The translations under genes and the position numbers were made by a program. A DNA stretch of 64,000 bases. Origin: an uncultured Actinomycetota bacterium. GTDB lineage: Bacteria > Actinomycetota > Acidimicrobiia > Acidimicrobiales > Bog-793. Position 1 is the first letter of the stretch; the number at the start of each line of letters is the position of its first letter. The stretch spans positions 1,453 to 65,452 of the forward strand of contig CAVXWO010000003.1 in NCBI GenBank assembly GCA_963765505.1, written 5' to 3'. This document shows, in pieces, positions 1 to 64,000 of the stretch. The notes below the pieces were generated by a model, which was not told the DNA's origin, made no database searches, and saw only the letters and a list, made by a program, of their open reading frames with translations.

Positions 1-1092
1 GCCGAGGACGCACCGAAGTACGAGCGTGAGGGTCGCGGCTCCGCGGTGGACGCCTTCGAGCCGGCGATCCGGCGGCTCTTGGCGGTGACGCCGGACATGC
101 CGGCGACGGTCGTGGCCGAGCGCATCGGCTGGACGCGTGGGATCACCGTGCTTCGTGAGCGCGTCGCCGAGCTCCGCCCGGCCTATCAGGTGCCGCAAGC
201 CTTCGGGCGCACCGAGTACAAGCCGGGCGAGCTGTGCCAGTGGGACCTGTGGTTCCCCGACTACGAGATTCCCGTCGGCCACGGCCAGACCGCCGTGCTG
301 CCGGTGCTCGTCGGCGTGCCCTGCTACTCGCGCTGGACTCTCGCGCGCATGATCGGCTCGAAGGAGTCCGCCGACGTGCTCGGCGGGCATCTCGACCTGC
401 TCGTCGAGCTCGGCAAGGTGCCGAAGATGGGTGTCTATGACGGCGAGCCCGCGATCTCGGTCAGACGCGGCAAGCGCTTGATCTACACCGAGAGCTACCT
501 GCGCCTGAAAGGAACCTTGGGCATGGGCTCGATCGTGCTCGCGAAGGGCCACCCCGAGCGCAAGGGCGTCGTGGAACGGACCAACGGCTATCTCGAGACG
601 AGCTTCATGCCCGGGCGGCGCTTCGCCGACCGCGACGACTTCAACACCCAGCTCAGCGACTGGCTGGAGGCGAGGGCCAACCTGCGGGTCCACTCAGGGC
701 TTCGGTGCCGGCCCTCGGAGCGCATCGACGAGGACCTCGCCGCGATGACCGCGCTCCCGCCGGTCCTTCCCGACATGGACGCGCACCACGACCTGCGGCT
801 CCCGGCCGATCACTGGGTGCGCCACCAGACCAACGACTACTCGGTGCACCCCAAGGCCGTCGGTCGACGCGTGCACGTCAAGGTCGACGACGCCGAGGTC
901 ACCGTCACCCTCGGCAGAGAAGTGGTGGCCCGCCACGAGCGGGTGCTCGCGAGACACGTCACCGTCACGGACCCGGTCCATGACCGGGCCCGGGAGAAAG
1001 CCCGTGCACTCGCTGGTATCCCGAAGCCCTCGAACGACGAGGTCGAGGTCCGCAGCCTCGCGATCTACGACCGGGCCACGGGTGCGGCGTGA
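1..1092 (+). CDS. istA: IS21-family transposase IstA, 5'-partial at window edge
   Basis: The frame is open from base 1, so the track Met at 46 is internal. The translation (GWTRGITVLRERVAELRP, YKPGELCQWDLW, VLVGVPCYSRW, NGYLETSF) is typical of IstA. The stop overlaps the istB start. Confidence 0.9.
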   Translation, partial: AEDAPKYEREGRGSAVDAFEPAIRRLLAVTPDMPATVVAERIGWTRGITVLRERVAELRPAYQVPQAFGRTEYKPGELCQWDLWFPDYEIPVGHGQTAVLPVLVGVPCYSRWTLARMIGSKESADVLGGHLDLLVELGKVPKMGVYDGEPAISVRRGKRLIYTESYLRLKGTLGMGSIVLAKGHPERKGVVERTNGYLETSFMPGRRFADRDDFNTQLSDWLEARANLRVHSGLRCRPSERIDEDLAAMTALPPVLPDMDAHHDLRLPADHWVRHQTNDYSVHPKAVGRRVHVKVDDAEVTVTLGREVVARHERVLARHVTVTDPVHDRAREKARALAGIPKPSNDEVEVRSLAIYDRATGAA

Positions 1093-1853
1093 GCAGCGCC
1101 CGGGACCTCGCCTACCTGTGCCGGGAGCTGAAGGCCCCCTCGCTGCTCGCCGGGGTCGAGCGCCTCGCAGAGCGCGCCCGGGCAGATGCCTGGAGCCACG
1201 AGGACTTCCTCGCCGCCTGTCTCGAGCGCGAGGTGTCCTCCCGCCAGTCCCACGGCGGCGAGGCCCGCATCTCCCTCGCGCGCTTCCCGGCCCGAAAGAC
1301 CCTCGAGGACTTCGACTTCGACCACCAGCGCAGCGTGCGAAAGGACGTCGTCGCCCACCTCGGCGCCCTCGACTTCATCGAGGCGCGCTCCAACGCCGTG
1401 TTCCTCGGCCCGCCAGGCACCGGCAAGAGCCACCTGTCGATCGCGCTCGGCATCAGGGCGTGTCTGGCCGGACACCGGGTCGCTTTCGCCACGGCGGCGG
1501 AGTGGGTGGACCGACTCGGTGCCGCGCACGACGCCGGCAAGCTCCAAGAGGAGCTGCGACGTCTCGGCCGCTTCCCGCTCGTCATCATCGATGAGGTCGG
1601 CTACATCCCGTTCCAGGGCGAGGCCGCCAACCTGTTCTTCCAGCTGGTGAGCTCCCGCTACGAGCGCGCCAGCATGATCGTGAGCTCGAACAAGGCCTTC
1701 AGCCGCTGGGGCGAGGTCTTCGGCGACGACACCGTGGCCGCCGCGATGATCGACCGCCTGGTGCACCACGCCGAGGTCATCAACTTGAAAGGCGACAGCT
1801 ACCGGCTGAAGGGCCGGGATCTCGGGAGGGTGCCGAGTGACGACGACGCCTGA
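1089..1853 (+). CDS. istB: IS21-family helper ATPase IstB
   Basis: Walker A GPPGTGKSHL, Walker B LVIIDEVGY, and SSNKAFSRWGEVFGD followed by DRLVHHA. This is the classic IstB layout immediately after istA. Confidence 0.95.
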   Translation: MSSARDLAYLCRELKAPSLLAGVERLAERARADAWSHEDFLAACLEREVSSRQSHGGEARISLARFPARKTLEDFDFDHQRSVRKDVVAHLGALDFIEARSNAVFLGPPGTGKSHLSIALGIRACLAGHRVAFATAAEWVDRLGAAHDAGKLQEELRRLGRFPLVIIDEVGYIPFQGEAANLFFQLVSSRYERASMIVSSNKAFSRWGEVFGDDTVAAAMIDRLVHHAEVINLKGDSYRLKGRDLGRVPSDDDA

Positions 1854-1933
1854 GCACATGCATCGCCTTCGAGGGTTCGAGGAGGTGACGCCGCTCGTCG
1901 AATAGCTACGCAGCGCGGTCGGTGGCCCTGGGG

Positions 1934-1952
1934 GGGGTCAGTTTTCGACCGG
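1934..1952 (+). repeat. IS21-type terminal repeat, inner copy (GGGGTCAGTTTTCGACCGG)
   Basis: Identical 19-mer to 3191-3209. It abuts the left end of the IS30 insert. Confidence 0.6.
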
Positions 1953-1953
1953 T

Positions 1954-3182
1954 GGCGGGCTCAAGGGATCCGCGCAACAGCTCGGCGAGTCAACGACTGT
2001 GAGTTGACTCGACCGGGAGGTTCCCTTGGCACCGCACCTGACGTTGCAGCAACGTGAACACGCGCGAAGGCTCCGACGAGAAGGAAGGACAATCCGGGAG
2101 ATCGCGGCGGAGATCGGCTGTTTCTCGCTCGACCGTGAAGTCCGTCGTACGCGGTCCCGCCAAGCGGGAGTCCCGCCAGGTCGTGTGGTCACCGGGCCCA
2201 CTGCGCCTGTCGCTCGCGGATCGTGAGGAGATCAGCCGTGGGCTGTCAGCCGGTGATCCGCTCCGCGCGATCGCCCGTCAGCTCGGCCGGGCGCCGTCGA
2301 CCATCGCTCGTGAGGTGAAGGCGAACGGCGGACGTTCCCACTACCGAGCCGTGAGGGCGCACCATGGAGCGTATGAACGCGCCCGTCGTCCGAAGACCCC
2401 GAAGCTCGCCGGTGGCCCGCTGTGCACGCAGGTCACGGTGTGGCTCGAGGAGTGGTGGTCGCCCGAGGAGATCGCCCGACGTCTCCGGATCGAGTTCCCA
2501 GACGATCCGACCATGTGGGTGAGCCACGAGACGATCTACCAGTCCCTCTTCGTCCAAGGCCGTGGTGAGCTGCGCCGGGAGCTCTCCCGGTGCCTGCGGA
2601 CCGGGAGAGCGCAGCGCCGCCCGCAGGGGCGGGTCGAGCGTCGCGGGCACATCCCGAACATGGTGATGATCTCCGAGCGTCCTGCCGAGGTCGCCGACCG
2701 GGCGGTTCCCGGCCACTGGGAGGGCGATCTCATCATCGGCAAGGGCGGCCGTTCCGCCGTCGGGACCCTCGTCGAGCGCACGACCCGCTTCTTGCTGCTG
2801 CTCCATCTTCCCGATGGCCGCGAGGCAGAGAAGGTCAACGAGGCGATGCGACAGGCGATCGCCACCCTCCCCGCAGAGCTCGTCCGCTCGATCACCTGGG
2901 ACCAGGGCAAGGAGCTGTCGGCCCACGCCGCCTTCACCGTCTCGACCGGCGTCCAGGTCTACTTCTGCGATCCGCACAGCCCGTGGCTGCGCGGATCGAA
3001 CGAGAACACGAACGGGCTCCTCCGTCAGTACATGCCGAAAGGAACCGACCTATCCCTCCACAGCGCGGAGGACCTCGCCCGCTTCGCCGCCAGTCTCAAC
3101 AACCGTCCCCGCGAGACGCTCGGATTCATGAAACCATCAGAGAAGCTCGCCGAACTCGTTGCAATGACTGGTTGAGCCCGCC
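1954..3182 (+). mobile_element. IS30-family insertion sequence, copy 1 (about 1.23 kb)
   Basis: Perfect 11-bp terminal inverted repeats GGCGGGCTCAA (1954-1964) and TTGAGCCCGCC (3172-3182), the same termini as the copy at 22054-23286. It is flanked by a 3-bp direct repeat GGT (1951-1953 and 3183-3185). Confidence 0.85.
2026..3175 (+). pseudogene. IS30-family transposase with a frame break in the N-terminal HTH
   Basis: The DDE body (HWEGDLIIG, TWDQGKE, NENTNGLLRQY) is in the frame starting at 2054. The first HTH (MAPHLTLQQREHARRLRREGRTIREIAAEIG) is in the frame starting at 2026 and continues as VSRSTVKSVV only after a 1-nt shift near 2119-2123 (TTT run). The paralog at 22061-23218 encodes the equivalent N-terminus in one frame. 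Confidence 0.7.
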
Positions 3183-3190
3183 GGTGGAAA

Positions 3191-3209
3191 GGGGTCAGTT
3201 TTCGACCGG
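3191..3209 (+). repeat. IS21-type terminal repeat, outer copy (GGGGTCAGTTTTCGACCGG)
   Basis: Identical to 1934-1952. It is followed by CGTTGACA, which would be the IS21 terminus. Confidence 0.6.
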
Positions 3210-3217
3210 CGTTGACA

Positions 3218-4034
3218 CCCAGCCCTCGACGGTGAGCAGCGTCGTGTTTGCCAGCCAGCAGGATGGGTGGCTGTGGGGGCCTGGGCTGTGGTCAACTCAT
3301 GACGGCGGCGCGCAGTGGCGCAAGCTCTCCATTGGCGGGGCCGTCGCGGGATGGCTGCTTCCTCGGGGACCGCGTATGCGGTCAGCGCGCCGAGTGGCTA
3401 CCTCTCCAGTGGCGCCACCCTCCGGGAACAGTTCAGCAGCCCGGTAGGTCGGGAGGCGTGGGCCCCGGTCATCGGCGTGACAGGTACATGGGGCACCCTC
3501 GCGGTGTCCGGCCGGGCGGCCTGGTTCGGCACCAGCACGCAGCTGTGGACGACCGCTGACGGCCTCCACTGGAACCGGTACCCGTTCCACTGCCCGGGGA
3601 CCGACTACAGCCTGGCGAGCATCGCGGCGGCCAGCTCCTCCTACGTCGTGTTTTTCTGCACCGGTCCCGGTGCCGCGGGAAACATGAGCAAAGAGGTGCT
3701 GAGCTCTGCGAGCGGCGGCAAGACGGTGGTCCTGGCCGGGCAGGCGCCGCTCGCCGGTGTCGGCGGCACGATCGCCGTGCCGCCGTCCCGCAGCATTGTC
3801 GTGACCCTCGCCACCGCCTCGAGCGCGAGTTGGCTCGACCGCTCGAATGACGGTGGGAAGACCTGGTTCGTCGAGGAGGTCAAAGGTTCCGGCGGCGGTC
3901 CGCCGCTGAGCTCCCTGTCCTACGTGAGCCGGACGGTGGGCTGGGTTGTGCTTGGCGAACCAGGCCAGGGCAGCGTGAACCAGCTCCTTCGGACACGCGA
4001 CGCCGGCGTCACCTGGAACAAAGTCAGCTTCTGA
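3218..4034 (+). pseudogene. BNR/Asp-box beta-propeller (Ycf48/sialidase-like) gene fragment, 5'-truncated by the IS21 element and frame-broken
   Basis: Asp-box blades are STHDGGAQW, TTADGLHW, SNDGGKTW and TRDAGVTW. Coding sense begins at the IS21 end without a start codon. It switches from frame 1 to frame 3 at a G4 run (3337-3340). Confidence 0.6.
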
Positions 4035-5416
4035 ACAGCCGGCCGTGACGCAGACTGCTGGCCGCGACTCATCGCAACGCGCTGGGCGACGGCGCCACGC
4101 ACAATCGACTCGCGACGGCCGGGCTCACGGAGCGCACCACCGGGGACATACGGGCAGCGGGGGTCGTCGCCGAGCGGATCGTCACTCGCGGCGAAGGCCT
4201 GCGAGCGAGATCCCCCGCATGCCTCGCGGAACTCGCACCGGCCGCAGCGCCCGTGAAGCCGATTCGAGTCACGCAGCGACTGGAGCAGGCTAGAGCCAGA
4301 GTAGATCTCCGTCAGCGGTCGGTCCCGCACGTTCCCCGCTACGAGCGGCAGGAAGCCGCTCGGCTGGACGTCGCCGCGGTGGGAGACGAAGACGACGCCG
4401 CGCCCGTCCCCGACGACCAGCGGTGGACGGCGCCGGCCGACGGCCGGATCCGCGACGGCGGGGCGCCCCCCCGATCCTCGCTCGGGGAGACCGAGTGCCT
4501 CAAGGCGTCGATGGAGATCCCAGTAGAGGGCACCCCGGTCACGCGGGTCCGAGCTCGACGAGGAGCCGTGGTTCAACACGACTCTGCGGTACTGCGGCGC
4601 TTCGGTGGTCTTCAATGGGATGATTGTCGCCGCGTCATAGAGGAACTCGAGGACGTCCTCGGTGTCACTCGCGGACAGTGCCCGCAGGTCGCGGCCCCGG
4701 CCGGTCGGCACGAGGAAGAATACGCTCCAGAGGCTGACGCCGAGCCGGAGGGCCAGGGCGATCATCTCCGGCAGCTCAGCCACCGTTTCGGCCGTCACGG
4801 TCGTGTTCAGCTGCACCCGCAATCCAGCTCGTCGAGCGGACGTGCAGGCAGCGACGGTCCAGCCGAACGAGCCCTGGGTCTGGCGGAAGTGATCGTGGGT
4901 CGCGGGACTCGCTCCGTCGAGGGAGAACGAGACCGTGGCCACCCCCGCGTCGCGGAGCTCGCGCATGAGCGGCAGCGCAGCGCGTGGCGTTCCGGCGGGG
5001 GAGATCGCGACCGTGAGCTGGGAGCTCGTCGCGTGTCGGACGAGCTCGAGTAGGTCGGGACGCATGAGCGGATCGCCGCCAGTGAAGACGACGATCGGCC
5101 GTGGCGATCCGAGCGAGGCGAGGTCGTCGAGCACGGCGAGGATCTCGTCGGTCGTCAGCTCGTCGGTGTCGGGTTCCCGCGTCGCCTCGGCTCGGCAGTG
5201 TCTGCACGCGAGATCGCACGCGCGCGTCAGCTCGAAGAGCACGAGGAAGGGTCGATCGCCGACGTCGTAATGGAGGCGCCGGAGCCCGTGCGGCGCGCCG
5301 GCAGGCGCAGCGCCCTTGTCGCGCGTGAGCACCGGCGCCACGTCCTGGTGGGGCAGGTCTGAGACCTGCGTCGCATCTGCCTCAACCGTTCGCGACGATC
5401 GCTCCACTGTCACCAT
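3920..5416 (-). CDS. radical SAM/SPASM domain protein (TIGR04053-like)
   Basis: CxxxCxxC cluster CDLACRHC, FTGGDPL, and a C-terminal Cys-rich SPASM-like segment (GRCGRCEFREACGG, PRCPY). ATG at 5416 is preceded by GGGAGGA. The last ~80 codons (after CPYVP, past a G4 run at 4142-4145) overlap the convergent gene and may be read-through. Confidence 0.85.
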   Translation of the reverse strand: MVTVERSSRTVEADATQVSDLPHQDVAPVLTRDKGAAPAGAPHGLRRLHYDVGDRPFLVLFELTRACDLACRHCRAEATREPDTDELTTDEILAVLDDLASLGSPRPIVVFTGGDPLMRPDLLELVRHATSSQLTVAISPAGTPRAALPLMRELRDAGVATVSFSLDGASPATHDHFRQTQGSFGWTVAACTSARRAGLRVQLNTTVTAETVAELPEMIALALRLGVSLWSVFFLVPTGRGRDLRALSASDTEDVLEFLYDAATIIPLKTTEAPQYRRVVLNHGSSSSSDPRDRGALYWDLHRRLEALGLPERGSGGRPAVADPAVGRRRPPLVVGDGRGVVFVSHRGDVQPSGFLPLVAGNVRDRPLTEIYSGSSLLQSLRDSNRLHGRCGRCEFREACGGSRSQAFAASDDPLGDDPRCPYVPGGALREPGRRESIVRGAVAQRVAMSRGQQSASRPAVQKLTLFQVTPASRVRRSWFTLPWPGSPSTTQPTVRLT

Positions 5417-5476
5417 GGTCCTCCCGGGCGGTTCGGCGCCGACGCACATCAAGCCACGCCGCGAGGCGGGCCGGTA

Positions 5477-5490
5477 GGGACAAATGTCCC
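5477..5490. promoter_or_regulatory. candidate operator: perfect 6-2-6 palindrome GGGACAAATGTCCC upstream of the rSAM gene
   Basis: An AT-rich palindromic island in otherwise ~70% GC DNA. It lies about 60 nt upstream of the rSAM start at 5416. Confidence 0.35.
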
Positions 5491-5559
5491 GAGTTTCGGG
5501 TGGACCGAGTGACGAGATCGATCTCGGGCCGTTCCCGTGTGGCCGGGCCGATCACGCTA

Positions 5560-6682
5560 GTGCTCCCGCGCGTAAGTCATTGTGACTTACGCGACCTGTA
5601 GCGGGCGGCCGTCGTAGGTCCATCGGAACGGCGCCGCTCGTCGGTTGTAGTCCTTGATGAAGGTGATGACCCGCTCGGCCAGCTCGTCGATCGAGGCGAA
5701 CTCGCCTCGTCGCAACAGCCTGCGCTCCAAGATCGAGAAGAACAGCTCCACCTGGTTCAGCCAGCTCGCGTGGGTGGGCGTGTAATGGATGTGCACGTGG
5801 GGATGCCCGGCCAAGAAGGTGGCGACCGCGTCGGTCTTGTGGGCCGAGAGGTTGTCGGCGATGCAGTGCAGGTCGAGTCCCGCAGGCGTGAGCCGCACGA
5901 GATCGGCGAGGAAGTCGACGAAGTTCTCCGACCTCGTCGAGTCGGTGACCCATCCGGCAACCCCGCCGTCATGGACGTCGAGGGCGGCGAATAACACGGC
6001 GGTTCCGTTGCGCTTGTACTCGAACTCCCGGCGCACGGGGGTGCCCGGGATAGCCGGCCTGGTGGGGTTGACGCGCGACTTCGCCTGCATGCCCGACTTC
6101 TCGTCGACGCTCCAGACCACGGCGTTGGTCGGGGGATCGAGGTAGAGCCCGCAGACGTCGGAGGCCTTCTCCCAGAAGTTGGGATCGTGGCTCGTCATCC
6201 AGCTCTCGACCTGCCAGGGCTTCAAGTCGAGCGCCCGGCAGATGCGCCAGGCCTGGGACGCCGACATCGCCACGCCGTGGGCCGCCATCGCGCCAGCGAG
6301 GGCCTCCATCGTCCAGCGCGAGGCGTTGTCCGGCGGCGGCTCCGTCACGAGCTTCACCAGCAACAGCACGTCGTCATGGCCATAGACGTGGGGTCGTCCC
6401 GGGCGTTCCTCGTCCTCGAGACCGGCCAAGCCCAGCTCGCTGTAGCGCTTCCGCCAGATGCCCACCTGGTTGTAGTGCATGTCGACCGTGTCGGCGATGT
6501 CCCGGTTCGACCAGCCGTCGGCCGCCAACAAGACGATGCGCGCCCGCTTGGCGGTGCGCGCCTCGACCGTCCCCGACCGCGTGATGGCCTCCAGGCGCGA
6601 CCGATCACCACGCCGGAGCTTCAAGGGCTCGAGTCTCATGGCTCCAGCAAAGCACATCACTGTCATTAACGCGAGGATGCAC
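5560..6682 (-). mobile_element. IS630-family insertion sequence (1123 bp)
   Basis: Imperfect ~26-bp terminal inverted repeats: GTGCTCCCGCGCGTAAGTCATTGTGA at the left, and GTGCATCCTCGCGTTAATGACAGTGA as the reverse complement of the right end. TA directly flanks both ends (5558-5559 and 6683-6684), the IS630/Tc1-type target duplication. Confidence 0.85.
5587..6666 (-). CDS. IS630-family DDE transposase
   Basis: N-terminal HTH (NRDIADTVDMHYNQVGIWRKRY), then WSVDEKSGMQA, CIADNLSAHKT and THASWLNQVELFF. A single intact ORF fills the element. Confidence 0.9.
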   Translation of the reverse strand: MTVMCFAGAMRLEPLKLRRGDRSRLEAITRSGTVEARTAKRARIVLLAADGWSNRDIADTVDMHYNQVGIWRKRYSELGLAGLEDEERPGRPHVYGHDDVLLLVKLVTEPPPDNASRWTMEALAGAMAAHGVAMSASQAWRICRALDLKPWQVESWMTSHDPNFWEKASDVCGLYLDPPTNAVVWSVDEKSGMQAKSRVNPTRPAIPGTPVRREFEYKRNGTAVLFAALDVHDGGVAGWVTDSTRSENFVDFLADLVRLTPAGLDLHCIADNLSAHKTDAVATFLAGHPHVHIHYTPTHASWLNQVELFFSILERRLLRRGEFASIDELAERVITFIKDYNRRAAPFRWTYDGRPLQVA

Positions 6683-6684
6683 TA

Positions 6685-6977
6685 GCGCGCTGCGCAGCGC
6701 CGATATCGTCGAGGGCGCTCTCACCGTCAGGAACTGTTTCGATCCGGTGATCCAACGTGCCGGTCGGTGGTTCGCGTCGGCTCTGTGCCGCCGCGAGGCG
6801 CCCCGCCCGATGCCGGTTGAGCTGCCTCGCCTGCCGCACTGCATCGTCAGTGAGCCGGGCGGCCGGAGTCCTCGGGTCGTCCAGGAGGTCGCCGGACGGC
6901 CACATCTCGACGGCGGTCGGAAACGCCAGGTGCCGTGACGCGCAGAAGGGTGCCGATCCGGTCCTGCGAAGCCCCAT
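6685..6977 (-). other. unassigned ORF whose 3' end runs into the IS630 element
   Basis: ORF 6666-6977 has GC3 of about 78%. Its last five codons and its stop are IS-derived. I recognise no family, and coding status is uncertain. Confidence 0.3.
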
Positions 6978-7008
6978 CTCAATCTCGAGGAGCGCCCCCA
7001 GGCGGCAA

Positions 7009-8893
7009 CTAGCAGGTCGCCGCAGGGGGCCAGCGGTAGGCGTTCAGCGTGTACTCCCGGACCATCCGGTCCGTCGAGAAGAAGGAGCCGTTGAGCGCGA
7101 TGGCGTTGCGCATCACGGACCGGTAACCAGCTTCATCGGTGTGGAAGAGGGGGGCGACGACGCGCTCGAGCTTGTCGTAGAGCGCGACCGCCATCTTGCT
7201 TGCCTCGCTACGCGCCCCGACGTCACGGTCGTGGACTTCGCGCCCTTGTCGACGGTCGGCGCCGTCAGCATCGGGATCCTCGCCGATGGCCCAGCCGGTC
7301 ACGCCCTCGACGCAGCCCTCGACCCACCAACCGTCGAGCACGCTCAGGCTCGGCACACCGTTCAGCGCCGCTTTCATCCCGCTCGTTCCCGAAGCCTCGT
7401 TCGGTGGTGCCGGGGTGTTCAGCCAGACGTCGGTCCCGGAACACAGAAGCGTGGCGAGGCCGAGGTTGTAGTTTTCGAGCACGACGACCGGCACGACGTC
7501 GCCCAGCTCGCTCGCGGCGGCGACGACCCTCCGCAGCAAGGCCTTTCCCTGTTCGTCTTTGGGATGGGCCTTCCCACTGCAGATCACCTGCAGGGGGCCC
7601 GACCGCTTGGCAAGATCCCGGAGGCGTGTGAGATCGGTGAAGAGGAGGTCGATTTGCTTGTAGCGCGTGGCGTGGCGGGCAAGACCGATCGTGAGGGCCG
7701 ACGGGTCGAGGATGCGACCGGTCCTCCGGGCCACCTCGTCGAGCAACCGCCGCTTGGCCTCGGCGTGCGCGAGGCCAATCTCGTCGAGCGGGATGACCGA
7801 CGCATAGCGCAACATGGCGCTGTCGCCCCGCCAGCCCTGCAGGTGGGTGTCGAAGAGCTCAACGGTGGTCGGCACCGCCCAGGTCGCGTAGATGGACCCC
7901 GTTGGTGATCGAATCGACGTGGGTCGCTGGGAACATTCTCTGAGAGACTTCTCGGTGCCGTCTCGACACGGCGTTGACGTAGCGAGAGCAGCGAATGCCG
8001 AGCTCGCTCATGTTGAGCTCGCCGTGCTCGAGGAGCCCGAGCTGCTCCAGCTGCGCGACCCGCCGGTCGCCGAGCACCGACTTCGCGAGCGCGGCGTCGA
8101 AGCGGTCGTGGCCGGCGGGCACCGGCGTATGCGTCGTGAAGACACAGCGCCCGCGGACGGCGTCGATGTCTCCGGGCTCGACCACGCGGTCGTGCGGGCC
8201 GACCTGCTCATCCAGGAGCGCCAGGGTCAACAGCGCCGCGTGGCCCTCGTTCATGTGGAACGTGCCGATGTCGAGGTGCCCGAGCCGGCGAAGCATCGCG
8301 ACGCCACCGAGGCCGAGCACCGCTTCCTGCCTGATCCGGTGCTCGTTGTCGCCGCCGTAGAGCACGTCGGTGATCGCTCGGTCCTCCTGTGCGTTCTCCG
8401 CGAGATCGGTGTCGAGGAAGTAGACGGGGACCGTGCCGCCGCTGTCACCTCGGAGCACGAGCCGCCATACGCCGACCGCCACCTCGCGGCCGTTGACGAG
8501 AACGCCGATCGTGGCGTCGAGTCGTTCGAGGAGGCGATCCGGCGACCATTCGATCGGGTGCTCGATCTGCTGGCCGGACTCGTCGATCTGCTGGCGAAAG
8601 TAGCCCTGTCGGTAGAGAAGGGTCACCGCGACGATCGGCAACCGTAGATCGGCTGCCGATCTCAGGTAATCGCCCGCCAGCACGCCAAGTCCACCGCTGA
8701 ACGTCGGCAGCTCATCACTGAGCCCGACTTCCATTGAGAAGTAGGCGGCACGATGGGGCGCGTCGGGTGGGGCCTGATCCTGCCCGGCGTGATCGACAGC
8801 AACGGAGGAGGGTTCCGGCACGCCGGGAGATCCTATGGCCATGGGCCCTCGTCGCGCAGGCTCGAGGCTCTGCCGATCGAATCTCTCGTGCAC
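7009..8893 (-). pseudogene. glgP: alpha-glucan (glycogen/maltodextrin) phosphorylase, split by a frameshift
   Basis: Motifs FSMEVGL, FSGGLGVLAGD, HMNEGHAA, ITNGVH, GKAHPKD and TSGMKAALNG. The N-part is ORF 7859-8893 and the C-part is ORF 7009-7875. The frames join (ITNG..YATWAVPTT) at a C4 run at 7897-7900. Confidence 0.85.
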
Positions 8894-9167
8894 GTCGTGC
8901 GTTTCGTCTGTCCCGTCCGGTCATCGGCAGCCCGTCGGCCGTTCCCACGGCTCCCTCCGGAAGAGCGAACCTCGACGGCTGCTGGCGGATCTGTCGACTC
9001 GAGGCCGGTCACGAAGCAATCGTCTGCGCCCGGGTTCGGTGCTGTGCATCGATACCCCCTGCCTTCCCCGCGTCGGCGGCGTGCGGTACGTGCTGCAGAG
9101 CACCAGCCGGTGGGGTAGCGTCCGCACAAGTTGCACGACGGTATCGACTACCGAGGGGGAGATCGCC

Positions 9168-9560
9168 ATGGCAGAGCACCCGAACGCGGAACTGACCCGG
9201 CGTGGCTACGAAGCCTTCGCGAAGGGCGATCTCGCCGCGCTTTCCGACCTGATCGCCGACGACGTCGTCTGGCACGTCTCCGGCGCCGGCCCGCTGAGCG
9301 GCGACTACGTCGGCCGGGACGCCGTCTTCGCGTACTTCCTCACGCTCGCCCAGGAGACGGGTGGGACCTTCCGGCTCGACCTCCACGACGTGGTGGGAAA
9401 CGACGAGCACGTGGCGGCGCTCTGCACCCTCTATGCCTCGCGGGCCGGGAAGTCGATCGAGATCCCGGTGGCGAACGTGAACCACATGCGCGACGGCAGG
9501 CTCACCGAGTTCTGGAGCGCGACGACCGATCCGCAGGCCTCGATCGACTTCTGGGAGTAG
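9168..9560 (+). CDS. SnoaL-like / NTF2-fold protein
   Basis: 130 aa (RRGYEAFAKGDLAALSDLIADDVVWHV, HMRDGRLTEFW). ATG at 9168 is preceded by GAGGGGGA. The upstream part of the track ORF is not needed. Confidence 0.8.
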   Translation: MAEHPNAELTRRGYEAFAKGDLAALSDLIADDVVWHVSGAGPLSGDYVGRDAVFAYFLTLAQETGGTFRLDLHDVVGNDEHVAALCTLYASRAGKSIEIPVANVNHMRDGRLTEFWSATTDPQASIDFWE

Positions 9561-9665
9561 TGCGGGCCGGATCCGGGGTCTGGCCGAGGAAGGCCGCGCC
9601 ACGCAGCTGGTGGGGTTCTGCCGGTTCGGCCCGAGCGACGACACTGCGACGCGTGCCCAAATTCC

Positions 9666-10553
9666 TCAGCTCTGGAGATCCCCGACCGAGGACGCCAGGC
9701 GCTCGAGCTCGTCGCGCCAGTCCGCAGGTGACTCGAGCGGCCGAAGGACGAACTTCGAGAAGCCGACGGCGATGAAGCGCTCGAGCAGCTCGCGAAGGGC
9801 CGGGAGGCCGACCGGGACGAGCTCCTCCACCGGGCGGCCCTTGGACCGGGCGCGCAACGCGTCGCGGACCCGGTCGTCCAGGCGTTGTCGGGCGTAGCCG
9901 ATGCTCACCCCGAAGTGCTCGGGACTGATCTGCCGCCCGGCCTCCTCGGCGGCCCCGTCGACGACCTTGCGGCCTTCGGCAACCTCCTCCGGGGTGCACA
10001 TCGCGGGGAGCCAGCCGTCGGCCAGCCGTCCGCACCGCCTGAGCGCCGCTGGCGCGGTGCCGCCGAGCCACGCCTCGAGCGGCCGCTGGACGGGGAGCGG
10101 TGAGATGGTCGCGTCCTCGAAGCTCCCCGCCGGCCCGTGGTAGCTCACCTGCTCGCCGGCCCACAGCCGGCGGAGCACCGGGAGGGCCTCGTCGATCGCA
10201 ATCCCTCGCTGGTCGGGGGGTACGCCGACCGCGGTGCGCTCGGCTCCTCGGGGCAGTCCGGGAACGAAGGTCAGCAGGAGCCGCCCGTTTGAGAGCGAGT
10301 CGAGCACCGCGGTCTGCTTCGCCAGACGCACGAGGTTGCGTCCCGGCAGCAGCATCGTGGTGCCGAGCTTCAGCCCGGGATTGTGCGAACCGGCCCACGC
10401 CAGACCGACGAGCGGATCGACGTTTGGCGCGGTGAGCACCTCGGGCAGCCACAGCGAGTCGAAGCCCAGCTCGATGAGGTCGTCGCCCAACGACTCGAGT
10501 CGCGGTGCGTCCATCGTTGCCGCGCCGGTTCCGATCCCGATCCTGACCTTCAT
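9666..10553 (-). CDS. LLM-class (luciferase-like) F420-dependent oxidoreductase
   Basis: Starts MKVRIGIG, with FDSLWLPE, LGTTMLLPG, SNGRLLL and ADGWLP. The ATG at 10553 was verified in sequence. The 121-codon N-terminal extension in the track looks spurious. Confidence 0.85.
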   Translation of the reverse strand: MKVRIGIGTGAATMDAPRLESLGDDLIELGFDSLWLPEVLTAPNVDPLVGLAWAGSHNPGLKLGTTMLLPGRNLVRLAKQTAVLDSLSNGRLLLTFVPGLPRGAERTAVGVPPDQRGIAIDEALPVLRRLWAGEQVSYHGPAGSFEDATISPLPVQRPLEAWLGGTAPAALRRCGRLADGWLPAMCTPEEVAEGRKVVDGAAEEAGRQISPEHFGVSIGYARQRLDDRVRDALRARSKGRPVEELVPVGLPALRELLERFIAVGFSKFVLRPLESPADWRDELERLASSVGDLQS

Positions 10554-10859
10554 CGGCCGTCTCCCCGCTGCCGTCGATGGACGAGCCGGTCGCCGTCGCT
10601 CGCGCCTGGCGACAACCCGGAACGCGGCGTAGGCGCGCCCTGGGGCCCTCGACCGTCCTCGACCCACGGCTAGACGATGCAGGCGCACGTTCCCGGTGCC
10701 ACGGTACCGGCCGGGACCGCCGCATGGTCCTGGTCGCGCCGCGCGCCGAGGTCCGACGACCGTCGCCGGTTCGTCTCGGCCACGCTCCGAGCCGGAAGGT
10801 GTCGCGTCGGGGCGCGGCGAGCAACCGGTCGCGCAAGCCTCAGGCCGTCCCGATCGGGC

Positions 10860-10958
10860 CTCCAGGCCCAGCACAGCAGCGAGCCGTAGGGTCACGCCCG
10901 TGGCGGCGAGGAGCACCGGGGCCGCTGCGGCAAGCCCCCTCCGGTGCTCCTCGCCGCC
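10860..10958 (+). repeat. 99-bp intergenic repeat, copy A, with a perfect 18-bp hairpin
   Basis: 81/99 ungapped identity to 12036-12134. The stem is GGCGGCGAGGAGCACCGG (10902-10919) paired with CCGGTGCTCCTCGCCGCC (10941-10958), with a 21-nt loop. Confidence 0.7.
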
Positions 10959-11075
10959 AGGTCCCGGGCCGGCGTCGCATGTCCCGGATCCGGCCGGGCC
11001 TTAAGGCGCTGACCTGGCGAGTCGTCAGTACCGGCAGCACCGCACGCGTCCCGCGAGGGCGAGCGCCAGGCCCGC

Positions 11076-11759
11076 CTACCCGGACGTGATCGTCGCGCCC
11101 TTCGGCAGCGCGAAGTCGCTCGCCGGCGCCGAGGACGCGTACGCCGTCATCTCGACGTAGCCCGTCGAGCTCCCGCCGTAGGCGAGGATGCCCTTGGCGT
11201 TGGTCACGCAGTACTCGTAGCCCTGTGACTTCACCGAGACGCTGATGCACGTAGAAGCCTGACCGGCGAAGGTCTTCTCAGAGGTCGAGACCTTCACGCC
11301 GGCGATCTTCGCCGCGATCTCGGTCTGCAGCGTCTTCAGCTCGGTGACGACGCTCGCCGGGCTGAACAGTCCCTCGAGTCCCAGCAACGGGTTGGCGCTC
11401 GTCGTGAGGCAGACCGGATGGCCGGAGGTCGACCCGCAGTAGTAGGTCTTGCCGTTGAGCTCGAGCACGAAGCCCTGAGATGTGCCGAAGCGGGCGTCCG
11501 GCGGTCGCTGCTCGAAGACGAGCGTCGTCGACTGGCCCGACCCGTGCGTCGTATAGGTCACTTTGAACGTCAGGTGCTCTTCGGCCTGCAGCGACTTCTC
11601 GAGCGTGCTGAACGGCGGTGGCGACGGCTTCTTCGCCGGGAGCACGGAGGCGCCTGAGGCGCCGAGCGCGACCGCCGAGGCGGCGAACACGCCGAGCGCG
11701 ATCGTCGCGGTGAGGCGCCGGGCCGCCGGCCAGACGCGTGGTGTCGATGTGGTGGTCAC
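11076..11759 (-). CDS. secreted hypothetical protein (signal peptide, possible Tat-type RR)
   Basis: N-terminus PAARRLTATIALGVFAASAVALGASGA followed by a mature domain with four Cys residues. I recognise no family. Confidence 0.7.
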   Translation of the reverse strand: MTTTSTPRVWPAARRLTATIALGVFAASAVALGASGASVLPAKKPSPPPFSTLEKSLQAEEHLTFKVTYTTHGSGQSTTLVFEQRPPDARFGTSQGFVLELNGKTYYCGSTSGHPVCLTTSANPLLGLEGLFSPASVVTELKTLQTEIAAKIAGVKVSTSEKTFAGQASTCISVSVKSQGYEYCVTNAKGILAYGGSSTGYVEMTAYASSAPASDFALPKGATITSG

Positions 11760-12035
11760 GTCACGGTCCCCTTCGTTGTCGGAGTTGCGCGTTGCACCAA
11801 GCCATCGTCGCTCGGCAGACCGCGAACGGCGTGATCCTGATGCACAGACCGCTCACAGTCAAGAGTCGGTTGCGCAGAGCATGCAGGGAGTCCATGCGGC
11901 GGCTTGGTATACGTCGGATGAGGCGACGTCCGGAGGACCAGCTGCGCGAAGAGCATCACCCGGTCGGCCTCTACTGCTCTGGCCGATCGATCGAGGATCC
12001 CGACCTCTCGATGCCTCAGGGGATTGCCATCCGGT

Positions 12036-12134
12036 CTCCAGGCCCTGCACAGTCGAGCGTCGTAGGTTCGCCCCCGTGAAGGCGAGGGGCGCCGGAGGCG
12101 CTGCGGGAAACCCGCTCCGGTGCTCCTCGCCGCC
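12036..12134 (+). repeat. 99-bp intergenic repeat, copy B (degenerate hairpin)
   Basis: Same orientation and same conserved ends as copy A (CTCCAGGCCC ... TCCGGTGCTCCTCGCCGCC). The 5' stem arm carries 4 uncompensated mismatches. Confidence 0.7.
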
Positions 12135-13012
12135 GAGTCATGGATTGCCGTCCTGCGCAGGCCTCGCTGTGGTCAGGTCCCTGGATGGCCGGCCCTTCGT
12201 CGCGTGCAGCAGGTGAGATCCGAGGAGCAGAGCCGGAAGGGACCAGGTGCGTCGGGTGCCGAAAGAAGCCGAGCCGGTGGATTCCGTGATCGACGGTGAC
12301 GTGGTGGCGGTCACAGGCGGCGAGGATCTCGGCGATTGCACTCGTCCCGGTGACGACGACGCCCGGGTCACCGAGGCTGCGGTGGAATCGGCCGCCGCCC
12401 CGCGGCACGTCGGCGCGACCCCTCGAGGGCCGGACGCGCACCGTGGCCGGGACGAGCACCGCATTGGCTCGGACGATCGCCGGGCACGAGGCGCTCCACT
12501 CCGACTCGACGATCTCCGAGAACCGTCCCCGTGGGCGCACCGCTATCCGATCAGCTTCGCCTGACGGTCGTGCCCGAGGCACGGGTTGTCCGAGGTGGCG
12601 AACGAGAGCGGTCCGAGCATCCACTTGCGCAGCATCCAGCCGTCGACATCCAGACGTCGACGACTCGGATGCCACGCTCTGCGGCGGCGGCGGCGCCAGC
12701 TCGGCGTCGGCGATCTCCTCCCTCGCCGCGCACCTGCCCCCGCGGAGCGAGCTGAGCCGGGCGGCATGCCGGTTGGTCAGCACCGGCCGGTCGTGCCAGG
12801 GAGGCGCCAAACCGGAGTGTTCGAACACCGGGGCGCGTGGCCAGGTGTCTCCGCACCCCGTCGGTTCCGCGGGCGCACGTTCGCGCCCGCCGTGGCGCGA
12901 GCGAGCGCAGCGGGGCGGCGTCCGACGGGGCTCGCCCGGGTGACGCGGGCATGCTGTTCGTGCCGCGGGGTCTTCGGTCCGACCACGTCGAGCGAGCGGA
13001 GGACTTCCTAGC

Positions 13013-13651
13013 GTGACGACGACCGACGACCCGACGACGCCCGCACGGGGCGGAGCGCCCGAGCTCGCCCTGCCGGAGGTCGAGCGCCCCGAGCCGGCCG
13101 TCGACGCGCTGCTGCAGCGCCTTGCCGTGGCGCACATCGGCGACACCTTCAACCAGTACGCCGAAGTTGGCGAGGGTCCGGCTCGTCTGGACCGGCTCCG
13201 CCGCTATCTGACGCCGCGGTGGGCGAACGCGGACGTGGTGCTGGTCGGCGAGGCTGCCGGATACCGCGGATGCCGCCTGTCGGGGATCGCCTTCACGAGC
13301 GTCCGTCAGCTCGGCGTCGGCACAGTGAGCGAGCTCTCCGCGTCGGTCGTGCACCGGGCGCTCGCCTCGTTCGGCCTCGAGGACGAGGTGATCCTCTGGA
13401 ACGCGGTGCCGACGCATCCCCAGGCCGGCGACGACCCGATGACGAACCGGAGCCCGAGGCGCCACGAGGTCGAGCTCGGGGCCGGATTCCTGAAGACCGT
13501 GATCGACGGGCGCCGTGCCGTGGCGGTCGGCCGGGTCGCCGAGCGGCGCCTCGGTCCCGGATGCGACGCCGTCCGCCACCCCGCGAGGGGCGGAGCGGTC
13601 CTGTTCACCGAGGGATTGCGGAGACTCTTCGGGCTCGAGGAACACGCCTGA
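13013..13651 (+). CDS. uracil-DNA glycosylase superfamily protein
   Basis: Contains VLVGEAAGYRGCRLSGIAFTS and NAVPTHP, then RHP near the C-terminus. This fits the UDG family 4/5-like architecture. Confidence 0.8.
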   Translation: MTTTDDPTTPARGGAPELALPEVERPEPAVDALLQRLAVAHIGDTFNQYAEVGEGPARLDRLRRYLTPRWANADVVLVGEAAGYRGCRLSGIAFTSVRQLGVGTVSELSASVVHRALASFGLEDEVILWNAVPTHPQAGDDPMTNRSPRRHEVELGAGFLKTVIDGRRAVAVGRVAERRLGPGCDAVRHPARGGAVLFTEGLRRLFGLEEHA

Positions 13652-13811
13652 TCCGCCGGGCCGTGGCTGCGTGCACCGGATCCCTGGCCTGTTTGCCCCA
13701 ATCGATGGCTAGTCGGCCGCCGGCCCCGAGAACCCCGGGGGCAGCGAGCGCCTTTGCGCTGCGCAGGTCGAAGCCGGCCCTGCTGGCCTGCAACCGGGCC
13801 ATGTCTAGCCC

Positions 13812-13833
13812 GACATGTCATGTTGGACATGTC
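13812..13833. promoter_or_regulatory. candidate PadR operator (GACATGTC-N6-GACATGTC, containing ATGT-N8-ACAT)
   Basis: ATGT (13815-13818) and ACAT (13827-13830) are separated by 8 nt, about 30 nt upstream of the padR-like start. This matches the generally reported PadR half-site spacing. Confidence 0.5.
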
Positions 13834-13863
13834 AAGACCGACTGCCGCGTAGGAAGATGCCGC

Positions 13864-14394
13864 ATGAGCCTCCGCCACGGCCTCCTCGGACTGCTCGCCG
13901 ACGGTCCCGCCTCCGGCTATGACCTGCTGCGCAGGTTCGACAACTCGTTGGTGAACGTCTGGCCCGCGAGCCAGAGCCAGCTCTCTCCCGAGCTCAACAA
14001 GCTCGCTCGGGACGGCCGCGTCGAGGTCGTCGAGGAGGGAGGCCGCCACCGCAAGACCTACGGCATCACCGAGGCCGGCCGCGCGGAGCTGAGGCACTGG
14101 CTCGTCGAGGTCCCGCCGGTGCGAGCGCCGCGAAGCGAGGCGCTGCTACGTGTCTTCTTCCTGCGGACGCTCGATCCCGATGAGGCGCGGGGGTACCTGA
14201 GGAAGGAGGCCGCCGCGTACCGGGGGTGGCTCGATCACCTAGAGCAGCTACGCGACGAGTTGCCCTGGTCCGACAGTGGCTTCGACCGGTTCGGGCGCAT
14301 CGCCCTCGAGAGCGGGATCCGCACCGCCGCGGCGCTGATCGAGTGGGCCGAGTGGGCGGAGCACGAGACGGAGCACCGACCGGCCGGGCCGTGA
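13864..14394 (+). CDS. PadR-family transcriptional regulator
   Basis: Starts MSLRHGLLGLLADGPASGYDL, with WPASQSQLSPELNKLARDG and YGITEAGR. ATG at 13864 is in frame with the track ORF. Confidence 0.9.
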   Translation: MSLRHGLLGLLADGPASGYDLLRRFDNSLVNVWPASQSQLSPELNKLARDGRVEVVEEGGRHRKTYGITEAGRAELRHWLVEVPPVRAPRSEALLRVFFLRTLDPDEARGYLRKEAAAYRGWLDHLEQLRDELPWSDSGFDRFGRIALESGIRTAAALIEWAEWAEHETEHRPAGP

Positions 14395-14399
14395 CCGTC

Positions 14400-15185
14400 C
14401 TATCTCCAGCAGTCGCTCCCGGTGGTCCCGGGCGCGGCTCGTCCTCGGTCCAGGATGGCGCGGCCGTGCAGCGCTCGGCGGTGAACCCGCCACCGGGCTC
14501 CTCCGGAGTGTCCGCGGGACGCCGCCGTCACGCCGACGTGACGCCGCTCGCACCGGCCAGTCGGCCGCGAAGCACCTCCGCTCCCCGTGCCGCCGAGCCC
14601 GTCGGCGGCGACCCGGCGCCCGGTCATGGCGAGGAGCAGCGACATCGCGGGGCCCGAGACCTCGGGGCCGGAACCGTGGGACCAGTCGGCGTCGGTCGCC
14701 ACGAGCCGCAGGCCGTCGATCCGCTTCTTCGATCCGAGCGGGAAGTTCGCTCCCTTGTACAGGTCGAGGCAGGCGAGCGTGGCGTCGGCGGGGGTCGTCC
14801 CCTGCAGGCCGAGCGCCTCGCGGATGTCCTCGCCGTGGATGACCACCTCGCCGAGCACCGTCACGACGGTCGCCGGTGGGCGGTTGGTCGTGGTGGTGCG
14901 GGCACGCAACCGCTCCACGATCTCGCCGGTACTGAGCGCCCCGAGGCGACGCGCGTCTCGGTCCATCATCGTGTTGAAGCGGAAGCCGTTCGCAGCCATG
15001 CCGCTGAAGAAGCCGAGCACCGTCTGCTCCGCACCGGCCACGACGTGCGCCGCGGCGAGCTTCACCGTCCATCCTGCGCACAGGGACGGGCTGGACCACT
15101 GCTCCGGCGAGAGTCCCGCCAGCGTGTCCGCCAGTGCGTTCCGCTCCGAATGGATCATCTGCCACGTCTTGACGTTGTCGGGCAT
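14400..15185 (-). CDS. mycothiol-type maleylpyruvate isomerase family / DinB-like protein (3' end uncertain)
   Basis: N-terminus HSERNALADTLAGLSPEQWSSPSLCAGWTVKLAAAHV. ATG at 15185. After a C4 run (14583-14586) an alternative frame gives a family-like end (AEVLRGRL...) with a stop at 14528. Confidence 0.75.
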   Translation of the reverse strand: MPDNVKTWQMIHSERNALADTLAGLSPEQWSSPSLCAGWTVKLAAAHVVAGAEQTVLGFFSGMAANGFRFNTMMDRDARRLGALSTGEIVERLRARTTTTNRPPATVVTVLGEVVIHGEDIREALGLQGTTPADATLACLDLYKGANFPLGSKKRIDGLRLVATDADWSHGSGPEVSGPAMSLLLAMTGRRVAADGLGGTGSGGASRPTGRCERRHVGVTAASRGHSGGARWRVHRRALHGRAILDRGRAAPGTTGSDCWR

Positions 15186-15511
15186 GTCGGTCTCGCTCTC
15201 TTTAGGCAGTCCCCGGTGCAACGAGCGCAGCACGCGAGGCGCTGGGCAAGCGTGGGGCGGCTGATCTCCTGGAAGCACGAGCCGATGTCGGCGACCGCCC
15301 GCTCCTCCGACCAGACGAGGCGGCGATCTCCCGCCGGCGGTGCTCGGCCAGCGCCTTCGACGCCCCGTCCACGTGGCGAGTGTAAGCTCAGTCTTTCGTA
15401 AGAGTCAACTAAACAAGGCTCGAACGGGGCGATGCGCCCTGATCGTGGTCGCCCGGTGGCAAAAGGCCCGGTGACGGCCGGCAGCGGGCGAGAGAGAAGA
15501 GGGGGCCCGAG

Positions 15512-15907
15512 ATGTCGTACGCCTTCACCGTGTCCGACATGCTGCCTGCCGCGCCGCAGGCCGTGTACGACGCCTGGATGGACAGCGGAGGACACAGCGC
15601 GATGACCGGCGGCCCCGCGGAGGTCGACCCCGCGGTGGGCGGCGCCTTCACGGCCTGGGACGGGTACATCACTGGCGTCACGCTCGCGCTCGATCCGGGG
15701 CGCCGCATCGTCCAGTCGTGGCGGACCTCGGAGTTCTCCGGGAGCGACGAGGACTCCCGCATCGAGGTCGACCTCGAACCTGTCGAGCAGGCCACGAGGA
15801 TCACCCTGCGCCACAGCAATGTGCCCGACGGCCACCTCGGTTACGAGAACGGTGGGTGGCAGGAGCACTACTTCGATCCGATGAAGGTCTACTTCGCTGC
15901 CTCCTGA
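15512..15907 (+). CDS. SRPBCC / AHSA1 (Aha1-like START-fold) protein
   Basis: 131 aa with APQAVYDAWMDSGGHSAMTG, WRTSEF and GYENGWQEHYFDPMK-like motifs. The RBS is AGAGGGGG. Confidence 0.85.
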   Translation: MSYAFTVSDMLPAAPQAVYDAWMDSGGHSAMTGGPAEVDPAVGGAFTAWDGYITGVTLALDPGRRIVQSWRTSEFSGSDEDSRIEVDLEPVEQATRITLRHSNVPDGHLGYENGGWQEHYFDPMKVYFAAS

Positions 15908-16318
15908 GCGAACGCCGGTCGTCCTGCGCGGCCGGTCGCGTTGCTCGCGAGTCACTCCGGCCGAGCCTGCCGGAGCGAGCGAGGTTCCCACGCCGGACTC
16001 CGGCGGCCCGTCGGGCCTGACGGTGTCATCGGAGGAACCGGAGCACCCTCTGCGAACACCCCGACACGACAAGCCGTGACAGGTGCCACCGTGCACGCCG
16101 TGCCTGAGAGCCCGGAGCCTGAGGGCCGCGTCGACGGCGTCGGCGGGTGTCGGGCGACGACGCAGATGGGCGCGTCCCCGGCGCCCGTCGTCACGACTCT
16201 CCGCTGACTCTCAGCGAGCCCTCGCGGCGCGTTCGGACGAGCGACCGATAGTGGTCTCGTAAGCCCGAGCGATCCCTTTGAGAAAGGAACGGTACGGCCG
16301 GTTCGCCTGCCGACGACC

Positions 16319-16483
16319 ATGATGCTGCTAGCGATCTCCATTCCCGTCATGCTGCTCGCAATCGCCGTCGCGGTCGTCCCGCTCGTGTGGGTGATGGCCC
16401 GTGACGCCGGTCCGGTCACCGGCTCGGCCTCGGCCTCGTCCGTCGAGGCGGGCGCCACGGAGCGGGAGCTCATCGCCGCCTAG
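16319..16483 (+). CDS. possible 54-aa single-pass membrane peptide
   Basis: Below the track's size cutoff. The peptide MMLLAISIPVMLLAIAVAVVPLVWVM... has GC3-rich codons. No strong RBS is present. Confidence 0.3.
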   Translation: MMLLAISIPVMLLAIAVAVVPLVWVMARDAGPVTGSASASSVEAGATERELIAA

Positions 16484-16727
16484 CCGGCGCCGCACCGACG
16501 ATCATCGCGAGCGCCGCCCGGACGGCGGCAGAGCGGTGGTCCGAGGCGAGACACCAGCAGAGCAACGGGGAGGGAGTGGTTGTCTTCGACACGATCTATC
16601 CCGGCTGGTACCCGCCGTCTATCGCGCCGCGCCGTACCGGGCGCACGGCCGCCGGACACGACCGACGCAGAAGAACTCGATCTACCGGCAGGTCGGAGGC
16701 TCGGGCGCGATCGTGAGGCTGACCGCC

Positions 16728-18581
16728 CTACGAGGAGGTGGCGGGCACGTCGCCACGATGACCCTCGGGGTGAAGACCTGAGCCGGGAGGCCGCGCGCCG
16801 GCGTGGCCGTGGCAGCCGGCGCTGTCCTCGACCGCCTGGCGTCGCAGGCGGTCGAGGAGATCCGAAGCGCTGAACGTCGCCGCGAGCAGGCCGGTCAGCA
16901 CCTCGAGCGGCTCGACCTCGTCGCCGGTGAGCGCGCGCGGCGTGGAGCTCGCCAGCACCACGAAGCCGAGGTCGTCGCCGCCCGAACGCAGCGGCAGGAC
17001 CACGATCGCCCGCGCCGAGGCGCGTAGCGATTCGGTCCCGACGAAGCCCCGACCGGTGGCGTCGTTCGCGGTGTAGCAGGAGCTGACATCGACGACGAGG
17101 CCGGCCAGTGCGACGAGCTCGTGCTCGGAAAGCCGAGCCAGGACGGCACCGAGCGCACCGGAGGCCGAGACGACCTCCGGAGCGCCGCCGCCCGCGCGGA
17201 CGAGGCAGACCGAGTCCATCCCCGAGGCCGCTCGGAGCGCGTCGAGGGCCCGTTCGGGAGTGTGCAGCTCGAGGGTCAGCTTGGAGATCGACACTGCGGC
17301 CTGCGCGGCGCGCCGCCAGGGCGTCTCCCGGCCCCTCCAGCCGAGGACGCGGAGCCGCCGACCGAGCAGGTCCGCGCAGTCGCGGAGGAGCTCGAGCGTC
17401 CCGGGCGGCAGGGAGCTCAGCGACTCGACGTTGAGCGCGCCGATCGACCGACCCTCGACGGTCACCGGCACGCAGGCCTCCGCCATCACCCCCGGGATCG
17501 CCTCGAGGTAGTCGTCGCAGCCGGTGACGTCGTCGACGACGATCGCCTCATGTGCTGCCCAGGTCCTGCCTGTGATGCCGGCAGTCCCCGACATCCCGTC
17601 GAGCACCTGCCACAGCCCCCGCTGCGCGACACAGCGGAGCCGGCCACCCCGTTCGAGATAGAGGCTCGACAGCAACCCACGGCGGTGGAGGTGCTCGACG
17701 ATGGCCTCGGACGCGGAGCGGGCATCGCTCGCGAGGGCCACCCTGCGCACCAGCGCCTCGAACTCGGCCTCGTCCACCGCCACCGCACCGCCAGCGCGAC
17801 GAGCGACGGGTGCACCCGCTCGCGGCTCCTCGAGCGCATGTCCCGGCCAGGGCAGCGCCGGCCGGGCGAACAGGTAGCCCTGCGCCAGGTGGACCTGGGC
17901 CTCCCGCAGCGTCTCGAGCTCGTCGGCCGTCTCGACGCCTTCGGCGACGACGGTGCTGCCCACCTCCCGGGCGAATGCGACGAGGGAGTGGACGAGCGCG
18001 CGCCGGTTGCGGTCGTCGGCGACGCCTCGCACGAGCGAGCGGTCGATCTTCAAGAAGTCGGGCGAGAGCTCGATGACGTGGCGCAGGCTCGAGTGACCCG
18101 CCCCGGTGTCGTCGATCGCCAGGTGGGCGTGGCGCGAGAGCCACGGGAGCAGGTCCTGGCGCAGGCGCAGGTAGTCGGCGACCGCCTCCTGCTCGGTGAC
18201 CTCGATCACCAGCCGATTCGGCAGCACGCCGCGCAGCGCAAGCAGATCCGGCTCGGCCAGGACTGCCGGGCTCGCGTTGACGAACAGGAGGGTGTCCCCC
18301 GGTGGCGGCCCGAGCGCGGCGATGGCGCGCCAGCAGGCGATCTCGAGACGCGGCCTCATGCCGAGCTCGCCCGCACGCTCGAGCCACCAGTCCGGGCCGA
18401 GATGCGGGCGCGTCGGCATGCGGGCGAGCGCCTCGTAGCCGACGATGGCCAGGTCGGCGAGGCGCACGACCGGCTGGACCACCGGGCGGATGACGCCCGG
18501 CACGCAGAGCCCCTCCAGGGTCGCTTGGAGCGACACGTCGTCGACCGGAGACGTTGCTCGCGAAGGCACGCTAAACGGCAT
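16728..18581 (-). CDS. EAL-domain c-di-GMP phosphodiesterase with two C-terminal GAF domains
   Basis: EAL signatures are YEALAR, EVTEQ, DDTGAGHSSL, KIDRSL, EGVET and QGYLFARP. About 360 aa of GAF-like sequence follows. Confidence 0.85.
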   Translation of the reverse strand: MPFSVPSRATSPVDDVSLQATLEGLCVPGVIRPVVQPVVRLADLAIVGYEALARMPTRPHLGPDWWLERAGELGMRPRLEIACWRAIAALGPPPGDTLLFVNASPAVLAEPDLLALRGVLPNRLVIEVTEQEAVADYLRLRQDLLPWLSRHAHLAIDDTGAGHSSLRHVIELSPDFLKIDRSLVRGVADDRNRRALVHSLVAFAREVGSTVVAEGVETADELETLREAQVHLAQGYLFARPALPWPGHALEEPRAGAPVARRAGGAVAVDEAEFEALVRRVALASDARSASEAIVEHLHRRGLLSSLYLERGGRLRCVAQRGLWQVLDGMSGTAGITGRTWAAHEAIVVDDVTGCDDYLEAIPGVMAEACVPVTVEGRSIGALNVESLSSLPPGTLELLRDCADLLGRRLRVLGWRGRETPWRRAAQAAVSISKLTLELHTPERALDALRAASGMDSVCLVRAGGGAPEVVSASGALGAVLARLSEHELVALAGLVVDVSSCYTANDATGRGFVGTESLRASARAIVVLPLRSGGDDLGFVVLASSTPRALTGDEVEPLEVLTGLLAATFSASDLLDRLRRQAVEDSAGCHGHAGARPPGSGLHPEGHRGDVPATSS

Positions 18582-18727
18582 GCACTCACTGACGGCACCG
18601 CGGGGCGCAGGGTTCAGCGTTGTCCGGATGGGACGAACGCCAGTGAGCCGGCCCCGCTTGCTTCGGCGCGTTCACTGGCTGCCGGCGATCGGGCTCCACG
18701 CGATCGAACGTGGCGGGAGCGGCGGGC

Positions 18728-19246
18728 CTACTCGGCTGCCTCGCCGACCTGCGCACCCCGCCGTCGCCCGTACCGGTGCCGGAAGCCCTGCACTGACAGG
18801 ACTCGAAGGTCCTGTTGGATCCGGTCGCGCCACGTGTCCAGCTCCGATTGGACGGTGATGCCCCGGACACGCCAGAGCTCGGCACCGGATGATCTCTCGA
18901 CGATGCTGAGGTTCGTCGAGCGAGCGACGGGCTCGGCGCCACCGCCGAAGAGCGCCGACGCGAGGTTGACTGCCAGGCCCTTCGCCAGGGCGACGGTCGC
19001 CGCCTGCGCAGACTCACGCAGCTCGAAGACGGTCCCCGCCGGAGGGCCAGTGTCTCCGGGCTGCCAGAGGAAGTCCTGCTTTCGGGCCTCGAAGAGCGCA
19101 CGGGAAAGGTCTCGATCCTCGACGCGGTCGGCCAACTCGCCGAGCTCGGCGGCGGCAAGCGAGTCGGCGGCGAAGTGCCCCGATTCGACAGCGGCTCGGA
19201 TGGCGGCTTCTTGCGTGTCGAATTCGTTCCGCACGTAGGAAGCCAC
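18728..19246 (-). CDS. hypothetical protein
   Basis: 172-aa ORF with a GTG start and plausible composition. No recognisable motif. Confidence 0.45.
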   Translation of the reverse strand: MASYVRNEFDTQEAAIRAAVESGHFAADSLAAAELGELADRVEDRDLSRALFEARKQDFLWQPGDTGPPAGTVFELRESAQAATVALAKGLAVNLASALFGGGAEPVARSTNLSIVERSSGAELWRVRGITVQSELDTWRDRIQQDLRVLSVQGFRHRYGRRRGAQVGEAAE

Positions 19247-19478
19247 GCGTCATGAGCTCGCGGAACCGATCGATCTCCTCCCGTGCCAGATCGTCAGCGG
19301 TCACCGGCTCGCCTCCGGTGCCGCCGCGACCGTCGCCCTCACCGTGGACCTGGCGGAGTTGGCACGGGACGGGACGTTAGCTGTGCCCCGCCAGGCTGCT
19401 GGAAGGTTGATGGGCGGTCGCTCGACGGCGGTGTGGCGTTCCTCGCTCAGTCGCCGTGCCGGACGGCCGCGCTCCTGT

Positions 19479-20393
19479 TCATGTGCCCGCCGGCCGCTCG
19501 AACGCGGCGTTGATCTCGCCGCCGAGCAGGATCGCCATGCCGGTCAGATAGAGCCAGAAGATGAGGATCGCGACGCCGGCGAAGGCGCCATAGGTCTTGG
19601 AGTAGGAACCGGAGAACGAGGTGTAGAAGGAGAACGCCACCGAGATGGCCGCCCATAGCGCGGTGGCCACCACCGCGCCCGGGCTGACCCATTGCCAGCG
19701 GGCTTCGGGCCGGTTCGGCGCAAGGTAGTACAGCATCGAGAACAGCAGGCCGATCAGCGCGACGGCGACGACCCAGCGCACGACCGTCCAGCCCACGACG
19801 AAGGCGCCGCCCGCGACCGGTGCGGCGTGCTGCAGACCGCTGCCGATGGCCTGCCCGAAGACGACGAGTGCTGACGCCCCACCGCCGAGGACGACCGCGG
19901 CGAGGAGGAGCGGCAGCGCGCGGAGGCGCTTGTTGAGGAAGGGCCGGTCGACCCCGACGTCGTAGGCCATGTCGAGACCTTCCTGCACGATCACCATGCC
20001 GGAGGTCGCGCTCCAAAGCGCCACGAGTCCGGCGATGACGATCGTCGTCACCGCTCCGTGGGTGCGGCCCTCCGACTGCTTGATCGCTGTCGTGAACACG
20101 CCGGCCGCGCCTGCGGGCAGCGCCTTCGTCACGCCGTGGATCAGCTGTGCCGTCACGCTGCTCGGGATGTTGATGAGGGCCGACACGCCAAGCAGGGCGA
20201 CGATGATCGGAAAGAGCGACAGGAACCAGCGGTACGCGAAGCACCCGGCGGCGACCGAGATGCGGTCGCGCTTCATGTGGGCCCGCGCGGAGCCCAGCGC
20301 CACCTTCCACCCCGACGCGGTCAGTCCACGACGGTTCGGCACTCGCGTGCCGGCGGAGGCGCCCGCCAGCGGCTGCCCGCCCACCGTCGTCAT
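19479..20393 (-). CDS. YihY/BrkB-family membrane protein
   Basis: Contains AAGCFAYRWFLSLFPIIVAL, multiple TM segments and a C-terminal LLGGEINAAFE. ATG at 20393 is preceded by GGAGAGGG. Confidence 0.85.
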   Translation of the reverse strand: MTTVGGQPLAGASAGTRVPNRRGLTASGWKVALGSARAHMKRDRISVAAGCFAYRWFLSLFPIIVALLGVSALINIPSSVTAQLIHGVTKALPAGAAGVFTTAIKQSEGRTHGAVTTIVIAGLVALWSATSGMVIVQEGLDMAYDVGVDRPFLNKRLRALPLLLAAVVLGGGASALVVFGQAIGSGLQHAAPVAGGAFVVGWTVVRWVVAVALIGLLFSMLYYLAPNRPEARWQWVSPGAVVATALWAAISVAFSFYTSFSGSYSKTYGAFAGVAILIFWLYLTGMAILLGGEINAAFERPAGT

Positions 20394-20766
20394 CCGTTCG
20401 CCCTCTCCACGTCGCCTGACCCTCCCCAGATCACGGTGGATCACGTTGTTGTTCGGGCCCTAACTACCCTCCGGCGGTGAGGACCATGCGGGATGGCCGG
20501 AGGCGCGGTGCACCGGATTCGGGACTTGCCGGAATGCCAGAACCGACCGTGCGTCCCGGACGAACTGACGGTCGCGCGTCACCCCGATACGCCAGCCGCG
20601 CCCGACGGCGGCTCCCCGAGCCCCGTCCTGACCCGGCACCGGCGAAAGACGATCTGCGTCCAGCAGCGCGGGACGACGTCGGGAGGAGCGAACGACATCA
20701 GGAAGCCGCTCGCCATCGCGCTCGACGCTCTCGCGCTCCGACGAGACGCCGAACGAAGCGAGGATC

Positions 20767-21024
20767 TCAGTAGATGCGGTCCTCGGTCGTCGAGGTCGTC
20801 ACGCCGCCGGGTCCGTCGACCACCGTCCTGCGACGGCGCGTCGAACCGCCACGGAAGCCGCCCCAAGAGCTCCAGAAGGCGAGCGAGAGAAGGAAGCCCA
20901 CCGCCCCGACGATCATCAAGATCACGCCGACCGTATGGACGTTGAAGCCACGAGTGGCGACCGTGACTGCAAACCTCAAGATGGCACCGACCGCAAAGAT
21001 GACGAGACTCGTTCCGATTCCCAC
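20767..21024 (-). CDS. small two-TM membrane protein (DUF6458-like)
   Basis: (V)GIGTSLVIFAVGAILRFAV...VGVILMIVGAVGFLLS. The GTG at 21024 gives the family-typical MGIG start. The track ORF extends to 21087. Confidence 0.6.
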   Translation of the reverse strand: MGIGTSLVIFAVGAILRFAVTVATRGFNVHTVGVILMIVGAVGFLLSLAFWSSWGGFRGGSTRRRRTVVDGPGGVTTSTTEDRIY

Positions 21025-21163
21025 GATCAGGGCTCCTCTCCGGGATGTTGCACGGCGCTTGCCCCAGAGCCGGAGGCCGGTGAACACCGTCCTGTGCGAC
21101 AGGACCGGTGCGCGGCGGCTCCGTCGTCACCGTGCAGCAGCTTCGCCGAGGGACACCCGCCGC

Positions 21164-22027
21164 TCAGGTGAGCGTCACCAGGCTCGTCACATCGTCGCGA
21201 GGCAGCTCGCCGTGGACGAACGCCGAGACCTCGACCTCGAGCAGCTGGGCGTTGCCGCCGTAGGTCGAGAGGAACGCGGTGTCTGCCCGCGTCGTGCCCG
21301 GCACAGATGCGCAGGAGGCTGGATCGTGGCGCGAGCAAGGTGGCGTCGACGACAGACCAGCCACCGTCGATCGCGGCCTCGGCGACTGCGTGGAAGTCCA
21401 TGGGGGTGAGCCCCGGCGCGTACACCGCGGAGAGCCGAGCCGGCACGTTGAGCCGCGCGCAGCGAGCGCGATCACCAGGTGTGCATAGTCCCGGCAGACG
21501 CCTTGGCGTTGGAGCAATGTCTCGACCGCCCCGTCGGTGTGCCGGCTGCTGCCGGGCACGTACGACACGTGCGTCCCCACCCACGACGAGACGGCGGACA
21601 GCAGGTCCTGCTCGGCGTCGATGCCGGCGAACTCCGCCTGTGCCGTCGCGGCCAGGCGGTCGGCCTCGGCGTACCGGCTGGGACGCAGGTAGCAGATGGC
21701 GTCGGCGGCGCTGACCGCGGTCGGAGCGGATCGGCCGTAGACGGTGGCGTCGTAGCTGACCTCGATGCGCCCCCGGCCGGCAAAGAAGCGATGGACCCTG
21801 GCCATCTCCGGGAGCCTCACCTCGGTGATCTCGAGCGGGACGCCGTTTCGGGCGACGGTGAGCGATTCGGTGACGACCGCGGGGTCCGCCGGCGCCACCT
21901 GCAGCATCACGTCCGTCGGCTCGATCACGTCGAGGAGCAGTCGGGTGCCGACCGTCCGGACGATCTCCGCCATGGCCCAGCCATCCGAGCGGGCTCCCGG
22001 TCCTTCGAGATGCTCGCTCTGTGCCAT
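21164..22027 (-). pseudogene. transglutaminase-like protein (Bact_transglu_N + core) with two frame breaks
   Basis: QGVCRDYAHLVIAL is in the track frame. The following core (LNVPARLSAVYAPGLTPMDFHAVAEAAIDGGWSVVDAT) is readable only in another frame. The original frame resumes at ADTAFLSTYGG. The breaks lie near 21455-21461, in a (GC)n run, and near 21286. Confidence 0.75.
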
Positions 22028-22053
22028 GTCCGAGCCTACCCACGACCATGCCG

Positions 22054-23286
22054 GGCGGGCTCAACCAGTCAACGCAAGTAGCTCGGTGAGCTTCTCTGAT
22101 GGTTTCATGAATCCGAGCGTCTCGCGTGGTCGGTTGTTGAGACTCCGGGCGAAGCGGTCGAGGTCCTCCTTGCTGTGCACGCTGAGGTCGGTCCCCTTGG
22201 GCATGTACTGGCGCAACAGCCCATTGGTGTTCTCGTTCGACCCGCGCTGCCAGGGGCTGTGTGGATCGCAGAAGTAGACGGCGACGCCGGTGTCGACGCT
22301 GAACCGGTGGTGACTCGACAGCTCCTTGCCCTGGTCCCAGGTGATCGAACGCATCAGCTCCGCAGGCAGGCCGGCGATCGCGGAACTCATCGCCTCATTG
22401 ACGTTCACGGCCGCGCGGCCTTCGGGAAGGTGCAGGAGGAGCACATAACGGGTGCTCCGTTCGACGAGGGTCCCGACGGCGGAACGGCCGCTCCTTCCGA
22501 TGATGAGGTCACCCTCCCAGTGACCGGGCACCGCTCGGTCCTCTGCTTCGGCGGGACGCTCGGAGATCATGACCATGCCGGGGATCTGGCCTCGTTGCTC
22601 GATCCGGCTCCGTGGACGGCGCTCGGCGCGTCCGGAGCGCAGGCAGCGAGATAGCTCTCGGCGGAGCTCCCCGCGACCCTGCACGAAGAGGGACTGATAG
22701 ATCGTCTCATGACTCACCCACATCATCGGATCGTCCGGGAACTCGAGGCGCAAGCGGCAGGAGATCTCCTCTGGCGACCACCACTCCTCGAGCCACTCGG
22801 TGACCTTCTCCGCCAGGCGACCGTGCAGGAGCTTCGGGACCTTCGGACGCCGTGCTCGCCGCCCAGCGTCACGATGTGCCTTGACAGCCCGATAGCCCTC
22901 TCGGCCGGAGTTGGCCGCCACCTCACGGGACACTGTCGACACCGCCCGGCCGATCAGGCGGGCGATGCTCGTGAAGCTCTCGCCGCGTTCGAGCCCGCTG
23001 CGGATCTCCTCACGCTCGCTCATCGACAAACGAGCCGGCGATGGGTCCCACTCCTTCGGGGGTGCCGGCACTCGTCTCGCCTCCCTGACCACGACGTTGT
23101 CGACCGCATGACGCGAGCGCCCGATCAACCGGACGATCTCGGTCTTCGAGTGACCCTTCGCGAGGAGGTGCACCACCTCCTGCTCCAACTCGAGCGATAG
23201 CCGCTTCGGCATCTGCATCCTCCTCGGTGGGCGACGAAGAGCTTCGTCTGCTCACCCAGGAATTCCGCGGATCACTTGAGCCCGCC
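22054..23286 (-). mobile_element. IS30-family insertion sequence, copy 2 (1233 bp, intact)
   Basis: Same 11-bp termini as copy 1 (GGCGGGCTCAA 22054-22064 and TTGAGCCCGCC 23276-23286). It is flanked by a 3-bp direct repeat CCG (22051-22053 and 23287-23289). Confidence 0.9.
22061..23218 (-). CDS. IS30-family transposase (intact)
   Basis: 385 aa with two N-terminal HTHs plus HWEGDLIIG, TWDQGKE and NENTNGLLRQY. It is a clear but diverged homolog of the copy at 2026-3175 (similarity judged by eye). Confidence 0.95.
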   Translation of the reverse strand: MQMPKRLSLELEQEVVHLLAKGHSKTEIVRLIGRSRHAVDNVVVREARRVPAPPKEWDPSPARLSMSEREEIRSGLERGESFTSIARLIGRAVSTVSREVAANSGREGYRAVKAHRDAGRRARRPKVPKLLHGRLAEKVTEWLEEWWSPEEISCRLRLEFPDDPMMWVSHETIYQSLFVQGRGELRRELSRCLRSGRAERRPRSRIEQRGQIPGMVMISERPAEAEDRAVPGHWEGDLIIGRSGRSAVGTLVERSTRYVLLLHLPEGRAAVNVNEAMSSAIAGLPAELMRSITWDQGKELSSHHRFSVDTGVAVYFCDPHSPWQRGSNENTNGLLRQYMPKGTDLSVHSKEDLDRFARSLNNRPRETLGFMKPSEKLTELLALTG

Positions 23287-23339
23287 CCGCCCGACGCCGG
23301 GGCAGCTCTGGCCGGGGACGAGCGAGCGGCGGCGAGTAG

Positions 23340-23928
23340 ATGGGCCCTCCGGCGGGCAGGGAGGGCCCATCCGCGCGAGCGGGCGGACCCTCGAGCGGCT
23401 CGAGCGAGCGGCGTCGGTTGACAGGATCTCCGGCGCCGTCGATGGGCTGCACCGGCTCCTCGACCGGGCGGCCCGAAGGACGCGCTGTCGGGAAGGTGGC
23501 TCGGCCATCCCGTCCATCCGGCGCTCGCCGCCCTGCCGATCGGCTCGCTCGCAACGCTCCCGCTGCTCGACCTGTTGGGCGGACCGGGCGGGGCCGGACC
23601 CGCCGGCGCCTGCTCGGCTTCGGCCTCCTGGCGGCCCTGCCGACGGCTGCGGCGGGCGTCGCCGACTGGTCGGACACGACCGGTGCGAGCAGCGCATCGG
23701 CGCGGTCCACGCCTCGGTCATCAGCGCCGCGCTCCTCGCCTACGGCGGCTCCTTCGTCGCGCGCTGTCGAGACCCCTCCGCCGGAACGGGGCTCGCACTC
23801 GCCGGCGCAGCGCTGCTCGCCCTCGGCGGGTCGCTCGGCGGCCACCTCACCTACGCCCTCGGCGTGGGCGTCGACACGACGGCGTTCCGCAGCGGACCGA
23901 CTCAGTCCGACGTCCGCGCGTCGCCGTC
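23340..23928 (+). pseudogene. DUF2231-like membrane protein, spread over three frames
   Basis: Four segments are each readable in a different frame: LERLERAASVDRISGAVDGLHRLL, WLGHPVHPALAALPIGSLATLPLLD, RRLLGFGLLAALPTAAAGVADWSD and AVHASVISAALLAYGG...GGHLTYALGVGV. The breaks lie near 23465, 23590-23593 (G4) and 23680. The start is unresolved. Confidence 0.5.
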
Positions 23929-23943
23929 GGGGGGGGGGGGGGG
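23929..23943. repeat. homopolymeric G15 tract
   Basis: Fifteen consecutive G residues read directly from the sequence. They sit at the 3' end of the DUF2231-like region. Confidence 0.95.
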
Positions 23944-24024
23944 CGGGCGCGGCGGCGCGGCAGTCCCGGTGCGGCGGGCGTTGTCGCCGCGCCGCCGGCA
24001 CGATGCGACGGTTCTAGGTCGCCG

Positions 24025-24772
24025 CTATTTCTGCGGTCCCGCCTTCCAGGCCCCTGGACCGCGCTCCGCCCCCGTCGCGGCGACGGCGACGATCGCGAGG
24101 AGCACGACCGGGATCGCGAGCACGGCGGCGATGCGGCCGTGCAGGACGAGCTCGGCGCCGGCCGCCGCGCCGACGAGCATCGTCGACACTGCCAGGAATC
24201 GCCGTGCGAGCGCCGGACCACGGTTGCGCGAGCGCAGGTCGGCCGCGATGCCGGTCAGGGTCATCGTGAGGACCGTCGTCGTGAGGTCGGGGACCGCGAG
24301 CCGGCGCGCCACGGCGTTCTGGATCCCCATCGCCGGCGAGCAGCGCGGCGACGAGGTCCTGGTCGGTGCGGTCCAGGTGGTTGCCGGCGACGGCAACCGC
24401 GGCAAGGGCACCCGCGGCGAGCACGACCTCGAGCGCGGCTCCGGCGCGCAGCAGCAGCGCCCGGTCGCCGCACCGGCCGATGAGCACCCCGGCGATCCCG
24501 GCGCCGAGGAGGAATCCCGCCAGCGCGAACAGCGAGGCGCTCAAGGAGAAGCCCGGGGCGCCCGCGGCGGCGAAGACCACGAACACGACGTTCCCGGTCA
24601 TGTTGGCCACGAACACACGGCCGAGAGCGAGGATGCTGACCGCGTCCACGGTGCCGGCGACGATCGTCAGGAGCAGCAGCATCCAGGGGAGCGGGCCGTG
24701 GTCGCGGGTGCTCCACATCGGCGACAGCGCCGGCGCGCCGGTCCCCGCGGCACCCCCCGGCGCATCACCCAT
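24025..24772 (-). pseudogene. YoaK/DUF1275-family membrane protein with one frame break
   Basis: The N-part is LLLLTIVAGTVDAVSILALGRVFVANMTGN. The C-part (MGIQNAVARRLAVPDLTTTVLTMTLTG) is in another frame. The break is at a C4 run (24325-24328). ATG at 24772 is preceded by GGAGGA. Confidence 0.75.
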
Positions 24773-25021
24773 GGGTCCTCCAGTCCGTACGGTGCCGCTC
24801 GACCACCACGGTGGACGTCGAGCGGCCAGCTGCAAGCCTCGTCGGTACGTCCGCGACGGCCCGCCCGCCCCGCTCCTCCCGGGCCGTCGAGGCGCCGCCC
24901 TTGGGGAGGCAGCGGTGCTACTTCCCGGTCACTGCCCGAGGACCCGGCCGATCGCGACCAGCCACGTAGTCTCGGGCCCACGGCGCACGCCCGCCGCGCC
25001 GGCGCGTGACGGGAGGAGCCC

Positions 25022-25639
25022 ATGGCCAGGACGAGCGCAGGGGTGCTGCTGTACCGGATCGCGCCCGGCGACATCGTCGAGGTCCTCATCGTGCATCCGG
25101 GCGGCCCGTTCTGGGCCAAGAAGGATCTGGGCGTGTGGTCCGTCCCGAAGGGGGAGTACGAGGAGGGGGAGGACCCGGCCGTCGCCGCCGATCGCGAGTT
25201 CGCCGAGGAGCTCGGCAGCCCACCGCCGGCCGGACCCCGCCTCGACCTCGGCGAGCTGACGCAGCGGGGCGGCAAGCACGTGCACGTCTCGCGGTCGAGG
25301 GCGACCTCGACGTCACGACCGCCGAGAGCAACACGTTCGAGATGGAGTGGCCTCCGGGCTCGAAGCGCGTCGTCTGCCTTCCCCGAGATCGACCGGGCAG
25401 CCTGGGTGACGGTGGCCGGCGCCCGCCGGTGGATGCTCCAGAGTCAGGCCGCGTTCCTTGACCGCCTGCTGGCGTCCCTCGAGCGTTCGGGCCGCGCGGG
25501 CTGGTCGAGGGCGAGGGGGCGGCCGGACCAGCTGGGTGACCGCGGTCACGGCCGATCCTCGGCCAGGCCGGTCCCGATCGCCTGCTCGGCGACGAGGGGC
25601 ACGGGTGACCCGCCGCACGGTCGGGCGGTGCCGTCCTGA
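25022..25639 (+). pseudogene. NUDIX hydrolase (COG4119-like) with two compensating frame breaks
   Basis: Contains AGVLLYR, HPGGPFWAKKDLGVWSVPKGE and REFAEELG. The middle segment LAVEGDLDVTTAESNTFEMEWPPGSKRVV is readable only in a second frame (about 25290-25375). The first frame then resumes with FPEIDRAAW. The 3' end is uncertain. Confidence 0.7.
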
Positions 25640-26067
25640 ACAGGAGCCTGTCGCAGAGCACGAACTGGAATAGCCAGAGGATCCCGGAGGAGCCGAAGTT
25701 GGCGACCTCGACGGCGGCGGTGTGCACGAGCCGACCCGAGCCGAGGGTCGCCGCACCGGCCAGCCGTACGGCGATCGTCGAGACGACTAGGCCGGCGAGG
25801 GAGAGCGCGCGAGTACGGGACGGCCTGGCGCATGAGCGCGCCCGGCCCGCGGCGTCCCCACACCCAGCGCCGGTTGAGCTCGAAGGAGGGGACGGTCCCG
25901 ACGGCCGTGGCGATGACGTTCGACAACGTCGGGGAGTAGCCGAGCGCGCCGACGAGGATCCCGAGGAGGCTGAGGCTCGTCGCCGTGGAGACCGCCGACA
26001 CGGAGGCGTACTTGACGAAGCGACGGAGGCGCACCCGGCGCCCGGCCGGGAGGTCGAGGTGGAGCAT
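25546..26067 (-). pseudogene. GtrA-family membrane protein with a frame break
   Basis: Contains FVKYASVSAVSTATSLSLLGILV and SNVIATAVGTVPSFELNRRWVW. The C-terminal half (SLAGLVVSTIAV...GILWLFQFVLCDRLLF) is in another frame, with the break near 25800. The true stop is unclear. Confidence 0.65.
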
Positions 26068-26333
26068 GACCTGGTCGTCGCCCGCCCGCCTGAGCGCCGA
26101 CCTGAACGGCGGCGAGCCCCGGCTGATAGGCGTGCCCGGCCGACGCCCGGCCGAGCGCATAATCACCGGCGTGGCGCGACTGTCCGCGGATCAGCTGAGG
26201 GCGTTGCGCCGGCGCTTCCCGGCCGTCGCGGCCAGTCACTTGTCGCCGTCGGGCTGGACGCTCGTGGCCGCGACGGAGCGCGCGGTCGGGTCCGCTGTTC
26301 GCGCGCTTCGAGCGGCCGCTGCGAGACGAGCTG

Positions 26334-27617
26334 GTGGCGACCGTGCAGTTCGAGGAGCGCGGCGTCGCCCTCGCGGCCGGCGGTGCCGCAGGCGCAGTTG
26401 TCCACCAGCTCACCTCCGATGGCCGGATCGCGAAGGGCCCGCTCCCGGTCCGCGTCGGGGTCGTCGCCGGCGTCTGGTACCCGGCGCTCGCGAAGGTGCT
26501 GGAGCTCACGGCCTCGGGGCAGGCAGCCGGCCTGCTGCGGGAGCTCGGCGAGCTGATCGAGCCGCCCCGGGACGCCACCGGGCTGCTCGGGCGTGCCGAG
26601 GACCTGGATCGCGTCGCGGCGAGCTTGGCCGAGCTGATCGAAAGGTGGGCGGTCCCGTTCATCGAGGCGCATGGCACCGTGGACGCCCTCGTCGTGTCCT
26701 TCCGTTCCGGTGACGAGGCCGAGAGGGCCGAGCTCGTGTCGGCGACGCTGGCCGCCGCCGGCCGGTTCGACGAGGCGCGCGAGGCCCTCGGTGGCTGTGT
26801 CGCCAGCGGGGAGGCGTCCGCGGGGGACCGGGAGCGCCGCCGGTTCGTCCGCCAGCTCACTCGGCTGGCCGATTCCGGCGGTGACTTGACCGAGGCGCCG
26901 CCGGACCCGATGGCGGGCCGCTCGATGGCCGAGCCTCGCGGGTTCGCCGAGATCAGGCTCGAGACGCGCCGGCGCCACGAGGCGATCGAGGCGGTGCGCC
27001 GCGCCGGTCACTTCGACCGGGCCGAGCGACGGCGCCTGCTCGAGGCGGAGGTGGCGGAGCGTGGACTGTTCGAGTCGCCGCTCTGGTTCGAGCGGACGCT
27101 CGACGCGCTGGAGGCCACGGGGGGACCGGGCGGTCGGGTCCGTGGCTACCTCCAGGCGTCCAAGGGCGCGGCGGACTCCTTGAGGCGCCTCCGCAAGGGG
27201 CTCAGCGCCGAGCCCGACCCTCCGACACCCGCATGGCTCGAGCCTCCCGATCGTGCAGGGTTCCCGGTTCTCGTGCGCTCCGGCGCGTGGGTCGCCGTCC
27301 GGCTCGACGCCGCCGCGGCTCCGCTGTTGTCGCGGGCCCACGCCGCCGGGTCCCGGCGTGCCGGCGGCACGGTGATGGTCGATGCGTGGCTGGACTGGGC
27401 GCGCGATCCGGCGAGCGACGGCGCGCGCCTGGTCGTCCACCTCGGCGCCGAGCGTGTCGGCGTGCTCGACGGCGAGGACGCGGCCCGGCTCGCAGCCGTG
27501 ATGGAGGCCGCGGCCGGCCGTGACGAGCTGCCACGGCTGAGCAGCCGGCTCACCTCGCTCGCGGGCCGTGACTCCTACCTCCTCGAGCTCCCCGTCCCTC
27601 GGCTCGGCACGACGTGA
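26334..27617 (+). CDS. hypothetical protein (no recognisable family)
   Basis: 427-aa ORF with GC3 bias on this strand. A possible upstream extension from GTG 26171 lies in another frame, joining at a GGG run near 26288. Confidence 0.55.
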   Translation: MATVQFEERGVALAAGGAAGAVVHQLTSDGRIAKGPLPVRVGVVAGVWYPALAKVLELTASGQAAGLLRELGELIEPPRDATGLLGRAEDLDRVAASLAELIERWAVPFIEAHGTVDALVVSFRSGDEAERAELVSATLAAAGRFDEAREALGGCVASGEASAGDRERRRFVRQLTRLADSGGDLTEAPPDPMAGRSMAEPRGFAEIRLETRRRHEAIEAVRRAGHFDRAERRRLLEAEVAERGLFESPLWFERTLDALEATGGPGGRVRGYLQASKGAADSLRRLRKGLSAEPDPPTPAWLEPPDRAGFPVLVRSGAWVAVRLDAAAAPLLSRAHAAGSRRAGGTVMVDAWLDWARDPASDGARLVVHLGAERVGVLDGEDAARLAAVMEAAAGRDELPRLSSRLTSLAGRDSYLLELPVPRLGTT

Positions 27618-27661
27618 CGGCCGGTGTCCGGTGCCGGCACCGCCGGTGCGCCCGCCGGGTA

Positions 27662-28319
27662 TCAGCCCGTCGCCCCACCGACCTCCGCCCAGCTGCGGAG
27701 GGTGGAGCCGACCGCCCGCGTGGTGCGGTCGACGTCGCCCGTGGCGAGCAGGTCGAGCAACGCGCCGCGGAGCAGGGCGAGGACGGCCGTGCAGTCGGCG
27801 ATCTCGTGGGCAGCCGGCCGGCGCCGGGACGGATGGCACGACGCCAGGAGGTCGAGCCAGACGTGCACCGTCTCGGCGGCGAAGCCGCCCCATGGGCCGG
27901 TCGGGTCGATCAGGGATCGGGCGTATGCCTCGACCCACAGCTTGAGCAGATCGCGCTGCTCCGGAGCCGACAGCCACGACCACACCCGCGCCGCGGTCAG
28001 CGAGGAGGTCGCCGGCGGCGGGATCGCGGCGGATGGCCTCCACCGCGGCCAGCTCCTCTGCCCGCGCCCGCTCGAGGAGGGCCCGGACGAGGCCGTCCTT
28101 CGAGCCGAAGATGAACAGCAGGACCCTCGGACTGGAGTTGACCGCCTTCGCCAGCGGACGGAGGGACATGTCGGCCAGACCGTGGGCGAGGACGTGGCGC
28201 CAGGCCAGCTCGAGCAGCTCCTCTCGCCTCGGCGATCCCGGGCGGGCGGCGCCGGGATCGTCACACGGTCGCCGCTCCGGCGCTGCTGGTGTCGCCGGCT
28301 CGGCGGGGCGCGCCGTCAC
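27662..28319 (-). pseudogene. TetR-family regulator with one frame break
   Basis: The N-terminal HTH (LLELAWRHVLAHGLADMSLRPLAKAVNSSPRVLLFIFGSKDGL) is in the frame of the 917-aa track ORF. The C-terminal ligand domain is ORF 27662-28264. The break is near 28005. The GTG start overlaps the GNAT stop (GTGA at 28316-28319). Confidence 0.75.
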
Positions 28320-28885
28320 GGCGACATGGTGCCCGTCGCGTGGGCGGTGCGCCCGGGGAGAGGCGCGGCGTTCGCGCCCGGAGGTGCGAGCTCGGCACTG
28401 AGCTCCAGCTCGTAGTTCTGGCCGACGAGGTCCACCCCGAAGCTGTGAAGGGGCTCCTCGGCGGTCAGCCGGAACCCCGCATCGAGGTAGATACGTCGAG
28501 CCGCCGTCAGCGAGTGGTTCGTCCACCGCAGCATCCGCCGGTAGCCGGCGCTCCGGGCGAGCTCGACGCAGCTGCCCACCAGCCGTTGGCCGAGGTGGTG
28601 GCCGCGCGCCGAGGGATGCATGAGCAGGATCCGCAGCTGCGCCGTCTCCGCGTCCTTCGCCATCACGAACGCGCAGCCGACGCGCCGGCCGTCGCCTTCG
28701 GCGATCCGTGCGGCCTCCCGCGACGGGTCGTGGCCGGCGGCGTAGTCGGCCACGACCCGTGCCACGAGCGCCTCGAAATCGGTGTCCCAGCCGAACTCCT
28801 CGGCGTAGACCTCCCCGTGCGCCATGACCACCCAGCCGAGGTCCCCGGGACGGCCCAATGGCCGGATCGAGAGCTTCCCGATCAC
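28316..28885 (-). CDS. GNAT-family N-acetyltransferase
   Basis: Contains ILLMHPSARGHHLGQRLV (acetyl-CoA-binding Q/RxxGxG/A-like) and AARRIYLDAGF. Confidence 0.85.
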   Translation of the reverse strand: MIGKLSIRPLGRPGDLGWVVMAHGEVYAEEFGWDTDFEALVARVVADYAAGHDPSREAARIAEGDGRRVGCAFVMAKDAETAQLRILLMHPSARGHHLGQRLVGSCVELARSAGYRRMLRWTNHSLTAARRIYLDAGFRLTAEEPLHSFGVDLVGQNYELELSAELAPPGANAAPLPGRTAHATGTMSP

Positions 28886-29187
28886 CGCCGGGTCTCCCGC
28901 TGGCTGACTGACACACTCGTTTCAGTCACGACGTGAGCACACTGCGGCGCCAGTCACTGCATCAGTCGTTTCAGCTTCGCGATCCAGTCGGGCCCTGAGC
29001 CGCTTAAGCTGGGCAATTCGTCGGGCCACGGGGCCGGAAGCCTCGGGCGTGCCGATCGACGCCCTTCCCCGTCGGGGTCGTCGGCGACCGTGGGCGAGGC
29101 GCCACGCGCCGGCCGACGGCGACCGGCGCGAGTTCACGGGGCCGAAACACAGCGGAAACCCGACCGACTCAGCGTTCGCCTATATCC

Positions 29188-30786
29188 GTGGGGGTGAGTG
29201 TGGACGCACCGTACGTGCCTGCGCGCGGCTACGACGAGCTGGTCGAGGCCGACGGCCGGCCGCGCAAGGTGGCCGGGCCGATGTGGGGGCACCTCATGCG
29301 GCTCGGGCCCGACGCGATGACGGACCGCCAGCGCGCGGCCGAGCGCGAGATCCGCTCGGTCGGGGTGACCTTCCGCACCGGCGGCGACGATTCCTCCGCG
29401 GACCGGCCGTGGCCCTTCGACGTCATCCCGAGGGTGATCGGCTCGGAGGAGTGGGCACGCATCGCCGACGGCCTGGTCCAGCGGCTGCAGGCGCTCAACC
29501 GCTTCGTCGACGACGTCTACCACGACCAGCGCATCGTGAAGTCCGGCGTCGTGCCCTCCGACCTCGTGGTGGGCTCGCCGAACTTCCGCCCCGAATGCAT
29601 GGGGGCGGACCCACCCGGCGGCGTGTGGGCGCACATCTGCGGGAGCGACCTGATCCGCGACGAGGACGGCACCCTCTACGTGCTGGAGGACAACCTGCGC
29701 GTCCCCTCCGGCGTCTCGTACGTGCTCGAGAACCGCCTGATCGCGAAGCGCATCTTCCCCGAGCTGTTCCGCTCCTACAGCGTCGAGCCCGTCGACCAGT
29801 ACGTGGGTCGCCTCGCCGCGCTCCTCGCGTCGGTCGCGCCGGTCGACCGGGACCCGCGGATCGTCGTGCTCACGCCCGGCCCGTTCAACGCCGCCTACTA
29901 CGAGCACACCTTCCTCGCCCAGCAGCTCGGCGTCGACCTGGTCGAAGGACGCGACCTGACGGTCCTCGACGACGACACGCTCTACGTGCGCACCATCGAC
30001 GGGCTCGAGCGCGTCGACGTCATCTACCGGCGCGTCGACGACCTCTTCCTCGACCCGGAGGTCTTCCGGGGCGACTCCATGATCGGCGTGCCGGGGCTGA
30101 TGCGGGCGTGGCGGTCGGGGAACGTGGCGCTCGTGAACGCCCCGGGGACCGGCGTCGCCGACGACAAGGCCGTCTACCCCTTCGTGGCGGACATGATCCG
30201 CTTCTACCTCGACCAGGAGCCGATCCTGCCGACCGTCACCACCTGGCGCTGCGCCGACTCCGACCACCGGACCTACGTGCTCGCGCACCTCGATGAACTC
30301 GTGGTGAAGCCCTCGAACGAGTCGGGCGGCTACGGCATCGTGATCGGGCCGAAGGCCGGCGACGAGGCCCTGCTCCACGTGGCCCGGCGCATCGAGCGGT
30401 ACCCGCCGGGCTGGGTCGCGCAGCCCTGCCTGAACCTCTCGACGATGCCGACCCTCGCCGACGGCAAGGTGGTGTCGCGCCACGTCGACCTGCGGCCGTT
30501 CACGCTGCTCGGCCCGGAAGGCGCCTACGTCACCCCCGGCGGGCTCACCCGGGTGGCGCGCCAGGAGGGCTCGCTCATCGTGAACTCCTCCCAGGGTGGC
30601 GGCAGCAAGGACACGTGGGTGGTGAGCGGCGCCGTGACCGATCCGGTCTTCCCCGACGTCGCTCCCGCCACGGGCGCCGTCCTCGGGCGGGTGTCGCCGG
30701 CCGAGCCGGCGAACAGGGTTTCGGACCCGGGACCGGACGGCGGGGGCGCGCAGGAGGCGCGCCGGGCCGAGCCGGCGCAGCAGTGA
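29188..30786 (+). CDS. circularly permuted ATP-grasp protein (CP_ATPgrasp_2 / DUF404-DUF407 type)
   Basis: 532 aa. The N-terminus YDELVEADGRPRKV, then GVTFR, LYVLEDNLRVPSGVSYVLENR, LVVKPSNESGGYGI and SSQGGGSKDTWV are typical of this family. Confidence 0.9.
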   Translation: MGVSVDAPYVPARGYDELVEADGRPRKVAGPMWGHLMRLGPDAMTDRQRAAEREIRSVGVTFRTGGDDSSADRPWPFDVIPRVIGSEEWARIADGLVQRLQALNRFVDDVYHDQRIVKSGVVPSDLVVGSPNFRPECMGADPPGGVWAHICGSDLIRDEDGTLYVLEDNLRVPSGVSYVLENRLIAKRIFPELFRSYSVEPVDQYVGRLAALLASVAPVDRDPRIVVLTPGPFNAAYYEHTFLAQQLGVDLVEGRDLTVLDDDTLYVRTIDGLERVDVIYRRVDDLFLDPEVFRGDSMIGVPGLMRAWRSGNVALVNAPGTGVADDKAVYPFVADMIRFYLDQEPILPTVTTWRCADSDHRTYVLAHLDELVVKPSNESGGYGIVIGPKAGDEALLHVARRIERYPPGWVAQPCLNLSTMPTLADGKVVSRHVDLRPFTLLGPEGAYVTPGGLTRVARQEGSLIVNSSQGGGSKDTWVVSGAVTDPVFPDVAPATGAVLGRVSPAEPANRVSDPGPDGGGAQEARRAEPAQQ

Positions 30787-30850
30787 GGGACGCGATGTGG
30801 GACGGGACGTGGGACGCGAGCTGGCACGGACACGCGCAGCGGGACAGGAG

Positions 30851-32827
30851 ATGACGAACATGCTGCTCGCCCGGACGGCGGAGTCGGTCTACTGGGCCGG
30901 GCGCTACCTGGAGCGCGCCGAGGACATGGCCCGGATCGTGCTCGTCCACGGCGACACCCATGTCGACCTCCCCGTCGGGGAGGACATCGGTTGGGCGCCC
31001 CTGCTGGAGATCGCCGGCGTCGAGCACGCCTACGCGCAGCGCCACTGGGGCTCGCGCCTCACCGCCGAGGGCCAGCGGGGCGACATCCCGGCCCGCGAGG
31101 CCGAGGTGGTCGAGTTCCTCCTCTTCGAGGACGACAATCCGTCCGCCGTGCTCGCCTCGGTGTCGGGGGCGCGCGAGGCATTGCGGCTGGCCCGGCCTGC
31201 GGTGCCGCGCGAGGCGTGGGAGCTGTGCAACGACCTGTGGCTGGCGCTCGGGGAGCAGCGCGCCGAGCTGCGGACGCGCGACGCCCGGGTGCGGCTGCTG
31301 CGCCGCGTCATCGCCGACTGCCAGCGGGTGAACGGAGCGCTGTGGGGCGTCATGCGCCGCGACGCGGCGATGGCGTTCATGCGCATCGGGCAGTACCTGG
31401 AGCGTGTCGACCTGACCTGCCGGCTGCTCGCGGTCCGAGCCGACGACGCGGTGGTGGAGGGGCGGGACGACCCCTACGACGAGATCCGCTCCATGGGGGT
31501 GCTGCGCTCCCTCGCCGCCTACCAGCCCTTCCGCCGCGCGATGCCGACCCGGCCGGGCGAGGGGTCGACGCTCGAGTTCCTGCTGCGCGACGAGGCGTTC
31601 CCGAGGGCGGCGGCCTCGTGCCTCAGCGAGCTGCGCGGCTACCTGAAGGAGCTCCCCTGCAACGAGGAGCCGCTCGAGGCGTGCACCGACGCCGCGGTGC
31701 GCCTCGCCGGCACGCCGGTCGGCCAGCTCTCGGCGCTGCAGCTGCGGCGGTTCGTCGTCGAGCTGCAGCCCATGCTGGCGACCATCCACGATCGGCTCGC
31801 GTCCACGTACTTTCATGGTGCACCGATGGAGCGGGCGGCCGGACAGGAGCAGCGGTCGGCGCCACAGGTGCGCCGGCGCTCGCTGGCTGCCGTGCGGCCC
31901 GATGCCGCTGACGTCGCCCTGTCCGGTCGCCGGTACGAGGTGACTCACCGCACGACCTACCGCTACCAGGCCCCGGCCGAGCTGTCCCACGTCGAGGCGC
32001 ACCTGCGTCCTCGCGACATGGCGCGCCAGCAGTGCCTGAGCCACGAGCTCGACGTCGAGCCGGAGCCGTCGACCTGGTCGGAGCAGGCCGACCTGTTCGG
32101 CAACCGCGTCACCAAGCTCATCGTCCGCGGCCACTTCGACGTCCTCTCCGTCACCTCGACGAGCGAGGTCGCCGTCGCCCCGGCTCCCGAGCCACCCGAG
32201 GGGCCGCCGTGGGAGTCGGTCCGCACGCTGCTCGAGCGGGACCGCCAGCCCGAGACCCGTGACGCCCGCCGCTACCGGGCGGCGTCGCGGCTCGTCCCGA
32301 CCTCCTCGGTGCTCTCGGAGTACGCGCAGGAGTCGTTCGCCCCGGGGCGGCCGTTCGTCGAGGCCGTGGTGGAGCTGTCGACGCGCATCAACCGCGACTT
32401 CAAGTACGAGCCGGGCTTCACCTCCGTCACGACGCCGCTGCTCGAAGTGTTCGAGGCGCGGCGCGGGGTGTGCCAGGACTTCGCCCATCTCGCGGTGGCG
32501 TCGCTTCGCGCCGTCGGGCTCGCGGCACGCTACGTGAGCGGCTACATCGAGACCATCCCGCCGCCGGGGGGCGAGCGGATGACCGGGGCGGACGCGTCGC
32601 ACGCATGGGCGTCGGCGTACCTGCCGGGATGGGGCTGGCTCGACGTCGATCCCACGAACGACCAGCTCGTCTCCGACTCGCACGTGACGACGGCTTGGGG
32701 ACGGGACTACTGGGACGTGTCGCCGCTGCGGGGCACGGTGGAGGGCGGGGGTGCGTCGCACACCCTCGAGGTCGCGGTGGACGTGGTGCGCCTCGGGTCC
32801 GGGAGAGCCGGCGTCGAGGGCTCTTGA
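30851..32827 (+). CDS. alpha-E domain protein fused in frame to a transglutaminase-like protein (Bact_transglu_N + core)
   Basis: The N-half starts LLARTAESVYWAGRYLERAEDMARIV (alpha-E/DUF403). The C-half has YEVTHRTTYRY, GVCQDFAHLAVASLRAVGLAARYVSGY, HAWASAY and WLDVDPTN (Cys-His-Asp core). ATG at 30851 follows AGGAG. Confidence 0.85.
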   Translation: MTNMLLARTAESVYWAGRYLERAEDMARIVLVHGDTHVDLPVGEDIGWAPLLEIAGVEHAYAQRHWGSRLTAEGQRGDIPAREAEVVEFLLFEDDNPSAVLASVSGAREALRLARPAVPREAWELCNDLWLALGEQRAELRTRDARVRLLRRVIADCQRVNGALWGVMRRDAAMAFMRIGQYLERVDLTCRLLAVRADDAVVEGRDDPYDEIRSMGVLRSLAAYQPFRRAMPTRPGEGSTLEFLLRDEAFPRAAASCLSELRGYLKELPCNEEPLEACTDAAVRLAGTPVGQLSALQLRRFVVELQPMLATIHDRLASTYFHGAPMERAAGQEQRSAPQVRRRSLAAVRPDAADVALSGRRYEVTHRTTYRYQAPAELSHVEAHLRPRDMARQQCLSHELDVEPEPSTWSEQADLFGNRVTKLIVRGHFDVLSVTSTSEVAVAPAPEPPEGPPWESVRTLLERDRQPETRDARRYRAASRLVPTSSVLSEYAQESFAPGRPFVEAVVELSTRINRDFKYEPGFTSVTTPLLEVFEARRGVCQDFAHLAVASLRAVGLAARYVSGYIETIPPPGGERMTGADASHAWASAYLPGWGWLDVDPTNDQLVSDSHVTTAWGRDYWDVSPLRGTVEGGGASHTLEVAVDVVRLGSGRAGVEGS

Positions 32828-32831
32828 GGCG

Positions 32832-33528
32832 TCAGGCCGCTTCGGCCAGCTGCTCCTCGACCCGCCGTCCGCCCCACCGCACGGCGATCCCGTCCCGGCG
32901 CATCGTGTAGGTGAAGCCGAAGATCGAGCAGGCGATCGCGCCGATCGTCGAGCCCCACGTGATCGCCGTGCGCTCGAGCACGAAGGACTTGAGCGAGGTC
33001 GACAGGAGCAGCCAGAGGACCAGTCCCGTGTTGACGAGCATGACCGCCGCCCACATCACCGATATCCGCACGAAGAACTGCTGGACCCGCGGCCGCCTCA
33101 GCAGCCGGGGATCCCACGGGCAGAAGTCCTCGGCGAAGCGTTGCGTCAGGGGGCGGCGTACGATGGCCGAGCCGACGAGGACGATCGAGGCGACGACGCT
33201 CGAGGCCATCGGTGGGACGAAGTAGAGGGTCGGGCTCTCGGTGATGAGCGAGAAACCCCGTCCGTAGCGCCAGCAGGACGGCGCCCACCGCGAGCACCGT
33301 CGAGACGCGGTCTCGCCGTACGACGCGCCGGGTCAGCGCCGCCATCGAGCAGATGAACGCCGCGACGAGCGCGGCGCGAAAGCCGCCGAGGAGGAGGACG
33401 ACGTAGAACACGGCGGCGGGTGCGACCACGCCCTCAAGCACCGTCGGGATGGAGTGGAGCAACGCGGCGCGCGGCGCAGGCAGCTGCAGGACCGAACCGT
33501 CGTCGCCCGACTCCGACACCGTGACCAT
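32832..33528 (-). pseudogene. integral membrane protein with one frame break
   Basis: The N-part (frame of ORF 32707-33750, ATG at 33528) joins the C-part (ORF 32832-33209) through GFSLITESPTLYFVPP in a third frame. The break is at a C4 run (33256-33259). Confidence 0.5.
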
Positions 33529-34108
33529 CGGGAGCGGATGCGCGGCCACATCCGCGGCAGGTCGTTGCGACCTTGCGTTCCAGGGCACCAGAGCGACCTT
33601 CCATCGAGGGATGCGACGTCGGGAGAAGGTCGCTTGCCCACGAACATCGTAGCGGGGAGGGCTCCGGATTCCCCGTCGGGGGCTCGGCCCTGATGGCATC
33701 TTCACAGAAATGACACGGTTGCTGCCGGCAATTGACTGCCTGGGGGACATACGACACGGGCGGGGCCGGAATTTAGGCGGAAATTAGCCATCCGCTGACC
33801 CCCGCCGCCATCTCCGGCTTGGTAGGGTGGCCTGCGCCTTCAATAGTGAGAGGCCGCATCCGGTGGGATAACGTCACCGAGCCTGAAAGTCGGCCCCTCC
33901 AATGATTCCCTCGAACCGGCTGGTAGCCACCGGCCCAGCGCCAGTGAGCGCGCTCGGCGATCTGCCCTGCCTTCCTGACGACATCGGCCTCGTGCCCTGC
34001 GACGAGCTGGCCGCTGTGGGCCCGGCCCTGGCGGACGACCCCGGGCCGGAGTGCCTCGAGGCCCTCGCCGACGACGACCTGGAGCTCCCGGCGACGGCGC
34101 CGCCGCGC

Positions 34109-35054
34109 ATGGGACGCGTCCATCGCACGATCACGGCGGTCATCCTCTTCGGGCCCCTGGCCGGGGTGATCGCGGCCATCGTCGCGTTGTTCGGCCGCGG
34201 CATCGACACCCTCGACATCCTTCTCGCCGTGGGGTTCTACGCGGTTGCCGGCCACGGCGTGACCGCCGGGTACCACCGCCTGTTCGCGCACCGGGGATTC
34301 ACCGCGACACGGGGCGCGAAGATCGCGCTCTGCCTCGCCGGATCGCTCGCCTTCGAGGGCGCGGTGATCGCCTGGGTGGCCAACCACCGCCGGCACCACG
34401 CCTTCACCGACCGGGCCGGAGATCCGCACTCTCCCCACCTGGTCGGTGACGTGCCGTGGTCGCGCACCCGCGGCGCTCTTCACGCCCACGTCGGCTGGAT
34501 GCTCAAGGTGCAGCCGACCGACGTCGGTCGCTGGGCCCCCGACCTCGCCGCCGACCGCGACCTCGTGATGATCAGCCGCCTCTTCCCGCTGCTCTGCATC
34601 GTGTCGCTCGGGATGCCCGCCCTCATCGGCTGGGCGGTCACCGGTACCGCTGCGGGCGCGCTCGGCGCCTTCATCTGGGGCGGCCTCGTCAGGGTCTTCA
34701 TCCTCCAGCACGCCACCTTCGCGGTGAACTCGGCCTGCCACATCTGGGGATCGAGGCCCTTCAAGACCCGGACGCACGACCGGGCGACGAACTTCGCGCC
34801 GCTCGCGCTCTTGTCGATGGGCGAGAACTGGCACAACCTGCACCACTCGAACCCGCGCCTCGCGCGCCACGGCGTGGACCGCTGGCAGCTCGACTCGACG
34901 GCGCTCCTGATCCGTCTCCTCGAGAGGATCGGCGTCATCTCCAAGGTCCGCTGGCCGACGCGCGGAGGTGGACGCCCGCCGCCTGCCGAGCGTTCGGCCG
35001 CCGCGTGCACGGTCGTTCGACGATCGGGCACGTGGTTCCGTCACGGTCCCGTAG
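34109..35054 (+). CDS. acyl-CoA (stearoyl-type) desaturase; natural 3' end probably reached only after a frameshift
   Basis: Histidine boxes are HRLFAH, HRRHH and HNLHH. After VRWPT the track frame reads through into the next gene. A 1-nt shift near 34965 gives AEVDARRL... and a stop at 35052-35054. Confidence 0.75.
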
Positions 35055-35065
35055 CCGTGAGCCAG

Positions 35066-35377
35066 ATGGTGCTGGTGACCGAGTACCGCACCAGGCCTGG
35101 CAAGCGTGACGAGCTGTTCCGGCTCTTCGAGCGGCTGCTCGCGCACCGCCGGACCTTCGGCCGCGACGTGATGATGTGGTGCGACTCGGCCACAGAACGC
35201 GACGCGTCGTTCCTCGTCGAGTACTGGAGCGACTCGACCAGCTTCGCCCGCCTCACCGAGACCCCGTGGTACGCGGAGTACGTCGCCGCGGTCGACGTCC
35301 TCGTCGACTCGCCGCCGCACACGACGGTGACGGTGCCTCGATGGGTCGGGGGGATCTCCTCCGGGGCGGTCAGCTGA
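35066..35377 (+). CDS. ABM-domain (antibiotic biosynthesis monooxygenase-like) protein
   Basis: MVLVTEYRTRPGKRDELFRLFERLL...FLVEYWSDSTSFARL, about 103 aa. In the sequence as given it is fused in frame to the desaturase ORF. Confidence 0.6.
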   Translation: MVLVTEYRTRPGKRDELFRLFERLLAHRRTFGRDVMMWCDSATERDASFLVEYWSDSTSFARLTETPWYAEYVAAVDVLVDSPPHTTVTVPRWVGGISSGAVS

Positions 35378-36032
35378 CCGCGTAGGTCGCAGCCGGGTTC
35401 CAGTGCGTCAGGCGCATCTTCGCCGCGATCGCACCGCTCGTGATGGCGGCCCAGGCACACCAGACCGACGCGAACCCGTCGATCGTCAGCCAGGCGATCA
35501 CCCCGATGGCGACGACGTTGACAATGCCGAAGACGACCATGTGACGGTTGCGCGAGAGCAGCAGCGCCCCGCAGACCGCGACGACGTAGCACACGATGAC
35601 CGGCAGGCTGTCGTGCAGCTTGATGCCGTAGCTCAGGTGGTACGGGCGGAGCTGCACGCTGACGGACCCGCGGACCATCGCCGCGAGGAGCACGCCGGCG
35701 ACGCAGGTCCCGATCACCACGAACGGCGCCATCAGCCAGCGCTGGCGCCTGGTCGGCTCGCTCAGCACCACGGCGAGGGGCACGAAGATCGGCAGCACCA
35801 CCAAGGCGATGAGCAGATAGGCCCAGAGCGCCACCCTCCCGATTCCGTGGGGCACGTGGCCCTGGAGGGACAGCCACACGATCGACTCGATCATCTGGTG
35901 GGCACCGAGGAGCAGCGGCAGCACGGCCAGGGCGAGATGGCCGTGGCGCCGTGGCACGTGCCGGACGGCGTCGACGCCGATCGCGGCGATCACCGCGCCG
36001 CCGACGAGATCGGCCTGCGGTGAGAAGCACAT
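35370..36032 (-). CDS. multi-pass membrane protein (DUF6629-like)
   Basis: Starts MCFSPQADLVGG, followed by about 6 TM segments. The ATG at 36032 was verified. Confidence 0.65.
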   Translation of the reverse strand: MCFSPQADLVGGAVIAAIGVDAVRHVPRRHGHLALAVLPLLLGAHQMIESIVWLSLQGHVPHGIGRVALWAYLLIALVVLPIFVPLAVVLSEPTRRQRWLMAPFVVIGTCVAGVLLAAMVRGSVSVQLRPYHLSYGIKLHDSLPVIVCYVVAVCGALLLSRNRHMVVFGIVNVVAIGVIAWLTIDGFASVWCAWAAITSGAIAAKMRLTHWNPAATYAVS

Positions 36033-36232
36033 CGCGTGGACGCTACCGGTGGAGCGCGCCGGACGGCGCAGCGGCAAAGGTGTCCACGGTGCGGCCCCGC
36101 GCGGAGCCGGCGGTCAACTCGCCCGCCCGGCGGGAGTGGCCGGTGCCGTTCCCGGCGGCAGGCGGAGCCGAGCCCGCACGTCGCATACCGACGACGGGAC
36201 TCGGCGCCGCCCGGGCGAACGCCCGGTGATGA

Positions 36233-36585
36233 CTACCTGAGGTCCTGGCGCATCTGCTCCAGCGCCTCGAGACGACGTTGCATCTTTTCCGCGTCAGCCT
36301 CGTCGCGCGACCGGATGCGTGCTTCCAAGATGGCGAGCCGTTCCATCTCGCGCCGCACGAGGTGGCGGCGCTCGATCTCCTCGCGGCCGCGCAGCGCCCG
36401 GTGGAACGCGGCGTACACGTCGCGCGAGCGACTCAGGCCGAGTCGACCCGCGATCGCGGAGAAGGAGCGACCCTCCTCACGCAGGCCGAGGACCTCCTGG
36501 TCGAGGTTGCGTCGTGGAGTTGGGCGCGCCGCTACCGAGCCGCTACGGGGGCGCCGGTCGCGTGAGTCAGCTCGGTCCCCGCCAT
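36233..36585 (-). pseudogene. small HTH protein translationally coupled to cspA, disrupted by an 11-bp tandem duplication
   Basis: ATG at 36585-36583 shares one base with the cspA stop (TGATG). The frame is [16 protein letters not shown], and the HTH (NLDQEVLGLREEGRSFSAIAGRLGLSRSRD) is in the -1 frame. The plus strand shows CGCGCCGCTAC (36525-36535) directly followed by CGAGCCGCTAC (36536-36546). Deleting one unit restores a single ORF. Confidence 0.5.
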
Positions 36586-36791
36586 CACTGGGCAGGGCGC
36601 ACCGCAGTTGCCTGGGGGCCCTTCGGACCAGCGGTGACCTCGTACTCCACGTGCTGGCCCTCGCTCAGCTGGCGGTAGCCGGTGCCCTCGATGGCGCTGT
36701 GGTGGACAAACGCGTCCGCCGTGCCGTCGTCGGGCGTGATGAAGCCGAACCCCTTGTCCGCGTTGAACCACTTAACCGTGCCGGTAGCCAT
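36585..36791 (-). CDS. cspA: cold-shock protein CspA family
   Basis: [32 protein letters not shown], 68 aa. The ATG at 36791 was verified. Confidence 0.95.
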
Positions 36792-37045
36792 TGGGTGTCT
36801 CGTCTCTTCACGCGTCATCTCCGCAGACGAGCATGACGCCCTGGCCGCAGCACTACCCGGTCGCGTGAGCACACCGGGATAGCCACTGCAGCCTAGCAGG
36901 CAAAATACGCCCGGGATCAGGCTGCAGGCCGCCGCGAGGCGTACGACGTGCGCCCGGTGGCGGCCATCCACGGCACCGCGCACCGGCCGGAACGGTCTCG
37001 GAGCCGACCGGTCCGCGCTCCCCGGCCGGCCGGCGCTTCCTGATC

Positions 37046-37100
37046 CACACCGAGACAGTCACACCGAGTCAGTCACACCGAGTCAGTCACACCGAGACGT
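37046..37100. repeat. tandem repeat, 14-bp unit CACACCGAG(A/T)CAGT, about 4 copies
   Basis: Units occupy 37046-37059, 37060-37073, 37074-37087 and 37088-37100 (partial). They lie in the 560-bp divergent intergenic region between cspA and the secreted-repeat gene. Confidence 0.9.
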
Positions 37101-37352
37101 GGGCGCGGGTTCGAACGCCCGGTGCACGATCCCGACGAGATCGTGCCGGACCACGGCCGGGCACGGGCTCGGACGACCGCATGTCCGGGCGACGTTCCGG
37201 GAACGTTACGGAGCCGGACGCGAGCCCATCGTTCGGACCCGGTCGCTGGGTCTCCCGACCGTAACGCTCTCCGAACGGCCGATGCGTACCGTGCGATCTG
37301 ACGCCACCTCGTGGCGCGTCGAGCTCACCGATCATCCCCGAGGAGGCCCAAC

Positions 37353-38348
37353 ATGTTGGACAGGTCCCGAAATGCCCCGTCACCGGTCACCGCGACGCAC
37401 GTGCCGTACGCGGCATCCGGCCGCCGTCGGCGCCCGAAGACCGGGGCGATGTTCGCGATCGCGGCGCTCGGCCTCGCAGCGGCCGGGACGCCCTTCCTCC
37501 CCGGCGCCGCGACCGCGGCAACGGCGGCTGCCAAGGGCACGGTGATCGCCACCGCGACCGGACCCTTCGGTCCGATGCTCGTCGTCGGGTCGGGCAAGTA
37601 CGCCGGCTACACGCTCTACATGATCACGAGCGACCAGCCGCCCACGTTCGGCTGCACGACGAAGATGATCAACCTGCTCGGGCAGAATGGCGCGTGCACC
37701 GGGCTGTCCAACGACAAGAAGGCCGAGTGGCCGGCGATCACCACGACCGCGGCGCCGGTCGCCGGCACCGGCGTGACCCAGAAGCTGCTCGGCACCGTGA
37801 GCCGTCCCGGCATCGGCCTCCAGATCACCTACGCCGGTCACCCGCTCTACCTGTTCGACCAGGGGCCCGGGCAGACCTTCGGTGAGGGCTGGGACGAGCC
37901 GAGCCTGCCGCCGTGGCACGGCGTGTGGTACGTGGTCTCGCCCGCCGGCGCCCCGGTGGCGCCGTCGGAGATGCTGACGACGACCACACTCAAGGGCAAG
38001 CCGGTGGTCGGGGCGCTCATGTTCACCCAGGCGGGCTGGGAGATCTTCCCCGTCTACACCTACAGCAAGGACAGCGCGGACGCGAGCGCGTGCACGGGGT
38101 CGTGTGCCGTCGCCTGGCCGCCGCTGCTCACGACGGGGACGCCGGGCGTGCTCGGCAAGCTCACCGCCTCCGACTTCGGCACGCTGAAGCGCGCCGACAG
38201 CACGGCGCAGCTCACCTACAAGGGAAGGCCCCTCTACCTGTACTCGCAGGAGGGCATCGCACAGGGCCCGACGGGCTTCGCCGCGACCGGAAACGGCAAC
38301 GGCTCGAAGGATGCCGCGGGCGGCACCTTCCAGCTCGTCTCTCCCTGA
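37353..38348 (+). CDS. secreted protein with two 'Yx(FWY)xxD' repeats (COG4315 / Lipoprotein_15-like)
   Basis: Signal peptide MFAIAALGLAAAGTPFLPGAATAA. The repeats are YAGHPLYLFDQ and YKGRPLYLYSQ, each preceded by a CxxxC-type motif. AGGAGG lies 6 nt before the ATG at 37353. Confidence 0.8.
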   Translation: MLDRSRNAPSPVTATHVPYAASGRRRRPKTGAMFAIAALGLAAAGTPFLPGAATAATAAAKGTVIATATGPFGPMLVVGSGKYAGYTLYMITSDQPPTFGCTTKMINLLGQNGACTGLSNDKKAEWPAITTTAAPVAGTGVTQKLLGTVSRPGIGLQITYAGHPLYLFDQGPGQTFGEGWDEPSLPPWHGVWYVVSPAGAPVAPSEMLTTTTLKGKPVVGALMFTQAGWEIFPVYTYSKDSADASACTGSCAVAWPPLLTTGTPGVLGKLTASDFGTLKRADSTAQLTYKGRPLYLYSQEGIAQGPTGFAATGNGNGSKDAAGGTFQLVSP

Positions 38349-38359
38349 CGCGGCGGCGG

Positions 38360-38401
38360 AGGCCGGCCCGGAACCCCACGGGGGGCGCTCCGGGCCGGCC
38401 T
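38360..38401. terminator. 13-bp GC-rich hairpin between convergent genes (bidirectional terminator candidate)
   Basis: AGGCCGGCCCGGA (38360-38372) pairs with TCCGGGCCGGCCT (38389-38401). No U-tail. Confidence 0.5.
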
Positions 38402-38422
38402 TCACCCGCCGCGGGCTGGGCG

Positions 38423-39021
38423 TCAGACGGGCGGCGCCGGGTCGTACTGGATGCCCCGCCGCACCTCCCGGGCGCGATCGGCGCCGGCAAGCCGGACGAC
38501 GAGGTGGAGCGCCATGTCGATCCCGGCGGAGATGCCGGCCGAGGTGATGACGTCACCGTCGTCGACGAAGCGATCGTCCGGCCGCACCTCGATGGTCGGG
38601 TCCAGCTCCGCCAGCAGGTCGAGCGCGCCCCAGTACGTGGTGGCGGGGCGCCCGGAGAGCAGGCCCGCGGCCGCGTAGACGAGCGACCCGGTGCAGACGC
38701 TCGTCATGAGCGGGACCTCGGCGCGCCGCCGGCGCACCCAGTCCAGCTGCTCGCCGTCGCTGAGCTGCGGGCGGGTGCCGTTCCCGCCCGGGTGCACCAG
38801 CACCTCAAGCGGCGGGGCGTCGGCGTAGGAGTGCTCGGCCTGCACCCGAGCCCCTTCGCGCAGCGGACCAGGCCGCCGTCACGTGACAGCGTGGTGACGG
38901 CATAGCCGTCGTCGGGAGCGGCGCGGGTCCAGTAGGACAGCACCTCCCACGGACCGACGGCGTCGAGCTCCTCGACGTCGGGGAACAGCAGGATCCCGAT
39001 GTGCTTCGCGGCCCCGGCGAT
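38423..39021 (-). pseudogene. DJ-1/PfpI-family protein with a frame break; start codon unresolved
   Basis: The N-part KHIGILLFPDVEELDAVGPWEVL is in one frame. The C-part (VQAEHSYADAPPLEVLVHPGG, SVCTGSLVYAAAGLL, ITSAGISAGIDMAL) is ORF 38423-38845. The join is at C3/C4 runs (38845-38854). Confidence 0.7.
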
Positions 39022-39233
39022 GGATCCGAGGCTACGCGACCCGCGCTCGTCTGTCCTCGTCGCTCGCGGCCCTCGACTCAGCAGTGGCCGTACGCCCGCC
39101 TCCCCGGCCGCCGGGCGCCGCCTCGAGCGCCGAGGTGAGCGTGGCGAGCTCCGCGTCCCTCCCGACCAGCACCGGGCAGCGCACGTCGGCCACGGCGCAA
39201 GTTTCTCGCGAGGAAGGGCGCCGGCGCTCGCGT

Positions 39234-42070
39234 TCACCACTCGACGAGCGTCCACACCTCCGGCCGTGGTTCGGCGCCGGCGTCCACCGCGGCGAAGAGG
39301 CTGGCGGCCGACTTCAGGTGGTCCATGGCGCCGTCCTCGTCGCCAGTCGCATGCAGCAGGTCGGCGAGGTTCGTGTGGAGGGCGGCCATCCGGTGCCGGT
39401 CGCCGTGCGAGGTGCCGAGGGCGAGGGCCTCGCGTGAGGCGTCGAGCGCCCCGCCGGTGCGGCCGGCCTCGGCGAGGACGCGCGACAGGTTGTTCAGCGC
39501 GGCGACGGCGGCGGCGGGGTCGGTGAGCAGGCGCGCCTCGCCCAGGCTGGCGCGCAGATGCTCCTCTCCCGAGGCCAGGTCGCCCGCGGCCGCGGCGAGC
39601 ATGCCCGCGACGTCGAGCGCCTGCGCGAGCGCCGCCGGGTCGCCGCAACCCGTCGCCTCGTCGAGGGCGCGGGCCGCCAGGGCGTCGGCCTCGCTCCCTC
39701 CCCGGCGGTACGCGACGAGGGCGCGGTCCGCCTGGATCCGGGCCCGCAGGACGGGGTCCGGGCCGGCGAGCTCCAGCGCCGACAGCAGGTGCGCGTCGGC
39801 CAGCGCCCAGTCGCCGAGCCAGTGGTGGATCTCGGCGAGCCGGTGCTCGATCGCCGCGAGCTCGGGGTCGGCGGGATCGCGCGCGCGGCGGCATGCTCGA
39901 GCTCGACCCGGGCCTCCTCGTAGCGCCCGAGCGCGATGAGGACGTCGCCGATCGCGGCGCGTGCCTCGGACGGCGGGTGGCCGAGCTCGAGCGCCGAGCG
40001 GAGGTGGGTCAGGGCCTCGGCGTGGGCGAACAGCCCTCGCGCCCGCACGGCGGCGCGCCACGACCACGCCGCGGCCTCGTCCGCGCGGCCGGCCGCCGCG
40101 AAGTGGCCGGCGACCACGCTCGGCGGTGCCGCGGAAGGGTCCCGGTCGTACCGGCGGGCGAGCGCCTCGGCGGCGCGGCCGTGGAGGAGGCGCCGGCGTG
40201 CCCGGCTCGTGTCCTCGTAGACGACCCGGCGGAGGGCGTCGTAGGGGAAGGCGTAGGTCGGGTCGTCGCCGGCCGAGGCGGCCGCGTGCTCCTCCAGCAG
40301 CCCGCGGCGCAGCGCCTCGTCGAGCGCGTCGGTGGCCTCGTCCTCATCGCGCCCGCTCGTCGTCCGCAGCAGGTCGGCGTCGAACCTTCCGCCGAGGACC
40401 GAGGCTGCGGCGAGCGCCTGCGCGGCGGTCTCCGAGACGCCGGCGACCCGGGTGCGGAGCAGCTCGCGGACGCTCGCCGGCAGCGGCCAGACCCCGTCGC
40501 CCGCCCCGGCATCTGCCGACCGGAGCGCGTCGACGTAGGCCGTGAGCAGGAGCGGCAGGCCCCGGGTCTCGTCGACCAGCCGCCCGACGTCGATCCCCGA
40601 GCCCGCCAGGCCCGCCGCGTCGAGCAGCGTCGCCGCCTCCTCGGCGCCGAGGGGCGCGGGCGGGCGAGCTGGGCGTCCCCGCTCCGCTGGGCGGCGTCCA
40701 GCGCGGCGCGCAGCCCCTCCGGCGGCCCAGAGTCGCGTTCCCAGGTGAGCACCGCCAGGAGCGGCAGCTCGGCGAGCCGCCGGACGAGGAAGGCCAACAG
40801 CTGCGCCGAGGCGTCGTCGGCCCAGTGGACGTCGTCGACCACGACGGCGCCGGTGGTGCCGGGAGCGCTGAGCGCGCTGGCGAGGGCGTCGCCGACCGCG
40901 TGGTAGAGGCGGGCCTGCGCGCCCGGCGTGTCGAGCGGTTGGGGCGCGGGCAGATCGGGGCGGCCGGCCGCGAGCACCGGCACGAGGCGCGACAGCTCGA
41001 CGAGGTCGTGCCGGCGCGACCCGCTCGGCGAGATCGGGGCGGAGGGCCGCCGCGCTGCGCAGCAGCTCGGTGACGAGCCCGAGCGCGAGGCCCGCCTCGC
41101 CCTAATGGCACCGCACCGCGATGACCGGCGCACCGTCCTCGGCCAGCCGGCGCGCCAGCTCCTCGACGACCCGGCTCTTCCCCGCGCCGGCATCGCCGGC
41201 CACGCCCACCAACCGGCCGCCGCGGCCCACCTGGCGCCAGGCGTCCAGCAACAGGGCGAGGACGGGCTCCTGGCCGAGCAGCGGCGGACGCTCGACGACG
41301 GGCAGCCCGCTGCGTCGCTCGGGACGGCGCGCCGGCTGCTCGGGGGGCGCCCCGAGCCGGTCGGCGCGCACGTCCTCGTAGAGGGCCGTCGTCGTGGCGA
41401 GGGGCGCGACGCCGAGCTCGCGCTCGAGCACGCGCACGCACGACCGGTACTGCGCGAGCGCCGCGGACCGCTGTCCCGTCCAGGCGTAGCAGCGGACGAG
41501 CGCCTGGTGGGCCGGTTCGTTGAGAGGATCGAGCGTCAGCCAGCGCCGCGCCGCGCCGAGCGCCTCCTCGAAGGCGGCGGCGTTCGCCCGCTCCTCGACG
41601 AGCCGGCCCAGCACCGCGCCGAGCCGCGCCCGGAGATGCTCGGCCATCGAGCGCTGCCAGTCGTCGAACTCCGGGCTGTCCCGGAGCGAGAAGCCGGCGA
41701 GGAAGTCGTCGCGGTAGAGCGAGGCGGCGCCTTCGAGCGAGCTCGGGTCGGCCGCGGCGGCGAGCCGCTCGAAGTCCCACACGTCGCAGGCCGTGCTGGC
41801 GAGGTCGAGCGAGGCACCCTCGCGCGTGACGACCAGCGCGTCGCCGACCGCGGCGTGGGTGACCGAGAGGGTCCTGCGGAGCGAGGACCGTGCGCGCGCC
41901 TCGCCGGACTCCGGCCAGAAGAGCGCAGTGAGGTGCTCGCGGCTGTGCTCCCGCCGGCTCACCGCGAGCAGCGCCAGCAACGCGATCGCCTTGCGGGTGT
42001 CGAAGGTCGCCCGCGTGCCCCCTCGCTCGATGACCGGTGCGCCGAGCAGCGCGAGGCGGAGTTGGGCCAT
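39234..42070 (-). pseudogene. SARP/AfsR-like regulator (wHTH-BTAD + AAA ATPase + TPR), multiply disrupted
   Basis: MAQLRLALLGAPVIERGG (ATG at 42070), a BTAD region, and Walker A GDAGAGKS. An in-frame TAG at 41102-41104 interrupts RCH*GEAGLALG. The frame then changes near 41015, at 40651-40654 (G4) and near 39880. The TPR tail is ORF 39234-40067. Confidence 0.8.
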
Positions 42071-42435
42071 CAGGAAGCCGTAACGCGCGTGCGAGAAGAA
42101 AAGTTGCTCACCGGAGGTAACCGTAACGTTCCCGGAACGGCCCGTCCGTAGCATCATCGCCAGATCGACCCCTGGACGACCAGACGACCAGACGACCAGG
42201 GTAGGAGGCGAAACATGCGCAGCAAGGCGAGCGACAAGTTCTGGCAGCAGACGCTCACGGCGCTCGGCAGGCATCTCGGCGTCGAGCGCCCGGAGGTCGA
42301 GCGTCGCGTCGTCTGCGTCGACGCGCACCGCCAGTGGCGCAACTGGCGGAACCTCTGGTACAACGCGGCGGCGCGCAGCCTCGGCCAGACGCTGTCGTCG
42401 CCAATCGGCGGCAGCCGCCGGCGGGCGGCCCGCCG

Positions 42436-43920
42436 GTGAGCGAGGCGGACGCCGCCGTCGTCGGCTCCGGCCCGAACGGCCTCGCCGCCGCGGTCGTGCT
42501 GGCGGCGGCCGGGCTCAGGGTCAAGGTGTACGAGGGCGCCGAGTCCCCCGGCGGGGGCTGTCGCACCGACGAGCTGACGCTCCCGGGCTTCCGCCACGAC
42601 GTCTGCTCCGCGGTGCACCCGCTCGTCGCGGCCTCCGGCTTCTTCTGCCGCTTCGGACTCGCCCGGCGCGGAGTCCGGCTGATCGAGCCCGAGGTCGCCT
42701 ACGCGCACCCGCTCGACGGACGGCACGCGGCCGCGGCCCACGGCTCGGTGTGCGACACCGCCGCCGATCTCGGGCTCGACGGTGCCGCGTACCGCCGCCT
42801 CTTCGGTCCGCCGGCCCGTCACCTCGACGACGTCGCGGGCACGGTCCTGTCGTCGATGCGCTCCGTGCCGCCCCACCCGCTGCGGATGGCGGCGTTCGGG
42901 GCGCTGGCGCTGCGCTCGGCGACCTCGGTCGCGCGGCGCTTCGAGACCGAGGAGGCGCGCGCCCTGTTCGCGGGCGTCGCGGCCCACTCGATGCTCCGCC
43001 TCGACCAGCCGGTCACCGCCGGGATCGGGCTGTTCCTCGGCTCGCTCGCCCACGCCGTGGGCTGGCCGGTCGTCGAGGGCGGGAGCGCCGCCGTCACCGA
43101 CGCGATGGTCGAGGCGGTCACCTCCGCCGGGGGCGAGGTCGTCACGGGCCACCGGGTGCGCTCGCTCGCCGAGCTGGCGCCCGCGCGGGCCGTCCTCCTC
43201 GACGTCACGCCGCGCGCCCTGCTCGAGCTGGCGGGCGACCGGCTGCCCGCCGCCTACCGCCGGTCGCTCGGCCGCTTCCGCTACGGCGCCGGCGTCTGCA
43301 AGGTCGACTGGGCGCTCGAGGCCCCCGTGCCCTGGCGCGCCGAGCCGTGCCGGAGGGCGGCGACGGTCCACCTCGGGGGGACGTTCGAGGAGATCGCCCG
43401 CTCCGAGGCCGACGTGGCCGCCGGGCGGCACGCCGAGGCGCCCTACGTGCTGGTCGTGCAGCCGGGCGTGGTCGACCCCAGCCGGGCGCCGGCGGGGCGC
43501 CAGACGTTATGGACCTACTGCCACGTCCCCGCCGGCTCCGACGTCGACATGACCGAGGCCATCGCGGCCCAGATCGAGCGCTTCGCCCCCGGCTTCCGGG
43601 ACACGGTGCTCGCCCGCTCGTCGCGCACGGCGGCCCAGATGGCGGCGTACAACCCCAACTACCCCGGCGGCGACATCAGCGCCGGGGCCCAGGACCTGCG
43701 CCAGACGTTCCTGCGCCCCGCGGCGCGCTGGAACCCTTACCGGACGCCGCTCGCCGGCGTCTACCTCTGCTCGTCCTCCACGCCGCCGGGACCAGGCGTG
43801 CACGGTCGCTGCGGGGAACTCGCCGCGCTGAGCGCGCTGCGGGACGTCTTCGGCGTGCGCGAGGCGCCCGACCTCGCTCCGCGCGTCCCGGACGGGACTC
43901 CGACCGCACCCTCCCGGTAA
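42436..43920 (+). CDS. phytoene-desaturase-family NAD(P)/FAD-dependent oxidoreductase
   Basis: Dinucleotide fold AAVVGSGPNGLAAAVVLAAAGLRVKVYE directly after GTG at 42436. C-terminal LCSSSTPPGPGVHG. Confidence 0.8.
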   Translation: MSEADAAVVGSGPNGLAAAVVLAAAGLRVKVYEGAESPGGGCRTDELTLPGFRHDVCSAVHPLVAASGFFCRFGLARRGVRLIEPEVAYAHPLDGRHAAAAHGSVCDTAADLGLDGAAYRRLFGPPARHLDDVAGTVLSSMRSVPPHPLRMAAFGALALRSATSVARRFETEEARALFAGVAAHSMLRLDQPVTAGIGLFLGSLAHAVGWPVVEGGSAAVTDAMVEAVTSAGGEVVTGHRVRSLAELAPARAVLLDVTPRALLELAGDRLPAAYRRSLGRFRYGAGVCKVDWALEAPVPWRAEPCRRAATVHLGGTFEEIARSEADVAAGRHAEAPYVLVVQPGVVDPSRAPAGRQTLWTYCHVPAGSDVDMTEAIAAQIERFAPGFRDTVLARSSRTAAQMAAYNPNYPGGDISAGAQDLRQTFLRPAARWNPYRTPLAGVYLCSSSTPPGPGVHGRCGELAALSALRDVFGVREAPDLAPRVPDGTPTAPSR

Positions 43921-43969
43921 CGTCCCCGGGCGGGCTCGCCCGCGGCGCGGGCCGGGGAGAGGAGGGGCG

Positions 43970-44790
43970 ATGAGCGCGTTCAGGGACCTGGCGGGCAAGG
44001 TGGCCGTCGTGACCGGCGGGGCGTCGGGGATCGGCAAGGGGATCGCCACCCGCCTCGTCGAGGCGGGCGCGCACGTCGTGCTGGCCGACGTGGAGGAGCA
44101 TGCCCTCCAGGCGAGCGCGTCCGAGCTCGGCGCCGTCGGGATCCGCACCGACGTGAGCGACCTCTCGAGCGTCCAGGCGCTGGCCGACGCCACGCTGGCG
44201 CGGTTCGGAAAAGTGCATGTGGTCTGTAACAATGCCGGCGTCGGCCCGTTCGCCAAGATCGCCGACCTCACGATGGACGACTGGCAGTGGATGCTCGGCG
44301 TGAACCTCTGGGGCGTCGTCCACGGCGTGCACGTCTTCCTGCCGCTCCTGCTCGACAACGCCGAGGGCGGTCACATCGTGAACACCGCCTCGGCCGCCGG
44401 CCTCGTCAGCGTGCCGGAGCTCGGCGCCTACTGCGTCACGAAGTTCGGCGTCGTGGCGCTCACCGAGACCCTCGCCGCCGAGCTCGCCGCCGACGGCGCC
44501 AGGGTGGGCGCGACCGTGTTGTGCCCGGGGTTCATCCGGACGAGCATCAACCGCAGCACGCGCAACCGGCCGGTGGCGCTCGCCGGCGGCGGGCTCGCCG
44601 ACGTCGACCTCCAGGTCCGGGACGTGCGCTCGACGTGGATGGAGCCGGAGCAGGTCGGCACGCTCGTCGTCGAGGCGATCACCGCGGCGACCTGTACGTG
44701 ATGACCCACCCCGACATGCTCGAGCGGGTGGAGCGCCGCCACGAGGGGATCGTCGAGGCCTTCCGCCGCGCCGACGCCACGGTGCCCTAG
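43970..44790 (+). pseudogene. SDR-family oxidoreductase with a frame break near the 3' end
   Basis: Contains TGGASGIGKG, NNAG and YCVTK. The track ORF stops at 44701. The family-like tail DLYVMTHPDMLERVERRHEGIVEAF continues in another frame from about 44686 to a stop at 44790. Confidence 0.8.
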
Positions 44791-44862
44791 CGACCGGGGT
44801 CCGCTGGCCACCTCGTCGCCGGGGGGGCCTCTCCGCCGCGGCGGGAGTGCCGCCCGCGCGGC

Positions 44863-45645
44863 TCAGAAGCCGGGAAAGACGCGCCGGAGCGTGTCGAGGT
44901 CCACGCCGCGCGCGCTCGTCCCTGCCGGGGTGTGGCCCGGGTCGAGCCGGCCGTAGACGAGGCGAAGCAACGCCGCCGAGGTGATCTCGAGCTCGCCGTC
45001 GGCCGCCGCCTCGGTGCCCGAGACGTCGGTGAGGGACACGGCGTCACCGACGGCGAGGAGCAGGTCGCGCCCGGGTCGCGTTGTCCGGACCCGCACCCGG
45101 AGCTCGCCGCCGAACGGCTTTCCGAGCCGCGGGACGACTTGGTCGACGGCACCGGCGAGCAGGTCCACGGCGTCGGGCGCGAGCTCGGCCGCGGGGTCGC
45201 GGGTGACGGCGACGTCCCAGCTGTGCATGGTGTGCTCGAAGAGCCGCATGCGACTGAGCGAAGCGATGTCGAGGTCCATGCCGAACATCGCGAAGCGCAG
45301 GCCGGCGAGCTGCCCGTCGTCGAGGCCCTCGAGCAGCTCGACGAGGGCGCGATCGGCCCGCTTGGCGTCGGTTGCCTGCTCGTCTGGGGACTTCGCGTTC
45401 CACGAGTCCCAGATCGGCGGGAACGCCTCCCTGCCCGGCGGCTCCCCGCCGCTCGTGGCGGCGTCGAGGAAGAGCGAGAAGATCTCGGCACCGCTGCCGA
45501 GGTGGGAGAGCACTTGGGCGACGCTCCACTCCGAGCAGTAGGAGGGTCCCGAGATCGCCGCGGGGTCGAGGCGGTCGACGACCGCCCAGAGCCGGTCGTG
45601 GGAGCGGCGAACCGCTTCGATTATGGTCCGAGGCTCGCTCATCAT
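44863..45645 (-). CDS. mycothiol-type maleylpyruvate isomerase family / DinB-like protein
   Basis: N-terminus AVRRSHDRLWAVVDRLDPAAISGPSYCSEWSVAQVLSHLG. Intact 260-aa ORF. Confidence 0.85.
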   Translation of the reverse strand: MMSEPRTIIEAVRRSHDRLWAVVDRLDPAAISGPSYCSEWSVAQVLSHLGSGAEIFSLFLDAATSGGEPPGREAFPPIWDSWNAKSPDEQATDAKRADRALVELLEGLDDGQLAGLRFAMFGMDLDIASLSRMRLFEHTMHSWDVAVTRDPAAELAPDAVDLLAGAVDQVVPRLGKPFGGELRVRVRTTRPGRDLLLAVGDAVSLTDVSGTEAAADGELEITSAALLRLVYGRLDPGHTPAGTSARGVDLDTLRRVFPGF

Positions 45646-45705
45646 GGCTCCTTCGACTCAGCAGGCGATCCTGGGGGTGCGAGCCGGATCATCGCGGCTC
45701 GGGCG

Positions 45706-46593
45706 CTACCTGACGTCGACCAGCACCGTCGCGGCCCTGGCGATCGCGGCGATGTGGTCGTCGACGCTCTCGAAGCCCGAGCCCATCGTGTTGATGCTCA
45801 CGTGGCTCGCGCCGAGGGTCTGCCACGCCGCGTTCTCCTGGCCGATGGCGTCGAGGTCGCCGGCGCCGTAGGCGATCCGGCCTTGCATGCCGATCGCGCG
45901 GGGGTCGCGGCCCGCCCCGGCGGCGGCCTCGCCGATGATCGCGAGGGCCGCGTCGAGGTCGGAGCCGGGCGTCATCAGCGGGAACCACCCGTCCGCCAGC
46001 CTCCCGATGCGGCGGTAGGCGGGCGCCGATCGGCCGCCGAACCACACCGGGATCGGTCGCTGGACGGGCAGTGGCGCGATGCCGGCGCCGGTGACGTGCT
46101 CGAAGTCGCCGTGGTAGGTCACACTCTCCTCGCTCCACAGCCTGCGGAGCAGCTCGACCTGCTCGACGAGGCGGACGCCCCGGTTCGAGAAGTCCTTCCC
46201 GAGCGCCTCGTACTCGACCGCGTTCCAGCCGATCCCGACACCGAGGCGGAAGCGTCCCCCGGTGAGCAGGTCGACCTCGGCCGCCTGCTTTGCGACGAGC
46301 ACGGTCTGGCGCTGCGGCAGGATGACGATCCCAGTGACGAGCTCGAGCGACGTGATGCCGGCGAGGTAGCCGAAGAGCACCAACGGCTCGTGGAAGGTCG
46401 TGTGGACGTCGTACGCCCCGGACCAGTCCTGGTGGACGACGGGATCGGCGCCCACGACGTGGTCGTAGGCGAGGAGGTGGACGTAGCCGAGCTCCCAGCT
46501 CGCCTGGGCGTAGGCCCTGACGGCGCCGGGGTCGTCGCCGATCTCGGTCTGGGGGAAGATCACTCCGGGCTGCACGGCGTCCCTTCCTAGCAC
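45706..46593 (-). CDS. LLM-class F420-dependent oxidoreductase (TIGR03619-like)
   Basis: Contains VIFPQTEIG, ILPQRQTVLVAKQAAEVDLLTGGRFRLGVGIGW and ADGWFP. Confidence 0.9.
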   Translation of the reverse strand: MLGRDAVQPGVIFPQTEIGDDPGAVRAYAQASWELGYVHLLAYDHVVGADPVVHQDWSGAYDVHTTFHEPLVLFGYLAGITSLELVTGIVILPQRQTVLVAKQAAEVDLLTGGRFRLGVGIGWNAVEYEALGKDFSNRGVRLVEQVELLRRLWSEESVTYHGDFEHVTGAGIAPLPVQRPIPVWFGGRSAPAYRRIGRLADGWFPLMTPGSDLDAALAIIGEAAAGAGRDPRAIGMQGRIAYGAGDLDAIGQENAAWQTLGASHVSINTMGSGFESVDDHIAAIARAATVLVDVR

Positions 46594-46648
46594 GGCCCGG
46601 CCGGCGGCCCGAGGTCCGGCCCGCCGCCCGGCGGGAGCCCTGCCCGGG

Positions 46649-47521
46649 TCAGCGCAGACCGGCGAACAGGTCGTCCTCGGGCGTCGGGGCGCCGGTCCGG
46701 TCGAGATGCCGGACGAAGTACTCGCGCGCGAAGAACTGGGCGAACAGCTCGCGGCCGAGCTTCAGGAAGAAGGTGTCCGTCGTCTGGCTGCGGTGGGCCG
46801 CCAGGGCCTCGTACTTGCGCTCGACCACCGCCGAGCAGTCGATCGCGGCGCCGATCAGCTCGTCGGCGACCCCGAACTCCACCTCGTCGGTCTCCCCGGG
46901 GGGATCGATGCCGCCGGCGCGCAGCATCGCGGTGAAGGCGGGGATGGCGGACTTCGGGATCGCGGGGAAGTAGAGCTTCTGCGCGATGCCGGTCGCCGCG
47001 GCGGCGGCGATGGTGATGCGGTGCGCCTGGATGTGGTCGGGGTGGCCGTAGAAGCCGTTCGCGTCGTACGTGACGACCACCTCGGGGCGGTAGCGCTCCA
47101 TCAGCGCGATCAGCGGGCGCGCCGCCTCGGCGACCGGGATCTGCCAGAAGGCCTCGGGGGCGTCGTTGTGCCTCCAGCCCATCATCCCCGAGTCGTGGTA
47201 CCCGAGGAGCTCGAGGTCGCTCACGCCGAGGATGGCGCAGCTCTCCCGCAGCTCGCGAAGGCGTGTCGCCACGACGTGCTCCTCGTCGTGGTCGGGCTCG
47301 TCCGGCTTCTCGCCTTCGGGGGCGTCCCCGAGCTCGCCGTTCGTGCAGGTGACGACGACGGTCCGCATGCCCTCGTCGGCGTAGCGGGCGAGGATGCCAC
47401 CGGTCGAGGAGGCCTCGTCGTCGGGGTGCGCGTGCACCGCCATCAGTGTCGGCCGGTGGGTGCCCCCCACCGACGGGCCGTCAGCCACCGGCGACCGAGG
47501 CCAGGATGTGGACGACGGCAC
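46649..47521 (-). CDS. PIG-L (LmbE/MshB/Mca-like) family deacetylase
   Basis: Contains MAVHAHPDDE, HPDH and DLELLGYHDSGM. An alternative GTG start at 47488 overlaps the stop of the upstream carrier gene by 8 nt (GGTGGCTGA). Confidence 0.85.
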   Translation of the reverse strand: MPSSTSWPRSPVADGPSVGGTHRPTLMAVHAHPDDEASSTGGILARYADEGMRTVVVTCTNGELGDAPEGEKPDEPDHDEEHVVATRLRELRESCAILGVSDLELLGYHDSGMMGWRHNDAPEAFWQIPVAEAARPLIALMERYRPEVVVTYDANGFYGHPDHIQAHRITIAAAAATGIAQKLYFPAIPKSAIPAFTAMLRAGGIDPPGETDEVEFGVADELIGAAIDCSAVVERKYEALAAHRSQTTDTFFLKLGRELFAQFFAREYFVRHLDRTGAPTPEDDLFAGLR

Positions 47522-47762
47522 CGTCCGCCACCGGCGTCGCGAGGCCGCTGGCGTGGCGGATGTCCGAGCCGTCGACGTAGACGTTCACGTACCGGCGCAC
47601 CGTGCCAGTCTCGTCCAAGAGCCGCCGCTGCAGTGCCGGGTGCGCGGCGCCCAGCCGGAAGAGCACGTCGCCGACGGTCCCGTCCGACGGCACGTCCACG
47701 TCGACACGGCGCGCGCCGCCGGCGAGCTGTTGGAGCGCGCCGGGGAGGAGGACGGCGACCAC
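47481..47762 (-). CDS. CysO-like ThiS/MoaD-family small carrier protein ending in Gly-Gly
   Basis: The 93-aa version starts at GTG 47762 (the track ORF extends to 47813). The C-terminal half RRYVNVYVDGSDIRHASGLATPVADGAVVHILASVAGG closely resembles the mycobacterial CysO tail (..FVNIYVN..DVR...GLAT...DGD.V.ILPAVAGG) as I recall it. Confidence 0.8.
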   Translation of the reverse strand: MVAVLLPGALQQLAGGARRVDVDVPSDGTVGDVLFRLGAAHPALQRRLLDETGTVRRYVNVYVDGSDIRHASGLATPVADGAVVHILASVAGG

Positions 47763-47778
47763 GAGCAGCTCGCCCGGG

Positions 47779-48864
47779 TCACCCGAGCTCGGCGGCGCGG
47801 ACCGTGAGCACATCGGGAAGGTGGGCGGCGACCAGCGCGAAGGAGTCGCCCTCGTCGCGGCTCACGTAGACGCAGCCGTCGCGTGTGCCGAGGTAGACGC
47901 CGGTGGGCTCGGCGTCGTCGACGGTCGCGGCGTCGCGCAGCACCGAGACCCAGCACCGGTCGGGCAGCCCCGACCCGACCTCGTTCCAGCTGCCGCCGGC
48001 GTCGTTCGTCCGGTAGCACCGGAGCCGGCCGCCCGGCGGCACGCGCTCGCTGTCCGCGGTGAGCGGCACCACCCAGGCGATGCCCGGGGTGCTCGGGTGC
48101 GCCATCACGGTGAAGCCGAAGTTGCTCGGCAGCCCGTCCTCGATCGGCATCCAGGTCCTGCCGGCGTCGTCCGAGCGGTAGACGCCATGGTGGTTCTGCG
48201 CGTACAGGCACCCGATGCCGGTGGCGTCGGCGGCGATCTTGTGGACGCACTGGCCGAACTCGGGATGGGGGTTCGGCAAGAAGTAGGCCGAGATGCCGTG
48301 GTTGGAGGCGCGCCACGACGTTCCGCCGTCGTCGCTCGCGTAGACGCCCCCGGTGCTCATGGCGACCCGGAGGCGCTCGGAGTCCGGGTCGGCCAGCACC
48401 GAGTGCACCGCCGCGCCGCCGTAGCCCGGCGCCCACTCGCTCCGGTGCGGGTGGTCCCACAGGCCGCGCACGAGCGAGAAGGACTCGCCGCCGTCCTCGC
48501 TGCGCCACAGCGACGTCGGCTCGCACCCGGCCCAGACGACGTCGGGACGCCTGGCGGCGTCCGGCTGCAGCTGCCAGACCCGGGCCAGGGCGGCGCCGGT
48601 GTCGGCGGGGAAGCGGATCGCACCCTCGTCGCGCTCGTGCCACGAGTCGCCGAGGTCGTCGGACCACATCACCGTCGGGCCCCAGTGCTCGCTGCGCACC
48701 CCGACGAGGAGGCGGGGCTGCGCCCGGCGCGTGTCGATGGCGATCGCCGGGACCTCCCGCATCAGGAAGTGGGGGCCCTCGAGCGACCACGTGCGGCGGT
48801 CGTCGTCGCTGCGCGCAAACCACAGGCCCTTGCGGGTGCCGATCGCCAGCAGCAGGGAAGCCAT
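47779..48864 (-). CDS. Asp-box (BNR) repeat beta-propeller protein
   Basis: Six Asp-boxes: SDDLGDSW, SEDGGESF, SDDGGTSW, SDDAGRTW, TNDAGGSW and SRDEGDSF. ATG at 48864 is preceded by GGAGGAG. No signal peptide is evident. Confidence 0.8.
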   Translation of the reverse strand: MASLLLAIGTRKGLWFARSDDDRRTWSLEGPHFLMREVPAIAIDTRRAQPRLLVGVRSEHWGPTVMWSDDLGDSWHERDEGAIRFPADTGAALARVWQLQPDAARRPDVVWAGCEPTSLWRSEDGGESFSLVRGLWDHPHRSEWAPGYGGAAVHSVLADPDSERLRVAMSTGGVYASDDGGTSWRASNHGISAYFLPNPHPEFGQCVHKIAADATGIGCLYAQNHHGVYRSDDAGRTWMPIEDGLPSNFGFTVMAHPSTPGIAWVVPLTADSERVPPGGRLRCYRTNDAGGSWNEVGSGLPDRCWVSVLRDAATVDDAEPTGVYLGTRDGCVYVSRDEGDSFALVAAHLPDVLTVRAAELG

Positions 48865-49826
48865 CGCCGCTCCTCCGTGTCTGGTCCGCGCCGGACCGTA
48901 GCGAGAGGGTGCCGTTCGCCCGCCCGGCATGATAGGTGAGGACCGCGTCGGTGGCTCTCCGACGCCGCGAGCCCGGGCCAGGCCGTGACCGGCTCGGTGG
49001 ACCGACCGCCGCCGGCTGCGTCCCCGCTCAGCCCGTCCAGAGACCGGACGCGGTCGCGGAACGGCGCGGTGCACGGTGGCCCGTCGGCGACCTCCACGAC
49101 CGGGAGCGCGCGCGGGTCGCTCGGCACGGTGACGAGCTCCGCCGACCTCGTGCCGTACTGCGGGGTGTGGACACAGCAGGCGGCGAGCTCGGGCGGCCCG
49201 AGCTGGATCGGCGCGTCCGGCCCGCGCGCTTCCGCAGGCGCGTCAGGCGCCGGGACGGTGTGGTCGGCGAGCAGGGCGCGGAGCAAGGAGGCGAGCTCGG
49301 CGCCGTCCATCCCCGCGGCGCCACCGGCCAGCTGTCGCACGTGGGTCACCTTGGCCGAGGGCGCGCCGAGCGGGCGGTTCTCGAGCACGTGGATGCCCGC
49401 GGGGAGCTCCGTGACGAGCGGCGCCGCCGTCGCGGTCATGTCCATCGAGTACAGCGAGGCGCGGTCGCCGACGAGCAGCCAGCACGGGTTGTAGTCGCCC
49501 GGACGGAGCCGTGACGCGACGTCCTCCACGGCTGCCCGGGCGTCGCGGTGCGCGGCGAGCGCCAGGGGCAGCTCGCCGCGCGACCGCTTGGACGGGTCCC
49601 GACCGGCCGGGGAGGGCCGGTTGGTCAGCCCGGCGACGACGCCGTGCTCGTTGACGGCCAGCCACGTCCCGCCGGCGAGCCCGTCCCGGCCGCCGAGGAT
49701 CCGGGGAGCCGCCGCGCGCAGCACGGCGATGCTCTGCGAGGGCCGCGAGTAGCGCTCGTCGCGGTTGGCCGCGACGACGAGCGGCGCTCCTCGCACGACC
49801 CGCGAGAGGACGACGAGGAGGCACAC
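48762..49826 (-). CDS. NRDE-family (TANGO2/DUF833-like) protein
   Basis: MCLLVVLSR...PLVVAANRDE at the N-terminus, with Cys2 as in Ntn-type folds, and GGTWLAVNEHG. The last ~35 codons overlap the next gene and may be read-through. Confidence 0.8.
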   Translation of the reverse strand: MCLLVVLSRVVRGAPLVVAANRDERYSRPSQSIAVLRAAAPRILGGRDGLAGGTWLAVNEHGVVAGLTNRPSPAGRDPSKRSRGELPLALAAHRDARAAVEDVASRLRPGDYNPCWLLVGDRASLYSMDMTATAAPLVTELPAGIHVLENRPLGAPSAKVTHVRQLAGGAAGMDGAELASLLRALLADHTVPAPDAPAEARGPDAPIQLGPPELAACCVHTPQYGTRSAELVTVPSDPRALPVVEVADGPPCTAPFRDRVRSLDGLSGDAAGGGRSTEPVTAWPGLAASESHRRGPHLSCRAGERHPLATVRRGPDTEERRWLPCCWRSAPARACGLRAATTTAARGRSRAPTS

Positions 49827-49862
49827 GCCCCGCGACGGTAGGCGGAGACGAGTGCGCCACGC

Positions 49863-50069
49863 TCAGTCGTCGCTGTCCTCCTCCTCGCGGGTGGCCGGCC
49901 TGGCCAGGAACGTCGGCTCGCGCGGGCTCGTCGGATCGACCGCCGCGAGCCGGGCGGCGCAGGCTCTGAGGAATGCACGGACCCGCGTCCACGCCGAACC
50001 CGCATGGCTCGGGCCGCCGGTCGCTGCGGTCCGCCCGTTCGCGCGCGGCTGCTCCTCTCCGTCGCTCAT
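49863..50069 (-). CDS. possible 68-aa protein with an acidic C-terminus, first gene of the NRDE operon
   Basis: ATG at 50069 is preceded by GGGAGGGG. GC3 is about 88%. It ends REEEDSDD and lies 36 nt upstream of the NRDE start. Confidence 0.4.
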   Translation of the reverse strand: MSDGEEQPRANGRTAATGGPSHAGSAWTRVRAFLRACAARLAAVDPTSPREPTFLARPATREEEDSDD

Positions 50070-50309
50070 GGCGAGCCCCTCCCTGCGCGTGGGACGGGGA
50101 ACGTGGGCGACCGCGCCAGCACCGGGGTCCGTGGGCGGGTCACGGTGCGGCCCGGGGCGCACGGCCCCAATGACTTGCAGAGTTATAGGCGGCCCGCGTC
50201 CCGGCTGTCCCTAGGGAAAACCCTAGTTCTCGCGGATCGTGCAGCGAGGAGCAGGAAGAGCGGCCTTCCCGCAGCATGTCGATTACGCTCCTGTCATCCG
50301 GGGTGCAGC

Positions 50310-53095
50310 ATGACGACGGCTCGCGGCCACGATCCAGGTCGCTTCACGCGCCCGTTGCTGGTCGGGCGGCGCGCCGAGCTCGACGTGCTCGACGGCGCGC
50401 TCGCGCTGGCGCGCGGGGGGCAGCCGCAGCTCGTCCTCGTCGAGGGCGATGCCGGCATCGGCAAGACAGCCCTCGTCGACCGGTTCCTCGGCACGGCTCG
50501 CCACGACGTCGTCGTCCTGCCGCGCACGCGCCGACGAGCTGGAGTCGCATCTCGCCTTCGGCGTGGCGACGCAGCTCCTGGCGAGCAACGTGCCCCCAGG
50601 GGCGCGCGCTCGGGTGCCTCCCGTGCCGTTCCCGCGCGACCTCGACCCGCTCGCCGCCGGTGCGCAGCTGCTCGCCACCCTCGGCGAGCTGCAGGGCGAC
50701 GCCGCGACCGTCGTGGTGGCGATAGACGACGTCCATCTGGCCGACAGCTCCTCCACCGCAGCGCTCGTCTTCGCCGCTCGCCGTCTGCTCGCCGATCGCG
50801 TGCTGCTCGTGCTCACGGCTCGCCCCGGTGCCCTCGACGCCGGCTGGGCGCGCCTGCTCGCGACCGGAGCGGGACGGCGCCTCGTGCTCGCCGGGCTCGC
50901 GCCCGAACGGCGTCCGCGAGCTTGCTGCGCAGCTGGACGTCGCCCTCAGCGAGCGCGAGGCGCGCTGGCTCCACGGTCAGACGGACGGCCACCCGCTGTA
51001 CGTGCTCACGCTCCTCGAGTCGGACCCCTCGCTCGCCCGGGCTGATCCGCCGGGAGTCTCCGCCCTGCCGCCGCCGCCGGCGCTCGCCGCTCTCGTCGTC
51101 GCCCGGTTGGAGCGATGCTCGCCCAGCACCCGGGACCTCGTCACCGCTGCAGCGGTGTTGGGGAGGTGGTGCCCGCTCACGGCCGCCGCGGCCGTCGGCG
51201 GGGTGGACGACCTGCCCGGAGCGCTCGACGAGGCCGTCTCGGCCGGGCTCCTCCTCGAGCCCGTGCCGCCGGGTCGCGAGCTCCGCTTCCCGCACACGCT
51301 CGTCCGCGCCGCGGTCTACCAGCACCTCGGGACGTCGGGCCAGGTTCGCCTGCACGAGCGCGCCGCCGGGGTCACCACCGGCACGATCCACCTCCACCAC
51401 CGGCTCGCCGCGGCGACCGGCGCTGACGAGCGCCTCGCCGGAGAGTTGGAAGCGGTGGCCGCCGGGGAGCGCGCCGCGGGGTCGCTCGTCGCGGCGGGCG
51501 AGCACCTGCGCCAGGCCGCCGAGGTGAGCCCCCGTGGAGCCGCCGCCGACCGGCGGATGCTGGAGGCCGTGGAGACCTGGCTCGTCGCCGGCGAGGCGTC
51601 GCGCGCCCTGGCGCTGGAGGATCGGGTCCGCGCCATGGACCGTGGCGCGCACCGCGATCACGTCATCGGCTACCTGGCACTCGTGGGGGGGCGCCTCCCT
51701 GACGCCGAGTCTGCGTTCCGGCGGTCGTGGGCGGAGATCGAGCGCGCCGGTTCCGCCGAGGCGGCCGGCGCGCCCGCCGACCTCGCCGGCCGGATCGCCG
51801 TCGGCATGGCGAGCCTCGCCGTCGTCGACCTGAACGTCGACGAGGTGCTCGTCTGGGGAGAGGCGGCCCGCCGGTTCGCCGTCGGCGACGCGCGGACGGT
51901 CTCGTTCGGCTTGTTCTGCTGGGCCCTGTCGATGGGGACCCTCGGGCGCGGCGCGGAGGCGCTCGTGGAGCTCGACGCGCCAGTCGTCCCCGCGACGGCC
52001 GACGTGTTCGCCGCCCGGGGCCTCCTCGAGCTGTGGACCGACGACGCCGGGGCCGCTCGCACCCACCTCGCGTTGGCGTTCGCGCGCTCGCGCGCCGGCG
52101 AGCCGATGCCGCGTCAGCCAGGCACTCGGCTTCCTGGCCGAGGCGGAGTACCGCCTCGGCCGCTTCGACGAGGCCGCGGTCCACGCCGAGCTGGCGGTCG
52201 AAGGGGCCGCCGAGGCGGGACGCGTCTGGGACCTGCCCCTGCTGCACTCGCTCGCCGCGTACCCGAGCGCGGCGCGCGGCGATTTCGAAGTCGCCGCCTC
52301 GCACGTCCGGCAGGCGGCCGACTGGGTGGCCCTCGCGCCGATCGCGGCGTTCCGCTGCTACGCGGCCGCCGGACCGCGCGGCGCTCGCGCTCGCCCAACG
52401 CGACCTCGCCACCCTCCTCGAGGCCGGGCCGGAGCTGGAGGCCACCTACCAGCTCGCCGACCCGGGCACGGTCACCCTCGGCCCGGTGCTCGCCGAGGCG
52501 CTCGTCGAGTCGGGTCGCCTCGACGAGGCGGACCGGGCCCTCGCCCGCTACGAGCAGCGCGCACGAGCCGTGGGACGGCGCTCGGCGCTGCTCGGCGCCG
52601 TCCGCGTCCGCGCCAGCCTCCGTGCCGCGCTCGGGGAGCACGCCGCGGCCGCTGCCGCGTTCCGGGCCGGAACCGAGCTGGCTGGGGGGCTCGACCTCCC
52701 GCTCGAGCACGCCCGGCTGGAAGAGGCGCGCGGCCGCGCGCTCGCGCTCGCCGGCCGCAAGGGTGAGGCCAGTGCCGCCCTGCAGGCCGCGTGCAGCGCA
52801 TACGAGCGCATCGGCGCGCGGCCCTACGCCGCCGCCGCCCGTGCCCACCTCGCCGGCCTGGAGCCAGTCGAGGCGGGACGGCCCCCCGTCGTGCTCAGCG
52901 CGGCCGAGGCGATGGTGGCCCGCCTCGTCAGCGCCGGCCTGTCCAACCGCGAGATCGCCGAGCAGCTCGTGATCAGCGTGAAGGCGGTCGAGTACCACCT
53001 GACGAACATCTACCGGCGTCTGGGCGTCTCCTCACCGCGTGAAGCTCGCCCAGCTCGTCGCGCCGCCCGCGGCGGACGACCAGCCGGCCCGCTGA
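50310..53095 (+). pseudogene. LAL-type LuxR-family regulator (AAA ATPase + TPR + C-terminal HTH), multiply frameshifted
   Basis: Walker A GDAGIGKT. Readable segments alternate between frames, with joins near 50520, 50908, 52110, 52372 and 53035. The LuxR HTH is LSAAEAMVARLVSAGLSNREIAEQLVISVKAVEYHLTNIYRRLGV. The family-like tail RVKLAQLV needs one further shift to reach the stop at 53093-53095. Confidence 0.8.
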
Positions 53096-53147
53096 GCCCG
53101 GCGCAACCGCTTCGGGGGCGCCGGGCCAGGGGCGCGACCGGCCGGGC

Positions 53148-54164
53148 TCAGGGCGTGACGACCACGCGTCCGCGGATTCGCCCGCCCACCAGGTCGGCGA
53201 ACGCATCCTCGAGGGACCCGAGCGGGTAGCGGGAGACGTCGACGCGAAGCGCGCCCCGTTGCGCGAGCCGCACGACCTCGGCGAGGTCGGTCCGGTTCCC
53301 CCAGAAGCTCGTGGTGACGTTGACCTCCGGGGCGATCGCCGCGAAGCCGACCTGCACCGTGCCACCCGCCAGGCCGACGAGCACCACGTGGCCCCGGCGC
53401 CGCGCGAGCTGAGCGGCCAGCGCCGTGGTCTCCTCGGCGCCGACGATGTCGAGCACGGCGGTCGCGCCGCCGCCGGTGAGCGACCGCACGCGGTCGACGA
53501 TGCCGGGCTCGGCGGGGTCGAGCGCATGGTGCGCCCCGAGCGAGACGGCCGTCTCCCGCTTGTCCGGCGCGGTCTCGAGCACCACGATCTCGGTCGGGCT
53601 GAGGACCCGCAGGAGCTGCACCGCGCACTGGCCGAGCCCGCCGGCCCCGATGACGACGGTGCTCGACCCGGGCCGGAGCGCGGGGAGGACCTTCCGGATG
53701 GCGCGGTAGGGGGTCAGCGCGGCGTCGGTCAGCGGCGCGGCGTCCACCGGGTCGAGATCGCCGAGGGGGACCAGGTGGCGCGCCGAGGGGACGAGGACGT
53801 ACTCCGCATAGCCGCCAGGACGGCCGATGCCGAGCCAGCGGCCCGAGGGGCAGAGCTGCTCGTCGCCGCCCAGGCAGACCTCGCATGCGCCGCAGCCGAA
53901 GCCGCCGAACACCGCGACGGCGTCGCCGGGCTGGACGGCCGCCGGGCCCGGCCCGAGGCGCTCCACGTGACCGGCGACCTCGTGGCCGAGGATCCACGGG
54001 AAGTACGGCAGCTCGTTCGCCTCGTGCCGGCGGAGGTGGACATCGGAGTGGCACACACCCGCCGCCGCCACCCGCACCAGCACCTCGCCGGGGCCGGGGT
54101 CGGGCGCCGGGACCTCCGTGATCTCGAGCGGCGAACCGTAGCCGGGCAGCAGCGCAGCGCGCAT
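53148..54164 (-). CDS. zinc-dependent alcohol dehydrogenase family protein
   Basis: Contains GVCHSDVH, GHEVAGHV, CGACEVCLGGDEQLC and IGAGGLGQ. AAGGAGG precedes the ATG at 54164. Confidence 0.9.
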   Translation of the reverse strand: MRAALLPGYGSPLEITEVPAPDPGPGEVLVRVAAAGVCHSDVHLRRHEANELPYFPWILGHEVAGHVERLGPGPAAVQPGDAVAVFGGFGCGACEVCLGGDEQLCPSGRWLGIGRPGGYAEYVLVPSARHLVPLGDLDPVDAAPLTDAALTPYRAIRKVLPALRPGSSTVVIGAGGLGQCAVQLLRVLSPTEIVVLETAPDKRETAVSLGAHHALDPAEPGIVDRVRSLTGGGATAVLDIVGAEETTALAAQLARRRGHVVLVGLAGGTVQVGFAAIAPEVNVTTSFWGNRTDLAEVVRLAQRGALRVDVSRYPLGSLEDAFADLVGGRIRGRVVVTP

Positions 54165-54327
54165 CCACGAGCCTCCTTCGGAGCCGATTCCTGCACACGA
54201 GCCTGCGCCGGCTGCCATCTTCTACCCGCGCCCTGCCGGGGCCGCGACGGCCACGGCGGTCTCCGACTCGCTCCGCCGGCCGGCGAAGGATCAGTGGAGC
54301 GGTGGTCCTCCGTCGCTTGCCCGAGCC

Positions 54328-54759
54328 TTAGCGGGCGTTGATGTACTCGACGAGCTTGTCCCGATCGGTCTGCAGCTCGTCGATCCGGCTCTTCACGACG
54401 TCGCCGATGCTCACGATGCCTGCCAGCTCGCCGTCGGACACGACCGGCACGTGGCGCACGCGCTGCTCGGTCATCGTCGACATCAGCGAGTCCGTGTCGT
54501 CGTCCGGCGAACAGGTGTGCACGGTGGTGGACATCACCGAGCTCACGGATTGCTCCATGATGGCGCCGCCGAGATCGTTGAGTCCCCGGATGACGTCGCG
54601 CTCGGACACGATGCCCTCGATGTGCCGGCCATCCGACGACACGACCAGCGCGCCGATGCGCTGCCGGCACAGTGCCACGACGGCGTCGGCGACCGTGGCA
54701 TCGGCACCGATCGTGGCAACCGCCGTGCCCTTCGCCTCGAGCAGCGCAGCTATCCGCAT
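54328..54759 (-). CDS. CBS-domain pair protein
   Basis: 143 aa with two CBS repeats (IGALVVSSDGRHIEGIVSERDV and VRHVPVVSDGELAGIVSIGDV). GGAGGAA precedes the ATG at 54759. Confidence 0.9.
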   Translation of the reverse strand: MRIAALLEAKGTAVATIGADATVADAVVALCRQRIGALVVSSDGRHIEGIVSERDVIRGLNDLGGAIMEQSVSSVMSTTVHTCSPDDDTDSLMSTMTEQRVRHVPVVSDGELAGIVSIGDVVKSRIDELQTDRDKLVEYINAR

Positions 54760-54857
54760 GGCTGTTCCTCCCCGGCTCGCGACCGTCCGCCACTCAATCA
54801 TGGCGCGCGACGGGCCTTGGCGCGTCGCCGATGCGGACGGAGGTGCCGTGCCCGCGA

Positions 54858-55547
54858 TCAGGAGCGCAGGATCTCGATCACCGAGTCGGTGTCGCCGAGG
54901 TCGGCGAGGACCGCGTCCGCGCCGAGCGTGCGGAGCTCGTCCAGCCCGGCCCGGCCGGTCCCGACCAGCAGGCACCGCACCCCGCCGGCCCTCGCGCAGG
55001 CGAGATCGTTCTCCGAGTCGCCGACGACCCAGACTTCGAAGGACGCGAAGCGCTTGCCGCGAAGGCGCGCGACGCGCTCGCGCGCGATCGGCACCAGTTC
55101 GTTGCGGTCGGCGTGATCGCTGCCGAACGCGCCGACCTCGAGGTCGAGGAGCCGATCGAGGTCGAAAGAAGCCAGCTTCACAAGTGCGTTCGGGGCGATG
55201 TTGCCGGTGAGCACGGTCTGGATCACGCTCTCCTCGGCGCCGAGCAGCAGCAGCAGGTCCTCCACGCCCGGGAGCACCCGGCCGTGCGCGCGAACGAGCT
55301 CCTCCGCAGCCAGCAGCTCCGCCTGCAGGTGCTGCAGGACGGCCGGGACGTGGACCTCCGGGTGGGCGATGGCGAGCATCTGGAGGTACTCCCGGACGAT
55401 CTGCGGGTCCGTCTTGCCGCTCATCCGCACCCGGTCCGGGGGGCGCACCCCGAGTGCCCGCTCGATGGCCCGATCGAACACCTGAGCGCCGATCTCCCCG
55501 ACGCTGACCAATGTCCCGTCGATGTCCCAGAGGATGAGTCGCTGCAT
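54858..55547 (-). CDS. HAD-superfamily hydrolase (phosphoglycolate phosphatase-like)
   Basis: Motif I ILWDIDGTL, motif II TGN, and motif IV VGDSENDLACARAGG. The ATG at 55547 was verified. Confidence 0.85.
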   Translation of the reverse strand: MQRLILWDIDGTLVSVGEIGAQVFDRAIERALGVRPPDRVRMSGKTDPQIVREYLQMLAIAHPEVHVPAVLQHLQAELLAAEELVRAHGRVLPGVEDLLLLLGAEESVIQTVLTGNIAPNALVKLASFDLDRLLDLEVGAFGSDHADRNELVPIARERVARLRGKRFASFEVWVVGDSENDLACARAGGVRCLLVGTGRAGLDELRTLGADAVLADLGDTDSVIEILRS

Positions 55548-55747
55548 CCGGCGAGTTTGGCCGCGTGCGGGCATCGCGACCAGTCCGGCACCGGCCGTCT
55601 CAACCATCTGCACGATGCCTCGTACCGCGACCGGGCCTATCTCGCCAGGCTCCCGCGCCACAAGATGCGTGTGCGGAGAGGCCCGGTACCCGCCGTCTCG
55701 CACAGGGCCCGCTCGAACGTGGCAGGCCCCGGGAGAAGGACTTACGC

Positions 55748-56080
55748 ATGAAGATCCTGCTCGAAGGAGACCCCCGCGGCGAGAAGATCGTCGAGCTCGT
55801 CCCGCGTGACGCGCCCCCGCCGCGCGAGATCGTGGTCCAGGACCAGTTTGGCTTCCCGGTCGACCACCGGTTCCGCTATGTCGGCATCCGCCAGATCGAC
55901 GAGAACGTCGTCGGCCTGTACCGGCACGTCCAGGTCATCGAGTCCTGGCCGACGACGCCGCTGCTGCCGGCACGGCGAGCCGAGGAGCTCGCGACAAGCT
56001 CCGCCGGGGCGCCGATCGCGCTCCCGGCCGTGAGCGGCCCCGTCGCCCCGGTCCTGCCGATGCCGTTCATCTCGGGCTGA
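55748..56080 (+). CDS. hypothetical protein (110 aa)
   Basis: ATG at 55748 follows GAGAAGGA, with GC3 bias. No recognised motif. Confidence 0.45.
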   Translation: MKILLEGDPRGEKIVELVPRDAPPPREIVVQDQFGFPVDHRFRYVGIRQIDENVVGLYRHVQVIESWPTTPLLPARRAEELATSSAGAPIALPAVSGPVAPVLPMPFISG

Positions 56081-56288
56081 CGGGGGACGACGCCCCACCG
56101 CGAGGCCGCGGCATCGCCGCGCGCACAGGCAGATCGCACTCGGATTGCAGCAAGAACTGTAATCGAATAGCGATTGACGCGATTCCCTGTAACTCTTAGG
56201 CTGCCCCGGGACCCGTGCGGCTCAATATGCTCGTGGGCGCCATGCAAGTGCTGCTGACCCGGGCAGCCTGCACAGGGGAGGAACAGCG

Positions 56289-57677
56289 TTGAGATCTCTC
56301 AAAGCGTCACGTCTCGTCACCTCCGCACTTGCGTCACTGTTGCTCGCTGGCGGGGCGTTGGCGGTCGGTTCCGGTGCGGCATCGGCCTCTGCCGGCCACC
56401 ATCACGGTGGCTCGAAGGGCGGCCATCACGGGCGGTCCCACCATCACCACGGCGCCGGGGGCGCCGGCAGCTCCTCCGGTGCCACGTTGTACGTCGCCCC
56501 GCCGGCGACGCCGACCACGTCGGTTGCTGCGGTGACGACCGTGCCGGCCACGAACCCCTGCAATACGGCCGCCTTCTCGACGATCGGAGCCGCGGTGACC
56601 GCCGCGTCGCCCGGTGACACGATCATCGTGTGCCCCGGCACCTACGCCGAGGCCGTGAGCATCGCGAAGTCGCTCACGCTCGAGGGCGAGAACGCGACGG
56701 TGGACGCGACCGGTCAGAACGTCGGGATCCAGGTCACGGCGTCCAACTCCACAATCGAGGGTTTCACGGTCGAGAACGCCACCGGCGAGGGGATCCTGGT
56801 TGGCACGGTCCTTCCACCGGTCGCGACGGCGAGCGCGGTGATCAGCGTGAGCAACGTGACGATCGTCCATGACGTCGTCAAGGACAACGACCTCGGTGGC
56901 GCGCAAGCGTCCCCGACCTATCCCGAGTGCATGGCCGCAGGCGGGATCCCGGGCGACTGCGGCGAGGGCATCCACCTCGACGGTGCCTTCGACTCGACGG
57001 TCGCCCACAACTACGTCACTGGCAACTCGGGCGGCGTCTTGTTGTCCGACGAGGCGGGCCCGACGCACGACAACGTCATCGAGGGCAATCTCGTGATCGA
57101 CAACCTCTTCGATTGCGGCATCACCTTCGGCGCGCACAACCCGAACGTGTACGACATCGCGACCGGCCAGACGAACCCGACGGTGGCCGGTCTGTACAAC
57201 AACAAGGTGCTCGGCAACGTCTTGATCGGCAACGGCTCGAAGGGCGAGGGGGCCGGCGTGCTCCTCGCCGCGAGCGGACCGGGAACCGCGACCTATGACA
57301 ACCTCGTCTCGGGCAACAAGCTGGCCGGGAACGAGCTGTCCGGCGTGACGGTGCACTCGCACAGCCCGGCAACCGTCGTGAACGGCAACAATGTGGCGTC
57401 GGACGACATCAACGGCAACGTCGTGGTCCACAACGCCATCTACACGAACAACACCGGCTCGGGCGACTTCCCGAACGGTCCGACGGCGGCCGGCGACACC
57501 GCCACCACCGGGATCCTCGTGTACTCAGCGTTCTCGCCGGTGGCCATCACCATCGGTGGCAACCGGATCATCGCCGACACCACGGGGGTCTGGCTCACGA
57601 ACAACGTGACGGTCACGGGGCTTGCCAGCAACAAGTTCATCGGCGTGGGGACGAACGTCGTGACGAGCGCTCCCTAG
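56289..57677 (+). CDS. secreted right-handed parallel beta-helix protein (NosD/pectate-lyase-fold) with an N-terminal His-rich tract
   Basis: Signal peptide LVTSALASLLLAGGALAVGSGAASA, then HHHGGSKGGHHGRSHHHHG. Repeated NxxIxGNxI-type coils follow. A TTG start follows GGAGGA. Confidence 0.8.
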   Translation: MRSLKASRLVTSALASLLLAGGALAVGSGAASASAGHHHGGSKGGHHGRSHHHHGAGGAGSSSGATLYVAPPATPTTSVAAVTTVPATNPCNTAAFSTIGAAVTAASPGDTIIVCPGTYAEAVSIAKSLTLEGENATVDATGQNVGIQVTASNSTIEGFTVENATGEGILVGTVLPPVATASAVISVSNVTIVHDVVKDNDLGGAQASPTYPECMAAGGIPGDCGEGIHLDGAFDSTVAHNYVTGNSGGVLLSDEAGPTHDNVIEGNLVIDNLFDCGITFGAHNPNVYDIATGQTNPTVAGLYNNKVLGNVLIGNGSKGEGAGVLLAASGPGTATYDNLVSGNKLAGNELSGVTVHSHSPATVVNGNNVASDDINGNVVVHNAIYTNNTGSGDFPNGPTAAGDTATTGILVYSAFSPVAITIGGNRIIADTTGVWLTNNVTVTGLASNKFIGVGTNVVTSAP

Positions 57678-57696
57678 CTCCGCACCTCGGCACGCG

Positions 57697-57729
57697 CTCG
57701 GCCCGGTCCCTCGTGGGGACCGGGCCGAG
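57697..57729 (+). terminator. perfect 14-bp hairpin 20 nt after the beta-helix gene stop
   Basis: CTCGGCCCGGTCCC, loop TCGTG, then GGGACCGGGCCGAG. No U-tail (I-shaped, as is common in GC-rich genomes). Confidence 0.55.
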
Positions 57730-57926
57730 CCGCGCCCGGGGCGGGGCGCGTCCGTGCGGGTTCGATCCGCGACGACCGCATCCGGCGCGCGCCTATCGAC
57801 AGCGAGTCCGCGAAGAGTTCAGCCGGCCGCGACACTGCTGACGCGGAGCGTTCAGTCCCCTTGCGTACGGTGACCTTCTCGGGCGACGGCCGGGGACGGC
57901 CCCGTGTTGGGGGACAGGAGAGCCAG

Positions 57927-58151
57927 ATGCTCGAGAACCGGGACAGCGAGTACACGACGATGGATGGTGAGCTCGCTCTTCTGGAGCAGGCTCGTGGCCG
58001 CTTGCCAGGGGATAGCAAGGTCGAGCCCGACGGCGCGGCATCCGCGGGCCGGTGGATCGACGACGTGCACAGGCAGGACGACGTGCACAGGCAGATCGAG
58101 AGCTGCCAGTCGCTGACCGACGACGCCGACCACCTCGCGATCGCCGGCTGA
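57927..58151 (+). CDS. possible 74-aa protein with an internal DDVHRQ-DDVHRQ duplication
   Basis: ATG at 57927 follows AGGAGA with 6-nt spacing. It contains an 18-bp perfect tandem duplication GACGACGTGCACAGGCAG. Confidence 0.35.
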   Translation: MLENRDSEYTTMDGELALLEQARGRLPGDSKVEPDGAASAGRWIDDVHRQDDVHRQIESCQSLTDDADHLAIAG

Positions 58152-58342
58152 CCTCCGCCCCGGCCGAGTACCGCCGACTCGGCCGGGGCACGGGGCGCCA
58201 CCGAGGCGGGCGCCGCCGGCCGGTATCGGCCTGGGGCGCCCGCCTTGGTGGTCGAGAGCGCGAGGGCGATCGGGGTGCCGGATGGCAGGATGGTCGGTGG
58301 CCTCCCGGACGACGCGTCCGGGACGGTTCACTGGAGGATCCT

Positions 58343-58966
58343 GTGGCTCGACGCATCCATGGCCATTGGCGCCGGCTGCTCCAAGCGGTGGCCTGTGGCG
58401 CGTTGCTCGCGCTCGCCGGCACGGGCAGCGCCGCCGCGCAGCCGAACCTGCGGGCGATGCTGCTCGGCGCCCGCCAGCTGCCGAAGGGCTGGGCGCGCGG
58501 GAGCTCGACGGTCCCCGTCTCGGGCGGCTGCCTCGGCCGGACGCTGTCACCGACCGGTGTGCGGCGGACCGGCCTCGCCTCGGCGACCTTCATCACGCGC
58601 GCGGGCGATCTCCCCGTGCTCATCGAGCAGGTCGCGAGCTTCGCCTCACCGGGCAGCGCCTACGGGCGGATCGTCACCGGCCTCAACGGCTGCAAGCACT
58701 TCACGGGCTCGGCGGGATCAGCGGTCGTCCACGGTGCCGTCGGCAGGCTCTCGCTGCCCCGAATCGGCGTGCAGAGCGCGGCGTTCGCCGTGTCGATCAC
58801 CATCAACGGGATCACCTCCTCGGAGGACGTCGTTGTCGCGCACGACGGCTCGGTGGTGATGGACCTGTCGCTCGCTGACGTCTCGGTGAGCTCCAGCGAG
58901 TTCACGATGATCGCCAGGAGCGCGCTCGCCAAGATCGCCCAGGCGCTGCGGCCCGCTATCCGCTAG
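58343..58966 (+). CDS. secreted hypothetical protein
   Basis: GTG at 58343 gives a signal peptide RRLLQAVACGALLALAGTGSAAAQ. The mature part has no recognised motif. Confidence 0.55.
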   Translation: MARRIHGHWRRLLQAVACGALLALAGTGSAAAQPNLRAMLLGARQLPKGWARGSSTVPVSGGCLGRTLSPTGVRRTGLASATFITRAGDLPVLIEQVASFASPGSAYGRIVTGLNGCKHFTGSAGSAVVHGAVGRLSLPRIGVQSAAFAVSITINGITSSEDVVVAHDGSVVMDLSLADVSVSSSEFTMIARSALAKIAQALRPAIR

Positions 58967-59113
58967 TCGCCTGCAGGGGAGACCGCGGGAGTGGATGACG
59001 AGCGCCGGGCATCACCGCTCGAGAGCTGGCCGTGGGAGCGCTGATTCCCGGCCCTTCTTGTCGACGCGCCATCGGCCATGCCTCTCGCCGGCCTGCCCCG
59101 TTCGGGCGTCAGC

Positions 59114-62100
59114 TCACCAGCTCACCGCGTCGAGATCGAGGACGCCCTTCGCCCCGCCGCCGTTCTCGACCTCCATACCGATCCAGTCGACGTTGGCGCT
59201 CAGGGTGGGCACGGTCCAGGTGATGGTCGTCCAGGCGGCCGCCTTCAGCGCGACGTTGCCGGTGAAGTAGTAGTTGTCGTTCGTATCCACGACGTACGGG
59301 TTGACCTGGACGGAGACCCCCGCCGGCTCATAGACGTGATAGGTCACCTTGGTCCCTGAGCTGATGCCGGTGACGGATGAGGGGGAGATGATGCCGGGGT
59401 TTCCGGCCCCGGTCAGCGTGATCGCCAAGGAGTGCGTGCCGGAATAGGCGAACGATGTCGTGTTGGCGACCGTCGCCGGCCCGTAGTCCACCGTCCATCC
59501 CTGGGTGGTGCCGTCCTCGAAGTCGAACTTGGGCGGCGTGGTCGCAATCGTCGTGGTGGTCGGCGGCAAGGTCGTCGTCGTGGTGGTGGACGTCGTCGTG
59601 GTGGTGGACGTCGTCGTGGTGGTGGACGTCGTTGTGGTGCTCGATGTGGTCGTGGTCGGCGCGGCCGTCGTGGTCGTCGGCGGCAAGGTCGTCGTCGTGG
59701 TGCTCGATGTGGTCGTGGTCGGCGCGGCCGTCGTGGTCGTCGGCGGCAAGGTCGTCGTCGTGGTGGTTGTCGTGGTCGGCGCGGCGGTCGTGGTGGTCGG
59801 CGCCAACGTGGTCGTTGACGTGGTGGTCGTCGTGGTCGGCGTCGTCCCGCCGTTCCAGCTCACCGCGTCGAGGGCGAGGGTACCCTTCGCCCCCCCACCG
59901 TTCTCGACCTCCATGGCGATCCAGCTGATCGCAGCGGTCGTGGTGGGTACCGTCCAGGTGATGGTCGTCCACGCGCCGGGCGTCAACGTGTAGTTGCTCG
60001 TGAAGTGGTAGCCGTCGCCCGTGTCGACCGCGAACGGGTTGACCTGGACGGAGATCCCGGTCGGCTCGTACACGTGGTAGGTCACCTTCGTCCCAGAGGC
60101 CAGGCCCGTGAGCCCTGACGCCGAGCCGATCCCGGGGTTGCCAGCGCCCGTGAGCGTGATCGCCAGCGAGTGGGTGCCGGAGAAGGCGACCGAGGTGGTG
60201 TTGGCGATCGTCGCCGGCCCGTAGTGGAGCGTCCAACCCTGTGTCGTGCCGTCCTCGAAATCGAACTGCGGCGTCGAGGAGGGCAGCGTCGTCGTCGTCG
60301 GTGCGGACGTCGTCGTTGTCGGCGCCGAGGTCGTCGTGGTGGGCGCGGCGGTCGTCGTCGTCGGCGCCAACGTCGACGTGGTGGTGGTCGGCGCCACCGT
60401 GGTCGTCGTTGCCGCCGCCGTGGTGGTGGTCGAACCCGTCGTCGAGGGGACCGTGATCAGCAACGTCTGGGTTGCCGGCGTCGAGCCGGTTAGCCCTGAG
60501 GCTGTCAGGGTGAGCGTGTAGGTGATGCCCGTCGACCCGGTGTTGGCGGGCAGGGTCACGCTCGCGGTGGTCCCGGCCGCCGGGCACGGCACGGCTGACG
60601 CAGCGGGCGGGTTCGAGGGCGCCGGCGTGTACGGGATGGAGATGCCGACGCCCGTCGAGGGCGAGGAGGTGATCGAGCATTGCGTCGCGTTGGCGGTCGT
60701 GAAGTTCACGGGGAACGTGCCGCCGGAGGGGGTCGGGGCGGTGGTCGGACCGGTGAACGACGAGATCGCCGGGTTCGACGGCGACGACGCCGGACCGACG
60801 TAGAAGCTCTGGGACGCCTCTCGCTCGCCGGCCAGGGGGCTGGAGCTCGAGCCGACGACGAAGTAGCCGGATCCGTAGGCCTCGTACTTGAACCGCACCC
60901 CGCTTGTCGGGATGGCGCTCGAGAAGTTGGCAATCAACGTCGTCGACGTCGTGCCGGACGGGCACGTCACGGAGGAGGGGTAGACGAGGCTCGATCGCGT
61001 GGTCGACCACCACGGCGACGCGTAGGTGAACTGGGACACCGTCTGGGAGGCGCCCGGCGCCTGGCACACGACGGGAGTCGAGTAGCCGAACGTCGCCTGG
61101 CTACCCGAGACCGAGACCGACGTGATCACGGGCGGCACGGTCGTCGCGCTGACGTAGAGCGAGCCGGGGATCGACTCGACGACCCCGACCGCGACGAACG
61201 AGGACAGCCCGGGCGTCGGGATGTAGTCGAGCGTGTTGGAGGTCGTGTTGCCGATGCCGCTCTCGCCCACGGGGTAGACGCCGCACGCCTGCTGCCCGAG
61301 CTGCGCGGCACCGGCGAGCACGTAGACGGTGTCGGTCGAGCCGGCCTGGCAGTTCGTGATGACCTCGGGGGCGTTGTCGTCGGGCGGCCCGGGCAAGTCG
61401 GCCGTCGGCAGGGCGATGACGTCGTAGACGTCGGGCGCCGTGGGCCCGCTCGCACCGAGGCCGATCGAGCAGTTCGTCCCGCCGAACACCCGGTCGTTGA
61501 CGGGCGAGCAGGTCGAGGAGGCGCTCGACTTGTCGATCTCGCCGCTTGCGACCAGGTTCCAGCCCGAGCCGTCGGCCGTCGCCGTCACGCCGGTCTCGGC
61601 GAGGATCTCGAGGTTCTGCAGCGTCAGGCTCGAGCCGGTCTGCATCGTCGGGGCGGCGGTCACCGTGAAGGTGACGCTCGATCCGCTCGCGGTGGCGGTC
61701 ATGGCGGAAGGTCCGAGCGTGCCCTCGGACGTGCCGTTGGTGAGGGTGAGGGTGGGGGACGCGACGGCGACCGCTTCGTTGAAGCTGACCTTCAACGTCA
61801 CGCCGGCGCCGAGTGTCGTCGCCGTGCAGCCGTTGCTGGAGGAGGGGCACTCGGCGGTCGCCGTCGACACGAGCTGCGTCGGCGACGTGACACCACCAGA
61901 CGTGGCGCCCGCGCTCGGTGGCGCGAGGAATACCCCGATGCCCGCCGACCCGAGCAGCGCAGCCAGCAGCGTCGCGGCACGTCCGAACCGCGCACGCGCC
62001 ACACGTGACGGGGGAACGATCCCCCGAGATCTGATCTGTCGTCTCGGTATCAGGACAACGCTCTCCGGTTGGCCGAATCGTCGCGGGAGGGAGCGCCCAG

Positions 62101-62161
62101 CTCCGCACCGAGACCAGGCAAGAGTCCTATCTTTCGTCTTCCTGCGCATCCGCCGTGTCAT
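59114..62161 (-). CDS. large secreted/cell-surface protein with two CBM-like beta-sandwich modules and Thr/Pro-rich linkers
   Basis: Signal peptide (probable GTG start at 62002). A ~550-aa Ser/Thr/Cys-rich N-terminal region is followed by two ~135-aa repeats (FDFEDGTTQGWT...GTHSLAITLTGAGNPG...KVTYHVYEP...EVENGGGAKG..LDAVSW). T-rich linkers separate the repeats. Confidence 0.85.
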   Translation of the reverse strand: MTRRMRRKTKDRTLAWSRCGAGRSLPRRFGQPESVVLIPRRQIRSRGIVPPSRVARARFGRAATLLAALLGSAGIGVFLAPPSAGATSGGVTSPTQLVSTATAECPSSSNGCTATTLGAGVTLKVSFNEAVAVASPTLTLTNGTSEGTLGPSAMTATASGSSVTFTVTAAPTMQTGSSLTLQNLEILAETGVTATADGSGWNLVASGEIDKSSASSTCSPVNDRVFGGTNCSIGLGASGPTAPDVYDVIALPTADLPGPPDDNAPEVITNCQAGSTDTVYVLAGAAQLGQQACGVYPVGESGIGNTTSNTLDYIPTPGLSSFVAVGVVESIPGSLYVSATTVPPVITSVSVSGSQATFGYSTPVVCQAPGASQTVSQFTYASPWWSTTRSSLVYPSSVTCPSGTTSTTLIANFSSAIPTSGVRFKYEAYGSGYFVVGSSSSPLAGEREASQSFYVGPASSPSNPAISSFTGPTTAPTPSGGTFPVNFTTANATQCSITSSPSTGVGISIPYTPAPSNPPAASAVPCPAAGTTASVTLPANTGSTGITYTLTLTASGLTGSTPATQTLLITVPSTTGSTTTTAAATTTTVAPTTTTSTLAPTTTTAAPTTTTSAPTTTTSAPTTTTLPSSTPQFDFEDGTTQGWTLHYGPATIANTTSVAFSGTHSLAITLTGAGNPGIGSASGLTGLASGTKVTYHVYEPTGISVQVNPFAVDTGDGYHFTSNYTLTPGAWTTITWTVPTTTAAISWIAMEVENGGGAKGTLALDAVSWNGGTTPTTTTTTSTTTLAPTTTTAAPTTTTTTTTTLPPTTTTAAPTTTTSSTTTTTLPPTTTTAAPTTTTSSTTTTSTTTTTSTTTTTSTTTTTTLPPTTTTIATTPPKFDFEDGTTQGWTVDYGPATVANTTSFAYSGTHSLAITLTGAGNPGIISPSSVTGISSGTKVTYHVYEPAGVSVQVNPYVVDTNDNYYFTGNVALKAAAWTTITWTVPTLSANVDWIGMEVENGGGAKGVLDLDAVSW
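59637..59762. repeat. perfect 63-bp tandem duplication inside the Thr/Pro linker coding region
   Basis: 59637-59699 is identical to 59700-59762. Three 18-bp units precede it (about 59578-59634), and a degenerate third copy follows. Confidence 0.9.
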
Positions 62162-62358
62162 TTAGGCGGCCTACTGCAGGTGGATGACGAACCGACGGGG
62201 CGGCGCGATCGCCCGAGCCGTCGGGAACGGCGGCGTGGGGTGCCCGCGGTCGGGCCGGGAGTGCGCCGCGACTGGCAGAATCGGCGCGCACGCCCTCCGC
62301 CGGCGCGCGCCATCACATCCGGGCAAGGCGGTCAGGTCCGCTCGACAAGGAGAAGGGC

Positions 62359-63468
62359 ATGCGTGCTGCAGTCCTCACAGCGACAGGTGCTCCCGTGGAG
62401 ATCGAGGAGCTGCGCGATCCGGCGCCCCGTACGGGCGAGGTCCTCGTCGAGGTGACGACCTGCGGCGTCTGCCACACGGATCTCCACGTGATGAAGGGCG
62501 AGGTCGCCTTCCCGCTCCCGGCCGTGCTCGGCCACGAGGTGTCCGGGGTGGTCGCCGAGGTCGGCCCGGGGGTCCGCCGCGTGCGCGCCGGCGACCGCGT
62601 CGTCGCGAGCTTCATCATGCCGTGCGGGTACTGCCCGCGCTGCGTGCGGGGCCAGGAGGACCTCTGTGAGACCTTCTTCGCGATGAACCGGCTGAAGGGG
62701 ACGCTCTACGACGGCGAGACCCGGCTGTTCCGGCCCGACGGCTCCCCGGTGTCGATGTACTCGATGGGCGGTCTCGCCGAGCGCTGTGTCGTGCCCGAGA
62801 CCGACGTGTTCCCGGTGCCGGACTCCCTCAGGCTGGAGGACGTCGCCATCCTCGGGTGCAGCTCCCTCACCGCCTACGGCGCGCTGCGCAACGTGGCGGA
62901 CCTGCGCGTCGGCGACACGGTCGCGATCGTCGCGACCGGCGGCGTCGGGTCCTCGCTGGTGCAGCTCTCCGCCGCATTCGGGGCGAGCGACATCATCGCG
63001 ATCGATATCTCCGACGAGAAGCTCGACGCCGCGGCGAAGCTCGGGGCGACCCACACCGTGAACTCGCGTGCCGCGGACCCGGTGGAGGCTGTCCGCGCGA
63101 TCACCCGTGGGCGGGGCGTGGACGTCGCGTTCGAGGTCCTCGGCAGCGCTGCAACCTTCGCCACCGCAGCGTCGGTGGTGGCCGACGGCGGCCGCGTCGT
63201 CGTTGTCGGCATCGCCCCCGCCGGCGTCGCCGGCGAGATCGACCTCTCGCGGCTCCCCAGGCGCCAGCTGAAGGTGCTCGGCTCCTACGGCGGCCGCCCC
63301 CGCACCGACATGCCCGCGTTGCTGGCGCTCGTCGAGCGGGGGGTGCTGGCGCCGCAGCGGGTCGTCAGCCGCCGCTTCGGCCTGGACCAGGCCGCCGAGG
63401 CCTACCAGGCGCTCGCCCGCGGCGAGATCGTGGGGCGGGCGGTCGTCGACATCGCCGGCGCCCGCTGA
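62359..63468 (+). CDS. zinc-dependent alcohol dehydrogenase (class III / mycothiol-dependent formaldehyde dehydrogenase-like)
   Basis: Contains GVCHTDLH, GHEVSGVV, CGYCPRCVRGQEDLC and TGGVGS. AAGGAGAAGG precedes the ATG at 62359. Confidence 0.9.
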   Translation: MRAAVLTATGAPVEIEELRDPAPRTGEVLVEVTTCGVCHTDLHVMKGEVAFPLPAVLGHEVSGVVAEVGPGVRRVRAGDRVVASFIMPCGYCPRCVRGQEDLCETFFAMNRLKGTLYDGETRLFRPDGSPVSMYSMGGLAERCVVPETDVFPVPDSLRLEDVAILGCSSLTAYGALRNVADLRVGDTVAIVATGGVGSSLVQLSAAFGASDIIAIDISDEKLDAAAKLGATHTVNSRAADPVEAVRAITRGRGVDVAFEVLGSAATFATAASVVADGGRVVVVGIAPAGVAGEIDLSRLPRRQLKVLGSYGGRPRTDMPALLALVERGVLAPQRVVSRRFGLDQAAEAYQALARGEIVGRAVVDIAGAR

Positions 63469-63499
63469 CGGGACCGGGAGGGCGCCGCGGACGGTGGAG

Positions 63500-64000
63500 C
63501 TACCCGGCCTCTTCCTCGAGGCGTCGCTCGTCGCGCTGCGGCGCCGTGCGCAGGAAGCGCTCGATCGTCTCGACCGCTTCGAGCAGCGCCGGGGCGATCG
63601 CGGAGGCGTCCTTCGTGTTGCGGAAGCGCGACGTCGGGCAGGCGATGGCGATCGCCGCCAGCGGGCCGCCTGACGGGTCGTGGACGCAGGCCCCGATGCC
63701 GCAGATCCCCGCGTCGCCCTCCTCGAAGTTCAGCCCGTAGCGGCGGATCCGCACCTCGGCCAGATCTGCCTCCAACCGCTCCCAGGTTGAGATCGAGTGT
63801 GACGACAGAACCTCGAGGCGGCGGTCCGGGTAGCGCCGGGCGAGCTCCTCCTGCGACAGCGCGGCCAGCATCGACTTGCCGCCGGAGGTGCAGTGCGCCG
63901 GCATCACCACCCCGAGGCGAGAGGTGACACGCACGGAGCGCGGTCCTTCGATCGAGTCGATGAACCGGACGCGGTTGTCCTCGAGGACGAGAAGGCTGAC
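63500..64000 (-). CDS. IclR-family transcriptional regulator, 5'-partial at window edge (effector-binding domain)
   Basis: The frame is open to base 64000. Motifs are PAHCTSGGKSMLA, GLNFEEGDAGICGIGACV and AAIAIACPTSR. Confidence 0.85.
   Translation of the reverse strand, partial: VSLLVLEDNRVRFIDSIEGPRSVRVTSRLGVVMPAHCTSGGKSMLAALSQEELARRYPDRRLEVLSSHSISTWERLEADLAEVRIRRYGLNFEEGDAGICGIGACVHDPSGGPLAAIAIACPTSRFRNTKDASAIAPALLEAVETIERFLRTAPQRDERRLEEEAG

Follow-up and report, generated by a model that had tools for sequence, protein, structure and literature searches.

Which genes in a compact actinobacterial gene string form a functional unit, and what might a CysO-like carrier protein do there without its usual partners beside it? 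We addressed this in a 64,000-nt stretch of DNA (hereafter the window), in which the string occupies positions 44863–50069. All seven minus-strand open reading frames (ORFs) are present, and ORF analysis and profile searches bear out the families named in the initial annotation. The features are as follows.

44863–45645, minus strand: DinB/MDMPI_N mycothiol-dependent-enzyme family protein (MDMPI_N 1.3e-20; TIGR03083 74.5 bits, cut-off 50)
45706–46593, minus strand: LLM-class oxidoreductase, F420_Rv2161c subfamily (TIGR03619 258 bits, cut-off 167)
46649–47488/47521, minus strand: PIG-L/LmbE-type deacetylase (PF02585 5e-31)
47481–47762, minus strand: ThiS/MoaD-family carrier, CysO-like paralogue, first part of the core (PF02597 3.7e-11)
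47779–48864, minus strand: cytoplasmic seven-bladed Asp-box (BNR) propeller of the 3B7F/Reut_B4987 family, second part of the core
49028–49826, minus strand: NRDE/TANGO2 protein, true length 265 aa (PF05742 1e-28)
49863–50069, minus strand: small acidic ORF of 68 aa (gene call in assemblies L081 and L082)
~49053, no strand: assembly indel, an extra C (window versus two short-read assemblies)

The neighbours of the string are a convergent SDR gene (43970–44701, plus strand) on one side and a divergent AAA_16+GerE regulator on the other. Compared with the short-read assemblies L082 and L083, which are independent and come from the same organism, the window carries one additional C near 49053, and its NRDE ORF extends through this insertion to 48762; because the 1-nt insertion shifts the frame, the resulting 354-aa NRDE ORF overlapping the propeller gene is an artefact. 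The 265-aa gene calls match the window ORF exactly through residue 258, and the real protein stops near 49028. Once the indel is corrected, this leaves a gap of ~163 nt before the propeller gene, so that the claim of gaps of 60 nt or less throughout the string fails at this one junction. The Met-Cys N-terminus ascribed to the NRDE protein is present (M-C-L-L, with Cys at position 2), and the PF05742 match runs from residue 1 to residue 237. Also present is the reported overlap of the carrier stop with a candidate PIG-L start (GGTGGCTGA): this GTG start overlaps the stop by 8 nt, whereas gene callers prefer a start ~10 nt past it. The PIG-L protein was rejected as MshB (TIGR03445, 183 bits where the cut-off is 224) and as Mca (TIGR03446, 150 bits, below 277); judged by these scores, it is a paralogue of both. 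Profile searches with the 68-aa small ORF gave no family match; its core (...WTRV..FL.AC.ARL.AVDPTSPREPTFL...) is conserved in a close relative (L001, 87.6% DNA identity), and the ORF was found at no other of the propeller loci surveyed. As stated earlier for cysM, mec and an E1 gene, none of ThiF, JAB, PALP, moa, cysM, mec or E1 occurs among the annotated ORFs of the window (two stretches devoid of confident ORFs, ~1.9–5.6 kb and 22–26 kb, lie outside the annotation).

Linkage and fusion of carrier and propeller

We surveyed 80 propeller loci from across Actinomycetota. In 68 of them, the propeller gene is followed directly, on its own strand, by a ThiS-like gene, and these 68 come from Geodermatophilaceae, Arthrobacter, Rhodococcus, Micromonospora, Amycolatopsis, Kribbella, Lentzea and others; the other 12 have no ThiS-like ORF within 10 kb, HMM search included. 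Cupriavidus metallidurans CH34, Ralstonia solanacearum and Mitsuaria also have the pair, in reversed order; in CH34, the ThiS-like gene is immediately upstream of the propeller homologue. The actinobacterial branch thus has the opposite gene order to the Cupriavidus pair. Adjacency beyond the strain, which the initial annotation had made a test of its proposal, holds for carrier and propeller (68/80, and other phyla) but not for the NRDE, PIG-L, LLM and DinB genes, which accompany the propeller only in L001 among the 80 loci. A PIG-L gene was found near the pair in two of the 80, which we estimate to be about the chance rate.

In a large soil clade, carrier and propeller form either a single ThiS–propeller fusion or a split pair in which the carrier ends at a GG-stop. 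The best 120 clusters found with the query P0161 were all ThiS–propeller proteins of 441–485 aa. The clade was covered by 83 loci, 80 of them from a metagenome scan and three more with known fusions. Carrier and propeller share a single reading frame in at least 55 of these loci; 14 more have separate genes, the carrier stopping right after GG and the propeller beginning 4–10 nt further on. The Gly-Gly end is present in 65 of the 68 free actinobacterial carriers and in all three proteobacterial ones; it is kept in essentially all fusions, where the linker behind it varies in length (only four residues in some), and was lost in ~1 of 155 carriers examined. A Nonomuraea carrier ends ...LPALA, without Gly-Gly. 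In one case (P0123), the propeller is fused to a Ser/Thr kinase. Fusions of carrier and acceptor are known for ThiS–ThiG and MoaD–MoaE (PMC1779556).

These loci show that only the carrier and the propeller travel together across bacteria, in several phyla, and point to a module of these two genes as the functional unit; the NRDE, PIG-L, LLM, DinB and small-ORF genes are lineage-specific neighbours, and the seven genes do not form a conserved unit. No linked E1, JAB protease, rhodanese or cysteine desulfurase was found in ~170 pair loci, and no recurring substrate clue emerged from the neighbourhoods. In agreement with the earlier remark that this gene combination has no described function, we found none in the literature for a carrier–propeller combination.

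Properties of the two proteins

The carrier (93 aa) has a GTG start 16 nt past the propeller stop and ends ...SVAGG-stop. It exceeds the cut-offs of PF02597 (43.8 versus 22.5 bits) and of the SAMP1 model NF041918 (66.7 versus 60 bits); on the latter, the proteobacterial carriers of the pair reach 36–40 bits, below the cut-off. The best match among solved structures is M. tuberculosis CysO (3DWG_C, 5.7e-13; 52 bits, versus 38 bits for SAMP1), and the carrier matches 4N6E_B, which we take to be the CysO chain of the BexX–CysO complex, at 2e-9. Its closest characterised relatives are the sulfur carriers CysO, MoaD and SAMP1. The description as a CysO-like Gly-Gly carrier stands. The carrier was rejected as a CysO orthologue: carriers of the pair are 33–42% identical to three CysO proteins that are 62–66% identical to one another, placing it outside the tight CysO group, and the window contains no cysM or mec. 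In Nonomuraea gerenzanensis, a DUF2017–JAB–cysO–cysM cluster lies at 2.586 Mb and a propeller pair at 5.404 Mb, and R. solanacearum megaplasmids carry a CysO-like gene beside an M67 peptidase, separate from the propeller pair. By sequence, the carrier is a CysO paralogue, distinct from CysO itself. The separate CysO clusters of these two species speak, as far as they apply here, against an only CysO explained by an unlinked cysM/mec pair, just as the lack of moa genes in the window speaks against an ordinary MoaD beside such genes; MoaD was rejected as an identity on that ground. XDH/Moco genes lie near the pair in three of ~90 loci. Relatives are named 'ubiquitin-like small modifier protein 1' by PGAP and 'molybdopterin converting factor small subunit' by JGI; the SAMP1 equivalog name is not justified by the genomic context.

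The propeller (361 aa) has an ATG start with a GGAGGA ribosome-binding site upstream. It carries no signal peptide—its N-terminus is a beta-strand in the AF2 model and is internal in the fusion proteins. It matches PDB 3B7F over residues 4–357 (profile E 2.6e-86; 39% identity), and the AF2 model (pLDDT 87, pTM 0.90) superposes on that structure with a Foldseek TM of 0.90. The AF2 secondary structure comprises seven four-strand blades, the number known for the 3B7F-family fold (PMC2716378), in which Asp-boxes occupy the loops joining strands 3 and 4. The protein had been described as a cytoplasmic six-Asp-box propeller; six canonical boxes and the cytoplasmic location hold, but there is also a seventh, degenerate box and the fold is seven-bladed. 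Neither Pfam nor NCBIfam has a dedicated family for the propeller, which shows ~70% identity from one actinobacterial family to another. In 55 sequences covering all configurations, seven polar residues (K12, R141, H208, Q223, H225, R274 and R310) are invariant, and they lie in top-face loops by strand order (AF2 secondary structure; PMC2716378). C114 and C206 are invariant in Actinomycetota and lost in Proteobacteria. The structural neighbours after 3B7F and GH74 are peptide-binding single-domain Asp-box propellers (sortilin, Ycf48 and DAIP), for which complexes with peptide tails are available (sortilin–neurotensin, Ycf48–D1 and DAIP–thermolysin). Two enzymatic assignments were rejected: exo-alpha-sialidase (GH33, the automatic name), given E values of 0.3–1 to sialidase chains, seven blades instead of six and no signal peptide; and GH74 xyloglucanase, as the 361-aa protein is a single propeller instead of two in tandem and GH74 chains align by one domain.

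Possible functions of the pair

The reading towards which we lean, with a probability that approaches even without reaching it, is that the pair consists of a carrier and its dedicated acceptor enzyme, like MoaD–MoaE, with the E1 encoded elsewhere. The steps we infer, from activation by the E1 to tail docking, sulfur transfer and the substrate, would run as follows. A housekeeping MoeZ/MoeB-type E1 from elsewhere in the genome would adenylate the C-terminal Gly of the carrier and make the thiocarboxylate. The flexible ...VAGG tail would then dock in a conserved basic pocket formed by the seven invariant residues on the top face of the propeller; in the AF2 model of a fusion, the GG tail is left unplaced (pLDDT <50, residues 83–93). 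As dedicated acceptor, the propeller would take the role of MoaE, ThiG or CysM for its own carrier and pass the sulfur to a small anionic acceptor, for which a sugar phosphate or a keto acid is a candidate. Fused polypeptides would probably be cut after Gly-Gly, as shown for MoaX, which is active only after cleavage at that point (PMC4326299). The missing linked E1 is not unusual, because MoeZR, encoded elsewhere in the genome, serves several carriers in trans in mycobacteria, sulfurating both MoaD and CysO (PMC3227635). In favour of this reading are the linkage across phyla, the fusions, the retained Gly-Gly, the sulfur carriers among the carrier's relatives, the invariant top-face residues and the peptide-binding structural neighbours; against it weigh the absence of linked E1, protease and sulfur-donor genes, the lack of a recurring substrate clue, the 12 propellers with no carrier nearby, the Nonomuraea carrier without Gly-Gly, the Cys residues lost in Proteobacteria, the kinase fusion and the unplaced tail of the fusion model.

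A bolder form, which we put forward more tentatively, is that 3B7F-type propellers constitute an unrecognised multi-phylum family of sulfur-insertion enzymes, in which the thiocarboxylate of the protein's own ThiS-like carrier and the top-face Lys/Arg/His pocket thiolate a primary metabolite or cofactor precursor, a candidate being a keto-sugar phosphate. With such a substrate the propeller would be a counterpart of ThiG or BexX, and the pair would become the fourth or fifth dedicated carrier–synthase pair besides ThiS–ThiG, MoaD–MoaE and CysO–CysM.

A different role, unlikely but still to be reckoned with, is that of a ubiquitin-like modifier: the carrier would act like SAMP1, TtuB or Urm1, being activated by an E1 and joined to target lysines, with the propeller as its receptor or reader or as its main target (for example, through invariant K12). 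This would fit the score above the SAMP1 cut-off and the PGAP name of relatives, the conserved Gly-Gly, the peptide-binding structural neighbours and the invariant Lys in a top-face loop. The kinase–propeller fusion, which suggests a sensor or binding role over catalysis, also fits a binding module. Set against these are the better structural match to CysO than to SAMP1, the low SAMP1-model scores of the proteobacterial carriers, the lack of an E1, E2 or JAB gene linked to the pair, and a full-length identity (~70%) that would not be expected of a receptor; one-to-one carrier–partner pairs and fusions are, moreover, typical of sulfur transfer (PMC1779556). Ubiquitin-like modification and sulfur transfer could also coexist.

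It is distinctly unlikely that the beta-grasp protein is instead a non-covalent subunit, a structural or regulatory partner comparable to TmoB in toluene monooxygenase, with a C-terminus devoid of chemistry and a propeller that is itself the enzyme or a ligand sensor. This reading would accommodate the many fused members, whose GG is internal and whose linker has only four residues in some, the 12 propellers with no carrier nearby, the Nonomuraea carrier lacking GG, and the absence of a linked E1 or protease. Yet the motif is lost in so few carriers (~1/155) and is invariant within the fusions, and the split genes have their stop codon exactly behind GG. An inert tail is unlikely because such near-universal retention would not be expected otherwise. 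To our knowledge, beta-grasp relatives that carry no sulfur (TmoB, RnfH and YukD) lack the Gly-Gly motif.

The proposal that first drew attention to the string, namely that the carrier thiocarboxylate and the NRDE, PIG-L, F420-dependent LLM and DinB proteins act in a single pathway to make or process a sulfur-containing sugar or low-molecular-weight thiol, is now improbable, having been largely refuted by the neighbourhood survey. The seven genes do share one strand, the carrier–PIG-L junction is tight (8-nt overlap or 10-nt gap), L001 and three assemblies of the window's own organism have this arrangement too, and elsewhere a PIG-L gene is convergent to the pair (L073) and a DinB_2 gene adjoins a fusion (L088). 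However, the arrangement is missing from 79/80 other propeller loci, and L001, at 87.6% DNA identity, is too close to count as independent. The window holds a second LLM gene (9669–11000) and a second MDMPI_N gene (~14528–15184); both families are highly paralogous here, so their adjacency to the pair weighs little, and 163 nt separate NRDE from the propeller.

That the small protein is simply the genome's CysO or MoaD, serving a distant cysM/mec or moaE and next to the propeller by coincidence, is scarcely credible, for all that CysO is its best PDB match and JGI uses a molybdopterin name, since carrier and propeller are linked in several phyla and also occur as fusions, identity to CysO is far below that within the CysO group, N. 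gerenzanensis and R. solanacearum carry separate CysO-like loci, and moa genes are absent from the window.

Comparison with known systems

Under the favoured reading, a carrier with its dedicated acceptor enzyme, the pair resembles MoaD–MoaE/MoaX of M. tuberculosis, in which a Gly-Gly-ended beta-grasp carrier adjoins, or is fused N-terminally to, a dedicated partner (PMC1779556), the E1 is encoded elsewhere and the fused form requires a cut after Gly-Gly (PMC4326299). Unlike MoaD–MoaE, the partner is a seven-bladed Asp-box propeller instead of a MoaE fold, and moa genes are absent nearby. The carrier is ~41% identical to CysO of the CysO–CysM–Mec system (M. tuberculosis Rv1334–1336), with the same VAGG end, and activation by MoeZR in trans would be the expected route for it too; in contrast to that system, no PLP cysteine synthase or JAB protease lies beside the pair, and canonical cysO clusters coexist in the same genome. 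The propeller belongs to the same Asp-box family, the 'YP_299179.1 family', as 3B7F (Reut_B4987/YP_299179.1, Ralstonia eutropha JMP134), a structural-genomics entry deposited as 'putative glycosyl hydrolase' and carrying no functional assignment; the 3B7F paper makes no mention of a ThiS neighbour (PMC2716378).

With SAMP1, TtuB and Urm1, which are both sulfur carriers and protein modifiers, the carrier shares the beta-grasp with a Gly-Gly end, and it passes the SAMP1 cut-off; it differs in its bacterial host, in having no UbaA or TtuC E1 and no TtuA-type partner nearby, and in that proteobacterial members fall below that cut-off. Like the propeller, the sortilin Vps10 domain, Ycf48 and DAIP are single Asp-box propellers, and they bind peptide tails in solved complexes, but the similarity amounts to a TM of only 0.35–0.6 and 12–17% identity; all of them lack a beta-grasp partner and are extracytoplasmic or thylakoid-associated. 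A precedent for sulfur transfer to a sugar is BexX, the 2-thiosugar synthase of Amycolatopsis orientalis, which reportedly (Sasaki et al. 2014, Nature) borrows carriers from primary metabolism. There, a carrier thiocarboxylate and a Lys-dependent enzyme are said to thiolate a sugar phosphate, with one unlinked MoeZ for several carriers. BexX, however, is a ThiG-like TIM barrel without a carrier of its own, whereas the pair described here combines a dedicated carrier with a propeller fold.

Gene content and reading frames of the string

The window DNA has a G+C content of 70–78%, and a run of minus-strand genes at 44.8–50.1 kb is clear from the GC content of third codon positions. Profile searches with the proteins of this string confirmed all of the family names proposed in the initial annotation.

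Genes of the string at 44863–50069, in order of increasing coordinate
First gene, minus strand: DinB/MDMPI_N protein (TIGR03083, over its cut-off)
Second gene, minus strand: LLM oxidoreductase of the F420_Rv2161c subfamily (TIGR03619, over its cut-off)
Third gene, minus strand: PIG-L deacetylase (under the MshB and Mca equivalog cut-offs)
47481–47762, minus strand: ThiS-family protein (the carrier; 93 aa, C-terminus VAGG)
47779–48864, minus strand: BNR/Asp-box protein (the propeller; 361 aa)
Sixth gene, minus strand: TANGO2/NRDE protein (N-terminus Met-Cys)
Seventh gene, minus strand: acidic ORF (68 aa) without a family match

The string is flanked by a convergent SDR gene on one side and a divergent AAA_16+GerE regulator on the other. 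The annotated ORFs of the 64-kb window include no ThiF-type E1, JAB protease, PLP cysteine synthase or moa gene, in agreement with the earlier observation that cysM, mec and an E1 are missing nearby.

An identical propeller protein is present in three other assemblies. Single-base indels are the sole differences between the window and two independent short-read assemblies of the same organism (L082 and L083). One of these, an extra C near 49053, lies within the 3′-terminal part of NRDE; with that base deleted, the product is a protein of 265 aa that matches the window ORF identically through residue 258 and stops near 49028. The 354-aa NRDE ORF that apparently overlaps the propeller gene is therefore an assembly artefact. 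Once the indel is removed, approximately 163 nt separate the NRDE stop from the propeller ATG, and the tight packing described for the string (gaps of ≤60 nt) breaks down at this junction. Further indels at 50521 and 50907 break the LuxR-type AAA_16+GerE regulator (875–926 aa in other assemblies) and another at 44683 breaks the SDR gene; the window probably stems from an error-prone long-read assembly. ORFs at 39234–42328 (minus strand), which by eye from their translation resemble a SARP/AfsR-type regulator with N-terminal winged-helix/BTAD, ATPase and TPR-like parts, are likewise probably spread over several frames by indels.

An Rfam search of the window returned no riboswitch or other RNA element, and the 163-nt spacer folded no better than shuffled sequence. 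Scanning the string for promoters and terminators, which is uninformative at 75% GC, found none, and PADLOC gave no meaningful match to an anti-phage ubiquitin-like system. Elsewhere in the window, and unrelated to the carrier and propeller, a gene for a circularly permuted ATP-grasp protein (CP_ATPgrasp_2, 1.5e-160) precedes one for an Alpha-E + transglutaminase fusion (29188–32827, plus strand); we take the two to be a conserved predicted peptide-ligase/modification gene set. Mobile elements occupy the left end (46–1853, plus strand; 5587–6666, minus strand), comprising an IS21-type transposase (Mu-transposase C-terminal domain, rve) with an IstB ATPase, and a DDE_3 (IS630-like) transposase.

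Conservation of the carrier–propeller pair

Scanning one genome per species with the propeller profile yielded 80 loci from many actinobacterial orders, the neighbours of which were examined by tblastn with the window's proteins. In 68 of the 80, a ThiS-like gene directly follows the propeller on the same strand; in 12 loci, no ThiS-like ORF was found within 10 kb, HMM search included. NRDE, PIG-L, LLM and DinB genes adjoin the propeller in a single locus, that of a close relative (L001), which is not an independent observation because its DNA is 87.6% identical to the window. The proposal that the seven genes form one conserved pathway is thus largely refuted and now improbable. Both the LLM and DinB families are multi-copy in the window (a second LLM oxidoreductase at 9669–11000 and a second MDMPI_N/DinB protein at approximately 14528–15184, both on the minus strand), which weakens the argument from their position beside the carrier. 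The gene beyond the carrier is convergent in most loci, so the pair closes a transcription unit of its own.

Searches of annotated plasmids and megaplasmids (tblastn) identified betaproteobacterial homologues of the propeller with 32–38% identity. In Mitsuaria sp. 7, Ralstonia solanacearum and Cupriavidus metallidurans CH34, a 'MoaD/ThiS family protein' ending in SGG is encoded directly upstream of an 'exo-alpha-sialidase'; this is the same pair with the gene order reversed. An exhaustive profile search (E of 1e-30 or better) placed the propeller family at approximately 1,540 clusters at 50% identity, and some top matches carry N-terminal extensions, with two cluster representatives (P0146 and P0161) being ThiS–propeller fusions. 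All 120 top clusters from a search with P0161, labelled as Actinomycetota and Thermoanaerobaculia metagenome-assembled genomes (MAGs), combine a ThiS domain with the propeller in 441–485 aa. The fusion-clade set comprised 83 loci (80 from a metagenome scan and three fusion loci fetched earlier), at least 55 of which encode a single-frame fusion. In 14 of the 83 the form is split: the stop codon of the carrier immediately follows GG, and the propeller begins after another 4–10 nt. In split loci (L112, L124, L128, L147, L152 and others), the Ser-Gly-Gly codons TCN GGA GGN (GGAGG) and the stop serve as the propeller's Shine–Dalgarno/ribosome-binding site. The x-I/V-S-G-G motif does not vary among the fusions; between it and the first strand of the propeller there are 4 to approximately 25 linker residues. 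In an AlphaFold2 (AF2) model of a natural fusion, built to locate the docking site of the GG tail, the tail and linker are of low confidence.

Neighbouring genes were compared by BLAST clustering in the 80 actinobacterial and 83 fusion-clade loci and by a Pfam tally of the 129 nearest neighbours of 34 representative loci. Neither approach gave a conserved third partner, and only lineage synteny was recovered: gatB, an LppZ-like GSDH, a 2-hydroxyacid dehydrogenase and ilvD/ilvB recur in one set of loci, and an alpha/beta hydrolase, a sigma-70 factor, WS/DGAT and DUF899 in the other. In Kribbella, a Dermatophilaceae MAG, Terrabacter and related loci, for example, the order is gatB, LppZ-like dehydrogenase, 2-hydroxyacid dehydrogenase, the pair and ilvD/ilvB. 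Within this block, a D-2-hydroxyacid dehydrogenase of approximately 319 aa is encoded on the same strand directly upstream of the propeller in 12 loci (L020, L028, L051, L054, L055, L059, L060, L062, L064, L066, L067 and L069), which could be a functional link or merely conserved synteny. No E1, JAB, rhodanese or desulfurase was found among the neighbours of the 80 actinobacterial and 83 fusion-clade loci. Genes for an XDH-family molybdoenzyme or its maturation (XdhC, MocA-like, CoxE and CoxG) adjoin two fusion loci (L087, 3272–7977; L088, 1793–5787), and MOSC occurs in 2 of the 129 nearest neighbours. A link to xanthine-dehydrogenase/CODH maturation or Moco sulfuration was rejected: by tblastn, such genes are present in only 3 of approximately 90 loci, which we put down to chance.

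Properties of the carrier and the propeller

The closest solved structure for the carrier is Mycobacterium tuberculosis CysO (3DWG_C; 5.7e-13), followed by a Thermus MoaD-related protein, the ThiS/MoaD-family chain 4N6E_B (which we take to be the CysO chain of A. orientalis) and SAMP1; the carrier also passes the NCBI SAMP1 equivalog (66.7 bits; cut-off, 60). The CysO proteins of M. tuberculosis, A. orientalis and N. gerenzanensis share 62–66% identity with one another and 33–42% with propeller-linked carriers, one of them from an Amycolatopsis genome. The 11.85-Mb N. gerenzanensis record holds a canonical DUF2017–JAB(mec)–cysO–cysM cluster at 2.586 Mb and a propeller with its adjoining carrier at 5.404 Mb, and R. 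solanacearum megaplasmids encode a CysO-like gene beside an M67 peptidase at a position apart from the propeller pair. Judged by these comparisons, the carrier is a paralogue of CysO. The propeller-linked carrier of Nonomuraea gerenzanensis (NZ_LT559118.1, approximately 5.404 Mb; L172, 6084–6395) ends in YVLPALA-stop without Gly-Gly, and the adjoining propeller keeps every invariant residue; such loss of Gly-Gly is rare.

The propeller profile matches PDB entry 3B7F (Reut_B4987 of Ralstonia eutropha JMP134; 2.6e-86), a structural-genomics entry deposited as a 'putative glycosyl hydrolase', and an AF2 model of the propeller (pLDDT, 87; pTM, 0.90) superposes on it with a TM score of 0.90. A crystal structure of the family has been available since 2007. 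Pfam and NCBIfam hold no model for the family. Matches of the propeller to true sialidases are non-significant (E of 0.3–1). Of GH74 enzymes, just one of the two propellers aligns to that of the window, and the closest structural neighbours besides GH74 are the peptide binders sortilin, Ycf48 and DAIP. A signal peptide is absent, as the N-terminus is a β-strand and is internal in the fusions. Blade 7 of the AF2 model combines the C-terminal strand with the first three N-terminal strands. Seven polar residues (K12, R141, H208, Q223, H225, R274 and R310) are invariant in 55 sequences of every configuration, and would lie in B–C and D–A loops on the top face, a placement deduced from strand topology and not from coordinates. 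Two Cys residues that are invariant in Actinomycetota were dismissed as persulfide sites, as they are not conserved in Proteobacteria. In the 704-aa cluster representative P0123, a Ser/Thr kinase domain precedes a full 3B7F-type propeller without a transmembrane segment, which hints that the propeller can be a module for binding ligands or proteins in the cytoplasm. The only paper found to mention 3B7F places it in the seven-bladed 'YP_299179.1 family' with no function assigned, and its review of Asp-boxes suggests that function resides on the top face (PMC2716378).

Possible function and comparison with known systems

The public names of the propeller ('exo-alpha-sialidase' and 'photosystem II stability/assembly factor-like') and the carrier ('MoaD/ThiS', 'molybdopterin converting factor small subunit' and 'ubiquitin-like small modifier protein 1') are not backed by evidence for this family. 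A full-text literature search found no paper that pairs ThiS with a BNR/Asp-box propeller, nor do the Aravind group's comparative-genomic surveys of ubiquitin-like proteins in prokaryotes (2006 and 2007) include the pairing. The carrier class itself is known; the new element is the type of partner. ThiS/MoaD-type carriers are markers of sulfur-insertion or ubiquitin-like pathways and, to our knowledge, only a few dedicated carrier–partner pairs are understood. The pair is strongly conserved and widespread, occurring in Actinomycetota and Betaproteobacteria and, going by MAG labels, also in Acidobacteriota, and can be tested directly in culturable hosts (Rhodococcus, Arthrobacter, C. metallidurans CH34 and R. 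solanacearum). Identification of its substrate could bring to light a thiolated metabolite or cofactor not seen before, or else a ubiquitin-like system in bacteria.

Four lines of evidence indicate that the carrier and propeller work together physically: their adjacency is conserved in both gene orders, they are repeatedly fused, and split precisely at Gly-Gly, almost all carriers keep the Gly-Gly, and the propeller is very strongly conserved. The carrier might be a modifier of the SAMP/TtuB/Urm1 type, for which the propeller would be the receptor or target, which we consider unlikely, or a purely non-covalent subunit of the propeller, for which we see a slim chance; these two readings draw jointly on propellers without a nearby carrier, the Nonomuraea carrier lacking Gly-Gly, the kinase–propeller fusion and the lack of a linked E1 or protease. 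That the carrier is an ordinary CysO or MoaD is contradicted and highly improbable.

We tentatively favour a dedicated carrier–acceptor pair, the substrate of which would probably be anionic, by analogy with MoaD–MoaE, ThiS–ThiG and CysO–CysM. In these closest analogues, the thiocarboxylated tail of the carrier goes into the active site of the partner. Carrier–partner fusions are known (PMC1779556), cleavage after Gly-Gly is needed for activity of the fused MoaX (PMC4326299), and the E1 may be encoded elsewhere and be common to several carriers, as is MoeZR (PMC3227635).
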